DNA of 64,000 nt from Mytilus californianus (Eukaryota), in contig NW_026262734.1 of NCBI RefSeq assembly GCF_021869535.1, positions 33,604,001 through 33,668,000 on the forward strand, read 5' to 3'. The notes beneath the pieces were generated by a model. That model was not told where the DNA came from. It made no database searches and saw only the letters and a list, made by a program, of their open reading frames with translations. Position 1 is the first letter of the stretch, and each line of letters starts with the position of its first letter. This document shows, piece after piece, positions 1-64,000 of this stretch. Both the position numbers and the translations under genes were made by a program.

Positions 1-273
1 ACAGTTTATTGGAAAATAAAGTTCTTTGCACTGTACTTTGCATTATAAAGTTTGGAAAGTGCACGATATGATCTATATATTGCCAAAGTTTAGAAAAATC
101 AAGAAAAATCATTTATTTAAGCATGTAATTCCATTACATTTTGATGGAGCATATTCAAATAAAAACACTATGTTATAATAAAAAAGTTGCAAATCCTTCG
201 TGCAAAAAAAAAACAAACCCCAATATTAAAAGATTTTGTAGTAAGGTAAGGTTCTTCTGGTGTTGATGCTTCT

Positions 274-513
274 TAACGTTTCTTTACAAATACTTAAGTA
301 GAAGGAGATATGGGGTATACGTAACGGTTATATACAAATACATAAGTAGAAGGAAACATGGGGATACGTAACGGTTATATACAAATACTTAAGTAGAAAG
401 AGATATGGGGTATACGTAACGTTTATATACAAATACTTAAGCAGAAGGAGATATGGAGTATAAGTAACGCTTATATACAAATACTTAAGTAGAAGGAGAT
501 ATTAGGTATACGT
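274..513. repeat. Tandem array of about 4.8 copies of a 48-bp unit (TACAAATACTTAAGTAGAAGGAGATATGGGGTATACGTAACGGTTATA)
   Basis: Units at 285-332, 333-379, 380-427, 428-475 and a partial unit at 476-513. The last runs on into AATGAGACAGCAAC, like the terminus of interspersed repeat family A (compare 31083-31120). Confidence 0.9.
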
Positions 514-1703
514 TAATGAGACAGCAACAAAAAATACAAAAACAACCAAAAGACATTTATTTGTCGTCCCATACGTCCAGACTCAAGGAAGGTAATTCCA
601 AAAAACATATGCATGTGTGTCTTCTGTAATAATTGATTTTATACGAATATATCTCTACAGCCTGGTCATGTCAATGCTGTTTTGGGGTCGGAGGTATACA
701 TAAGTCAAATATACAGGTGTTCGACGTTTGACTGTTTTTGGCCGTTGTATAAAGTTCATCGCCTGTTTTATAGAATTATAGAAATTTTTAATATCGCTAT
801 TATTCACAAATAATTTGAAATTTCAAATTTAAAAAAAAATGAAGAGCGCTAAACCAGAAAGAACAAGTATAGCCAAAGCCAGACACCGACTGATAATATT
901 AACCATTGCAATAGACTACACAAACCACCTCTGAAAAAAACACAGAAATATACTACCAACAGGGTGGCGTCGAACTTGAAAAATTGAATAAAAGACAGCA
1001 CATAATTCGAAGAGCAGCATCAACATATAATCGCTACTACAGGAAACTAGCTGCGGTAGCTTAGTTAGCAAAACTGTCGCAAAAAAAGTGAAAAAAAATC
1101 ACATATCGAACAGGCGTCAAATGATCATGTCAAATTTTAACTTTATATGTTACCACAAAGAGGTTTTAAAAAATCTGGTAATAAAATGAAATCAAAATCT
1201 GGAGTATTTTTTATTCTTTTTACTATTTAAAAAAAATCAGAAGTATTTGTGAGATGCCACTAAGTATTTAGAATATTAAATTATTAAAGAAAGAACGAAT
1301 ATAGATTTGACTAGTAATTTGTAAACTATTTCTATATCCATTGAATCAATTCCCCAAATCAAGCATGTTTGTATAATACAGTACATAAATTATGTAATAT
1401 TTGAACTTTGAATGTAATCATATACAACTTAGTGAAAATTCGAATGGATGTATCCTTGCAATTTTATATTAAGTCTTGAAATAGGTATTTTATTTCGCTT
1501 TTTAAATTATGCAAAGTTCACGTGAGATATCAAGTAATATTTAAAGTACGGAAACAGGTGATTACTGAATACTAATATTTCGGAAGAAAACAGTTATTGA
1601 TGATTCATTAGTGCGATAGCATTGTAGAAAATATGTAGAATTAAGTTTTCAAGGATGAAGATTAATATTTTCTGGACAACATTTATCTTGCAGTTTTTTG
1701 ATA

Positions 1704-3938
1704 ATGATTCAAGCATTATCGCATAATTATGTCGAAGAAGAGATGCAATCAGTATTCAATAGAACTGATTTGAAATGTCCAATGAAATGTAACAAGCATC
1801 CGTCAATATATCAGATGTCTTGCTGTATTTGTCGTTCCAAATCGGATGTTACAAATCTTGGACATTTAACTATAGTAAACAAAAGAAATCATTATGATCC
1901 AAAAATTGTAAATCATGGAAGTAAACATGAACTTTATGCGCTGAATCATCGATATGGTTATCTTGAATTTCTGCCTGGGAACATATGTAATTTTAAAGGG
2001 CTGTTTATGATTGATTTGTCCTTCAACAAGATAAAGACTATAGATACAATTTCGTGCTTGACAAACTTAGATACTCTGCTGCTTCGTGGCAACAATATTC
2101 AGTATATGAATAATTACACGTTCGTGAATATGAGGTTCCTTCGTACAATTGATTTATCATTTAATAAAATCAGTTTAATGGATCCAGGTTTTCTCATTAA
2201 TATGAATGGAAATTTATTCTATCTGAACTTATCTTTTAATGAGATGTCCACTCTAGATATCACAAATGCAATAGCATCAAAACAGGAATATTTTTGCCGT
2301 GCAGATTACTCCCATAACTCAATAAAATTAATAACAAATGAACAATCATGGAAATTAAAAACCAATACCACACTTGGTCACGGAGGAATGGTGAATCTGT
2401 CAAATAATTCACTTACATCGTTTTTTGATGTGAATACATTGCGTTTCCTTGGCTTTGATCACCCTCTCCTAATTGGAAGACTTATATACTATGGATTTGA
2501 CTTAAGAGATAATAAATGGAACTGTGACTGCAAAATTTATCAATTTGCGAAAGCAGCAGAAAGACTTGCACAGGTAATGACAAGGGATTACTTTGACGTT
2601 AAATGTTATGCCCCGGAAACATTGAAAGGTAAATTAATGGTAACAATTATAAAAGAACGTCAATATGATGGTTTAATTTGTAACTTGTCGTTAGCAGACA
2701 AATGTCCTCCGAATTGTCGCTGTATATATCAACCAGCTGTTAGAAATAGGACAATCATTGACTGTTCAGAGTTGCATCTCACAAAGCTTCCACGCATGCT
2801 TCCAAATTACAATGTGTTAGAAGTTGATTTATCAAATAACAGCATAGACAATCTGCCAAATCAGTTTAGATACATACATAAACATGGACGAAAAATTAAA
2901 CACTACTTCGAGCGTATTCGAATTTTTAATTTTTCAAATAACCAAATCCGAATATTACCACGCTCAAATTTGTTTCTTTTAAGAAAAGCAGAAATCGATT
3001 TTAGGGGAAACAATATTAATTCATTACACAGATCTATTGAGCAATTAAACCCTTGCAACATTTATCTAGGCATTATAGAGATGCAATGTAAATGTGAAGA
3101 TATTTGGTTGCAACAATGGCTTCCAAAAAGTGATTCTAAATGTTACAAAAATGTACAAGTTTTGTGTCGGTTTACAGAACAATTAATATCCATAAAGTAT
3201 ATGACAAGGAAAGACCTTGGATGTAGAATACCGGATACTAATTTCATATGGATAAGTACAATTATCGTTGTGGCGTTCATTACTGTCGTTTTACTTTCGG
3301 CAATTATATTTTCCTTTCGATTCGAGATATTTATAATTGGACGGAAATTCATAAAATATTTTAGAGGAACTTCTCATTCTTTGAAATTGTGTTACGACGT
3401 ATATATTGCGTGCAATGAAGAAGATGAAAAGATTCGTTTGTGGCTGACAACGAATTTACTGCCTAATCTAGAGTTGAACAACATGCTTAAGGTGTTTTGG
3501 CCCTGCAGAGATAGTGAAATAGGAGTACCTCGCGAAGAGGAAATGATACATGTGATGTCCCATACTCAAACTGTTATCATCATTTTGAGTGAAGAGTATA
3601 AAGGACCTGTTCGTTGGAATGAAAAAGAATGGAAACATGCCTGGCACAATTATACACATGATCTGAACAAGGAAATTATTATTGTTAATTACGATCTACT
3701 GGAGGCAAATGAAATCGCAAAGCAATATTTGGGAGCATTTCTCCGAATTGGACAATTTATTGATTTTTCTAATCACAAGAAGTCGATAGAGGACGAAATA
3801 GCCTCCTTACTTACAAAACAAGATAAAAAGTTAAAAAAATACGATAGAAAAAACTTTTCTCATTCTCAAATAGATGATGAAAAATTCCCATTTCTAAAGC
3901 AATATCCTTTATATTCTGAGTTTCGATGTAAGACATAG
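1704..3938 (+). CDS. TLR-A: intronless Toll-like receptor, short multiple-cysteine-cluster type (Cys cap, LRRs, LRRCT+LRRNT, LRRs, LRRCT, TM, TIR)
   Basis: 746-aa ORF with LxxLxLxxNxI repeats, NKWNCDC...CPPNCRC internal cysteine cluster, TM FIWISTIIVVAFITVVLLSAIIF and TIR (YDVYIAC box 1, WPCRDSEIG BB loop, WNEKEW). First in-frame ATG is 1704. The probable true start is ATG 1655, which is out of frame by 1 nt (see findings). Confidence 0.93.
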   Translation: MIQALSHNYVEEEMQSVFNRTDLKCPMKCNKHPSIYQMSCCICRSKSDVTNLGHLTIVNKRNHYDPKIVNHGSKHELYALNHRYGYLEFLPGNICNFKGLFMIDLSFNKIKTIDTISCLTNLDTLLLRGNNIQYMNNYTFVNMRFLRTIDLSFNKISLMDPGFLINMNGNLFYLNLSFNEMSTLDITNAIASKQEYFCRADYSHNSIKLITNEQSWKLKTNTTLGHGGMVNLSNNSLTSFFDVNTLRFLGFDHPLLIGRLIYYGFDLRDNKWNCDCKIYQFAKAAERLAQVMTRDYFDVKCYAPETLKGKLMVTIIKERQYDGLICNLSLADKCPPNCRCIYQPAVRNRTIIDCSELHLTKLPRMLPNYNVLEVDLSNNSIDNLPNQFRYIHKHGRKIKHYFERIRIFNFSNNQIRILPRSNLFLLRKAEIDFRGNNINSLHRSIEQLNPCNIYLGIIEMQCKCEDIWLQQWLPKSDSKCYKNVQVLCRFTEQLISIKYMTRKDLGCRIPDTNFIWISTIIVVAFITVVLLSAIIFSFRFEIFIIGRKFIKYFRGTSHSLKLCYDVYIACNEEDEKIRLWLTTNLLPNLELNNMLKVFWPCRDSEIGVPREEEMIHVMSHTQTVIIILSEEYKGPVRWNEKEWKHAWHNYTHDLNKEIIIVNYDLLEANEIAKQYLGAFLRIGQFIDFSNHKKSIEDEIASLLTKQDKKLKKYDRKNFSHSQIDDEKFPFLKQYPLYSEFRCKT

Positions 3939-3974
3939 CAGATATACATTTAAGGTTGTATAAATTTTCCTTAT

Positions 3975-4248
3975 GGTGGTACCAAACACCTTGACTAAAA
4001 TCAATTTGGTTCGTTTTATTTTCATAAAATTTTGACAAAATATCTACTTTGACCCTTTGACAAAGACATAAAAATTTCAAAAAACTTGAACCACACACGT
4101 TATCAGATAAATTTCATTGGATATATAGAAGTTTGACAAATACTAATTTTGATCATTGATAAGTTTAATATTTCTTTAACAATAGAACGTGATTAAAACG
4201 TTCAGCTGATTTTTACAGAGTTATCTCCCTGTAGTGTTATGTACCACC
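3975..4248. mobile_element. MITE of about 270 bp with imperfect TIRs and TTAA-like flanks (Kolobok-like)
   Basis: Left end GGTGGTACCAAACAC. Right end GTGTTATGTACCACC is its near reverse complement. Flanks TTAT and TTTA are each one change from TTAA. It lies 36 bp after the TLR-A stop. Confidence 0.7.
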
Positions 4249-4614
4249 TTTACATATTATATTTTATATATGAATAATTATAAACCTTTTTCTAAAAGTG
4301 ATTTCTTCAATTCTGTTTCAGCAGACAAATAATTTGTTATTATGTATATGCTTGCATTAAACTTGGGACTTTTCCAAATGATAAATAGGTTCAGTGTAGA
4401 AGGAAGACTTCCTGGTCTAATTTTAAACTACTTCAAAAAAGTTTAAATTGCATATAGTGAGTTATTATATTGCATGTAAATATTTGTAATAATGAAATCT
4501 GTTTCCATTTTTTAAGTGGTTTTAGAATTAATAAGTACATAACCAAATTGTAAATGAGGCCCTTCATGGATATACCTGTTTATAATAGTTATATAGATTT
4601 TTGCAATGTTAACA

Positions 4615-4800
4615 TTTGTAAATAAACTCATTATTGATACTAGGATTAAAATTTTGTACGCCAGTACCACGTTTCGTCTACTGAAGACTCATTAGTGACG
4701 CTCATATCAACAAAGTTAAATGGGCCAATTAAAGAACGGAGTTGAAGAGCATTGATGGCCCAATATTTCGCCAGGTTTTGCAAAATACAGCTTAGGTAAT
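4615..4800 (-). mobile_element. Retrozyme fragment with a degenerate type I hammerhead ribozyme (4658-4704)
   Basis: Minus strand reads GAGCGTCA-CTAATGA-GTCT TCAGT AGAC-GAAA-C GTG GTA-CTGGCGT. Stems I and II are intact, but the core has G5>A. Flanks match the copy at 46675-46827. Confidence 0.75.
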
Positions 4801-4819
4801 TAACACAATTGTCTTAAAA

Positions 4820-4932
4820 AAACACACACATAAAAAGTAAGGACTGAGTAACCAAAAACCGTTGGTGATCTCAAATGCTCTGGAAAGGTAGGCAGATCCT
4901 GCTCAACATGTGCAATACGTCTTGTTACTCAT
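4820..4932 (-). mobile_element. 3'-UTR fragment of the PLE-1 family
   Basis: Reverse complement matches 9520-9660 (GAGCAGGATCTGCTTACCCTT...GAGATCACC). Confidence 0.7.
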
Positions 4933-5614
4933 ATACGTACGAATTCGATGAATTAGAATGCCCCAAAATTGATGCTTTGTATTCATAGATTCGATTACAA
5001 TTATGAGATTTATTCAGTAAATTTCAAATAAAAAGGGAAGAAGAAGATAACAAGGAACAATAAAAAGCCATAAGTCTAGAAAAAAAAATAAACCATAGTA
5101 GTCAACAGCCTAACATCACGAAGTTAAATACCTGTAATGAAATAGTAAAAAATTCTATGGACGATCTTTTTAAATCAAAAAGTAAAATATACAATTTAAG
5201 GTTGTTTATCTAATATGTGACCTTAGTCTTACGTAGATATTATGTCAACACTCTCTCCTGCTTTACAAGCACATACATCGCAAAGATACAGTCAAATATC
5301 ACAATAAAGAATAGCATATACTCGTCAAATTTCCCAAATCAAACAATTATCATGATATCATAAGAGCAAATGCTTATGAAAGATTTTTGTCCTAGTACAT
5401 AGAATATTTTTGTGATCTATTATCTATATTTTAAGTTATTATTTATGTAAGCTACATGTATCTAGTAGATGGTATTTGTATTTTCCTTGTATCGACATGC
5501 ATGTATATTAATGAAAAGATTGCAGTGCGTTGGTAGTGAATGAAAGTATTCAAACCAAATAAAAGATATAAAAATGATATTCTAAGATATAAGACAAAAA
5601 CAAATATGTAATGT

Positions 5615-5850
5615 GAGTCCGAACATACCGCATCGTATTGGTCAACGAGTTTGTTAAGGTGGCCGTAAAACTTGCGGAGTGTAAATTGTAGTCGTTATTC
5701 ATCATAAATCTATTAGAGCAATATTTGTAATCAAATTAGGAGCACAACCCTTTAAATGAAGTCTTAATAATGTGCTCATAGACGTGCATAACCATAGAAT
5801 TTATAAATGTTAATGCCATATGATGAGGCATAAGATGTCGTTATGTTTTC
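5615..5850 (-). mobile_element. Decayed Penelope-like RT C-terminal fragment
   Basis: Minus strand translates YARL*AHY*DFI*RVVLL...TLRKFYGHLNKLVDQYD, which aligns with YARACSHYTDFIYRSVLL...TLRKFYGHHHELVDLYD of PLE-2. Confidence 0.65.
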
Positions 5851-5877
5851 AAAGACACTTGAAGTCGTCCATCTATA

Positions 5878-6075
5878 TACAAATAAGGCGACGTGTTATG
5901 CTTGCCAATGAGACAACTATCAATGACCAAAACATGTACCGTTTAGTCAGCTATAAAAGGCTCCGACATGAAAAATATGAAAGTTCAAACTAAAAATACA
6001 TAAAAAAAAAAAAAACAACGGCCTGATTTATGACGAAACAATAAACGAAAAACAAATATATCGGACAAAAACAAA
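5878..6075 (-). mobile_element. Interspersed repeat family A relative, partial
   Basis: Contains GCCAATGAGACAACT and CAGCTATAAAAGGCTCC, matching the minus-strand family-A copy at 18762-18965. Confidence 0.6.
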
Positions 6076-6077
6076 CA

Positions 6078-6333
6078 TTATGTTCAGTGGTTGTCGTTTG
6101 TTGATGTGGTTCATAAGTGTTTCTCGTTTTTTATATAGATTAGACCGTTGGTTTTCCTGTTTGGATGGTTTTACACTAGTCATTTTTGGGGCCCTGTATA
6201 GCTTGCTGTTCGGTGTGAGCCAAGGCTCCGTGTTGAAGGCTGTACTTTGACCTATAATGGTTTCCTTTTATAAATTGTGACTTGGATGGAGAGTTGTCTC
6301 ATTGGCACTCACACCACATCTTCTGATATCTAT
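6078..6333 (+). mobile_element. Interspersed repeat family A, 5'-truncated copy
   Basis: Near-identical to 16750-17008 and 21415-21664 (TTAGACCGTTGGTTTTCC...GGTGTGAGCCAAGGCTCCGTGTTGAAGG...CATTGGCACTCA). Confidence 0.9.
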
Positions 6334-7099
6334 ATATTATGTCAATTTCAAGAAAAAGGTAAGAGAATGAATTATACCTTCTAGCTTCAGTAGTATCTTT
6401 TTTTAAGGGCAGTTAGAACTATGCCATGTATTAAATGCAAGGACGCGATGAAATGTGGGAACATCCAACGTTAAATGCGCATATTTTATCGATCTTTCAG
6501 TTTTCGTGCCCAGGTTGAATAGAGTGTTGAAAAATCAAACGTTTTGTAGTGATTGTGGTTTGAGATTTTGACGTTCATTTCAAAATGTGTTAAGATTCAA
6601 ATTAGATTATCTCATCAAATTATATTTGAAAGCCATAATTTACTGTAGAAAACATCAAGAGTTTTGGGAACATGTTAAGTTTGATATTGAAAGGACACAG
6701 CATGATATCGAATAAAAATAAGATAGGTTTTCTTTGTTTTTTATGTAAATACCAAAAGGAGGGAAGAAGTACGGATTTAAGATTTTCTACATTTTCCACT
6801 TTCATGGAATATGTAAGTTTCTAATATTTGTTATTATATCACTGCTCTTTTGTTATGTAATCAAAATGATGATTTTGCAAACTATTCTATTTGAAGGTTT
6901 TTCTGCTTAACAACAATATATTTGTCGTGAAAATGGATGTAGCATTTACAAACGCCGATAAGTAGGCGTGGTTTATTTTAGTAGTGTTATTACGTCCCTC
7001 TATCAAAACAAAATGGCGTCGTTTTACCCGGAAAACAGATAAAGAAAACAGATAAAGAAATTTTTGATGAACGATTGAAATAAATGCAGAAAACACATT

Positions 7100-7334
7100 A
7101 AAAAGTAAAATAACAAAAATACCGAACTCCAAGGAAAATTCAAAAAGGAAAAATAAAAAGCTCAAACACATCAAACGAATGGAAAACAACTGTCATGTTC
7201 TTGACTTGGTACAGGCATTTTCTTATGTAGAAAATGGTGGATTGAACCTGGTTTTATAGCTAGCTAAACCTCTCACTTGTATGACAGTCGCATAAAATTC
7301 CATTATATTGACAACGATGTGTGAACAAAACAAA
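7100..7334. mobile_element. Interspersed repeat family B (about 260 bp), with an internal deletion
   Basis: Near-identical to 43045-43304 and partly to 30136-30280. Confidence 0.9.
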
Positions 7335-7344
7335 GCTCACTCGG

Positions 7345-9720
7345 TCTTAGCGGTTAAAAAATTGTTGCATTGGCTTTAGGAACATTTGATCTGATTCGTA
7401 CATGTTAAAGATGAAGATTATACAAGAAAATGTGCCGTGCACACTAAAACATGTATTAGAGTATTCAGTGTTACAAACACCCACAGCTATCATCTCGGAT
7501 ATTGTAATTCACAGACTTTTCAAACAAGTTCGAATTAAAAAAGATGAAAAGAAGAAAATATTTCCTTTGCAAACAAAGGTATCGATGCCTTCAACTTGGC
7601 CAATGTTCTTCTTCATAAATCACTCGCAAATATCTCCCTTTTCTAAGGACGAGTCTGTAACATTTCTTATACCTTTACCAAACAAATTGCAACTAAAATT
7701 TTCAATTACAAACACGTGTTGCAGGATCTCAATATTTAAGACTTCAAGTCTAAACCTCCTGATTGTACCTGTGCTAGTTCCCAATTCACATATAATCCGA
7801 CCGGCCGAGTTATAACTGGTGGCCTAAACATTACCTATAACACTTTTCTGCGAATTGTATGATCCAAAGACCCGAAATATCGTGAGTCTAAAGCCATCAA
7901 TTGGAAAAACAACTTAACAATACGAATGGATTCAGTCGAGGATTATTCCAAGCAATGGGTTTAACGAGAAAAAGAAGACGTTGATACTCTTTCATAATGG
8001 ATTAAGGCTGTGAGGTCGTTGATACAAATCAATGCTAAAAATCTGAATAGGTTTATGAATATAAATGCTACATCAATTGTTGCATAATACCTGTGCTACC
8101 TCCATGACAAATATGTTATTGTTCTCGCAGATAAAGCCCCAAACAACGTCGTGTTTGTGTGTAAATCATAGTACATAAACTGCTCAATAAATGAATTAGG
8201 TATTTACAAGTCACATAAAAACTCAATATATACCCCCAGGACAATTAACAAGGGAAAATTCTGGATAATCATAGATCTGTTCTATGTTTCTTCAACCAAA
8301 GATGAAGAACTGGATCTTCCTTCGCTGTATTGTATACCTACACTACATAAGTTTCTTCACAAACAACGTTATATTGCTAGGTCTTCCAAGTGCTCCACGA
8401 AACCTCTTTCTAAATTATTAACATCAAATTTATCAGCAATCAAAGCCGGGCTTCAAAATTATTGTCAACTACCTATTCTAGAGGTGGCGTGAATCAGATG
8501 AGGATACTAAATAATTTCAAAGATCCTTTAGGGTACATACAATCAATCTAAGATTCTTTTTCATCTGGCAATAGTATTTAAACATTTGACGTTTCTACAC
8601 TTTACACAAGTATTCCCCATTCCAAACTAAAAGACAAAAAAGAAAGAGTTGTTCCGCTTTGTTTCATAAAAAGAATGGCTGACGTAGATACAAGTATCTT
8701 GTCTTTTGGAGGGATAAATCTAACTTTGTAAAAAATCACTCTGATTCAAACAAACATTTCTCTGAAACTGACATTATCCAAATGCTTGACTTCTTGATTG
8801 ACATATAATTGTTTCGTTTGGAGGACGTGTTACTACAAACAATAAACATTCCTATAGGAACCAACTGTGCTCCTCTTCTTACCGACTTGTTCCTTTATTC
8901 ATTTGAGGCTAATTTCATACCGGAATTTATTAGGAAGAAAGAAAAGAGGTTAGCAGTATCCTTAAACTTCACTTTCTGCTATATAGATGATGTTCTCTCA
9001 CTAAATAATTCAAAATTTGGTGATTATATTGAACGCATCTATCCCATCGAACTTGAGATAAAGGATACAACAAATATAGTTAAGTCTGCCTCATATCTGA
9101 CTTACCTCTAAAAATAACAATGAATGTCGGTTGAAAACAAAACTTTACGATAAAAGAGATGATTTCAGCTTATCCATTGTGAAATTTGAATTTCTAGGTA
9201 GCAACATTCCAGCAGCGCCTGCACACAGAGTTTATAGCTCCCAGTTGATACGATAGTCCAGGGCTTGTATTTCATATCATGATTTCCTTGATAGAGGATT
9301 GCTGCTCACAAGGAAGCTATTAAACCAAGAGTTCTAAGTGGTGAAGTTGAAATCATCTCTTCATTAATTTTACGGACGCCATCACGAGTTGGTTGACCAT
9401 TATGGAATATCTGTTTCACAGATGACAACGGATATGTTCCGTTCCAATTGTCGCAACTACAATCCCGTCCTCTTTCCCCGAATGTGACCTACAAAATTAG
9501 ATTTATCACCGGGTTGCACTAGCATAAGCAACATGACGGGTGCCACATGTTGAGCAGGATCTGCTTACCCTTCATGAGCACCTGAGATCACCCTCAAATT
9601 TTTGGTGTGGTTCATGTTGCCCAGTCTTTAGTTTTCTATGTTGTGTTTTGTGTACTGTTTTTTTGTCTGTTTGTGTTTTTCTTTTTTAGCCGTGGCGTTG
9701 AAAGTTTATTTTTGACATTT
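7345..9720 (+). mobile_element. PLE-1: 5'-truncated, decayed Penelope-like retroelement (Naiad-type layout, CxC linker followed by C-terminal RT)
   Basis: Broken reading frame gives FANKGIDA, KSKPPDCTC (CxC), IPIGTNCAPLLTDLFLY, CYIDDVLSLNN and KFYGRHHELVD, then a 3' UTR. There are many stops and frameshifts. No GIY-YIG domain follows the RT. Confidence 0.85.
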
Positions 9721-11816
9721 TTTGTTTTGTTTTGCCTTAACGACTTTTAGTGAGAATACAAACACCTCTTTCCCTGATTGACTGCTGGTCAAACACACGT
9801 CAAGTCAATAGTTTGCATGTACAAAGCCGTAGCTGGCTGAGCAACAACATAGTTTTTGAGGAATTATTCTCTTAGTATATGCAGATTTCCAGTAATTTCC
9901 AGAAAAAAAAAACAAAAAAAAAAAAAAACCATTTCGAATAGTAATAGGTCTATCTAGCATGTTTTCATTTTATCTTATTCCTCCGACCTTAAGAATTATC
10001 AGGTGATTAGATACAAATTCATCTTGATTTTTTGTTGTCCCGGATAGAACATCATGCTTAAGGGACTGTTTGTGATGAATAAACACACAACAATGTTCGG
10101 CAAGGAAATGATTTTGAATCTGCTCATTGTTGTTAAAGAATTCTTGTAACTTTTTTCTTGAGACTGTAGACTGTTGTGAGGCATTATTTTTTTACCTATT
10201 TACCCAATTTTAGTTCGAGTTTTTCCGTTCTTCATCATCCTGTTTTAACAACTTTGAAGAACTTAATACTTTGATTTTTTTTGTTAAATGTGTTCTCATC
10301 CGGAATAAACATGGAATATATTTGGATTTACGTCAATTATCAATCTTATTAAACCGAACATTAAGTAAACAACAGATAGCCTTAGTCAATTTTTAAGTCT
10401 TTGTATAGTCACATAACACATAAAGTTTAATGTTTCGAAGTTTACAGGCATTACAACCATTGCCGCAGCACTTACATCTATCGAAGAATTATTTCACAAT
10501 TTTTAATAAATATTGATGTATATTCCTTAACCTTTTTTGCAAAACGTTAACATTTCCAATGATACCGCAAGCAATGCTTTCTTTATTTTGATGGTTTGCA
10601 ATAAAGGCTTACCAGACAAAACACATATGTAAGGAATCTGAAAGGGTTGCATTATACATTTTAATATTTTTAAGGCATAACTTAAATTATCACATATATG
10701 TTGATATGCTCCTTAGACCACCATGATTTTATTACATAAGAGAAGAAGGATATACTGTAATAATTAATGTAGAACAAATATACTAGTCAACAAAGAAACG
10801 ATATTAGGCAATGTATTTTCCATATATAATGAAATTGGATACACTGTACCAAGGTAAATAATTGCTCAGTTGGTCTTATATTTACAGAGTGTTATTTTCT
10901 TATCAAAATCATTGATTTAAGGCAAATACGCGTTTTTCTTTTGCAATTTTTGTTATTTCAAAAATCGTATTTTCACCCAAAAATTCAAAAATCGATATTA
11001 AAACTTAAAACTTTAAACTTAAACATGGTCTGCTTAAAATTTTGAATGCCTTTGCAGATATTTGAATACTTTATTCTCATCTTCGAAATTAAGTGCCGAT
11101 TTTTGTCATCATTTTCCGCAAAATAAATTTGACCCCTGTGTTCAATAACACGATATTTTCCAACTTTCCAATTTGGTCAGATTCTTTTAATCATATGCAT
11201 TTGCTTTACAAATGAATGTTTTTCATTGGATAATTTAACACTTTTCTCTATTTATTATATTTCATGATAAATTGGAGTTCAAACTTGTGTATCGTTATTT
11301 TTGTTGACTAGTATATAAGAGACAGCAACCAATGACAGTCACTGAACTTCAGATCTTTAACTCTGGACAGACACATATCAAATGTATCGCAGTTAAGATG
11401 TTTGTTAGCGTTCCCCTAACCTTGGACAGTGGTGAAACAGCACTACATAAGAATAAACCGTAAAATAATAATATTCTGACCAGTTTAAACAAAGACTTCA
11501 GCCAATGTTAGAAAAAATAATGTCAAGTATCCATAATACGTCTCTAAACAGATAAATCCCACAAACATTAAGATTCAAATTTCGTACGGGAAATTTATTT
11601 CAAATCATGTTTTTTCGGAATCTCTGTTGATGAATCGAATCCCGAAGTTGTTAACTTGAAATAGAAACTGGTATGGGAAATGGCTAAATTGGTGAATGTG
11701 TCAATCAACATAATATGACATATAAAACTATTTCATACAGTTTAGCGATATTTTTTATTGAAACGGTTTCTATGGTTATATATGGAACAGTTATTCACCT
11801 GTTGCAATTCCTAACG

Positions 11817-14015
11817 TTATTTCAACAGCGCAACGACATCTTCTTCAATATTTTTGTTGAAATTAGAGAAATCTATGACTTTCCTTAGAGTGAAAAATCC
11901 TCGGAAGAAATCTTTGACAACATCATCATATGTAAGCAAATCGTAATTTATGATGATTAGTTCTCGACTAAAGTCCCACTTGTAATAGTTCCATGCATAT
12001 TTCCATTCTTTCTTATTCCATTGTTGATTTCCTGTTGTGTCGTCACTGAGAAGTATTAAAAAATTGTGACTTTTTGAAATTACGTCAATCGTCTCTTGTT
12101 CCCGAGGTTTTCCAATTGTACTATCCCTGAAAAATAGAAACACATCGAAACCTTTTTTCTCTAGAGAAGGAACTAAAGAAGATAACAACCATTTACGGAT
12201 TAGTTCATCATCTTCATTTGAAGAAATATAAATGTCGTGAATTACAGAGGCAGGCAATAACGGCTCCCTGACGAAGTTTATACAAGATCTGGTTAGAATA
12301 AATAACTCAAACCGAAGATTGTATATAATCATTGCACATGTAATAACTGCAAAAAATGCCGCGCTAATCAAACTGTTCACCAATGAAGTATTTATAGTTG
12401 ACACTGAACAGCCAAGATCTTCTTTCTCTATGTCAGTAATAGGACGAAGTAATTCATTATTATTGCATAAAACATGTGTACTGTTCGCACAATTTTGATA
12501 TTGTAATGGTAACCATATTTTCAACCATAAATCTTCGCACGTACATTTCATGATAATTTTACCCAAAGAAATCTGACATGGCTTCAACATCTGTAAAGAA
12601 CGTGGAATTCGTTGAATGGTATTGCCTGTCATATTGATCAGTTGTATTTTTCTATACCTATGAAGCCCTATATTTGAAAATGTTCCAATTTGGTTGTTTG
12701 AAAGATCAAGTTTCTTTAAGCGTTTAAAAAAATTCAACCCGAACTGTTCAATTCTTTTTAGATTTCTTATCTTATTATTAGAGAAATCAATATGAAGATT
12801 TGTATACTTAGGTAGAACTGAAGGAAATCTTGTTAATCCAGATCCAGAGCAATTAACAACTGTTCGGTTGCCTATAGCAGGCTGATAAAAACAATGGCAT
12901 TGTGGTGGACAACGTGCAGCTAATGACAAGTTACAAATCAATTGATCCAGTTTGGAATTATTTATGATGTCGAACAATGTTCTCTTCTGTAGGTGTCTAG
13001 GTGAATCACAGGTCATATGAAAATTTATTCTGTGATAGATTTTTACAACCATTTCAGATAACTTTGCAAATGGGTATACTTTACAATCGCAAATCCACTG
13101 ATTTCCCCGTACAAATATCCACCAGGTAATTAATTTTCCTACATATTTAACGTCAAGTCCATTTTCGTTAAAAATTGAAAAGTATGTTAAATTATTATAA
13201 GAGCTATCCAGCGATCCGAAAAAAGAAAACTTTGAATTTTCTTGACTTTTCCAATTCAATTTGTTTGTTATAGAGCTTATGGAGTTATGTGAAAAATCTG
13301 CCTTACAAAATATGATCTGTGTCCATAAAATGTTTGTAATATCCAGCGTAGTAAGATAATTGTATGAAACATCAAATTCAAATAAACTTCCATTTACGTT
13401 AATTAAAAATCCAGGTTCGATAAATTTCAGTTTGTTGTGAGACAGGTCAATTACACGAAGGAATCTCATATGAAGAAATGTTTCATTACTCAAGTATTCC
13501 ACCAGGTTATGATGCAATTTGAATGTATCTAAGAATGTAATGCATGACACAAGATCGATGTCTTTAATTTTGTTGTAGGACAAATCTATTCGTGCAATTT
13601 CTGGAAATTCACAAATATTAATCGGAAACCTCTGCAAATTATTATGACGGCTTTTTATGTAATAGTGTGAATAACGCAACCATGGCAATGCCGATTTAAC
13701 AATCGATTTGCTTTTATAACCAGTCTTTTTTTCAATATATAGCTTGCCGATGTTATCTAACTTCTGATAGGTACTGCAAATGCAATTTGCTACATTACGA
13801 GATAATGAGCCACACATTAAATCATTTCGTTGGAAGTGTGCTTGTAACGCTTCCTGTAAAATGTCCGCTATAGGTTTTGAGTTTTGATGAGGATATACTA
13901 ATGGAATTAGATATTGAGGTAAATTATCTAATTTCAGATATTGATCCGTATGCACAAAAAGAATTACCAAAATGAATCCCCAAAACATATTTATCCAAAT
14001 TATCATACAAAACAT
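11817..14015 (-). CDS. TLR-B: intronless Toll-like receptor, same architecture, no post-TIR tail
   Basis: 732-aa ORF with a hydrophobic signal peptide, LRRs, NQWICDC...CPPQCHC, TM and TIR (HDIYISS, FFRDSTIG, WNKKEW). Confidence 0.96.
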   Translation of the reverse strand: MFCMIIWINMFWGFILVILFVHTDQYLKLDNLPQYLIPLVYPHQNSKPIADILQEALQAHFQRNDLMCGSLSRNVANCICSTYQKLDNIGKLYIEKKTGYKSKSIVKSALPWLRYSHYYIKSRHNNLQRFPINICEFPEIARIDLSYNKIKDIDLVSCITFLDTFKLHHNLVEYLSNETFLHMRFLRVIDLSHNKLKFIEPGFLINVNGSLFEFDVSYNYLTTLDITNILWTQIIFCKADFSHNSISSITNKLNWKSQENSKFSFFGSLDSSYNNLTYFSIFNENGLDVKYVGKLITWWIFVRGNQWICDCKVYPFAKLSEMVVKIYHRINFHMTCDSPRHLQKRTLFDIINNSKLDQLICNLSLAARCPPQCHCFYQPAIGNRTVVNCSGSGLTRFPSVLPKYTNLHIDFSNNKIRNLKRIEQFGLNFFKRLKKLDLSNNQIGTFSNIGLHRYRKIQLINMTGNTIQRIPRSLQMLKPCQISLGKIIMKCTCEDLWLKIWLPLQYQNCANSTHVLCNNNELLRPITDIEKEDLGCSVSTINTSLVNSLISAAFFAVITCAMIIYNLRFELFILTRSCINFVREPLLPASVIHDIYISSNEDDELIRKWLLSSLVPSLEKKGFDVFLFFRDSTIGKPREQETIDVISKSHNFLILLSDDTTGNQQWNKKEWKYAWNYYKWDFSRELIIINYDLLTYDDVVKDFFRGFFTLRKVIDFSNFNKNIEEDVVALLK

Positions 14016-14502
14016 GACACCGACTTATTCGTTTTGGCAATTCTGATATATGATTCCTTTTTAAACCTTATACACTTGTAAGAGGATGAATATAGGATTG
14101 AGTGATCTACGTGTATAAGAAAATATTTATATATATCTCTTAAGTATCTTCGCAAGTTCTTTCAAGTGCATCATTCTTTGGTGATAATTCATAACTTATG
14201 TTCAGTCATATATAATATGTAAGTTACCTTTCATCCTTTTGATCCTTGCATCTAACATGTCTAAAGCACCCACTTAATGGAAGAGGAAGATATGTTTATG
14301 TATAAGATGGATACTGTGTCCGTCAGCATCAAATATCAACAAAAGAAAACTATAATATTTTCGCATACAAATGTTTTATCTTGTTATAGACAACTGCAAA
14401 CTAAGATCCATAACATACTAAGACATGATTTCACTTTCCATTTTGTCAAATGTTTTAGTCTTTCTGTAGTGTTTATACATTGTGTTTTCGAATGTCAGTT
14501 GA

Positions 14503-14710
14503 TAAGAGAGTCGAACGATACCAAAGGGACATTCAAACTCATAAGTCGAAAATAAACTGACAACGCCATGGGTTAAAAACAGAAATACCAACAGACAAAC
14601 ACCATTACACACAACACAACATAGAAAACACAGACTTAGCAACACAAACCCCACCAACACTTGGGGTGATCTCAGGTCCTCCGAAAGGGTAAGCAGATCC
14701 TGATCCACAT
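14503..14710 (-). mobile_element. 3'-end fragment of the PLE-1 family
   Basis: Reverse complement matches 9545-9710 and continues to the family terminus GGTATCGTTCGACTCTC. Confidence 0.8.
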
Positions 14711-16511
14711 GATAACATGATGTGCTAGAACATGTTCTCATTATGGCAATATTACTCGCAAAGTTATATTGTCATATCAAGGATGTCAATGTTCGGGTAT
14801 TTATAATCTTTACTCAAATTAATGTAGAAAAATATGATTAATTTATCATTTGTAATTTGCTTTGACATGGCTTTTAGTGCCTGCGAGTTTTATAAGGTCG
14901 GCACTTTGTGTATTTATCTATTTTGTTAGTTGTTTTAATGCTACGTACCGATCTAATGAGTCAATGTGTGATGTGTCGTTGCTTGCTGTCTGTCATATTT
15001 TTTTTTAGATGAACTATTGCCGTTGGTTTTTCTCGTTTGAGTTGATTCCCATAAATTCACGACGGTTACGTTTATAGATTACTACACTGGATTTAACATT
15101 GACTTGTAATTTTTCTTTTCTTTTACGCTAGTTTCAATTTGTATAAAGTTCACATGTGCACCATCAATAAACAATTTAAAAAGAAGATCAGTAATGCACA
15201 ATCAAAGATAAATATAATCATCATGATAGATAAATTTTTACTTGTCAAGGGTGTCGGTATTCGGGAATTAAGAATTTTCTTTTTTTTTTTTACTAAAGAG
15301 ATATGGCATCCGGTTTTATTTTTTTTTAGAACAACATTAATGTTAAGACAATATTTAATGATCTTACTGCAGCGATAAATTGGTTACCTTTTAAGAATAA
15401 TTTTATTCAAAGGTTTGATAAGTTTTCATTGATGGAATTGAAATTTTACGGGCTCTATAAACACAATAACCGTAAACGTAAGAATGTGATATTTCTGTTG
15501 GTATTAAGGATTCTAAAGATCGAACCAAAGTTCCAAACCAATATTTGTATACCATGAACTGTAGATTCACAGATGGGTAATATATTCACCTTGTGTTCAT
15601 AGAAGGAGACGCTTACCCTCTCAATTCTTTTGAAGTTTTTGCAATTTCCTCTGTTTTTGTGTTATTTTAATTTGTATATTTATAGCCGATAAATGATATC
15701 GGTTAACTACTTTTGTCTTTTTCAGAGATATTTCAAACTCCAAACCCAATCTTTGTGTTTCGCCATGACTTGCATTTCTAGATAATTTCAGTTTTATTTT
15801 CGTATGTTTGATGTCAAACATATAATTTCATATTTTAATACTCATTAGATTTGTTGTTGAAAGAGTTCCTTTGTTTATAAGCATGAATGTTCCAAACTAA
15901 CCGTTAAATGCGATAAAATATAGGTGAAATTATATCATTATTTGTCGTAGAAAGCCATTGACAATGTTCTTGCCACTACCAACTCATGCAAGAACTAAAC
16001 AGTCCTTGATGTTTTTTTGTGATTTAGATTTAACTTTCTAGAAAGGTACATAAATGTTTACAAAGGGAAAAAAATGGATCAATGTGCTTTTCTTTTAGTT
16101 TAAAACAGACAACCTACCTTTTTTTATGATAGAGATCCTATTTTCCTTTTTGGTCATTTTTTTCAGCACATGACAGAATAAGGTATAGTTTTGAAATTAA
16201 GTGACTGTCATTTGTTTTTAACTAAGTTGCTATGAATGATTGTAATCTCAGAACTTAACACAGAAAACAATAGAGCCTTGCATAAGTGGTTTGCATAAGT
16301 GGTTTTATTCCGTAAAGAAAATAAAAACGCGAAAAAGAATATATTGCTTTGACGATTATATGCTAACGAAAAAAGTGAAGCATTTACTAGAAGGACTATT
16401 GTTTCTGAACAAATATGTTGTTTCTCAATACATTTTTTTTGATATGATAACGTTTAAACAAGACAAATTCTGATATTGCTTTACATCTCCCCCCCCCCCC
16501 CCTTTTTTTTT

Positions 16512-17008
16512 TTATTAATTTTGTATTTACATTGTGTCATAGATCAAATTTATTCGTTCATTGTATGTTTACTTGTTTTTGTTTATATGTCTTTTGATTG
16601 AGTTAAGCCGTTTCAACTGATATTTTATAGTGTGTCCTTCTATGTTGTGATGTTACACTATTATTTCAGGTTAGGGTGAAGGGTGGCGCCTGTTAAAACG
16701 TTTAAACCCGCTGTATTTGTTTGCAACTGTCCTAAGTCAGGAACCTTTTGTTCAGGGGTTGTCGTTTGTTGATGTGGTTCATAAGTGTTTCTCGTTTCTC
16801 GTTTTTTTATATAGATTAGACCGTTGGTTTTCCTGTTTGAATGGTTTAATACTAGTTATTTTTGGGGCCCTTTATAGCTTGCTGTTCGGTGTGAGCCAAG
16901 GCTCCGTGTTGAAGGCCGTACTTTGTAATGGTTTACTTTTGCAAATTGTGACTTGGATGGAGAGTTGTCTCATTGGCACTCATACCACATCTTCTTATAT
17001 CTATCTAT
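16512..17008 (+). mobile_element. Interspersed repeat family A, apparently unit-length (about 490 bp)
   Basis: Aligns end to end with 21184-21664. Both copies start at the same point after a T run. Confidence 0.9.
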
Positions 17009-17148
17009 AGTGGATATAATTAAACAGTGAAAAATAAATGTAACAACAGCACAACACTGAATATAAAATCAATGAGTGACATGGACAAATAAAAACCAAT
17101 GATCGATTAGCGGCTTGATTGAGCATCCAGCGTAAAATAATCAATGAA

Positions 17149-17257
17149 AGTAGTGGCCATTGTGAAGAGTTCGAAAACCATACACAAATAATATAATGAA
17201 ATAAGTAGTGGCCATTGTGAAGCGTTGGAATACTATACACAAATAATAAGATGAAAC
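17149..17257. repeat. Two-copy 55-bp tandem duplication
   Basis: AGTAGTGGCCATTGTGAAG...ATACACAAATAAT starts at 17149 and again at 17204. Confidence 0.85.
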
Positions 17258-18129
17258 GAATGGAAAATAGTAGCACTATCATTAGCAAAGAAAAAAGATC
17301 TATTGAAGATTCCGTTTCACTTTGCATGCCGGTGCCACACTGATACATTTGAATTTCAAATCTTTTTTAATTGATCCATTATATTTCTCATGTAGGCTTA
17401 CACTTTTGTCTTGTAGTATCATTTATATGAAAAGTAAACTATATTTTCTAGTGCAGGCATTTTCTATTTATTTATTCAGTTGATGACATAATTACTGAAA
17501 GTTAAACAAGTAATTTATTTTATTGTGCATTTTATTATTGATATCTTATACAATGGTAAAAACAGCCCGTCCGGGGTCTTATTTTATACAAAATACCTTG
17601 TTTTTGTCTATCCACTCCGGTCAGTGTAATATGCATCACAACTTTGAAAGTATCAGAAATAAACAAAATTTGTAGGAAGTGTTCCTACCTTATCACATCT
17701 TACTATGTATCATGAAATAAAAAACACCATGGCTAAAAATAAAAAGACCATGAATAAAAACAAAAGTCAACAAAACACAACCCAGAAAACTAAATGTGAC
17801 GCGAAACAAACACAAAAAGCAGCAAAAGAACTGAAATGTCAGCAGTTCCTCTTCCAATTGTTACTCTAGCTACCAGTTAATTAACATATTAAAGATTCAA
17901 ATCAGGGGATTATGTATCTTATTATGGCAAATTATTGAATGCCTCTTGTTGAATTTAAAGACATTATTAAATTCATAAACGATTGCCACAAGTGATTTTT
18001 CTTACCCTAATCTTTACCGAAACATAATGTTTTGAAGAAAAAAAACCCCAAAATAACCGTGATTCCGGAAAAAGGTTAACCAAGACTGTTACGAGACGAA
18101 ACAGAGATTACATTTAGCATTAAATAGGA

Positions 18130-18435
18130 CAAAATGCAACATTACAAATTAAAGCAATAGCAACATGAATCCCTTTCACACATAATATAGGTCGAGCTCA
18201 GATGCTCCGGAAGGGAAATCAGTTTCTGTTTCATTAGCAACAATCGTGCTGTAACTCATTTTAAATATATAATCGGGGATAAGTCGCGTTCTGTGATGTC
18301 AAAAACTGATATGAAAAAAAGACGTCATGTTCCTACGTTAAGTATACCATAACCGTGGTCAACTGTGACAAAAAATATTCATAACGGTATATCACATCAT
18401 TATGGCGTCCGTACAACTTTCGAAGATTGAACCAT
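18130..18435 (-). mobile_element. Old Penelope-like fragment (ORF end plus 3' UTR)
   Basis: Minus strand has CGAAAGTTGTACGGACGCCATAATG (RKLYGRHN) and CCTTCCGGAGCATCTGAG, both matching the PLE-1 end. Confidence 0.6.
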
Positions 18436-18761
18436 TTTTTTAATTGCTACCATATTATAAGAAACCCTGTTTCAAGTAAATAATGATAAGTAATGCCCAT
18501 TCTACCAAGCTGCCACTTCAAATTCATGAATATGGTAAAGTTTTTTCTTATTGAGGATGCTTTTATAGCTCATAGAAATTTATTTTCACCTTACAGCAAG
18601 CTCATCATTGCAGTTTGTTCGATGGTTGCGAATCTTAAGGACAGCTGCTCATATTTTTGCAAAGTTGAGATATCGTTATATGTTATCCTAAATATCAAAT
18701 CTAAAATTGGTTTCAAAATCCAACATAATTCCTTGAATTGTCCTTTAATATTAATAAGAAG

Positions 18762-18965
18762 ATGTGGTATGAGTGCCAATGAGACAACTCTCCATCCAAG
18801 TCACAATGTATAAAAAGTTAACAATTATAGGTCAATGTACGACCTTCAACAGGGAGCCTTGGCTCACACCGAACATCAAGTTATAAAGGGCCCCAAAATG
18901 ACAAGTGTAAAACAATTCAAACAGGAAAACCAACGGTCTATTTTATATAAAAAACGAGAAACGAT
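18762..18965 (-). mobile_element. Interspersed repeat family A, 3' part
   Basis: Reverse complement of the family-A 3' end. Confidence 0.9.
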
Positions 18966-21183
18966 CAACACTTTAAATTCATTATCTACAAAAAAGTCAT
19001 TTTAGTTGGAAATCTGCAAACTGTTTGATCTTTTGTGACAAAGAAGTATGCGTTCCATCGTAATTGTTTCCATTCACACTAGTTGAAATATGATACAAGC
19101 TTTGCTCCATGATAAGATGCATATTGTGGAATATAACTTTTATGAATAGAGAGAAAAAAGATACCAAATTCTAATGCAATAATTGTGTATAAATGGTTCT
19201 GATTGGATGACAATGAGCGTACAATTCTCTATCTACCTGTCTGTAACTAAAGGAAGCCGACATTTTGAATTTCGGAATGTATTGACGTATAATTTATATA
19301 ATTGTATTGTATTCCAAGAAGCCCGAAAACGCCAGGTGTTGACACCAGAGGCATACCAATGGCGTCACCTAGTTTAGGTGCCAAAGAAAATAACATCATT
19401 TCGCGGAATTTTTGTTTAATGAAAATTTTACACCAAGATAATGACTAGAATTGAATGAGATCTTTATTTTGCATTAGGATAGAGAATTGGAAATTTGCAC
19501 ACTGTTTGATCTTTTGCTACGAGTCGCCAGTCAAACTCAATTTGCGACATTAAAACTACCGATGGAAGTCCGCAAAGTTTTAATACAATACAATTATCTC
19601 TCAAGTTATATTCAAACCCATAAGTCGAAAACAAACTGACAATGCCATGGCACAAAAAGAAAACGGCGAATAGACAAAAACAATAGTAATATAATGTAAT
19701 ATTGATTTACTTATTTATACTAAAAATTCTGATCTAAACGGTTACTGTGCCTTATCCTATAAAATTTATTTATATTATAATGGTAGATTTTTAAGTAAAC
19801 AAACTCACTCCTTCATAGTAAATTGTCGTAATATTCAATTGCAATAGGATATTTGATTATGCATATTCAATTCCGTATGTTATATTTCATAATAAGATAG
19901 TGTTAGCAATGTTATGTACTTGTTATTGTTAGTGTGGGTTATACTTCAAATAATTGTTCTTCCAAATTTTAAAGATGTGTGTGAAAATATGAGTATTCAG
20001 TTAAATCTTTTAAATAAACCAACTGAATCAGAAAAAGTCATTTACGAGAAAAAGGCGGCAGAAATATAGACTTAAATATATTTACTTAACGTGATGTGTA
20101 TAATTGTTAAATGGTAAAGTCCTTTAAAATAATATATATCAAACCTTTGAACAAAATTTCGAATCTCCTGGTTGATTTCCTTCTTTAAGTTGATAAAACA
20201 TTTTGAAAGAAAAAAATGTCGTTTTTTCAAAACAAAAAACTATGATCTCTATAAAATATTAATACAAGGGTAGAAATTAGAAAAACAAAAACTTCACGAA
20301 AAAATTTGAAATAACAAATATTGACTTTTTGTAAATATCAAATTTAAAAACAAGGAAAAGTTGAAACGGAAGAGGAATCAATTGATGTATCTGTCGTAAC
20401 AGTTATAATTTACCGAAATGACATACCGTCTAAAACTAAATTTTAGGTTATTCTGCATACATTAAGATCTATTATAAAATATGAAAACTTTGTTTCTAAG
20501 ATATTTTTTATTCAGCCAAACTCTTTTCTCTGACCCACTTAAACGGTACCAATTTTCCTGGACCAGATAAATAATGCTAACTCGATCGGCCAATGGAATT
20601 CATTGTTACATAAACGACTTACTTAGTCTCTGATGCATGATTTTTTATTATTAATTGTTTTGGCTTTTAACTAGCTGTCGGTAACTACGAGTACTCTCAA
20701 ATCGTACTTTCTTTTTAATTTGACCTGTTGATACTATTTGTAATGCTTTTTTGTTATTTAATGTTGACATGGATCTTGTCTATATACCAGCATTGATTAT
20801 TTGGTATTACTACAAATTTTCACTTCTTCGTACAATGAACATCAAAATTATTTCATTTTTCCTTAGATGCTGTTCTTAGACCTGTACAGGAAGTTTTATG
20901 TAGCACTAATTGTATAGTTTTATTTTTGATATTCACCACATATGTACCAAGTGTTCGATTAGTTTTATTGATATTAAAGAAATTTCTTGGTATTCCTAAA
21001 CGGAAGATTTTATACACACAGAAGAAGAAGTATACTTAACAACAAAATTATTTTCATTTACCTGTGTATAATAGGAAGCAGGTTTCTTCAAAAGTGATGA
21101 TTTTCAAAAATTGTTTGACATTTCACAGTGATATCATACTTTAATTTTGTTTAAACCTGTTTATTTACTTTTGACTTTAATTT

Positions 21184-21664
21184 TTTATTAACTGTGTATT
21201 TGCATTCAGGTGTCACAGGTCAAATTTATTCGTTCATTGTGTGTTAATTTACGTTTTTTGATTGAGTTAAGCCTCCCAATTGATATTTTATAGTGTTTTT
21301 TTCTATGTTGTGATGTTCTACTATTGTTTCAGAAAAGGGAGAAGGTTTGGTACCATTAAAACGTTTAATTCCGCTGAAAATGTTTGCACCTGTCCTAAGT
21401 CAGGAATCTGATTACAGTAGTTGTCGTCTGTTTATGTAGTTCATACGTGTTTCTCGTTTCTCTTTTTTATATAGACCGTTGGTTTTTCCGTTTGAATGGT
21501 TTTACACTAGTAATTTTTTGGGGCCCTTTATAGCTTGCTGTTCCGTGTGAGCCAATGCTCCGTGTTGAAGGCCGTACCTTGACCTATAATGGTTAATTTT
21601 ATAAATTGTAACTTGGATGGAGTGTTGTCTCATTGGCACTCATACCACATCTTCCTATATCTAT
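21184..21664 (+). mobile_element. Interspersed repeat family A, unit-length copy
   Basis: Aligns with 16512-17008. Confidence 0.9.
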
Positions 21665-23923
21665 TTACAGATCATACCCAGCTGAAACTTTATCGTTACA
21701 GCGAAATTGAAACATGGAGGACTCGACAACATTTGGAAAATATATATCATTCAAGATTTTTGAAAAAAGTTATTTATCATAATACCATAAAAAAACACGA
21801 GAGCAAATATGTAATTATCCAACACAAAATAAATGAAATAATTTACATAAACTGTGAATTAATACCACAACCATCAATAAACAAAATACAAAAACAAAAA
21901 TACAAATCATAAATTACAGTCAGTTTAGTACAATCAAAGATAACATTTGATATTACAATGGTGTTAAGATAACAGTATCTTATCTTATTTGCCGTCTCTG
22001 CATTCAAAATTTCACAACAACTAATATCAATGACATCAATTATATATCAAAATGTAATAAAAAGCGATAAGTTCATGGTGTGAAATTCAAAACATTTGAA
22101 GCACATACAAATTCAAATTAAACCCCAACATATGGTAAGGACGGAAACCTTTGTCCTAATGAAATGTTGTTCATTTAGAATCATTACAAACAAAAACGGA
22201 ACAAATATGTCAGACCAAAATGTGAAATTAAATGGAATAGAACATTGAAAACGGAGCTAGACTGACGATCAATTGAAAGAAACTTGACAAGCTGTTTGTA
22301 TCTAACAATATTTAACAATTCGTATAAAAAACACTACATTATATAATTTATACCGAGTTATAATTGTACCAAATGCAAAATTCCGATGGCCTTTTTAACT
22401 TTTTTAGGAATTTTTTTAAAACTCAAGAGTATCGTTGTAAACATTGTTATAAAATTCAAGACATAGTTGAAGAAAGCTGCTCCCTCTCTGTGCATAGATG
22501 TAACGCTGAACTCTGATGTCCAAAATATGATATGATCGATGCCTTGATTAAACGAAAATAAATATTGGGAATGTCATAGTGTTTTAGGAATATTTAGTAT
22601 TTGAAAAGGTCGCAATAACGTTTAATTTAACATAAAAGTAAATAATGAAACCTCTATGTATTTGTAAGAATGCTTTGAATCATTTTACCAGTAAATGAAA
22701 TAAAAAGCATTGTTTTGGTATTCTCAACCTTGACCGTTTGTCTCAAAAGTTGAAATTTTATTAAAACTTGTTGCATTTGTTCATTTTTAGGCCTGATTTA
22801 AATGAAATTATGCGTACATTTGTATCATTGTTATCTTTAACACAAAAAGTAGTTCATTGAATTAGTGTACTATTTACATATTCCTTTACAATCAATTTTC
22901 ATTCCCTATTCATATTAATATTACATATATTAGTTGGAGTAATAATATTTTACCCACCATTAATGGTGTTTCGTCATTGGTGTACACACACACACACATA
23001 CATATATATTACAATAAATCCGTCAAAGAAAATTCTAAAGTGATTGAAGCACGTGTCGTGTCGAGGTCAATTTTTAACAACCATCTAACCTGGAGACTAA
23101 TAAAATAAAATAATTTATACTTTGGTGTTTTTGCTTAAACGAGATACAATTTGAACTTTATTATATTAATATGAAAGAAGACAAAAAATGACCATGATAC
23201 AAATATTAAAGATTTTCATGTCAAAGGGTAAAATTGTAAGAAAACACAAGCTTCATGATGTGTAGAATGTTAATTGGGAATAGAAACCGGTTTTTACGTA
23301 AAATGTTAAATGACGGGAGTAATTTGTTAGCATTTTTAATTTCCCTAGCAAATGGGATATGTAACACAAACTGGGACCCATCTGTCAGCTGCCTTGGTCT
23401 GCTTATTCTTTCTGTAATCCAGGTGTTTAAAAAATTAAAGATGTTGTTGATGTAAAAAATAGACATAACAATAACAATAGACAAATAAAATTAAACTAAA
23501 AGAAAACTTTTTACCCAACCCGTATTATTTAATCAGCCAACCTTACCGATAATATACTACATGATGGTTTGCCTTGTAGATCAGCACTTGGAACCTGTGA
23601 GTCTTGAAACGTCGAATTTTTAAGATATCACCAGAAAATTATTTTGCATGGTTTGACTGTTTATAGATTTGAAATTTAAAATGGAAAGGGGTAGTTTCAA
23701 CCTTGTACAATTACACACAAACATTTAATTACTCTTCTTTGTTCAAACTCAAAGGTCGATTGTAATCTGATTTGTTCGTAAATTATATTTTTTTGCATAA
23801 ATACTAATAATCAATTATAACGATCTTCATAGTAGAAAATGAATATCTATTCCAAGTAAAACAACTTTGAAAAGAACATTTTTGTAATAATCAGAAATTC
23901 AATATTTGTAAAAAATTTGATAC

Positions 23924-26170
23924 CTACACCAAGTTTGTAAATGAATCAAGACTATTTTGAAACCGATGATATCTAATTCCATAACTCGGAGAAGAAAGTC
24001 CTAGCAAAGAATTTAATGTAGACCACATATCCTTTTTATAATTAGAAAAATCAATGCAAATACTAGCTCTCATAAAAGCTTTAATATACCTATAAGAAAC
24101 ATCATGATTATTTAGAAAATCATAATTTATAATAATAACATTTTTCAAAAAATCTTCTCGATAATTCACCCAGGCATATTTCCACTCACAAGAAATCCAA
24201 GCTTTTGTGCTTTCACGTGATAAATGATGTAGGTCGCTTAGAAGAACGAGAATAATTTTAGATTTCGATAGGATATCAATTACTTCTTCTTCACGTGGTC
24301 TACCAGGCTGGCAATCTCGATACGGTAGAAAAGATTTAAGTCCCCTATCGTTAAGATGCGGTAAAAGCTCATACGATATCCAATTTCGAAGTCCATCGTC
24401 GTCTTCATTGCAAGATATGTAAATATCATATTGAAAAGAGTTTCTAGAAACAGGCCTGCTAATTTTTCTCAAAAAGCGTCGCCATAGAATATAAATTTCA
24501 ACATAAAAATTATAGCCCGCAAAGGCAAAAATTACGACAAGGCTAACTATGATTCCAATACATAAGTTGAACCATTTCAGATGATAATCTTCTGTACATC
24601 CTAGCTCGCTTTTCGTGATTTGAGTTATAGATTTGTAACCGGTTTCGGTCCGACAGAATATCCATGTGTTATTATAGCAAGGCATTGTTGATGACGGTAG
24701 CCAACTCTGCAACCACAGATCTTTACATGTACAAACAATATCTAGTCTTCCTAACTGTACATTGCAAGGCCTGAAGTTTCCTATGGACCTATCAATACTT
24801 GTTAACGGATTGTGTTTTATATTGATGATCGTGGTACTTTTCAGCTGTGACACAAAAAATTCAGAAATACTATCGAAATTATTTTCTTCAAGATTGATTT
24901 CTTTTATTCGGAATGTGTAATTCTTTGCTCTTTCAAACTGGGTATCTAAATCAGAAAATAAATTCTTAGAAAAGTCTAAAACCAAATTCTCGTATTCTGG
25001 TAAAACTAACGGAAATTTTTTCGATGCTAAGTTCGAACGGCAATTGATAATAGTTTTGTTTTGACTTGGTTGATAAAAGCAACGACATTTTTGAGGACAT
25101 CTTGCAGACATTGAAATGTTGCAGATAAGTAAATCAGGTTGATTCAGAAAACCTCTTATCAGTTTATTTTTAAACTGTGAAGGGCTGTTACATTTCAAAT
25201 TGACATGACTTGCATGTAAAATTATCGCCCCAATAGTAACCTGCGAGACAAACGGATAAAATTTGCAATCGCATAACCAGTTGTTATGCCTGAAGTCGAA
25301 ACTGTAAAATACCAGTTTTCCAAATAATCTCAGGTCATTAAAACCGATTTTTTCAAAATTGAAAAAATGAGTAAAATTGTTGTATGTGAAATCAAGATAT
25401 CCCCCACGGCCGAAATTTAATTCTGGTTGAAATGAAAAGTTTGCGGGATTTGTAATTTCGTTCAGAGCATTATGAGAAAAATTTACAATGCAGAAATATT
25501 TTTGTCTTGTCCAAACTATGTTTGTGACGTCGATTTCTGTCATATTGTTATACGATATATCAAAATTAAACATACTACCCGCCATATGTAAGAAAAACTT
25601 CGGCTCCAATTTGGTGATTTGGTTGAAGGATACATCAACTCTACGGAGATGTTTCATTCCATTGAATATGTCCGCAATCAAAGATTGTATTTTGTTTCCT
25701 GCCAATAGTAATGTATCTAGTATAGACAAGCATGATATATTTCTGATATCTGTAATTTGGTTGAATGACAAGTCGATGTAAACAGTTGTATTAAAATTAC
25801 AAACTGAGAGCGGAATTGCAGTTAGATTTCCGTACGTGTAAATTAAGTAATTAAAATGAACATCATGGTCTATAGTTTTCAATTCAATATCGTGTTTAAC
25901 AAAAAAGACATTTAAATGTCCAACATTAGTAAAATTAAGTTTCCCATTCAAACTTCCGTCAACTGTCCATAATGGTTGAGCCTTACATGTACAGCATTCC
26001 AAACTGTTTTCAAATCTCATTTTGTTCAGGTAATCCTGAGCTTCGCATTCTTCAGGACAGAGTAAATCCGATCTATTGAACAATATGCCAAGTTGTTCTT
26101 CTAAAGATTCACTGGAAGAACCATTATTACACAATACCACCATCAAAAGCGCAAAACACAATTCTGACAT
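23924..26170 (-). CDS. TLR-C: intronless Toll-like receptor with canonical BB-loop proline
   Basis: 748-aa ORF with signal MSELCFALLMVVLC, LRRs, NNWLCDC...CPQKCRC, TM and TIR (YDIYISC, PYRDCQPG, WISCEW). Confidence 0.96.
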   Translation of the reverse strand: MSELCFALLMVVLCNNGSSSESLEEQLGILFNRSDLLCPEECEAQDYLNKMRFENSLECCTCKAQPLWTVDGSLNGKLNFTNVGHLNVFFVKHDIELKTIDHDVHFNYLIYTYGNLTAIPLSVCNFNTTVYIDLSFNQITDIRNISCLSILDTLLLAGNKIQSLIADIFNGMKHLRRVDVSFNQITKLEPKFFLHMAGSMFNFDISYNNMTEIDVTNIVWTRQKYFCIVNFSHNALNEITNPANFSFQPELNFGRGGYLDFTYNNFTHFFNFEKIGFNDLRLFGKLVFYSFDFRHNNWLCDCKFYPFVSQVTIGAIILHASHVNLKCNSPSQFKNKLIRGFLNQPDLLICNISMSARCPQKCRCFYQPSQNKTIINCRSNLASKKFPLVLPEYENLVLDFSKNLFSDLDTQFERAKNYTFRIKEINLEENNFDSISEFFVSQLKSTTIINIKHNPLTSIDRSIGNFRPCNVQLGRLDIVCTCKDLWLQSWLPSSTMPCYNNTWIFCRTETGYKSITQITKSELGCTEDYHLKWFNLCIGIIVSLVVIFAFAGYNFYVEIYILWRRFLRKISRPVSRNSFQYDIYISCNEDDDGLRNWISYELLPHLNDRGLKSFLPYRDCQPGRPREEEVIDILSKSKIILVLLSDLHHLSRESTKAWISCEWKYAWVNYREDFLKNVIIINYDFLNNHDVSYRYIKAFMRASICIDFSNYKKDMWSTLNSLLGLSSPSYGIRYHRFQNSLDSFTNLV

Positions 26171-27444
26171 TTCACAATAAATGAACGCTAACTAAATTTG
26201 TGATGTGAATTCTGTATGCAGTTAGTTGGCAGAAACTCAAAATTAATTCTTATTCCTTGTTTAAATCAAACACATATCTTATTGTTAACACAAAGAAACA
26301 TTTAAATGGTTCAAACAAATGTCTCTTTTTTTTTAAATGACAAGGTCTTTTCCTTTATCCAATTCGATAAGAATTGGTGATTCGGGTTTCAAGTTAGGAG
26401 CATAAATAATACACATTTTTGAATGTTTTCAAAGCATAAATGACACAGTGAAATAAAATCGATCAACTAAAGAGTTATGCTTGACCGAGTGTAACACAGA
26501 AGAAAAGAATGAATAAATTACTTTACTTTAAATCCACATTTGTACGCTCATTTGTCATATCTTCTTGTTTTATCATCGAAGTAAGATTGGAAAGGTTTAC
26601 ACACACATTACCCGTTTTCTCCGAGTCAAATTGTTTCCTCGTATACAAAAGAACTAAAATACATCATTAAACGTCTTTAAACAAAAATCACCAAGTATAA
26701 ACCACAGCAGTCATATATGTGTATTGCCTATCACTGCATTTGCTCGAAGTCAAATTGTGAGATCGATGAATAAAAGAAATTTAAACCTACCATTTAAAAC
26801 TCAAAACCTGAAGTCAAGTATGAATCAAAGCTATACATTTTTTTTTTATCAAGAATTTCTTTTGCCCGTAACTGTATTTGGACCAAATCAAATTCATGCA
26901 TCTGCTAATCATGCGATACATACACAACATTAAAAATCGGTTTAAAATTGGAAAACTTATACCAGTTATGTACCATCTCTACGAACTGTACGAATGTAAT
27001 GTATTTTATAGTGGGGAGCAGTTACGAAATGTGCAATATTGTTTTTTTTTTGTTTATCTCATTAGGAACTTTTTAATGGTCTATCTAAGCTTTTTCTATT
27101 ACCTAATACAAGGAACACTTGAAATCCTGATGTTAAACAGTCGAACACTGTCTATCAAATAAATTGACAAATAAAGGTCATTTTTGAAGTGTTCCGATTC
27201 TTACAGTTGTTCAAAATTCCGTTTTGAAAAGTTTTATTATATTCATTACAGCGTTAGGTTGATGCTACTCTAGAAATTAATTGAAACATTACCTTTTAAG
27301 TTTTAGTACGCAAAAAGGTTGCTAGTAAACCGGCGTAAAATTAACATGTACATGCGGTAGTTAGCTATATCTTGACCCTGTATAAATTGTCTTAGTTAAT
27401 AACAAGCGTGTTTCCATATTCTGATTCCTGCTATATATTATTTA

Positions 27445-30400
27445 GAACTGGGTAAGTAATTTCAAACGGGGTGTAAATAGGTGCATCAACAGAATAAGTA
27501 TATCCAAACAAAATGATATTAGGTGCATCAACATAATAAGTATCTCCAAATAGAATGAGACTAGATGTATCAACAGAATGAGTTTCTTCAAACAGAATGA
27601 GATAAGGTGCATCAAAAGAATAAGTATATTTCAACGGAATGAGACTAGGTGCATAAACATAATAAGTGTCTTCAAATAGAATGATACTATACATATAGCT
27701 AGGTACATTAACAGAATGAGTGTTCCAAACAGTATGAGACAAGATGCATCAAAAGAATGAGTGTCTCCAAACAGAATGAGACTAGGTGCATCAACATAAT
27801 AAGTATCTCTAAACACAATGAGACTTGTTGCATCAACAGAATAAGTGTCTCCAAACAGAATGAGACTAAGTGCATCAACAGAATAAATGTTTTAAACAGG
27901 ATGAGAAAAAAGTGAATCGACAGAATAAGTATCTCCAAACAGGATGAGACTTGATGCATCAAAAGAATGAGTGTTTTCGAACATAATGAAACTTGGTGCA
28001 TCAACAGAATTGGTATCCCCAAACAGAATGAGACTAGGTGAATCAACATAATAAGTATATCCAAATAGAGTGAAACTAGTTGCGTCAAAAAAATAAGTGT
28101 CTCCAAACAGAATAAGACTAGGTGCATCAACAAAATAGGTATCTCTAAACAGGGTGAAACTAGGTGCATCAACAGAATATGTATCTCCAATCGGAATGAG
28201 ACTAGATGTACCAACAGAATGAGTGTCTCCAAACAGAATGAGACTAGGTGCATCAACAGAATAAGTATCTCCAAACAGATAGAAACTATGTGCATCAACA
28301 GAACAAGTACCTCCAAACAGACAAATGAGACTATATCTATCAACAGAATAAGTAAATACAAACAGAATGAGACATGTTCATCAACAGAATGAGTATCTCC
28401 AAACAGAATGAGTATCTTCAAACAGAATGAGACTATATCCATCAACAGAATGAGTGTTTGAAAACAGAATGAGACTAGGTGCATCAACAGAACAAGTATT
28501 TCCAACCAAAATGAGACTAGATGCATCACTAGAATAAGTATCTCCAAACAGAAAGAGACTAGGTGCCTCAACACAATGAGTGTCAGATGCATCAACATAA
28601 TAGATATCTCCAATCAGAATAAGACTAGAAGCATAAACAGAATGAGTGTCTCCAAACAAAATGAGACTAGATGCATCAAGAGAGTGAGAGTCTCAAAACA
28701 GAATGTTACTAGATGCACCAGAATAAGTATCTCAAAATATGATGAGATTAAGTACATCAACAGAATGAGTCTCTCCAAACATAATTAGACAAGGAGCATC
28801 AACAGAATAAGTTTATCCAAAAAGATGAATCAACAGAATGATTGTCTTCAAAACAGAATGAGACTATGCGCATAAACAGTATAAGTATCTACAAACAGAA
28901 AGAGAATAGGTGCATCAACAGAATGAGTGTCAGATGCATCAATATGATAAACATCTTCTAACAGAATGAGACTAGATGTATCAACCGAATAAGTATCTAC
29001 AAACAGGTGGAGATTATATGCATTAAAAGAATATGAGTGTCACAAACAGAATGAGACTAGGTGCATCAACATAATGAGTGTCTCCAAAGAGATAAAGTCT
29101 AGATGCATCAGCAGAATAAGTGTCTTCAAACAGGATGAAACTATATGCATTAACAGAATGAGTGTCTTTGAACAGAATGAGACTAGGTGCATCAACAGAA
29201 TAAGTATCTCAAAGCAAAAAAGAGACTAGGTGCATTAACAGAAATAGTATCTCAAACGGAATGAAACTAGGTGCATCAACAGAAAAAAGTATCTCTAAAC
29301 AGAATAAAACAAGTTGCATCAACAGAATAAGTATCTCCAAACAGAATGAGACTAGATGCATCAACATATTTAATATATCCAAACGGAATGAAACTAGGTG
29401 CATCAACATAATAAGTATCTCCAAACAGAATGAGACTAGATGCATCAACATAACTAATATTTCCATACATAATGAGACTAGGTGCATCAACAGAATAAGT
29501 ATCTCCTAACAGAATGAGACTAGATTCATCAACATAACTAATATCTCTATACAGAATGAGACTAGGTGCATCAACAGATTAAGTATATCCAAACGGAAAC
29601 AGAAGGAGACCCGGTGCATGAACCAAGCAAGTTTCTTTAGTGATTAATGGAATGAGAGCAGGAGAATCAATATATTCAATTTCTTTATGCACCAACAGAC
29701 AAAGTGATTCCAAACAGATTGAGAGATAGTTGTGCTACGAATAGCTGCATTAACACTGTGATTATCTCAAAACCGAATGAAACGTGGTGTAACAACTGAA
29801 TAGTATTTTAAAGTAAGTGATTGGACAACAGAGTGCGAATTGGTGCAGCCACAGAGTAAGCATATTCGAACTGAGTAAGAGGAGGTGTATCAACAGAGTA
29901 AGAATCTTCGAACGGATCAGAGTTAGACTTGCTGCATCAACCAAGTAAGTTTCACATAATCGAGTTCGACTATGTGCATCAGAAGAGTAAGTATATTCAA
30001 ACGGTGTGAAAATATGTGTGTCAACGGAGTACGTTATTACTTCTGTGCTAAACAGAGTGAGACCATCGGCTTCAATCGAGTAAATTTCTCCACAAGTAGT
30101 GAGACTAAGTTCATCAACAGAGTAAGTATCTTAAAAAAAGTAAAATAACAAAAAAATCCAAGGAAAATTCAAAAGTCCCTTATCAAATGGAAAAATAAAA
30201 GCTCATACACATCAAACGACTGGAAAAAACTGTCATATTCCTGACTTAATACAGACATTTCCTTATGTAGAAAATGAACAAACAGAGAGTGAGACTAGGT
30301 GTATGCATAAAGTTAATATCATCAAACAGAGAGTGAGACTGGGTGTAACAACATAGTTATTATAGTTAGTATCTCCAAGCACAGCAAGACTAGGTGCTTA

Positions 30401-30453
30401 CCAGAGTAAGTATCTCCAAACCAAATTGGTGCATCAACAGAATAGATATCTCC
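27445..30453. repeat. About 3-kb minisatellite with a 42-bp unit (ACAGAATGAGACTAGGTGCATCA + ACAGAATAAGTATCTCCAA)
   Basis: Dozens of consecutive units, best conserved at about 27700-29600 and decayed at both ends. A family-B insertion interrupts it at 30136-30280. Confidence 0.97.
30136..30280. mobile_element. Family B fragment inserted in the minisatellite
   Basis: Matches 43045-43195 with small deletions. The array resumes at about 30281. Confidence 0.8.
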
Positions 30454-31082
30454 ATATCATCTATCCATAACCTAAAGAATTCCTGTAACTTCATTGTCTG
30501 TGGTCTGTAGATTGCTTGCTGTAAAGCATAATTTCTTCACTTTAACCAAACGACAGTTTTCAGTTATTTACCATAGTCTACCAACTTTGCAGAGCTTCAC
30601 CATTTAATGTACTGTTCAATTTGTCCTAGTCCGGAATTTGCATGAAATATTTGCATTAACACGTAATTTTACCAATCTTAATCGAACGTTAAATAAACAA
30701 CAAACAATCTTGGTCATTTGTAAAGTTTGACCAAGTATCGCCAAGTACACCAGCCTCTCAAACATTTTCCTAAAAAAAAAAATACTAACAACCATTGAAA
30801 ATTTATTTCCTAATGTTTATCGACAGACCATATGAACGCTCCAAAGTAAGTAAAAGAATAACAGCCATGTTTGTTTGGTACATATATTTATCTTTTTGAA
30901 TGACACGAGTGCTTCCAATGATGCCGCAATTGCTATAAATGTCTACCAGGCAAGCGACACATGTAAGGAATCATAAATGGTTGGGTTATACATTATTAGT
31001 TTTTTTTTTATCTAAACTTGGCTTAACACATTTATGTGAAGCATGCTCTTTCGATCAACATCTACTCATCATATTAAAATAT

Positions 31083-31410
31083 AAGGAGATACATTTAGGT
31101 GGTACGAATGAGACAACTATCAACCAGAGACCAAATGATATGGGTGCATGCAATTGTAGATCATTGTTCTGCATTCAACAATGTTCAAAACCTATATCTT
31201 ATAATAAGTTTAAAAAGGCTCCGCCATTACAAAAAGAAAAGAAACAAGAAAACAAACGGTGTGATCTATGCTATAACAATAAACGAAAACCAATTATGAA
31301 AGACATCAACCAATGCAAGTCACTGAACTACAGGCCTTTGATTTTTTGTCAGATACTTAAATAATGTAGTGCGATTAATCGTGTTTGTGAGCGTTCAATC
31401 TTTTCCCTAA
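31083..31410 (-). mobile_element. Older family-A relative
   Basis: Starts AAGGAGATAC...GAATGAGACAACTATCAACCAGAGACC, the reverse-complement terminus typical of family A. Confidence 0.55.
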
Positions 31411-31882
31411 CAAAAGAAGACAATAAAAATCAAATTATATCAAATATCAATAATACACCATAAAACAAACACATCCTGCCAACTTTAAAATGATGAATTT
31501 CATTAACGAAACATATATCAAAGCATGCCCCTCAGAATCGCTGAAGACGAAGAAAAATCCAGTCATTGATAACTAAAAATAGGAACTGGTATAATATAAC
31601 ATATAAAAGTATACCATACAGTACAGCGTTAGGGTTCATGATCTCCTTTTTGAATTAATATAAAAAAACAACATCATAATGGTACATTGTGATTTTATGC
31701 TATTGATGAATGATATAATTGATCTAATGATACTATATACTGAATAAAAGAGATATTAGATCATGTATTAAAATATGAAAAGAAAATTGCAATAATGCAT
31801 GAAATGTTTAAATTTTCTTTTATCGAAACGTTTTTTTAGGTATATGCATAGAACAGTTATTCCTCTGATGCAAAATCGGGCG

Positions 31883-33780
31883 TTATTTCAACAGCGCAAC
31901 GATATCTTCCTCAATGTTTTTGTTGACATTAGAGAAATTTATGTCTTTCCTCAAAGTGAAAATCCTCTTAGGAATGTTTGACAACATCATCATATGTAAG
32001 CAAATCGTAATTTATGATGATTAGTTCTCGACTAAAGTCCCACTTGTAATAATTCCATGCATAATTCCATTCACTTTTATTCCATTGTTGATTTCCTTTG
32101 GAATCGTCACTAAGAAGTATTATCAAATTTCGACTTTTGGAAATGACGTCAATCGTCTCTTGTTCCCGAGGTTTGCCGATTGTACTGTTCCTGAAAAATA
32201 GAAACGCATCGAAACCCCTTTTCTCCAGACAAGGAACTAAAGACGTTAACAACCATTTACGAATTAGTTCATCATCTTCATTGGAAGAAATATATATGTC
32301 GTGTATTACCGTGGATGGCGATAACGGATTCCTGAAGAAGTTTATTCAATTCTAGTTAATATAAATAACTCAAACCTAAGCTTGTATACAATCATTGCAC
32401 ATGTAATAACTGCAAAAAATGCAGCGCATATCGAACTGTTTACCAATGAAGTATTTATAACTGAGGCTGAACATCCAATATTTTCTTTTTCTATTTCAGT
32501 AATAGGAGGTAATAGTCCATTATTATTACATAAAACCTGTATGCTGTTCGCACAGTTTTAATATTGTAACGGTAACCATATTTTCAACCAAACATCTTTG
32601 CACGTACATTTCATAATAATTTGTCCCGATGAAATCTGACATTGCTTCAACATCTGTTAAGAACGTGGAATCCTTTTAATAGCATTGCCTCTCATATCTA
32701 CTAGTTGTAGTTTTCTAAACCTATAAAGAGCTAAATTTTAAAGTATTTCAATGTTGTTGTTTGAAAGATCAAGTTTTTGTATCCGTTCAAAATTATCTAA
32801 CTTAATCCGTTCAATTATTTTCAAATTTTTTAAACTATTATTTGAAAAATCAATTTCCAAATGTATATACGAAGTAAGAACTGAATAAAATCTTGTTAGT
32901 CTTTTCTCATTAGCAGGTTGATAAAAACAGTGGGATTTGGTGGACACCTTTCAGCTAAAGACAGGTGACATATTAATTGATCAAGCTCAGACGCAGCTAT
33001 GACGTCAAAAATTGTTTATTTTTTAGTTGGCGTGGCGAATCACAAAAAAAGTTTAACTGATGAAACAATGCAACAAAAATTTCAAGCGATTTGCAAACGG
33101 GTATACCTTAAGTTGCAAATCCAAGGATTTCTCCTTGCAAATATCGCCCAATAAATCAGTTTTCCTCCATGTTTAAGGTTAAGACCATTTTAATTAAACA
33201 TTGAAAAGTGTGTTAAGTTATTAAACGATGCATCCGGCACTCCGTGAATAGAAAACACGGAATTGTCTTGACTTTTTCCAATTCAAGTATGTTGTTAAAA
33301 TAATTTATGGAATTATGTGAACAATTTGCTTTACAAACTATGAGTTGTGTCCATAATATGTTTGTAATATCAAGGCTAGTAAGATAGTTGTGAGACACAT
33401 CAAATTTAAACAAACTTCCATTCACGTTAATTAAAAATCCAGGTTCGATATATTTCAGTCGGTTATGAGACAAGTCAATTACACGAATAAATTTCAAGTG
33501 AAGAAATGGTGTATTACTTAGGTATTCCACCAGGTTATGATTAAGTGTATCTAAGAATGTAATGCATGATACAAGATCAATGTCTGTAATTTTGTTGAAT
33601 GATTAATCTATTAGAACAATTTTCGGAAACTCACAAATATTACTCGGAAAACTACGTAAATCATTATCAAAGGTGTATATATGATAGTATGAACGATAAA
33701 CCGTCGAACTTTCTATCAGTATGCTGTTGTTACTAGTATCCATCTCAACAAATAACTATGTCATCTAGTTTCTCTATTTG
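31883..33780 (-). pseudogene. psiTLR-B1: near full-length pseudogene of TLR-B
   Basis: Aligns with TLR-B from DLRSFPSNICEFP to the homologous stop at 31883, and the 3' flank also aligns. Lesions include a TAA in LRR1, a deletion in the LRRNT, frameshifts at about 32950-33240 and a 1-nt deletion near 31965. The 5' end is not resolved. Confidence 0.92.
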
Positions 33781-36700
33781 AGTATATCTATTACTCCTTC
33801 ATCATGTACTTTCATCCGGAACTTAATAAGCAGACACTAGATGAAAGAGGAAGATATATATTAAATAGTTAGAATGTTCCTCCCCATCGTATCTTGATAA
33901 ATGAAAATTGAGAACATTTCCAGGAACCATTTTTAATATAATGATGGACAACTCTTTTTTTTTTTTATTACATACGAAAAGCGGTAAGGCTTTTTTACAA
34001 CATTTAATGTTGTGTGTAGTATTAATCATATGCTCGAGGTTATGATGACATAGTCCAAGATAAAGGGTTGTAATTATGGCTAAATCATTAGCACATATGT
34101 ATCAAATTTTAACTGAGCACCTCAAATTACACCCGGTTTTGTAGTCTGTTGTTTGCCTATTCGTCGTTTTAAGTTTTTATGCTGTTGTGTCGGTCCCTAT
34201 CCGAATAATGAGTTAAGTATGTTCTATCTCTTTTTAAGTCAAAACTTAGTTGAAAAGAAAATGAGAAAGATCGAATGAAATCATTTCTTAACAAGTTCTA
34301 CGATTTTTGATATATATGTTTATAGATTTGACATTACTACATGTATGTCGCATTTTCTCAGCTCATCGACATTGCCATAGACAAATCATGTCAGCTGTTA
34401 ATAATTTCGACAATGCAACCTGTTTTGTCATGTTTTAGGCCTTGACACTTATAACTTGAGGTAACTTTTCGAAAAAAAAATACGTTTTGAATGTTCGATG
34501 TAAAAACACAAAATTGAATATTCGAAACTTATCCGAAAATAACACAACTTTTAAGCGGGAGAGGCTATATTAGGTACAAAAAAGAACTGTCAAATATTAT
34601 TAAAATTGTTTAAAATTTTAATATAACTTGCACCGTATACTTAATGCAAAACCGTTGTGCAACTTTTCAAGTCGTCTCTAATACGTTATACAATGTCTGT
34701 TATAAATTGGAACTTAATAGGGATATGTACCGAGATTCTTTTTGTGATTTCCGTATCCTGTAAATTATTTACTTATCATTAATAAATAATCTTCAAGATA
34801 TGAAAGTTATTATCTTATTTTCCGGGAGAGTAAATATATGTTTGTATTAATTGCACCTTGATTTACACAGTATTCATTGATTGACTGCTAAATGCTACAC
34901 ATGGAATTACAGAAGTGAAATGGTCCGGAAGACAGAACCTAAATTTTGATGTGAACATACGTAGAAAGTCTTATGCAATTTGGTGATTCTAATGGTTGTC
35001 AGTACACACAGAAGATATGTTCAATTTGCTCTGGTACGAAGACTTATTTTTGTCTTCTGCAGTGTTTTTTTTTGCTTGTTATTTGGGCGTGTTGAACAGA
35101 CCTAGAGGCTTATCACCACGTGGAGGTCTATTTATTTTTCAAAGTCTGTTTTCGTGTGAAAAAAGTTTATATTTTGCGTTAAGTTATCTGTTTCAGGGTT
35201 ATTCCAACCAGTTTCATACTCAGTTGCAAAGAGAAAGCATTCTATGGTCAGACATCAATTGTCTCATTTTTTGACACAGATCTTCTTAAATACCAGGTTT
35301 GAAGGTTAACATATTGTATTTTAAAACTTGTTAATTGGCAAAAATTTTCTTTTGTAAATACGGAAATCATTGCTTTATTAACAGGAAGTCGGTTAACGCA
35401 TTGGTGGAAGTTGATGTATGAGTTACTCGAAGTTCATGTCAATTGTTCCGTTTGTTTTATGAACTGAAAGATATAGGTACAAACTGCCGGAAGTATATTG
35501 GTTCAATCCTGTTTGTTTTTATGGCCCAAAATATGTTGGTAATGCAACCAAAAGTGCCGAGTCAGTTTAATGCTTTGAAATAGATTAGATATGACATGAG
35601 CGAGAAATATTATTGAAATAAATGGCGAGATAATCAAAATTAAAATAATAAGAGAAATCACAAAAGTTTGATTTAAACATGATCAAAGAGTTTGAAGTTC
35701 AAATTACCGTATCGTCCTAGATCTTGACCTATATTTAAAGAATGTAATGTAGTGATTTTGATACATCTAAAGTTGATCTGTTTATGTTTTACTAACTAAC
35801 TTGTGATTGTTTATATTATGTTTCAATTTTAGTTTTTTATTGGCAATCATAGTTTCATTTGGGTTTGCATTTATTTGTATTCAATATCGTGTTGCAATAG
35901 TGATCAATTTTGTTTGAATTTGTTCGGTTTATTTACTTCGTGTAAAATACTATGATACTGGTGTGTTTGTTTCTATGGAAGTTTTTATGAAACAATATGA
36001 CAATCTTACGTGTGATTCTTTACTTGCTACAAAGTGAAATAGTAATATTTTTACTAAAACTTTATGTCCCTCTGCAGAAGGTTTTACAATCTAAAATATA
36101 GAGCATGTTCATTTTCCATCGAACTATTTTTAAATTAACGTAACTGATTGTATGTTCTTAGTGACATTTCTGCTTTGTTTTAGAAATATACTCCTAACCA
36201 ATTTGTCAGAGGTGAGGCATAAAAGAGTTTTTTCTGTTTACTTTGGAATATACATACAGTGTTTTTTTTTTAATTTCAAGTGACACAATTGAGCGCATGC
36301 GCCTGCTCTGACGGATGAACCAACATAAACATGGTTTAGAAACTAGCCCGATGATTAAGTGATTATCGGGTTCCATGGGATTTTTTTTGAGACACTTTAT
36401 AACATCATCTTGTTATAATTACTACTTGTATTTTAATACCAACCCGTACACTTTAATGTAACTATCTTTTACAAAAACTACCTAACCCTTTTATTTTCTC
36501 ATCTAAAGTAGTGGCCGCTGCTGTTTTTTATTTTAATTATGATATTGGTTTCGTCCCTTAAACAAATATCTACATCCAAAACATGTATATAAAGTTCATA
36601 ATCAGAACCACAAGAAAAAGATAGTGACCTTTGAATATAAGTTATATGCTTCAACAGCAAAACAATAGAAAGGGATCTTAAAAGACAGATTTACTCTTAA

Positions 36701-38398
36701 TAAAAGTCGCATTTGTATTATGTAATATGAAGCTAAAACTAAAGTCAGAATTTAAAAAAAATTACTATAACAATAGAAAATATAAGGTTGCTTTGCTTAA
36801 ATTGTAAAGTTTCGATAATGTGATCAATTAGTGAAAATAAAATACAAGGCCAAAGTTCTAAGTACATGTAACACGGCATACAGTCAAACACTTACATTAT
36901 CGTATAAAAAGTTAGGTCCATATTTACAAAAAAAAAATGTCAAAAGCGTTCACTAGTTGACCAATTCTGATCTAAACAGCGTTTAAAAGACTAAACAACA
37001 CACTGTCAATTTCAGACATATGAACTGTGGTAAAATGAGCACTATTCAGACATTTCTCCTCTACTCATTTAAGATATATCCTTTCGATGTTCAGACAGCT
37101 CATTAGTTGCGATTTACCTGTACATATCAACATCGAACTGAATGGTCTTAATGCTGCTGATTTATCTGCACGCGAATTGTCCGTACTGAACTTACCGTAG
37201 TGGATATTTTGACTTAAGGGCTGCCCATGACTGAATGGTTTATTGTTCAGACTTTGTATTCTGTCGTTATTGTGGCACGACATAAATGGTGGCGGTAGCC
37301 AACTCTGAAGCCATATATATCCACATTTACAAACAATATTAAGTCTTCCTAACTGGTCATTACAAGGCCTTTAGTTTTAAAGTTACCTATCAATTCTTTT
37401 AATCGATATGTAATTTAAATCAATTAATTTTGGTATTTTTTTTAGATGAGATACAACAAATTCAAAAATATGATCAATATCATTTTTTGGCAAGATTTAT
37501 TTTCTTTTCTTCGCAATATCTAACTTTATGCTCTTTTAAACCTGTCATCTAAATCAACAATGAATCTTTTTTAAAACATATATAGCCAAATTTTCATATA
37601 CTAGCGGAAATGTTTAGATACCTATTTCGAAAAAAAATATTATGGTTGTGTTTTTACTTGATTGATAAAAGCAATGACTCTTTGGTGGACACCGATATGT
37701 TTCAAATCAACAAATCCGGATGGTGCCTGAAATCTGTTATTACTCTGTTGTTATATTGTGGTGGTTCACTACATTTTAAGTAAATATGTTTTGGATGTTG
37801 TGTTATTATCCAAATATATTCCTGCGTGACAAATGGATAAAGTTTGCAATCGCAAGTGAAGTTGTTTTGCCGGAACTCGAAACTCTAAGATACGAGTTTT
37901 CCATATAATCCACTGTCACTAAACAATATGTTTAAAAAAAAAAAGGGCTTCAATTGTTTTATCTAAAGTCGAGATATCCCTCTTGACCAAAATTTAATTC
38001 TGATCGAAAAGAACAGTTTTCTGAAAAGATTTGTAATTTTGTTCAGATTATTATGAGAAAAATTAACAGTGCAGAAGTAATCTTGTTTCGTCCATATAAG
38101 GGTTAGTGACGTCGACTTCTGTCAATGTATTATACAATAAAGTGAAATAAACTTTCCGCCATATTCAAGAATAACTTTGACCATAATTTGTTGATTTGAC
38201 TGAAGGAAACATCAACTTCTCGGAGGTATTTCATCCCATGACTGGATGTTCTTGCCTTCCAATATCAATGTATCTAGTAAAGGCAAACATGAAAGATTTC
38301 TTATATCTGTAATTCGACAGAATGAAAAATCAATGTAACAGTTATATTAAAATCGCAGACTGAAATCGGAATGGCTGTTAGATTTCCGTAGGTATAAA

Positions 38399-38553
38399 AA
38401 ATGAAAACAACACGTGATAAATTTTATGCATCCGAAGCCCTTATTTGGATTTACCTTCATCAAGAACGCTCAAAGCCGAATATTTGAAAGCCAATGATGT
38501 ACAAGAACCGAAGCAGCTGAAGGGCTATATTACCAAGAAGGCCCCTAAAAATA
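38399..38553 (-). mobile_element. Retrozyme fragment with a degenerate hammerhead (38427-38472)
   Basis: Minus strand reads GAGCGTTC-TTGATGA-AGGTAAATCCA-AATA-AGGGCTTC-GGATGC. It is the same family as 40140-40260 and 42744-42791. Confidence 0.65.
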
Positions 38554-38681
38554 ATAAGTTAATTGGTAGATAAACAGTACGATCCATAGTTATCAATTTA
38601 ACATAATTTTCACAAAACAAGACGTCAAGAAATCCAACATCATTTACATGATTTCTATCATTCAAACTTCTTTTAACAATC

Positions 38682-39124
38682 ACCCCAAAGGGTGACTGGG
38701 GAATAGAAATATGGTCACTACAGGTCTTCTTCCGACCGGCAGTAAGACCCTTGCCAAAGTTGGGCGTCCGTTTGGATGTGCGGGATGTATAAGTACGCAG
38801 CCACGTCTGGTCAGAATGGGGACGATAAATCCGATGTCTCGTGTAGAGAGAATGCAACGCACTCTGCACGTTAAAAACCCTTGCAATAACTCTTTGAGGG
38901 TCCGTAGGTGGCCTGTTGCAAGGCCAAATTTCTGTCCCTATCTAATTTACCCTCAAGGTACATTGGCAGTCAGAACTTCCCCGACCTTATCCCGGAAGGC
39001 GTCAATTAAAATACCTACTTATTGTATTCATTGTTAATTTGTTCTCGTCCTGAACATGCATTAAAATTTTTGCCACTGGACGTTAAGCAACCAACAATGA
39101 ATGAATGAATCAATCAATCAATCG
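38682..39124 (+). mobile_element. 5'-truncated mollusc-type SINE with a (GAAT/CAAT)n tail and a 10-bp TSD
   Basis: TSD TTTAACAATC at 38672-38681 and 39125-39134. The tail is GCCACTGGACGTTAAGCAACCAAC(AATG)n(AATC)n. The central GGGACGATAAATCCGATGTCTCGTGT...GCACGTTAAAAACCC resembles the Meta-type SINE central domain (from recall, unverified). Confidence 0.85.
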
Positions 39125-39874
39125 TTTAACAATCCAAGATGGTTGTACTCTACATGTACAGCATTTCAATTTATCATCAACTGTCATTTTTGTAGAAACG
39201 GCCTTGGTTTCATATTCTTTAAGACAGCGTAAATCTGATCTATTGATCAATTTTCCAAGTTTTAGAACTAGATACTCTTTAGAAGATATAGCACTGCAAT
39301 ATAATATGAGAATCAAAAGCGCAAAATACAATTCTGATAGCATTTTCAATTAATGAACGCACACTGTACTATTTGGTGTATTTGTTCAACAATTAACAGA
39401 AACATAATTGAAATTATATGTTTAAAATGGAGTTTGTACAATGTGAATCAGATATCTTTTGTAGTTATTATAATGTATATAATCGTGTTTACGGTTCCAA
39501 GTTATATCCAGATAACATTGCACGTTGATCACTTGTTAAAATAATTTGAATCAAACAAATCGGTCCACAAAGAAAAAGTGTTGTATTACTGAATAAAAAT
39601 AAAGAAATTTATGATAACTAATGGAATATGTTATGAGCAGATTTGTTTTCCTTATGAAATCGTTAGTTTGAGAAGATGAAAAAGATTCATGACTTTTGAA
39701 CAGCAATATCCTGCTGTTGCCTTTATATAGTAACGTTATGCATTTCATCCAAACCAAGTTTTTATATCATAGATAAAAGTGATACATACTATTGAAAATG
39801 CAAAACCTGAACATAAACGTAGGAATCACAGCCGAAATGTTCTTTTCATTAAGAATTATCATTATCAATAAATA

Positions 39875-39962
39875 AACAAACATGTCGAGCAGGATTTGCC
39901 TACCCTTTCGGAGCACTTGAGATGATACTTGGGTTTTAATGGAGTTCGTGTTGCTTAATCCA
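39875..39962 (+). mobile_element. PLE-1 family 3'-UTR fragment
   Basis: GAGCAGGATTTGCCTACCCTTTCGGAGCACTTGAGAT matches 9551-9590. Confidence 0.7.
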
Positions 39963-40129
39963 GGCATCTACTATGAATAGTCTATTTGTCATATCTAATT
40001 ATTGAACCTGCAATTAAAGATCCATTTTTAAAGTTGTTTCCCTGAAGAGGGACAACAATTTTCTTTGACTATATGGAGACCTAGTCCGTTTATGAATTTA
40101 AAAGTTTAAAAAAAAATTGACTTTTGATG

Positions 40130-41220
40130 AATTATCTATTACTTTTGGTCGTTTTTGGTGATACAGCCCTTCAACTGTCTTCTACATCCTTGGCTTCTAA
40201 ATATTCGGCTTTAAGTGTTCCTGGTGAAGGTGAATCAAGAAAAGAGACTCGGCGCATACAATTTTAAAGTGTTGTTTATTTTTTTACAGAACTAGGTCGA
40301 TAGCGCTGCTGGTGGATTTTCAATCCCCTAGGATATTATTAGATTAGTGGTGGTCAGGACATTTGTACTGACATAATTTATAACAAACCTTTTTTAATAG
40401 TCTTTTTATAAATTTATAAATTATAAAGAAACTAAGGTTTCAACTCCCTCATCCAAAATTGACCTGAGATGGATTTAATTTAAAATTTTGGTCTTTTTTG
40501 GTCTTATAGCTCTTCAAGTGTTTCGACTTTTCTACATCGTTGATTTTGTGCGCTCCTGACGAAGGTATGAAATTTATAAAGTGTTATTTTCATTTTTTAG
40601 GTCCTTTTCTATTTGATCAGCTTGATATGTTTGGATTTTCAAATATTTCGGTCTCGAGCATCACTGAAAAATGACTTAAAAAGAGAGGCGAAAAATACCT
40701 AAGTAATTGTCAAAATGTGTGACAGATGCAGTAAACATTTACTTTTGATCTTATCACTACCATTCGGTCCATTCCCCTGCTGGTGGACTGTAAGGCTCCG
40801 ATGACATCACCAATCCAGGAACCAGTATTTCGATACTTGTATGAAAATACGATTTTATTTAGCTTGAATTTGCTGTTATAAAATTTTAGAAACCGTTTTA
40901 AGTTAAGTAACATATCTCAAGAATTATGCAAAGTTCTGATTTCTTTGTTTTGATAAGGCTATACTTGGTGTCTTTTTATATTTGATCAGCTAATCAAAAG
41001 TTTGTTTATGTTTTAGGTGTTCAAATACTTCGGCCTTAAGCATCATGGATGGGAAATTAATTGTCAAATACGCATTTGGTGCAGTAAACTCGGTATCAGT
41101 TATTATTTGTTCTACCACTAGGTCGATATATGTACCTCTAATTGTAGACTCTTAGTTCCAGAGAGCAAAACCAACCCATTAGCATGCATGTCGGTACTGA
41201 CACGAACATAAGGATATTGT
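40130..41220 (+). mobile_element. Tandem degenerate retrozyme units (hammerhead remnants at about 40213, 40549, 40656 and 41036)
   Basis: Repeated blocks end in CTGGTGA..GAAA, CTGACGA, GAGCATCACTGAAAA and AAGCATCATGGATGG..AAATACGCATTTGGTGC. Like cores are about 340 and 380 bp apart. Confidence 0.7.
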
Positions 41221-41280
41221 TTGATTCAAATTAGAAGTTTTAATGATAGTTTTAAATAATCTTGACGTCATCAATTCGTT

Positions 41281-41585
41281 TGCAACAGATGCGCCGTTTC
41301 ACAATAAACTTTTTTTTGGGTATGCTTGTTGCTAAGGTATTTGCAAGTTCAAAACTCTATACAAACATTCAAGTGAGAATAAAACTAAAAAAGACAAAAA
41401 GTAAGACTTAACCCGGACAAGCAGTCAGAGTTGTTCATGCCAGGACTAAAGTAAAGGCTACCGAACTAGTGATATCAGCAGGGCTATGATTCCACTAGTA
41501 TAAATAATTGGTAGTTAATACATTTTTTTTACAAATACTACTGCTTCAGAGTGAATTTCGATAATCAGTCGAAGCGATAGGAAAG
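41281..41585 (-). mobile_element. Inverted degenerate retrozyme unit
   Basis: Minus strand has hammerhead 3' halves (ATTATC-GAAA-TTCACTC-TGAAGC near 41560 and ATTGT-GAAA-CGGCGCATC-TGTTGC near 41295). The body between them matches 40755-40850. Confidence 0.5.
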
Positions 41586-42026
41586 TGAACAACATTATGA
41601 AATGCCATAATTTGACACATACTTATGGAATTTCCGAATAGTTGTTAATCGAATAATTTACTTGCTATATTAATTGATTTCATTTTCATAGAATTATTTT
41701 AATGCATAAGATTAGAAGTATATTTTCATTCTTTTTGTTTTTTATTGTTCTTTTCGTTTTTTATTTTACAACCGTCATGTTTCCTACGACACGACGAAAA
41801 CTGCTTCAACCCGCCGATCTATGATTAGTATTGATGAGTGGCTAATGAGAGATAACTCATATCGGCTTAATAACATGTTTTGTGTACATTTGTAAGATAA
41901 TTCGATTTCCTGAACATTAATCTAAGGTTGATGTTTTGCATATTTTTTAAATGGTTATATTGCCTTGCATGTGATTATAAGCTGCATACTTTTATTCCCT
42001 ATTATAAATTTTGAGTTATTCGTAAT

Positions 42027-42235
42027 GATAAAATAGAGAATGGAAATGGGGAATGTGTCAAAAGAGAAAACAACCCGACCAAAGAGCAGAAAACAGCCGA
42101 AGGCCACCAATGAGTCTTCAACACAGCGAGAAAATCCCGCACCCGGAGGCGTGCTTCAGCTGGCCCCTAAACAAAAATGAGTACTAGTTCAGTGAAAATG
42201 GACGTCATACTAAAATCCCAAACATATAAATAAGT
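42027..42235 (-). mobile_element. Interspersed repeat 3' fragment, related to family A
   Basis: GC-richer block GGAAATGGGGAATGTGTCAAAAGAG...CAGCTGGCCCCTAAAC with the same terminal layout as family A. No second copy is in the window. Confidence 0.55.
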
Positions 42236-42474
42236 CGTTTTTGAAGAATGTTATAACAAAACTTGTAGCCTAAAATTATTCTGACCGTATATTGGTTTTT
42301 ATGTTGAAAAATAAAACAAAATATAAAAATATTTAAATATACCAAAATATTATCTTACAACGTAAATATAGTGCACAACGATGTGATTCCTCACTAAAAA
42401 TTTACACGGATAACAAATTGATTTAGCAGCTTTTTTTGTATGCGATTATTTTATATACCTTACAACAACTTTCT

Positions 42475-42570
42475 GTAAATACAAACAACAGTAATATACA
42501 GCTGTTCAAAAATCATAAATCGATTGACAGAAAACAAATCCGGGTTACAAACTAAAACCGCGGGAAACAC
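42475..42570 (-). mobile_element. 3'-terminal fragment of the PLE-2 family
   Basis: Reverse complement of 60790-60877. Confidence 0.8.
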
Positions 42571-42743
42571 AACTATAGTTTTATTTCTTACCTTTTTCAA
42601 TCAACGTGAAATTATAATTTGTATTGTATAAATTTCCATAAAAATGTAAGAAATAATTTATCGACAAAATTGTCTTCTAATTAGGAATTATACACTGTTA
42701 TATGCGTGAGTAATATATATAATTAACAATTGACAAATGTCGT

Positions 42744-42791
42744 ACACCAGATGCGCTTTTTTTTAAGGATTTACCTTCATCGGGAGCGCTT
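42744..42791 (-). ncRNA. Degenerate type I hammerhead ribozyme remnant
   Basis: Minus strand reads AAGCGCTC-CCGATGA-AGGTAAATCC-TTAAAAAAA-AGCGCATC-TGGTGT. The core is mutated. Confidence 0.55.
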
Positions 42792-42834
42792 AAACCGAAA
42801 CAAATAAAAATGACGAAAAAAATGCTCATAAAAA

Positions 42835-43043
42835 TGTTGATTCAGTAATATTCATGGGATACCAAATTTCTTGTATTTCGTGGGTACAGTTGAACCACGA
42901 ATTTAAATGTTTAACCAACTACAAGTTTTCTGTAAGCTTGTATGCTAACTTTGGCAAAACCTCGAAATCAAATATCAACGAAAATGCAAATTTTCCTCAA
43001 TCCATGAATATTGGTTCCAGCGAAAATAAATGAATCCACAGTA
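42835..43043. mobile_element. MITE of about 200 bp ending AATGAATCCACAGTA (left TIR decayed)
   Basis: Internal CCACGAA-like repeats on both strands. Left TGTTGATTCAGT is a decayed reverse complement of the right end. Confidence 0.5.
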
Positions 43044-43044
43044 G

Positions 43045-43304
43045 AAAGTAAAATCACAAAAATACCGAACTCCGAAAAATTCAAAACGGAAAGTCCCTAA
43101 TCAAATGGCAAAATCAAAAGCTCAAACACATCAAACGAATTGATAACAACTGTCATATTCCTGACTTGGTACAGGCCTTTTCTTATGTAGAAAATGGTGG
43201 ATTAAACCTGGTTTTATAGCTAGCTCAATCTCTCACTTTTATGACAGTCGCATAAAATTCCATTATATTGACAACGATGTGTGAACAAAATAAACAGACA
43301 TAAT
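43045..43304. mobile_element. Interspersed repeat family B, most complete copy
   Basis: Near-identical to 7100-7334. It shares the TACCAAGTCAGGAATATG core with the PLE-2 tail (60665-60690, opposite strand). Confidence 0.9.
43088..43097 (-). promoter_or_regulatory. Perfect canonical NF-kB (kappaB) site GGGACTTTCC, 444 bp upstream of the TLR-D ATG
   Basis: Plus strand reads GGAAAGTCCC. This is a sequence match only and function is untested. Confidence 0.35.
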
Positions 43305-43540
43305 CACTTTTTATTCATATTTTAACGTTATTGAGTTCGATAGAGGGAAATGAAATGTCAGGATGTTAGATATTACATTTCAGTCTATATAATACATTTA
43401 TAAACATAAGAGGCTATTGAAAACAACCAATTAGGAAACGTAATAAGTACCGGATCGTATGCAATTTAGACTTTTACTTATAAATATAGATACTTATCAA
43501 ACGTCTTCTTCATATTAATGGACAGCTAAAACAAGGAACG

Positions 43541-45835
43541 ATGTGGTTCGTGTGCATATATTTTATGATTTGGTGTCCTTTCGCTGTTGTGGATTTACTT
43601 TCTACGACCGACATATTCAAAACTTTATTCAACCGAACAGATCTACATTGCTCGTCTTCTTGTAGGAGAAATGAGTATCATCTTGTCAGTTGTTGTATGT
43701 GTGATATGTACAAAACGCGAGAACAACTATATTCTTTGAAAGTTTCGTACAATGCCATTTTGGAATATACTGAAATAGAAGAACCACATGTTTTGAATGT
43801 TTTTTACCGGATACAACACGTATCTAAATACATAACGAGACTCCCAGTCAACCTATGTAATTTTACAGAAATCGTTCAAATGGATTTTTCTTACAATGAG
43901 ATAAAAAGAATTGACAATATTTCTTGCATCAAAAGCTTAGACACTCTTAAAATGCGTAAAAACAAAATAGAGTATTTGAGGAACGATACCTTTATCGGAA
44001 TGAAGGTTTTACGCAATATTGACCTTTCATACAACCGTTTGAGGTACGTAGAACCAGGATTGTTATTAAACATGGCTGCAAGTCTTCTTAATTTTGATGT
44101 GTCTAATAATCTATTGACCACAGTAGATATCACTAATATTTTGTGGGAAAATCAACCAGCGTTCTGCGAAACCGATTTTTCCTTCAATAAGATAACAAGT
44201 ATAAGCAATCAACTAGATTGGACATGTAAAACTAATACACAATTTGGATTTGGAGGATATGTTAATTTATCTAACAATAATTTGTCACATTTTGTGAAAT
44301 TTTCTAAAATAGGATTTAGAAATTTTTTTTTCTTAGGAAAACTACTATCCTATGGATTTGATTTACGAGAAAACAATTGGATATGTGACTGCCAGATGTA
44401 TTTCTTAGCATCAAAATCGTCTATTCTTTTAGATAAGATGCATAGAACCTATTTCGAAGTAACTTGTCATTCTCCTCCAGAATTCAAAAACGTCCTTCTA
44501 ATTGACATTATTAAACACCAATCTCTCGATTGTTTAATCTGTAATTTAACAATTGCTGACAGATGTCCTCCACAATGTCGTTGTTTTTACCAGCCTAGTA
44601 GATCAAGAACTGTAGTGAATTGTTCTGGAACGGGACGTAGAAGATTACCATCTGCAATGCCATTGCGAACTGATCTTGAGGTAGATTTTTCAAGTAATAG
44701 ATTATCAAGTATGCTTAACATTAATCATGAAATAAAAACTACTAGTAATGGAAGTATACTATATTATTATAGCAAATATATAAGAAAACTGGATTTATCA
44801 AACAATAACATCGAAATAATACCGGATGATCTTATTGTTAAATTACGAAATGTAAGTTTGATTAATTTGTCAAAAAACAAAATAACGAACATTCCACGTA
44901 TTTTGCAAACTTTAAACCCTTGCCAGATAAACTTAGGAAAAGTCGTGATTCACTGTAAATGCAACGACATTTGGATACAAAATTGGCTGCCATCATTTCA
45001 TAGCAAATGTTTCAATAATACGAGAGTATATTGTAGGAACAATAATGAAAAAGTGAACATATTGAATATGACAAGACATCAGCTTGGATGTAGACTTTAC
45101 AATGACTATATCTTATGTTTGAACATTTCACTTGCCGTGGCAGTGTTTATTGTTACTGGATCAGCGCTTTTTATCTATACTCTCCGTTTTGAACTTTTCA
45201 TAATGACACGAAAAATTCTGAAGTATTTCAAAGGAATAGTAGTTTCATCAGACGCATATGCATATGATATCTACATATCTTGCAATGAAAATGACGTTTA
45301 TTTGCGACATTGGCTGACGTCATCATTTGTCCCTTTTCTGCAAGAAGAAAAACTCCGTGTGTTTTTACCTTATCGAGATTGTCAAATAGGGCGACTACGT
45401 GAGGAGGAAACAATTGATATAATGTCGACGAGTCTTAATTTCGTAATTTTGCTTTCTGAAGATTGTGAAAGTTCAACAGAAATGTGGATTAAGAAAGAAT
45501 GGAAATATGCATGGTACAATTATAGGTATGATATCAATCGAGAAATAGTCGTTATAAATTATGACATGCTGGTGTATCAAGATGTGGCACACAAATATTT
45601 GAGAGCATTTTTAAAAATGCATCATTTTATAAATTTTTCAAAAAAGGATAAACTCATCAAGGCAGAAGTGTACTCAAGACTCCAACATGATCATGATGCC
45701 GTATTCGGAAAGAAATGCTGCAACGGGGAACGTGCAACAAGGCTTGATACTAATGTAGACACCGACAATGAGACGACAAATCTTAATATCAAATATGATA
45801 ATAAATCAAAAGATTCTTTACATGTACAGTTATAA
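43541..45835 (+). CDS. TLR-D: intronless Toll-like receptor with a long post-TIR tail
   Basis: 764-aa ORF with a signal peptide, LRRs, NNWICDC...CPPQCRC, TM and TIR (YDIYISC, PYRDCQIG, WIKKEW). Confidence 0.96.
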   Translation: MWFVCIYFMIWCPFAVVDLLSTTDIFKTLFNRTDLHCSSSCRRNEYHLVSCCMCDMYKTREQLYSLKVSYNAILEYTEIEEPHVLNVFYRIQHVSKYITRLPVNLCNFTEIVQMDFSYNEIKRIDNISCIKSLDTLKMRKNKIEYLRNDTFIGMKVLRNIDLSYNRLRYVEPGLLLNMAASLLNFDVSNNLLTTVDITNILWENQPAFCETDFSFNKITSISNQLDWTCKTNTQFGFGGYVNLSNNNLSHFVKFSKIGFRNFFFLGKLLSYGFDLRENNWICDCQMYFLASKSSILLDKMHRTYFEVTCHSPPEFKNVLLIDIIKHQSLDCLICNLTIADRCPPQCRCFYQPSRSRTVVNCSGTGRRRLPSAMPLRTDLEVDFSSNRLSSMLNINHEIKTTSNGSILYYYSKYIRKLDLSNNNIEIIPDDLIVKLRNVSLINLSKNKITNIPRILQTLNPCQINLGKVVIHCKCNDIWIQNWLPSFHSKCFNNTRVYCRNNNEKVNILNMTRHQLGCRLYNDYILCLNISLAVAVFIVTGSALFIYTLRFELFIMTRKILKYFKGIVVSSDAYAYDIYISCNENDVYLRHWLTSSFVPFLQEEKLRVFLPYRDCQIGRLREEETIDIMSTSLNFVILLSEDCESSTEMWIKKEWKYAWYNYRYDINREIVVINYDMLVYQDVAHKYLRAFLKMHHFINFSKKDKLIKAEVYSRLQHDHDAVFGKKCCNGERATRLDTNVDTDNETTNLNIKYDNKSKDSLHVQL

Positions 45836-46349
45836 ACTCATTTTAAAATCATGTCTACGGTAATAAAGTATAACAAAATAATAATAAGTAATAACAACTT
45901 ATTCAACATAAAATAGACACTAACATAGGTCTCAGCATTATAATGCACTGACTAGATATCTTATTAAGATTTATTTATTAAATGAATTCAAGGAACTAAC
46001 TACGTAGAGGAAAACTAGGAATTTGTGTCATTAGGAAACATTTAACTTTCAAAATTGTCTTATGAATCGTTCAAATTCACAAGTACATGTAAATTTTATA
46101 CACTTGGGATGGTTCTTAACGTTACGAATTGTTTTGAGATCAACTGAAAGATACACTTGGTGATTATGTAATAGTTAATGCATAACAGGATGTTCATTTG
46201 TAAAAATATCTATCAGAAGAAACGAACTGGTTGAAATGCTTGAGAAAGACATACATATCTAAACGATAAACACAATTAAGCAATCAACAATTGACCATGC
46301 ACTTTAGGTCCTTCCGTTATTATAGTAACATAGTATTATTGTATTTTTA

Positions 46350-47075
46350 AAGAATAATTAGCCATTTGATCTTGTATTCATAATAATATTGTTTATAGTG
46401 ATTGTGTAGTGGTTTTTTATATGCATCTTCCGTTTTGAGGGTTTCAACGACAAGAAAATTTGTTAAACACTTCGAGAAAATAATATTTTTATCAAATCAT
46501 TTGCATATTATGTCTACATATCTTGTAACGAAGATGACGTTTGTTTGCGATGTTGGTTGACGTCATCGACTGTCCTGTGTCATGAAGAAAAAAACCTCCG
46601 ATTGTTTTATACTGACCGAGATTGTATGAGTTAGAAAGTCCATGTGCGAAGTAAATCATCGATGAATTTCCAACAAAAACTCATGAAAAATACAAGTCTT
46701 TTAATTGTGTACACCAGACGCGCGTTTTGTTTGAAAAAAACTCATCGGTGACGCTCTAATAAAAACAAATTAAAAGGCCAAATAAAGTACAACATTGAGG
46801 ACCAACAATGTCTAAAGGTTTTGCTAAAGAATTTTAAATTTTGTATTGTTTCTGTCCGAGGATAACAATGGTTTGGTAGACATATGCACTTGGGTTCAGA
46901 ATGGATATATTCATGGCACAATTATAGAAAGGATATCATAAATTATGATATGCTGAGTATAAATATATTCCACAGAGATATTTGAGTACTCTTTTTAAAC
47001 TTCAAATTTTTTTTGATTTAATAAAAAAGGGATACCCTCAAAATAGGTTTGTGTATTCGAGTATTTTACGTGTTC
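46350..47075 (+). pseudogene. psiTLR-D1: decayed TM+TIR remnant of a TLR-D paralogue
   Basis: 46420-46660 and 46830-47075 align with TLR-D 45170-45700 (e.g. TCTACATATCTTG..GA..ATGACGTTT..TTGCGA..TTGG.TGACGTCATC). A retrozyme fragment splits it. Weak homology may extend left to about 46030. Confidence 0.8.
46675..46827 (-). mobile_element. Retrozyme fragment with the best-preserved hammerhead fold (46711-46756)
   Basis: Minus strand reads GAGCGTCA-CCGATGA-GTTT TTTTC AAAC-AAAA-C GCGC GTC-TGGTGT. All three stems pair and the GUC site is intact, but the core has U4>C and G12>A. Confidence 0.8.
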
Positions 47076-48599
47076 AAGGTTCAGACCTTGCTAAAGAAGA
47101 TACTTTAATGACAAATATGCAACAATGTAACATACAGTTGTTATACTCGGGCCGAGTTTTAAATATTGAATCATTAAACGCTACATGTTGACATCTAGTT
47201 GTTTTTTGTTGGTTTTTTATGCGTTGGGTATCTGTATAATGGACGAATAACCCACTACTCCTTATGTTCACAGACATTGAAAGTCTATATGCGTGTTTCG
47301 AAAGATCAGTTGTATTAAGTTAAACATAAGTTTCGATGTATCATTTTTAACTCATTTACGTTTTGATGTCCCTTTTCGCCAAATTCGACACCGTTGTTGA
47401 TAAATCATATATTTGGCAGACTGGGTAATTGTCTTTCACATTGCTCGTTTTTCTAAGGTATTAAATGTCATTGAAGGAATAACATTTCAATATTATCAAC
47501 ATGATTATACTAACAAAAACACCAAACAACTTTTACGGTTAACTAAATACATCCTTTTTATGTCATTTACCCTTACCCCCGTTTTTGTCAATAAACCAAT
47601 CAAAATGATTTGAAAAACTATGGTCGTTCTAGAAGTTTTTTTTTAGCAGGCAGTAGTCTCAAACAATTTTTGTATACTATTTAAATTTTCGAAAAATAAA
47701 AAACTCCCAGAAAAACGATTTGAGGAAAAAATAACTTATTACAAACTACTAGTAATTAACATATACATGGCTAGTACATGTAGTATACTTATTGCTATGC
47801 AAGTTATGCTGCTGAATCGTTGGATTGAGATTCACACATTATCAACTTAAGTCACAGATAACACATGTAGGTTCTTTCCTGTTTTATTATCCGACTCATC
47901 CAAACAGTAGAAGTGCACAAGTTGAAAAAAAAACCCCAAAAAACCCCGATAAACAAAAAAGTCTACAAAACACGGTATAAAAAACTAAATATTGAACAAC
48001 ACGACACCCCCCCCCCCCCTAATACGGGGCGTGATTAACCGGTTAATCGGTAGTTTAGATCTTATCTACAGTACACTACAAATGCTCGTTTTTAAGATAT
48101 GTTATACTGAAGTTTTCCTTGGGCAGTATAAGGCCTGGCCTTGAGCATTCCTGCTGAAATTTTACTTTAAATAATCCAAAATTACTATATTAACTATGGC
48201 GTTTGTAATAACTACAGATGAAGAAGATGAATATCTTCTTAATCTCGTCGAATTGATAATTTTTGAAACCGTTAATTGTTGCATTTTCTCCGGTGCATCA
48301 GAAAATTCTGTAGTGTAAAATTTAATCAGCTTACAGCAGTTCAAAATACATTTATGCTAATTATGTTTACGAAAGATCTTGCCCCCAGGTGATAATCAAG
48401 TTGTCTTTGTGATAGTTAATTTTGCAGATTTGGAATGTTGTCAAGGTTAACAATAGCAATTAATATATCGGACAATTGATCAGTCAAACTAGTAACCACG
48501 ACGATCATTTCAAAATTCAGCATCATTTATTAATGATTTCAATACAAATGTATATCAAATCTATTAAAATTGATAAAAGGTCCGGTTTATGTTAGCGTT

Positions 48600-48740
48600 T
48601 TTGGTATTCGATATTCGGTCCTTCCAACGGTTAACCAGTGAACTGTTGACAACACTAATACTAACATATCAGCGGTATCTGTGATAAAGATATTTGATAA
48701 AGGTCAACCAACTAGTGTGGGGTCCGTAAAATCCTCGAAG
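48600..48740 (-). mobile_element. Old Penelope-like ORF-end fragment
   Basis: Minus strand GATTTTACGGACCCCACACTAGTTGGTTGACC...TCACAGATACCGCTGATATGTT matches PLE-1 9368-9440. Confidence 0.5.
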
Positions 48741-49167
48741 TAATGAACTTATCTTTACTACTTAAAATATTTTGAATCCTCTATTTCAATGTTAGACCAT
48801 CAGAAGAAAGAATCGGTTTTCATAGGACTGGTAATGTGCAAAATAGGTTTTTCTCTACAAATGAATTCTAAAATCTAATATGCTTTTGAAATACATGAAA
48901 GATATGATGTTTGATCTCTTACTGCACTCATCCTAAATAAATACAACTCGGTAATTTATTTGGCCATCACTGAGATTATTTACAATTCATTGAAAGTGGC
49001 GTGCATGTATCATTATAAATTAGATATTTAAAGATGTATAATCTTTCATCTTTTAAAGTTTACACAAATCAAGTGAATTATAAATCTTTATCATCATTAA
49101 AGCAGTGGAGCATTCCATTATTTGAAAAGAATCAATATTCAAAATATGTGGAAGTGAGTCTGTAAGG

Positions 49168-51111
49168 ATGACCATTCATCTTTCTACTTTTCCTTATAGT
49201 GCAAGGGTTGTCGTATAATTATGTCGAAGATGACATGGACACATTGTTTAACAGAACTGATTTGACATGCCCTTTAACATGTAATAATTGAAGGTTTACA
49301 TGTCATCAGATGTCTTGTTGTTTTTGTAATTCCAAATCAAATATTGAAAACCTGACAAATTTATCAATTTTTATACAAAGAAGGTCAGTATAATTCTTCA
49401 ATTGTGAATCCTGGAGGTAAACATGAACATGAACGTAAACACATTTTAGCAAATGACTTTCATTCGTATTATAGATTTATCATTTAATAAAATCAATTTA
49501 ATGGATCCTGCATTTCTCTTAAACATGAATGGAAGTTTATTTTATCTGCGCTTAGCCTTCAACAATATGTCAACTCTGGATGTCACTAATGGATTGGCAT
49601 CTAAACAGCTGTGTTTTTGTAGGGAAGATTACTCCCACAATGCAATAAAATCAATTGCAAATGAACTATCATGGAAATTTAGAACCAATACCTCCCTAGG
49701 AAACGGAGGAATGGTGGATGCGTCAAATAATTCACTTTCATTGTTTGTGTATGCCAAAACGTTGCGTTTCCTCGGTTTTGAAAGCCCTCTATTTATCGGA
49801 AGATTTTTTTCTAATGGATTTGACGGTAGAGATAATAAATGGAATTGTGATTGTAATATTTATCCATTTGCAATTGCAGCAGAACGACTTGCGCATATAA
49901 TGACACGGGATTATTTCGACGCCTAAATGCCGCTGTATAAATTAACCAGCTATTAGAAATAGGACTGTGATTGAGTGTTCTGCGTCGAATCTTACAATGT
50001 TTTCAAGCGTACTCCCTGATTACAAAGTGTTAGAGGTTGATTGATTAAATAACTACTTACAAAATCTGCAAATTCATTTCAGACATGACTATTACTATGA
50101 CCGTATACGTTTATCAAATGTTTCAAACAACAAAATTCATGTATCACATTTGTTTCGTTTAAGGAAAGCGGAAATAGATTTAAGAGGAAACAATATTTAT
50201 TCATTACGCATATCTATTGGAGAACTTAACCCTTGCAACATTTATCTGGACACTATAATAATGCAATGCACATGTCAAGATATTTGGTTACAACAATGAC
50301 TTCCGCAGAATGATTCAAAATGTAGAAAAATATATAAGTGTTGTGCCGGATTCATGGACAATTAATTTCCATATATATTATGACAAAGAAAGACCTTGGG
50401 TGTAGAATACCAGATACAAATTTCCTATGGATAAGTACAATAATCGTCGATGCGTTCTTTATTGTCGTTTTACTTTCGGTAATACTATGTTTCTTTCGAT
50501 TCGAGATATTCATAATTGGTCGAAAATTCATAAAATATTTTAGGGAGACTACTTATCCTTTGTCATTTTGTTACGACTTATATATTGCGTGCAATGAAAA
50601 AGATGTAAAGATTCGTCTGTGGCTGATATCGAATTTACCTCCAAATCTAGAAGAGCATAAAATGCTTAAGTTGTTTTGGCCCTGAACAGATAGTGAACCA
50701 GGAATAGTCCGGGAAGAGGAAATAATACAAGTGATGTCACGTACTCGAACCTTTATCATCTTTTTGAGTAAAGAATACCACGGACAAATTCGTTGGAATA
50801 AAAAAGAATGGAAACATGCCTGGCACAATTATACACATGATCTGAACAGGGAAATAATCATTGTTAATTACGACCTTCTGGAGGCTAATGCAATTGCAAA
50901 GCGATATTTGGGAGCCTCTCTACGAATAGGACACTTTATTGATTTTTCTAATCATAAGAAGTCGATAGAGGACGAAATAACCATCTTACTAACTAAACAA
51001 AATAATAATTTGAAAAAAAGAAAAAACTATACTCTTTCTGAAAAAGATAATGACAAATCACCATTTTTGAAGCCGTATCCTTTATATTCTGATTTTAAGT
51101 TACGATCTTAG
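49168..51111 (+). pseudogene. psiTLR-A1: full-span pseudogene of TLR-A
   Basis: Homologous from AAGGATG (49168) to the stop at 51111. Premature TGAs at 49289, 50297 and 50683. Deletions correspond to TLR-A about 1930-2120 and about 2600-2715. Confidence 0.93.
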
Positions 51112-52009
51112 TGAGGTAACGAATACCAGCTATGAATGTGTTTGTTTGAAAATTAGTTACTAACGTATTATTTTCTATATATGAATAAATATAATCCGTC
51201 TTGTAAAAGTTGTTTTTCTCATTCTTTTTTTGAAATTATTTGTCAATATATAATATGCTTACATCACAGAGGGGCGTTTATTAAACATATGAAATAGACC
51301 AAGCTAACCAGGAAGACTTTTTAGTCTATTTTTAGATTTTTAACAGCTACATTAAAGTTTGAATTGCTTTAAGTGGGGTATTATATTTCAAACCATCTTG
51401 AATGTAATCACATTTAACATGACATTTATTGAAATTGTTCAAGTAGTTGCAAAATGTACAAGTACCTAACAATAACAGAAACGAATCCCATTGTAAATCA
51501 TATAAGTTACAGTTTTCTCGGTGTTTAAATCAATTTATTAGTTATCTTTTGACATGGATATCATTTCGCCGTGTTTTACCATAAGAAAATATTTCTTACT
51601 ACAGAAATCATAATTATTTTTTTTATCATTTAACTGGATGTAGTAAGTCTCTTAAAAGCGTCTAAACTGATTCTTCGTATTTCAAGAATAAATTAATATG
51701 TTGGGTTGTAATCAGAAAATTTCAAAAAGCTGAAAAGATATCAATGGCAATCAAAAACATCAGGTCGATAAAATACGCAACCAGTCGCACAGTTATTGCC
51801 AATTGGAATACTGCCTGTTTGTTGAAATATCAGTTCAACAAATCGGATAAATGTGTTGTCGAGAATTAATTCTAACATTCTATCATATTCAGTCTATGTG
51901 TTGTTACATTGAGAATGGTTCTGTACAGAAAGTGATATTTCGTGACATGGAACACGAAATTTGTATATAGGATTTTCATTTTTCTAGAAAAGTCACTGTT
52001 TAGCACAAA

Positions 52010-52235
52010 TACTAAATACAAAACTAAAGACTAAGCAACATCAACCCCAACAAAAAGTGAAGTTGATTGCATGTGCTTCAGACTAGTAAGCAGATCTTGC
52101 TCCACACCTTTCGTGGTGTTGCTCATGGTTAGTATTTATTCGGTAATAAGTCTAATTGATGATATCACAAACGAGGAAGGAGGACGTTAATACGACAATT
52201 AGAACATAGCCATGGTCATCTGTGACACAGATATA
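52010..52235 (-). mobile_element. Decayed PLE-1-like 3'-UTR fragment
   Basis: GTAAGCAGATCTTGCTCCACA and AAAACTAAAGACTAAGCAAC are the reverse complement of PLE-1 3'-UTR motifs. Confidence 0.55.
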
Positions 52236-52897
52236 GGTATGAGAAAAGACTGGTAAAGTTTTATCATTGAAGTATCTTGTAATCAGGTATTATTTTCTTT
52301 AATCGAATATTAATAGAAAACATTGCTAATAGTGATAACATTTAAACCGTCATAAGTAAAATTTTAGTTAAAAAAACCTATGTTTTGCAGCATTTTTTGA
52401 AGTAGTATCTAGTTTGAATTATCTCCTTTACTCCAAGAAAATAAAAATGGCAATTCAACCGAGAAATAACTTCCTTTTGTTGATCATAAGTTCAATCAAG
52501 TATGCATGTGTTGTGTCTCAAAACTTCAAAGAAATGGTGAGGATGAAAAGATGCAGAAAACGGGGTTTAATTTTGTCAATTATTAAATAAAAACATGCAG
52601 AAATCAAATTAAGAAGACATGTATGTGTATGCAATCCAAATATTTTAAGTGATTAAAATATATAGGTTCATTATTCTGTCAACGCTGTGATAACCTGGAC
52701 GAAAGCAAACTCGCTCAGTGAACGTAATTTTTAATATTTGGTTCGTAAAAATCACGACAATATCAGCATCACAAAAGAGAGCGCACAACTGATATAAAAA
52801 GGATGGAAGCAAAATTATGATTACAACTGACGTTTGAAAGTCGACAGTAACTTTCTTTCCCTTCAGTACATTGATTATGCCAATTTGCATTATTTAA

Positions 52898-53119
52898 GGG
52901 CAAAAAATATCGTTGAAAATTAGTCAGCTTATTTTCGTTTCAATTAAATATGCTTTTGATTGTGCAATAATCGTAATAATTAGCAAAATGGGTTCTACAT
53001 AACAGCGCTTTGCATACGGTATTACACAACAGTGTGATACGTTACTTATGTAGCGTAGAATTTTTGTCGACGTCACTGTAGACATCAAAAATGTCGTCGA
53101 CAATTTTCTTTTTTTCCCC
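52898..53119. mobile_element. Candidate TTAA-flanked MITE
   Basis: TTAA|GGGCAAAAAA ... TTTTTTCCCC|TTAA. The TIR is only about 10 bp with one mismatch. Confidence 0.35.
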
Positions 53120-54736
53120 TTAAGAACCTTTCACCTGATAGAGCTTGAAAACTATTCATTTTTGAATCGTATTTCAATTTGAAGACAAATGTGGGAAAAA
53201 ACCCAGCAAGTCTTGACAATGTTAAAATATCAGCCGAATTTCACGATTTTCCATTTATTCTTTGTATTTTTGGCGTATCATGCTGTTAATTTCAGCAGTT
53301 CGTATCTCAAAGGGGAAAACGGTTACCCCTATATATTTTTTTTATCTTATTTTAGGTTGTATTTAACAAGCAAAATTCTGTATGTGAAACAAAAAATCTG
53401 TGGAGAAGTTAGTAAAAGACAGTTAATAGAAAAAAGAACTAGTGACACGATCACAAGACGTGTGTGTTTATTCAACTTTTCCGCTCACCAATGGGGAAGA
53501 CATACTATTGTTTGTTTTATATTTTTGGCTTTTCAAACTATAGATTCCGAGATTTTGACACATTAATGAGCTCAAATACCAAGTAGGCAAAATGAAATTG
53601 ACTAATCGACAAACCAAGGCGTTATCAAAATTTTACAAATTAAAATTTTCTGACGTAACTTGACTAAACATTTTCAAATAAGTTGGAACTTTTTGAACAA
53701 ATTTGATTATATTTAAGGCTGTCCTGTGCCGCTCAAATATGTTTCGAGTTTCATAAACTTTTACCTATTTTGTCTCTAGATACATAGCATATTTTTAATC
53801 AACATTTCATAAATATCCGAAAGAACTATTGTTCACTTTACCTTTTTAAATAGCAATGGTGTCAAATATTAAGTAGTATTGGTTGAAAGTTCCCTTACTT
53901 GTCAATGCAAAGCAGTATGTACAGTCGTTGATATTCGTCTTGTTACATCTACATTTATTTAAAAATATAAGAAATGAATGATTTTATTATAACAAAAAGA
54001 TGCAGTATAATTGCTATCAACCAAAGACAGAAGTGACGTAGATGTAATCATCTGTAGGTTACCCTACGGTCTTCAAACCCACACATATAATAATAATCTA
54101 CAAAATGCTTCAAAAATACCAAAAAGCAAAAACAATTTAATTACAAAGCAAATAACAAAAAATAAAAAAATAATAAAACTTAATGGCTTGAATCCTATGC
54201 ATGCATCAGAAGCTGCAAAAATGCATAAGTTAATTATTACACCACCTAGTATGTGTACCCTAGCTCTCATAAAATACGATCATTATGTTGAGAAAAGTAT
54301 ATCTGATCTATGTGTGATACTTAATGTGAAATCTGAAATCATGGTGGTATTTGATAGAACACACTTTATTTAAATCACTTGAGTTTTATAATATCACTAA
54401 AAATATCAATATGGTAAACCAACTGGATATAAGACATCATCGAATACTTCAATTGATACTGTACAGTGTTTTTCTTCATATATGTTTTTCAACAGTAAAT
54501 TAAAAGTAAGTTTAAAATCTTATAATTTCTCAAGGAGTAGGTATGACATCGACACTTGTTATATAAAGTAAGGAAATATGGCATATGTATTAATATGAAA
54601 CCAACAAAAAAGAGACAAAATATTAAAAAACAAATAAACGGTTTCATCAATATAATCGTCACAATGGCTTCTCCTTAGCAGGCATTTGTACATTGTTTAA
54701 TACATCATATTATGAAATTCAAAGGAATCAGAAGAC

Positions 54737-54940
54737 ATCAGAGGGACGATAAGACTCATAAGTCGAAGACAAACTGACAACGCTGAGACAAAAAACAAAA
54801 AACGAAGAAAGACAACCAAAAGTCGACAAACGCAACTAGAAAACTATTGTCTGACCAACGTGAACAGGACCAAAAACCTGTTGAAATCTCATGTGCTCAT
54901 TGAGGGTAAGCATACCCTGTCGATCGTGTACCATCGTTAT
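54737..54940 (-). mobile_element. Decayed PLE-1-like 3'-end fragment
   Basis: CTCATAAGTCGAAGACAAACTGACAACGC matches 14538-14568. GAGGGTAAGCA is also present. Confidence 0.6.
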
Positions 54941-55029
54941 AATCGACGGTAAGTACTCGGCAGAATTCGCACTCATAATAGTCCATGCAGATATGCTTTC
55001 GTTGTTTTCATATTCTACAGACACAAATT

Positions 55030-55345
55030 AAGGATTGACTAAGGTACACAAGTAAAGTTACCTGGACGCTTTCGGTCCTGCAGTAAAGCCCATGCAAAGA
55101 ACTGGTCTTCTTTAACCGACAAGATGTTTTAACATGCAGCAATCCGTAAATTACCTTTTAGAGCATGAATGCATTTGGCCAGGCCAAATTTCTGCCACTT
55201 TCCTTCAGTAACAATGTTCCATCCCACACCCCGCTCCACTTATTTTGAACAACCTACTGGTTTAATGGTTTGATGCTTTGTTAAATTTGTTATCTTTCTG
55301 ATTATGCATACCATATTTGTCACTGGACGTTCGAGAAACAGAAAC
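55030..55345 (+). mobile_element. Decayed relative of the 38682-39124 SINE
   Basis: GGCCAAATTTCTG...TATGCAT...ATTTGTCACTGGACGTT parallels 38920-39085. Confidence 0.5.
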
Positions 55346-56049
55346 TAACTTAAAAACCTTATTGAAGTGTCGAGCTCCTTTTGCATATTAATGTAGTTTT
55401 ATAGCAAAATTTAAACGAATCAGATTTTTTGAAATGGTTTAGATAGTCATTTGTCCGCGACGTTTTCTAAATGTACTGGCAGTAAAATAGAAAATCACGC
55501 CTGACTGCAAGGTACTTACAACCAGTAACGAATGATTTCATAATGTTTATTGCTAGACATAAATGTGTTTAATAGGTGATTAACAATAACGCCTCAGTGA
55601 CGTATATCCAACATTAATATTTTCCTGTAAATGTTGTAAAATTTTGTATGAAATGCTTTTTTTCGTGGTCTTATTTGCTTTTCGTTGTTTTATCATATGA
55701 GTTTGTCATTGTGTTTACATTAATTAAGGGCATGTTATAATTTCTCATCTTCGTCATTATTGCCAATATTGCAAGAAAGTGAAGAGCGATATAGCTTCTT
55801 TTTGTCAACGCTATATTTTTTTCTAATTTACATGAAAGAGTTTAATGCAAAAGGTCAAGCGTTTCTCAGACTTATTATCACATCTTTACACTAAATCCGT
55901 TGGATGTGTAATGATTTATAGGTTATTCTGAGAGAACATGATTAATTTATTAATTGTAATTAGCTTCGACTTTTATGTTAGTTTTTTTTTCGTTGTTTTT
56001 ATTTATTTTTTGGCTCAATTTGTAACTTATTTTTACAGTTTGTTCTTAT

Positions 56050-56410
56050 GTTGTGCTGTTACAACACTGTCCCAGGTTAGGAGGAGGGTTAAACCCTCAC
56101 AAACATGTTTCTCCCCGCCACATTCTTTAATTGCTTTGTCCCATGTCAGAACACAGTTGTTGTCCTTGGATTATGTCTGACATGTTTTATTTTTGTAAAT
56201 TGAATTGCTATAAATTAAGCCGTTGGATTTCTCGTTCGAATGGTTTACATTTTTCTTGTCAGGGTGTTCTATAAGTGGCTATATGGTATGGATTTACTCA
56301 TTGTTGAAAGTCGTACGGCGACCTATAAATGCTTTCCTCCACATCATTAGAACTCTATTGGATTGTTATCTCATTGCAGTCATACCACCTCTCCTTATTT
56401 GTATATTAAT
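56050..56410 (+). mobile_element. Older family-A relative
   Basis: Same motif order as family A (AAGCCGTTGG..TTCTCGTTCGAATGGTTT...TTGTTGAAAGTCGTACGG.GACCTATA...GTTATCTCATTG). Confidence 0.6.
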
Positions 56411-56649
56411 ATTGTATGGAACATTTATCAAATCAATTGACTAGAAATCGAAGGACTGACTTCAAATATGATGTTATTTGCTTAAAAATGTACTTGTTTT
56501 GAAAATTGTAGCATTGTTAAGCATAACAAACAGTATTGTGTGACACATTACGTCGTTCAGTTCATGTTCTTTTTCTTATTTTGTAATCAAGTAAGGTTCA
56601 AACCTCACAATTACATGTTGGCTTATTCTGTCATTTCATAACGTCATAA

Positions 56650-57819
56650 CATGGAAGTATTATATTGACAGGAACTCCAACGAAAAATTAGCACATTCCC
56701 ATCCCACTGATTTCTTGAAGAAAATAAAAGGTTCCGACTCAGTTTGTCAAGTACGTGCTAACTCCTTTGTGGGATATCTGCGATGCCGCCTTCGCCTATT
56801 CTGTTAACTGAAGCTGGTCTTATCACGTGATTTGGTATCGAGTGTCTTATCTACCTACCAATGTAAATAAACACGGAAACTCCCGTGGTTATTTGTGAAT
56901 CGTCAAAGTAATAACGACACCTGTTTCCGTTCAATAAATAAAGACAAAAGCTGAAAAGATCGAAAAATCGGTTCATATTTAACAGAATGACATAAGAAAA
57001 TTAACTGCATTCGGAAAGAGGGAAAGCTTATTTTTAATATGTTTTAATCATTGAAACTTGGAAATCGGGAAATATCTGATATTAAAAATTACATGTACTT
57101 AAAGTCGGGTGCTTGCAGAAAACAATGTGATGCACGTGTAGTGTGCCAGATGGTGCCGGATAGCTTAAATTTAAGTTTTAAGGTTGTTAATTTTTATCGA
57201 ATGTTACAAGAAAATTTATTGTTTTCTTTATCGTCTCAATTTGAAAAAATGTTACTAACGTATTTAACAAATATGTTTAAAAAACTAAAAGAGCTTTATA
57301 ATTACACGCACGTGATGACCTTTACATAGCAATATCAGGTTACGAGACAGATGAATTGTTACACCTTTTATAATAAGTCCAAAGTTGTAAACAAACCTTA
57401 AACATTCAACCTAGTCCGAGATTACTCTGACGTCTGACAGATATTTTTACGAATGGCGTTTATTAATTCTGGATCGGCATTTAAAGAAATTTGTTTTTTT
57501 TTGGTTTTTTTTTTGTGAAAACAGTCGCGGGTATTTCGTTTCTTTGTATTTGTTTTTACGCAGCACAACCGGAAAAACTGACATATTTTTAACTGACATG
57601 GTCGGTTAATGTCGTTTCCTTGACAATTAAGTACACATCCTGTTATTTAGGTATGTTCCGTAATTACGATCAATCACGAGGTTCCAAAAATTTGATCGGA
57701 ACCCATGCATCCATATGACTGGTCGAGTTAATTAACAAATACTTAACGATTTAGCGGCATCGCATTATAAACGTTTGAAGTCCGCTTGTTGGAGTTCCTG
57801 TTAATATAATACTTCCATG
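56650..57819. mobile_element. 1170-bp non-autonomous DNA transposon with CATG termini, 32-bp TIRs and a 7-bp TSD (P-superfamily-like)
   Basis: Left TIR CATGGAAGTATTATATTGACAGGAACTCCAAC (56650-56681) versus right TIR (57788-57819) matches 31/32. GTCATAA is duplicated at 56643-56649 and 57820-57826. Confidence 0.88.
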
Positions 57820-58044
57820 GTCATAACAAGAAAGCATTAAAACGTTTTAATTCATTATATTCCACCAATTCTTTTGGCATGAAAAGAACGGTAACTCGTC
57901 AGTAACAAAGACTTATCTTATTTCATCAATGTTAGAATATCTTCTTCAATTCTATTATCAAAATTCGAGAAGTTAATTACCTTTCTTAAAGTAAAAAACC
58001 CTCGAAAGAACTTCTTTACAGCATCATCGCATGTAACAACTACT

Positions 58045-60877
58045 TCCAAAAATGAGGAAATGTAGAATTCGCCAATAAAGGTTTAGATGCTATCAATATT
58101 AGCAATATTTTCCACCAGAATTCTGTACAAAAAACTTTACCTGATTACTTCAAAAATAAAGGTACACCTGCAATTTCATATACTTACACCAAGTCTATTG
58201 CATCCAAGATTTTCAACCATAAGAGGGTTTTAGAGGCCTTTAACCTCAAAGCTGTGAAATCTAAACCTCCGGATTGCTCATGTGCATCGTCAAAATACAA
58301 TTATAGTCCAGTTCGTCATGTTAATACTGGCGACCTTGGCATCGTTACCAATGAACAACTAAGAGAGTTGTTAGCCAAGGGACCAAAATACAGAATCCCC
58401 CAGCCCATCAACTGGAACAAGAACTTCAGGTTACTAGTGAATGCAGTTGAGGACTATGCTAGAAAATGGATAAAGCGCGAACCAGACGAACCAGAACAGG
58501 ACACTTCGTCTGAATGGATCAAAGCTATTAGATCATGTATTCAGAAGCGCATTCAGAAACTACGATGTCCTATGAGCACAAGGGTTTCTAACCCATTCAA
58601 GAATCCGGAGGTTGTGGATGCTTTATCCTCTTTGCATGACAAATATGTCGTTGTTCCAGCAGATAAAGCCTCCAATAATATTGTCTTCGTATGTAAAAAC
58701 CATTATTTGCAATGTCTCACAAAAGAGCTTGGAATAAACAGCACAACTGGTAATCCTACATATTCGTTAACATCATTTACAAAGGATGAAATTTTACAAA
58801 ATCACAAATCTGTCCTTCTTTCATTTGGTATTAACATCAAAGAAAACAAAGAAAATCAACCGTCATTATGCTGGATACCAAAACTTCACAAAACTCCGTA
58901 TAAAGAACGATACATAGCTGGATCATCAAGATGTTCGACTAACCATCTTTCTTAAGTGTTGACTACTATTCTTTCTACAATAAAAAATGGCTTTCAAAAA
59001 TATTATGATGAGATATATTCAACCAGTGGTGTCAATCAGATGTGGATTCTCAAAAATTCTAAAGATCTTTTGCTAAATCTTAGATCACAATCTCTGCAAT
59101 TTTGCAGCAACATTAACTTTTGATTTTTCTACGCTTTACACTACTATTCCCCATGCTCAATTAAAAGATCGCCTTCACCATCTCATTAAACAGAGCTTTT
59201 TCTATAAAAATGGGAATCGTATATATAAATTTCTTGTTTTGGGTTATAATAATTCAAATTTTGTGAAGAACCACACTGATTCTATCAGGAAATACAGTGA
59301 AGATGATATTATCAAAATGCTGGACTTTTTAATCGACAATATATTTGTTGAGTTTGGAGGATTGATATTTCAACAGACAGTCGGTATTCCAATGGGTACT
59401 AATTGTGCACCCCTTCTGGCCGACTTGTGTTTATACTCGTATGAAGCAGAATTCATTCAGAACCTTCTAAAAGACAAAACGAAAAAGCACCTTGCAAAAT
59501 TCTATAATTTTACTTTCAGATATATTGATGATGTCCTATCACTGAATAACCCATATTTCAGTCAGTACTTGCATCTCATATATCCCAGTGAACTTGAAAT
59601 TAAGGATACTACTGATACAATAAGGACTGCTTCATACCTTGATCTTTTCCTCAATATTGACACAGATGGATGACTTCACACTAAAATCTATGACAAACGG
59701 GATGATTTCAACTTCCAAATTATCAATTTTCCCATTTCTCAGCAGTAACAATCCCTCTGCTCCGTCGTATGTTGTTAACATGTCTCAATTGATACGTTAT
59801 GCTCGTGCATGTTCACACTATACTGACTTCATATACAGGAGTGTGCTCCTTACGCAGCAAATGCTCCAACAGAGTTATGAGGAAGAAAGATTAAAAATGA
59901 CACTCCGTAAATTTTATGGACACCATCACGAATTGGTTGATCTATACGATGTGTCTAAACTATATAATGACATTTTTAACCACGTCTTAGATTGTGGTTT
60001 AACATCTATGTTGTCTGTCTGTTTAGTACCAAACGTGACCTATTCCCGAATATGACTGTTATACCGAGTGTGAATTTGCATTGCTATACGACGTGTCTCG
60101 GTATTTTGTACATCCAACATTCATGTACTTATTTTTGATGTGTCTGTTATGGTTTCGGTTGAATAATGTGTTATGTCCTATCGTTTGTTGTCCAAATAAT
60201 TATAAAATTGCCTTTCAATACATCATTGTCATATTTCCGAATATGACTGTTATACCGAGTGTGAATTTGCCTTACTATACGACGTGTCTCGGTATAATTA
60301 AATAAATAATTATTAAAGTGCCTTTCAATACCATCATTGTCATGAAAACTGTTTGGACGAGTATTGTGAAAATAATTGTATAAAGTTCGAGATTGCATGT
60401 TAGTTACGTAAGCGCGTCACTGTTTTTGATATCCTGTGGAGTTAATGGAATATGTTCGTTGTTGTTCTGCGGTTTGCATGTTGTGTCGACTATTACATTA
60501 TTTGTTTGTACGTTTCTCTGTGATGAATGTTCTTACGTGTGTTTGTGCTGTATTTCTGTCACGTAGTATTGTCATTTTAGCGAAATTTTTTAACATTGTC
60601 ATAAAGCGGGAGGTTTGGCTAGCTATTAAACCAGGTTCAACCCACCATTTTGTCTTAAAATGTCCTGTACCAAGTCAGGAATATGGCAGTTGTTATCAAA
60701 TAGTTCGTTTCTATGTATGTTGGTGTTTGTTTTTGTTTCACTTCAGTGTTCCTGTTGTTCATTTGTTTACATCTTATAGTTGATGTGTTTCTCTCGGTTT
60801 TAGTTTGTAACCCGGATTTGTTTTCTCTTAATCGATTTAAGACTTTTGAACACCGGTATACTACTGTTGCCTTTATT
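58045..60877 (+). mobile_element. PLE-2: 5'-truncated Penelope-like retroelement (Naiad-type CxC linker plus RT) with a long 3' tail
   Basis: FANKGLDAINIS, KSKPPDCSC, WIPKLHKTPYKERYIAGS, GIPMGTNCAPLLADL, FRYIDDVL and RKFYGHHHELVD. Stops at 58953 and 59671 and a frameshift near 59110. It ends GTATACTACTGTTGCCTTTATT. Confidence 0.88.
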
Positions 60878-62010
60878 TTACAAAAACGTAATTGATGACA
60901 ATAAGGTTCCGACTGATGTCCCATTTCCGGACTAGTGGATCATCCTCATGTGCAGAAATATATATGTCTTGTATCATACAATTTGGCGCTACTGGCTTCT
61001 TTACGTAGTTGAAAAAAAGATCTTGTTAATATAAAAAAATCAGAACTAAGCTTAAATATAATCGATGCAATCGTGATCACTGCAACAAATGCTGATCATA
61101 TCGAAATGAATCACAACGAAGCATTGTTATTTGTCTTGGAACAGACAAGATCTACTTTTTTTCTATTTCAGTAATAGAACGTAGTATTCTATTGTGTTCG
61201 CATAAAACCTGTGTGTTTTTAGCACAGCTTTGGTATTGTAACGGTAACCATATCTTCAACCAAAGATCCTCGCATTTACATTATATAATAATTTGTCCTA
61301 AAGCAATCAGGCATGGCTTCAGCATCTGTAATGACCTTAATAAAGCACTAGATCTGAAATGATTATAATTTGGATATCTGAAAGATCACGTTTCTTTATT
61401 CTTTCAAAAAATTTCAACCCAAACTGTTCTACCCTTTTTAAATATTTTATGTTATTGTTTGTGAAATCTATTTGAAGATGTTCATACAAGGGCAGAGCCA
61501 GAACAATCAACCACTGTTCTATTGTCTTAAGCTGGCTGATAATAACAGTTGCATTCTGGTGGACATCGTTCAGCTAATGACAAGTTACAAATTAATTGAT
61601 CCAGCTCGGAATTATCTATTAGGTTTTTCAATGTTTTCATATTCAGTTGTGTTGGAGAATCACAAACCATTAAAATATTTATGTAGTCAAAAATATTAAC
61701 TACCATTTCAGATGGTTTTGCAATTGGATAAATTTTACAGTTGCAATATTTCAATGATTTCCCTCCAAATACATAACCCAGAAATATAATTTTCCTTCAT
61801 GTTTAACGTTTATACCATTTTAAGTAAAAATCGGAAATCATGTTAAATTATTATACGATACATCAAGCGATCCGTACAAAGAGAACACGAAACTCTCATG
61901 ACTTTTCCATTCTAGGTTGTTTGTAATATAGTTTATAGAGTTATGAGAAAAATTTGCAGTACAACATGTTATCTGTGTCCACAATGTGTTTGTAATATCA
62001 CGGGTAGTAA

Positions 62011-62035
62011 ATAAAGGCAACAGTAGTATATTACC
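62011..62035 (-). mobile_element. 25-bp insertion of the PLE-2 family 3' terminus with a 7-bp TSD
   Basis: GTAGTAA[ATAAAGGCAACAGTAGTATATTACC]GTAGTAA. The insert core is the reverse complement of 60857-60875. The paralogous empty site reads GGCTAGTAAGATAG at 33373. Confidence 0.85.
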
Positions 62036-64000
62036 GTAGTAAGATGATTGTAAAAAACATCAAAGTAAAAAAAATGTCCATTCACGTTATTCAAACATCC
62101 AGACTCGATATATTTCAGTCGGTTATGAGACAGGTCAATTTCCACTAGGTTATGATGTAGTATTAATGTATCAAGTATTTCAAGACATGATAAAAGATCG
62201 ATACCTTTAATTTCATTGTATTGTAAATATACCCGACCAATGTACGGATAATCACAAATATTACTAGGTAAACTATGCAAACTATGATTAGGGCTGAATA
62301 TGATATATCCCGGAGACAACATCGAAGTATGATTCAGTATGCTTTTGTTATCAGGCTTTTTTATTACGATTAAGAGATCATAATCTTCTAACTCGTGATA
62401 GGCAAAGCTAATACAACACTGTGTGTGACTACAAGATGAGTGACATCGTAAATCATCACGTCGAAATTTGACTTGTAAAACTTCTGGTAAAATTAGTCAT
62501 GTACCATTTGAGGGCTTCTTCAAACTTAAATGAAGGAATTCTTGATATAGATGTTGTGTGAATTTATCCAATTTCGGATCTTGATCTAAAGATTCACTTG
62601 AAGATCTAGTAATATAACATAATATTACAACAAAAAGCGCAAAGCACAATTCTGACAACATTTCTTAATAGGAGAGCGTTAACTACTTTTGTGTTGTGTA
62701 TACGGTATGCAGTCAACTGACAGAATATCAAAACTATATCGGATTCATTACTCAAATATCTATTTCATTGTAAAAACAAGAAAAATAACAGCGAATCACA
62801 CAGAAGATTTAAATGTTAAACCATCTTTTGAATTTTTAATAACAATACGAATTATCCGGGTTTCATGTAATACGCATTCACAAATAAAATCATTATAGAT
62901 ACTAGTATACATATTATGTATGCTATAGGCGCATAGTTTATTATCAACTTATTCAAAAGATTTATGACTTTCAAAGTAAATCAAAATCGATCAACTTAAA
63001 AGTTGTGGATCACCTAAATAAAACATAAACAAAGGAATAATTAATTATCCTCTATTACTAAATTTGCTCTTTTATTTGATTTTTCTTTAGTTTTTTTCTT
63101 TGTTTTCTTTTCTGAAATTGTAGACAACATGCTTCTCCGCAAACTATCTTAACAATTATAATATTTGAACAGTAATTAAAAAATGAGAAATGCTGCTCAC
63201 TTCTAATATGTACGCATTCATATATTAGGTTATTTAAACGAAAAAAGATATTCATATAAAACCATACATTCAGAATCGTGTTTATAAACAATATATAAAA
63301 CATAGAAAAGTCATAAAAACAAATATCGATAAGTATAAAAAAAACCCAGCAGTAATGATTATTTACTGTCTATAACTGCATTTTCACCAAACCAAATTGT
63401 TACATCATACATAAATGTATTAAAAGCACACGATTTAAAACTCAAATATGACGACGAATCGTCAGGTTTTAACCACAGCTGTAGTATATTTTCTTTTAGA
63501 ATTACTTTTGCCCGTTACAAAACCCGACAAAAAATTATTTGTACCACACCTGTCATATATTTTCTGTGACGCAGGAGATTTATAAAGTAGTATTTTCTTT
63601 TTTCATCCAAACTGATTTAGAATTCGTCAGTGTTTATCTTACAATTCTTTTATCTTCTATAAAAAGGCGTTTTGCTGTTACCGAAATAACATAAGTTGAT
63701 AATTTTCTAGAAATTTACTGAAACAAACGTTTTTACTTCTAGAGCGCAAAAAGAGCGTAAAATGTAGATGCAGTTATTTTTTTTTATCATGCCGCGATAT
63801 AAGTGGTCTCGGTAAACAACAGGTTTGTTATGATATAAAGCTTCTAACTATATCGACATAGAACCTACTGTTCATTCCTTAATGCACCTATTTACAAAAA
63901 TACATTAATGTAACGACGAAAATATTCAAATATGCATGGTCTTACGAGTATTGCTTACTTATTGATACCAGATACTAGTAGGTAAGAAAACTTTATGTAA

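What the first reader, a model, noticed from the sequence alone, without database searches (positions are those of the whole stretch)
62400..63040. Chimeric TLR: TLR-C promoter and signal peptide fused in frame to a TLR-B ectodomain
Seen: about 350 bp upstream aligns with TLR-C upstream DNA (e.g. GTATGCAGT...CAGAA at 62706 vs 26214, AAAATCGATCAACT.AA.AGTT at 62982 vs 26455). The leader MLSELCFAL...SSSESL matches C, and from about 62586 the frame continues DQDPKLD...LQVKFRRDDLRC, matching B, with only GA microhomology at the junction. On the minus strand C lies upstream of B, so one deletion in a duplicated B-C cassette would produce exactly this. Inference: a promoter/leader-capture route that gives a receptor a new expression pattern. 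The in-frame junction suggests it may once have been functional.
Basis: partly seen in the sequence, partly recalled or inferred. Interest (0 to 1): 0.7.

Follow-up and report, generated by a model that had tools for sequence, protein, structure and literature searches.

The report
Old chimeric mussel TLR, now dead
In a mussel (Mytilus californianus) Toll-like-receptor cluster, one decayed gene copy really is an old fusion of one paralogue's promoter and signal peptide to another paralogue's receptor body; a related mussel keeps the same fusion as an intact reading frame, so it is a clear but ordinary case of gene fusion in a tandem immune-gene array.

Summary
On the minus strand, 60921-62586 aligns with TLR-B (66% nt). 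The leader (62587-62661) and about 1.2 kb upstream (to 63853) align collinearly with TLR-C's leader and upstream DNA (leader 84%, upstream about 65%). The switch lies on a GA at 62586/62585 and is in frame: codon 24 of both parents, codon 26 of the fusion.

The two parts have discordant histories. The body sits in the B clade (100/100), about 1.4 substitutions/site from C. The 5' part is only 0.49 from C and shows no similarity to B's leader. Other B-clade genes in four Mytilus species carry a different leader, so the C-type leader on a B body is derived.

It is not a mis-assembly. Contigs from independent runs bridge the junction, and the M. coruscus assembly has the identical junction in an intact 735-codon ORF with LRR, LRRNT and TIR domains (dN/dS 0.28-0.36).

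The window copy is dead: 8 premature stops, 7 frameshifting indels, LRR and TIR deletions and a 2.85-kb insertion.

The cassette order C→B recurs at least four times, which favours a deletion or unequal exchange inside one cassette. A new expression pattern remains untested.

This is a new member of a known kind, of modest interest.

The parts
62662..63853 (-). C-type upstream region (putative captured promoter and 5' UTR), collinear with 26171-27436 upstream of TLR-C
   Evidence: One search gives three collinear HSPs at 63-68% identity. One search gives 65.5% over 1131 positions (z=9.4). Only C, C' and C-like copies match, so it is not a dispersed repeat.
62690..62727 (-). Best-conserved block of the C-type upstream region (TTCTGYCA..ACTGCATAC..), 30-65 nt before the ATG. 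Sense RNA coverage ends about here.
   Evidence: Alignment (chimera, M. coruscus L001, C, C-like L003). RNA depth falls to 1.5 in 62668-62771 and is 0-0.27 in every bin beyond. That it is a promoter or transcription start is inferred.
62587..62661 (-). C-type (X-type) leader, codons 1-25: MLSELCFALFVVILCYITRSSSESL
   Evidence: It is 84% nt identical to the C leader and 73% to the C' leader, with no similarity to the B leader.
62585..62586 (-). Junction: the GA shared by both parents, at the first two bases of codon 26 (GAT, Asp). In C the codon is GAA (codon 24); in B it is GAT (codon 24).
   Evidence: M. coruscus L001 has the identical junction SSSESL|DQD.
60921..62586 (-). B-clade body (mature N-terminus DQDPKLD.., LRR ectodomain, internal LRRCT/LRRNT, transmembrane segment, start of TIR), heavily degraded
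   Evidence: Against the M. coruscus ORF it has stops at 62499, 61840, 61822, 61753, 61529, 61283, 61113 and 61098. Frameshifting indels lie at 62043-62010 (+32), 61750 (+2), 61499 (-26), 61340 (-55), 61165 (+2) and 61019 (+1). In-frame deletions are 6 nt (62338) and 45 nt (62144).
60877..60926 (-). Short TIR remnant lying after a 213-nt (71-codon) deletion of the TIR core
   Evidence: 94% to L001 11954-12003.
58032..60876 (.). About 2.85-kb insertion splitting the TIR end. It carries reverse-transcriptase-like ORF fragments on the + strand (59239-60055).
   Evidence: The RVT_1 match is weak (E=0.001, below the Pfam cut-off). The flanks 60800-60886 are repeated elsewhere in the window.
57918..58031 (-). 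C-terminal end of the TIR domain and the original stop codon (..FFRGFFTLRKVINFSNFDNRIEEDILTLMK*)
   Evidence: 84% to L001 12005-12208.
23924..27436 (-). Comparator: intact TLR-C (23924-26170) and its upstream region. This is the donor type of the 5' part.
11817..14015 (-). Comparator: intact TLR-B. This is the donor type of the body. It lies downstream of C on the same strand.
31886..39343 (-). Second, decayed C'-B' cassette. C' is 37119-39343 and has an MLSELYF.. leader. B' is 31886-33773 and lacks its 5' end.
49190..51108 (+). T1' pseudogene, tail-to-tail with the chimera exactly as T1 (1655-3938) is with B

Best explanation
The window is a Toll-like-receptor array on a Mytilus californianus chromosome. 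The array is built from repeated cassettes in which a C-type TLR lies upstream of a B-type TLR on the same strand.

In one old copy of that cassette, a deletion (or an equivalent unequal exchange) joined two points. One was the end of the C-type signal-peptide coding region. The other was the first codon of the B-type mature protein. Only 2 bp of shared sequence lie at the join. Everything between was removed, which corresponds to about 12 kb in the present C-B cassette.

The product was an in-frame gene. It has the C-type upstream region and leader, followed by a B-type ectodomain, transmembrane segment and TIR domain.

This fusion gene lived as a real gene for a long time. It has diverged into at least two copies, and one copy in M. 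coruscus is still an intact ORF under purifying selection. The copy in this window has since died through stops, frameshifts, LRR and TIR deletions and a retroelement-like insertion. It probably still gives a low level of sense transcript that starts inside the captured C-type region.

Shown: the chimeric structure, the junction, the discordant ancestry, the intact relative and the decay.

Inferred: deletion as the mechanism, use of the captured promoter, and any change in expression.
For: 1. Sharp switch of homology at 62586/62585, with about 1.2 kb of collinear C-type upstream DNA.
2. The body tree puts the chimera in the B clade (100/100). It is about 1.4 substitutions/site from C and 0.39 from B. 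The 5' tree and distances put the chimera 0.49 from C. Non-coding DNA cannot stay three times closer than the coding body unless the 5' part has a younger common ancestor with C.
3. Polarity. The two other B subclades share a different leader (B against P0010, z=5.4). So do B-clade proteins of M. coruscus, M. trossulus and M. galloprovincialis, all followed by the same DQYPK.. mature start.
4. The same junction sits in M. coruscus L001:9911-12118. That ORF is 735 codons with no internal stop, and LRR_8, LRRNT and TIR score above the Pfam cut-offs. dN/dS is 0.36 against the M. edulis copy and 0.28 against B, but 0.66 against the window copy.
5. Cassette context. C→B is present at 26170→11817, C'→B' at 39343→31886, and again in M. 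coruscus L006. A C-like gene behind the same 42-bp satellite is in L003. The chimera is followed by T1' as B is by T1. The M. edulis copy is followed by DNA homologous to the B-T1 spacer.
6. Independent DNA. Contigs of coded organisms B and C span 62148-62726 (5 differences) and 62479-62720 (6 differences).
7. Stranded RNA reads lie only on the sense orientation from 60900 to about 62770 and are absent upstream. Some reads differ from the window at only 1-2 positions.
Against: - A long gene-conversion tract would give the same picture within the window. The window ends 147 bp beyond the last C-type match, so the far 5' boundary cannot be seen.
- In M. coruscus the C-type upstream homology is kept for only about 220 bp before other sequence begins.
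- The M. coruscus locus is not a strict orthologue. dS is 0.26 against 0.065 for B orthologues, and flanks are 67-86% identical against 92-94%. The age and copy history of the fusion are therefore only roughly known.
- The M. edulis copy lacks its 5' end, so the fusion cannot be dated beyond the californianus/coruscus lineage.
- Over half of the RNA reads laid at 85% likeness are cross-mapped from B and P0010-type paralogues. Transcription of this exact copy, and reads crossing the junction, are therefore suggestive only.
- No signal-peptide predictor was available.
Confidence: 0.78

Rival explanations
1. Gene conversion or ectopic recombination. A B-type gene at its own locus had its promoter-proximal region and leader overwritten by a tract at least 1.3 kb long, copied from a neighbouring C-type gene. 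Nothing in between was lost.
For: The chimeric structure and discordant distances are equally expected under this model. Tandem TLR paralogues are known to exchange sequence by conversion (TLR1/TLR6, PMC2077338).
Against: The parents were already very divergent (body path about 1.4). Only 2 bp of identity lie at the 3' end of the tract, which is atypical for homology-driven conversion. No B-type upstream homology is seen anywhere in the 1.3 kb available. The position in the array matches a collapsed C-B cassette.
Confidence: 0.15
2. Ancestral arrangement. The B clade originally had the C-type leader and upstream region, this pseudogene preserves it, and B and B'/P0010 acquired a new 5' end later.
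For: In the body tree the chimera-type lineage is one arm of an unresolved three-way split in the B clade. On tree shape alone it could be the earliest branch.
Against: Non-coding 5' DNA is 0.49 from C while the bodies are about 1.4 apart. The 5' sequence nests close to C and C-like copies, and C' is further away. The model needs two replacements instead of one event. The B-type leader is shared by both other B subclades and by four species.
Confidence: 0.04
3. Artefact. Either a mis-assembly joined a C-type and a B-type read, or the upstream match is a shared transposable element.
For: The region is repeat-rich and multi-copy. Logan contigs at 85-95% likeness show that related copies exist.
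Against: Both halves are about 34% diverged from the C and B genes in the window, so they cannot come from them by mis-joining. Independent contigs and an independent species assembly carry the same junction. The upstream sequence is found only next to C-type leaders.
Confidence: 0.02

Closest known systems
Lepore-type fusion genes, and promoter-swap chimeras from unequal exchange between tandem paralogues (haemoglobin Lepore; the CYP11B1/CYP11B2 chimera of glucocorticoid-remediable aldosteronism). Cited from general knowledge, not tested here.
   Same: The 5' regulatory region and first coding part of the upstream paralogue are joined in frame to the rest of the downstream paralogue, with loss of what lay between. 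The result is one gene with the other gene's control region.
   Different: Those cases arise by homologous unequal crossing-over between very similar paralogues. Here the parents were already highly divergent and the join has only 2 bp of identity. That points to an illegitimate, end-joining-type deletion kept because it happened to be in frame at the signal-peptide boundary.
Gene conversion between tandem vertebrate TLR1 and TLR6 (PMC2077338)
   Same: Sequence exchange between neighbouring TLR paralogues produces genes with mosaic ancestry.
   Different: That exchange homogenises internal coding segments between close paralogues. Here a whole 5' end (upstream region plus leader) is replaced, with a single sharp breakpoint.
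Expanded bivalve TLR repertoire generated by tandem duplication (Saco et al. 2023, PMC10279657)
   Same: Same organism group and the same intronless TLR genes with an internal cysteine cluster, arranged in arrays. B, C and the M. coruscus fusion show LRR and TIR domains; B and the fusion also show an internal LRRNT.
   Different: That survey does not mention chimeras, recombination, gene conversion or pseudogenes (0 occurrences of each term). The fusion described here adds a further way in which such arrays diversify.

Membership tests
Toll-like receptor (LRR ectodomain, transmembrane segment, TIR) | Extracellular leucine-rich repeats | tested here: met
   LRR_8 scores above the Pfam cut-off in the M. 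coruscus chimeric ORF, in B and in C. The window copy aligns to them through the LRR region but lacks 15 codons of one repeat and is frameshifted.
Toll-like receptor (LRR ectodomain, transmembrane segment, TIR) | Cytoplasmic TIR domain | tested here: not met
   Window copy: 213 nt of the TIR core are deleted and the remainder is split by a 2.85-kb insertion. The intact M. coruscus relative does have TIR (37.1 bits against a cut-off of 21.3). The window copy is therefore a TLR pseudogene, not a receptor.
Toll-like receptor (LRR ectodomain, transmembrane segment, TIR) | N-terminal signal peptide and a single transmembrane helix | not testable with these tools
   By inspection only. The leader has a 13-residue hydrophobic core (LCFALFVVILCYI) followed by SSSESL, and there is a hydrophobic stretch SAFVAVITIASIIF before the TIR. 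No predictor was available.
Fusion gene by deletion or unequal exchange between tandem paralogues | The 5' part and the 3' part have different closest relatives, with one sharp breakpoint | tested here: met
Fusion gene by deletion or unequal exchange between tandem paralogues | The donor of the 5' part lies upstream of the donor of the 3' part, on the same strand, in sister copies of the array | tested here: met
   C→B and C'→B' in the window, and C-like→B-like in M. coruscus L006.
Fusion gene by deletion or unequal exchange between tandem paralogues | Outer flanks collinear with the outer flanks of an unfused cassette on both sides | tested here: inconclusive
   5' side: collinear with C upstream as far as the position where C's satellite begins, but the window ends there. 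3' side: a T1-type gene follows tail-to-tail as after B. The M. edulis copy is followed by DNA homologous to the B-T1 spacer. The intergenic DNA in the window itself is mostly turned over.
Gene-conversion tract | Recipient-type homology resumes on both sides of the tract | tested here: inconclusive
   The 3' boundary is seen at 62585/6. No 5' boundary is seen in the 1.3 kb available.
Processed (retro-)pseudogene | Homology limited to the transcribed region, poly-A tail, no promoter homology | tested here: not met
   Homology to C extends about 1.1 kb beyond where sense RNA coverage stops. The copy also sits in a syntenic array position.

The most novel reading that the evidence does not exclude
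The fusion may be a living, long-lived TLR lineage in Mytilus rather than just a dead relic. On this reading a B-type pathogen-recognition ectodomain is expressed under C-type regulatory control and a C-type signal peptide. It would be functional in M. coruscus. In M. californianus it would be a dispensable or polymorphic gene, with some haplotypes carrying fewer lesions: contigs of another organism label, and 6 of 9 RNA reads, lack the 2-nt frameshift at about 61156-61165. That would make it a natural experiment on how regulatory rewiring contributes to diversification of invertebrate immune receptors.
Probability: 0.4. Interest if true: 0.45.

Novelty: new member of a known kind. Interest (0 to 1): 0.3.

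Why it matters
Bivalves hold the largest TLR repertoires known, and their growth is usually described as plain tandem duplication followed by divergence. This locus gives a clean, breakpoint-resolved example of a second route. An illegitimate deletion inside a two-gene cassette put one paralogue's ectodomain behind another paralogue's promoter region and signal peptide. The product was kept under purifying selection long enough to duplicate and to survive intact in a sister species.

It offers a testable case of regulatory capture in an invertebrate innate-immune family, by comparing expression of the M. coruscus fusion with its C-type and B-type relatives. It also shows how gene models in these arrays go wrong: an internal Met is chosen as the start, an intact ORF is spliced, and neighbouring genes are merged.

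The mechanism itself is textbook, and the window copy is a pseudogene.

Tried and rejected
- Mis-assembly: rejected. Both halves are about 34% diverged from the window's C and B, independent contigs bridge the junction, and another species' assembly has the same junction.
- Shared transposable element upstream: rejected. The upstream sequence matches only C, C' and C-like copies.
- Ancestral retention of the C-type 5' end: rejected on distances.
- My own impression that B's leader resembles T1's (INMFWGFIL against INIFWTTFIL): not significant at DNA level (z=1.3). I do not use it. Polarity rests on B against P0010 (z=5.4) and on the leaders of other species' B-clade proteins.
- RNA coverage as proof of expression: weakened. 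The loose ends of partly laid reads match B exactly or P0010 closely, so much of the depth at 85% likeness is cross-mapping. Only reads with 1-2 differences, and the depth over the leader and junction bins, speak for this locus.
- M. coruscus L001 as strict orthologue: rejected (dS 0.26 against 0.065; flanks 67-86% against 92-94%; different distance and orientation relative to B). It is a paralogous or very deeply diverged copy of the same fusion.
- M. edulis L004 to date the fusion: uninformative, because its 5' end is replaced by unrelated DNA upstream of the equivalent of 62382.
These queries could not be made.
- The representative-library search was not used. B-clade proteins are more than 50% identical, so they would collapse into one representative.
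- I did not walk the M. coruscus contig to the true orthologous position. It needs at least three hops with an uncertain outcome.

Full report
**What the window is.** GC content is about 31%. The window carries four long intronless ORFs of 730-765 codons plus several decayed copies.

The gene lies at 33.63 Mb of JAKFGE010000008.1.
- The ORF at 11817-14015 (TLR-B) is 93-95% identical to a M. coruscus protein.
- Read along the minus strand, the layout is: chimera (62661→57918), T1' pseudogene (on +), T4 (on +), C' pseudogene (39343→37119), B' pseudogene (33773→31886), a 42-bp satellite (30.4→27.4 kb), C (26170→23924), B (14015→11817), T1 (on +).

**The observation.**

- Sensitive blastn of 60800-64000 against the window shows 60921-62586 aligned with B (66.1% over 1807 columns) and with B' (66.3%).
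- From 62585 onward there are three collinear matches to the leader and upstream DNA of C. These are 62585-63094 to 26100-26571 (62.8%, E=5e-34), 63280-63518 to 26641-26872 (67.6%) and 63692-63853 to 27255-27436 (62.8%).
- A semi-global alignment of the two upstream regions gives 65.5% identity over 1131 positions (z=9.4). B and T4 upstream give nothing.
- The 75-nt leader is 84% identical to C's (z=10-17), 73% to C's decayed twin C', and unrelated to B's (z about -1).
- The multiple alignment places the switch on a GA at 62586-62585. Before it the sequence follows C (..AGTGAATCTTTA). After it the sequence follows B (GATCAA.ATC.GAAATT.GAT).
- The join falls on the first two bases of a codon. 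It is codon 24 in both parents and directly follows the leader, so the fusion is in frame: ..SSSESL|DQDPKLD...
The C-type homology is about 1.2 kb rather than 350 bp. The frame is interrupted by a TGA 29 codons after the junction.

**Two histories in one gene.**

- A maximum-likelihood tree of the bodies puts the chimera inside a B clade with 100/100 support. It is 0.39 substitutions/site from B and about 1.4 from C.
- For the leader plus 240 nt upstream the chimera is 0.49 from C and groups with C-type sequences. B, T1 and T4 5' regions cannot be aligned at all.
- Mostly non-coding DNA cannot remain three times closer than the coding body under a single history. The 5' end therefore shares a younger ancestor with C-type genes than the body does.

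**Polarity.**

- The B clade has three well-supported arms: B with its M. coruscus orthologue, B' with an intact M. californianus gene 0.5 Mb away (P0010), and the chimera type.
- The first two arms share a different leader (B against P0010, z=5.4, 1 of 500 shuffles).
- B-clade proteins of M. coruscus, M. trossulus and M. galloprovincialis carry that leader too, followed by the same mature start DQYPK(L/I)DNLP.
- The C-type leader on a B body is therefore the derived state.

**Not an artefact.**

- Both halves are about a third diverged from the window's own C and B, so a mis-join of those genes is impossible.
- Logan contigs from other runs bridge the junction. One from coded organism B spans 62148-62726 with 5 differences. 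One from coded organism C spans 62479-62720 with 6 differences. An independent organism-A study covers the junction bins at depth 15-19.
- An independent assembly of M. coruscus has the same junction.

**An intact relative.**

- The protein search with B residues 131-330 returned a 705-residue M. coruscus protein (P0012) whose N-terminus matches the chimera's post-junction sequence.
- Its locus (L001) shows that the annotated start is an internal Met. The ORF continues upstream in frame to MFSELYFVLLFIILCCITKSSSESL|DQDRKMVKLTQ.., giving 735 codons without a stop.
- Pfam finds LRR_8, an internal LRRNT and TIR above the curated cut-offs, the same architecture as B.
- Nei-Gojobori estimates give dN/dS 0.36 against the M. 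edulis member of the lineage and 0.28 against B. Against the window copy the value is 0.66, as expected if the window copy has been drifting.
- The fusion was therefore a working gene and probably still is in M. coruscus.
- L001 is not a strict orthologue of the window copy. dS is 0.26 against 0.065 for the B orthologues. The flanks are collinear with the window (chimera, T1', T4) but only 67-86% identical, against 92-94% around B. The locus lies 218 kb from B in the opposite orientation. The fused gene has thus itself been duplicated, or is carried on very old haplotypes.
- A M. edulis copy (P0013, L004) belongs to the same lineage (87.5% to L001, tree 100/100). Its 5' end is replaced by other DNA, so it says nothing about the leader.

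**State of the window copy** (measured against the M. coruscus ORF).

- Premature stops at 62499, 61840, 61822, 61753, 61529, 61283, 61113 and 61098.
- Frameshifting indels: +32 nt at 62043-62010, +2 at 61750, -26 at 61499, -55 at 61340, +2 at 61165 and +1 at 61019.
- In-frame losses of 6 nt (62338) and 45 nt (62144, part of one LRR).
- A 213-nt deletion of the TIR core at 60927.
- An insertion of about 2.85 kb (58032-60876) with reverse-transcriptase-like fragments (weak RVT_1) before the last 37 codons (58031-57918).
- Some lesions are not universal. Contigs of organism C lack the +2 insertions near 61746 and 61156 and the 32-nt insertion. Six of nine RNA reads lack the one near 61156.

**Transcription.**

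- In a stranded organism-A RNA run (about 6% of it was read), reads lie only in the orientation expected for a minus-strand transcript. Depth is 1.5-21 from 60900 to about 62770 and 0-0.27 in every bin upstream.
- Caution is needed. 99 of 162 reads fit only partly, and their overhangs match B exactly or P0010 closely, so much of the depth is cross-mapping from expressed paralogues.
- Reads with only 1-2 differences from the window cannot come from paralogues. Depth of 9-12 over the leader and junction bins is also hard to explain that way, because there B is about 61% identical and C matches only 69 nt. This suggests low-level transcription starting inside the captured C-type region, near a block conserved between chimera-type and C-type genes (62690-62727).
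- Individual junction-crossing RNA reads could not be inspected.

**Mechanism.**

- The order 'C upstream of B, same strand' recurs. It is seen as C-B and C'-B' in the window and as a further C-like/B-like pair behind the same satellite in M. coruscus (L006). A C-like gene behind the satellite is also present in M. californianus L003.
- The chimera occupies the place of such a pair. C-type DNA lies upstream, as far as the position where C's satellite starts. A T1-type gene lies tail-to-tail downstream, as after B. The M. edulis copy is followed by DNA homologous to the B-T1 spacer.
- One deletion from the end of the C-type leader to the first mature codon of the B-type gene explains all of this. 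The interval is 12.2 kb in the present C-B pair and about 5.5 kb in C'-B'.
- With 2 bp of identity between parents that were already very divergent, the event looks like illegitimate joining rather than homologous unequal crossing-over.
- That the join is in frame exactly at the leader/mature boundary is most simply explained by survival of a product that worked.
- A long conversion tract cannot be excluded, because the window ends 147 bp beyond the last C-type match.

**Comparison with what is known.**

- Fusion of tandem paralogues that places one gene under the other's control region is a classic mechanism (Lepore-type fusions and the CYP11B1/B2 chimera; from general knowledge).
- Mosaic TLRs through conversion are documented for TLR1/TLR6 (PMC2077338).
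- The large survey of bivalve TLRs does not mention chimeras, recombination, conversion or pseudogenes (PMC10279657).
- I therefore rate this a new member of a known kind. It is well resolved and useful for annotation and for a regulatory-capture test, but not surprising to a specialist.

**Limits.**

- Reads could be laid only once.
- No signal-peptide predictor was available.
- The identities of coded organisms B and C are unknown.

Noticed in passing
window 1655-3938 (+): The T1 leader ATG (1655, MKINIFWTTFILQFF..) is out of frame by one base with the 746-codon body ORF, which starts at 1698. The shift lies next to a T6 run. T1 in this assembly therefore lacks an in-frame signal peptide. 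It is either a very recent pseudogene or a homopolymer assembly error. The M. edulis T1-like gene is called as an intact 760-aa gene.
   Followed up: partly
window 27400-30450; also L003:16195-20078 and L006:8396-9150: A 42-bp satellite (about 70 copies, with 84- and 126-bp higher-order periods) lies directly upstream of C-type TLR genes in M. californianus (two loci) and in M. coruscus. The 301-codon 'ORF' at 27708-28613 is just this repeat. The chimera's C-type upstream homology stops at the equivalent of the satellite boundary.
   Followed up: partly
window 23924-26170 (-); proteins P0002, P0012, P0004: There are gene-model problems in public annotations. The NCBI M. californianus model for C (537 aa) splices 211 codons out of an uninterrupted 748-codon ORF. 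The M. coruscus P0012 model starts at an internal Met and loses the signal peptide. The M. coruscus P0004 model (a 14.4-kb 'gene') merges a C-like gene with the TIR of the next B-like gene, making an annotation-level C-B fusion that is probably not real.
   Followed up: partly
window 31886-33953 (-) and L003:10001-12184: The B' pseudogene lacks about 500 bp, covering its leader and first 90 codons, although weak B-type upstream homology resumes at 33828-33953. Its intact counterpart (P0010, 727 aa, 88% nt) sits about 0.5 Mb away, in a segmental duplicate of the T1'-T4-B'-satellite-C block that lacks C'.
   Followed up: partly
L001, L003, L006 against the window: The array consists of large segmental duplicates 11-25% diverged from one another, both within M. 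californianus and in M. coruscus. True orthologous DNA around B is 92-94% identical between the two species. Orthology calls for individual TLRs in this region need flank comparison, not best hits.
   Followed up: partly
window 58032-60876: The insertion inside the chimera's TIR end carries reverse-transcriptase-like ORF fragments on the opposite strand (59239-60055; the RVT_1 match is below the Pfam cut-off). Its edge at 60800-60886 is repeated at 42470-42555 and 39684-39726. The element family was not identified.
   Followed up: no
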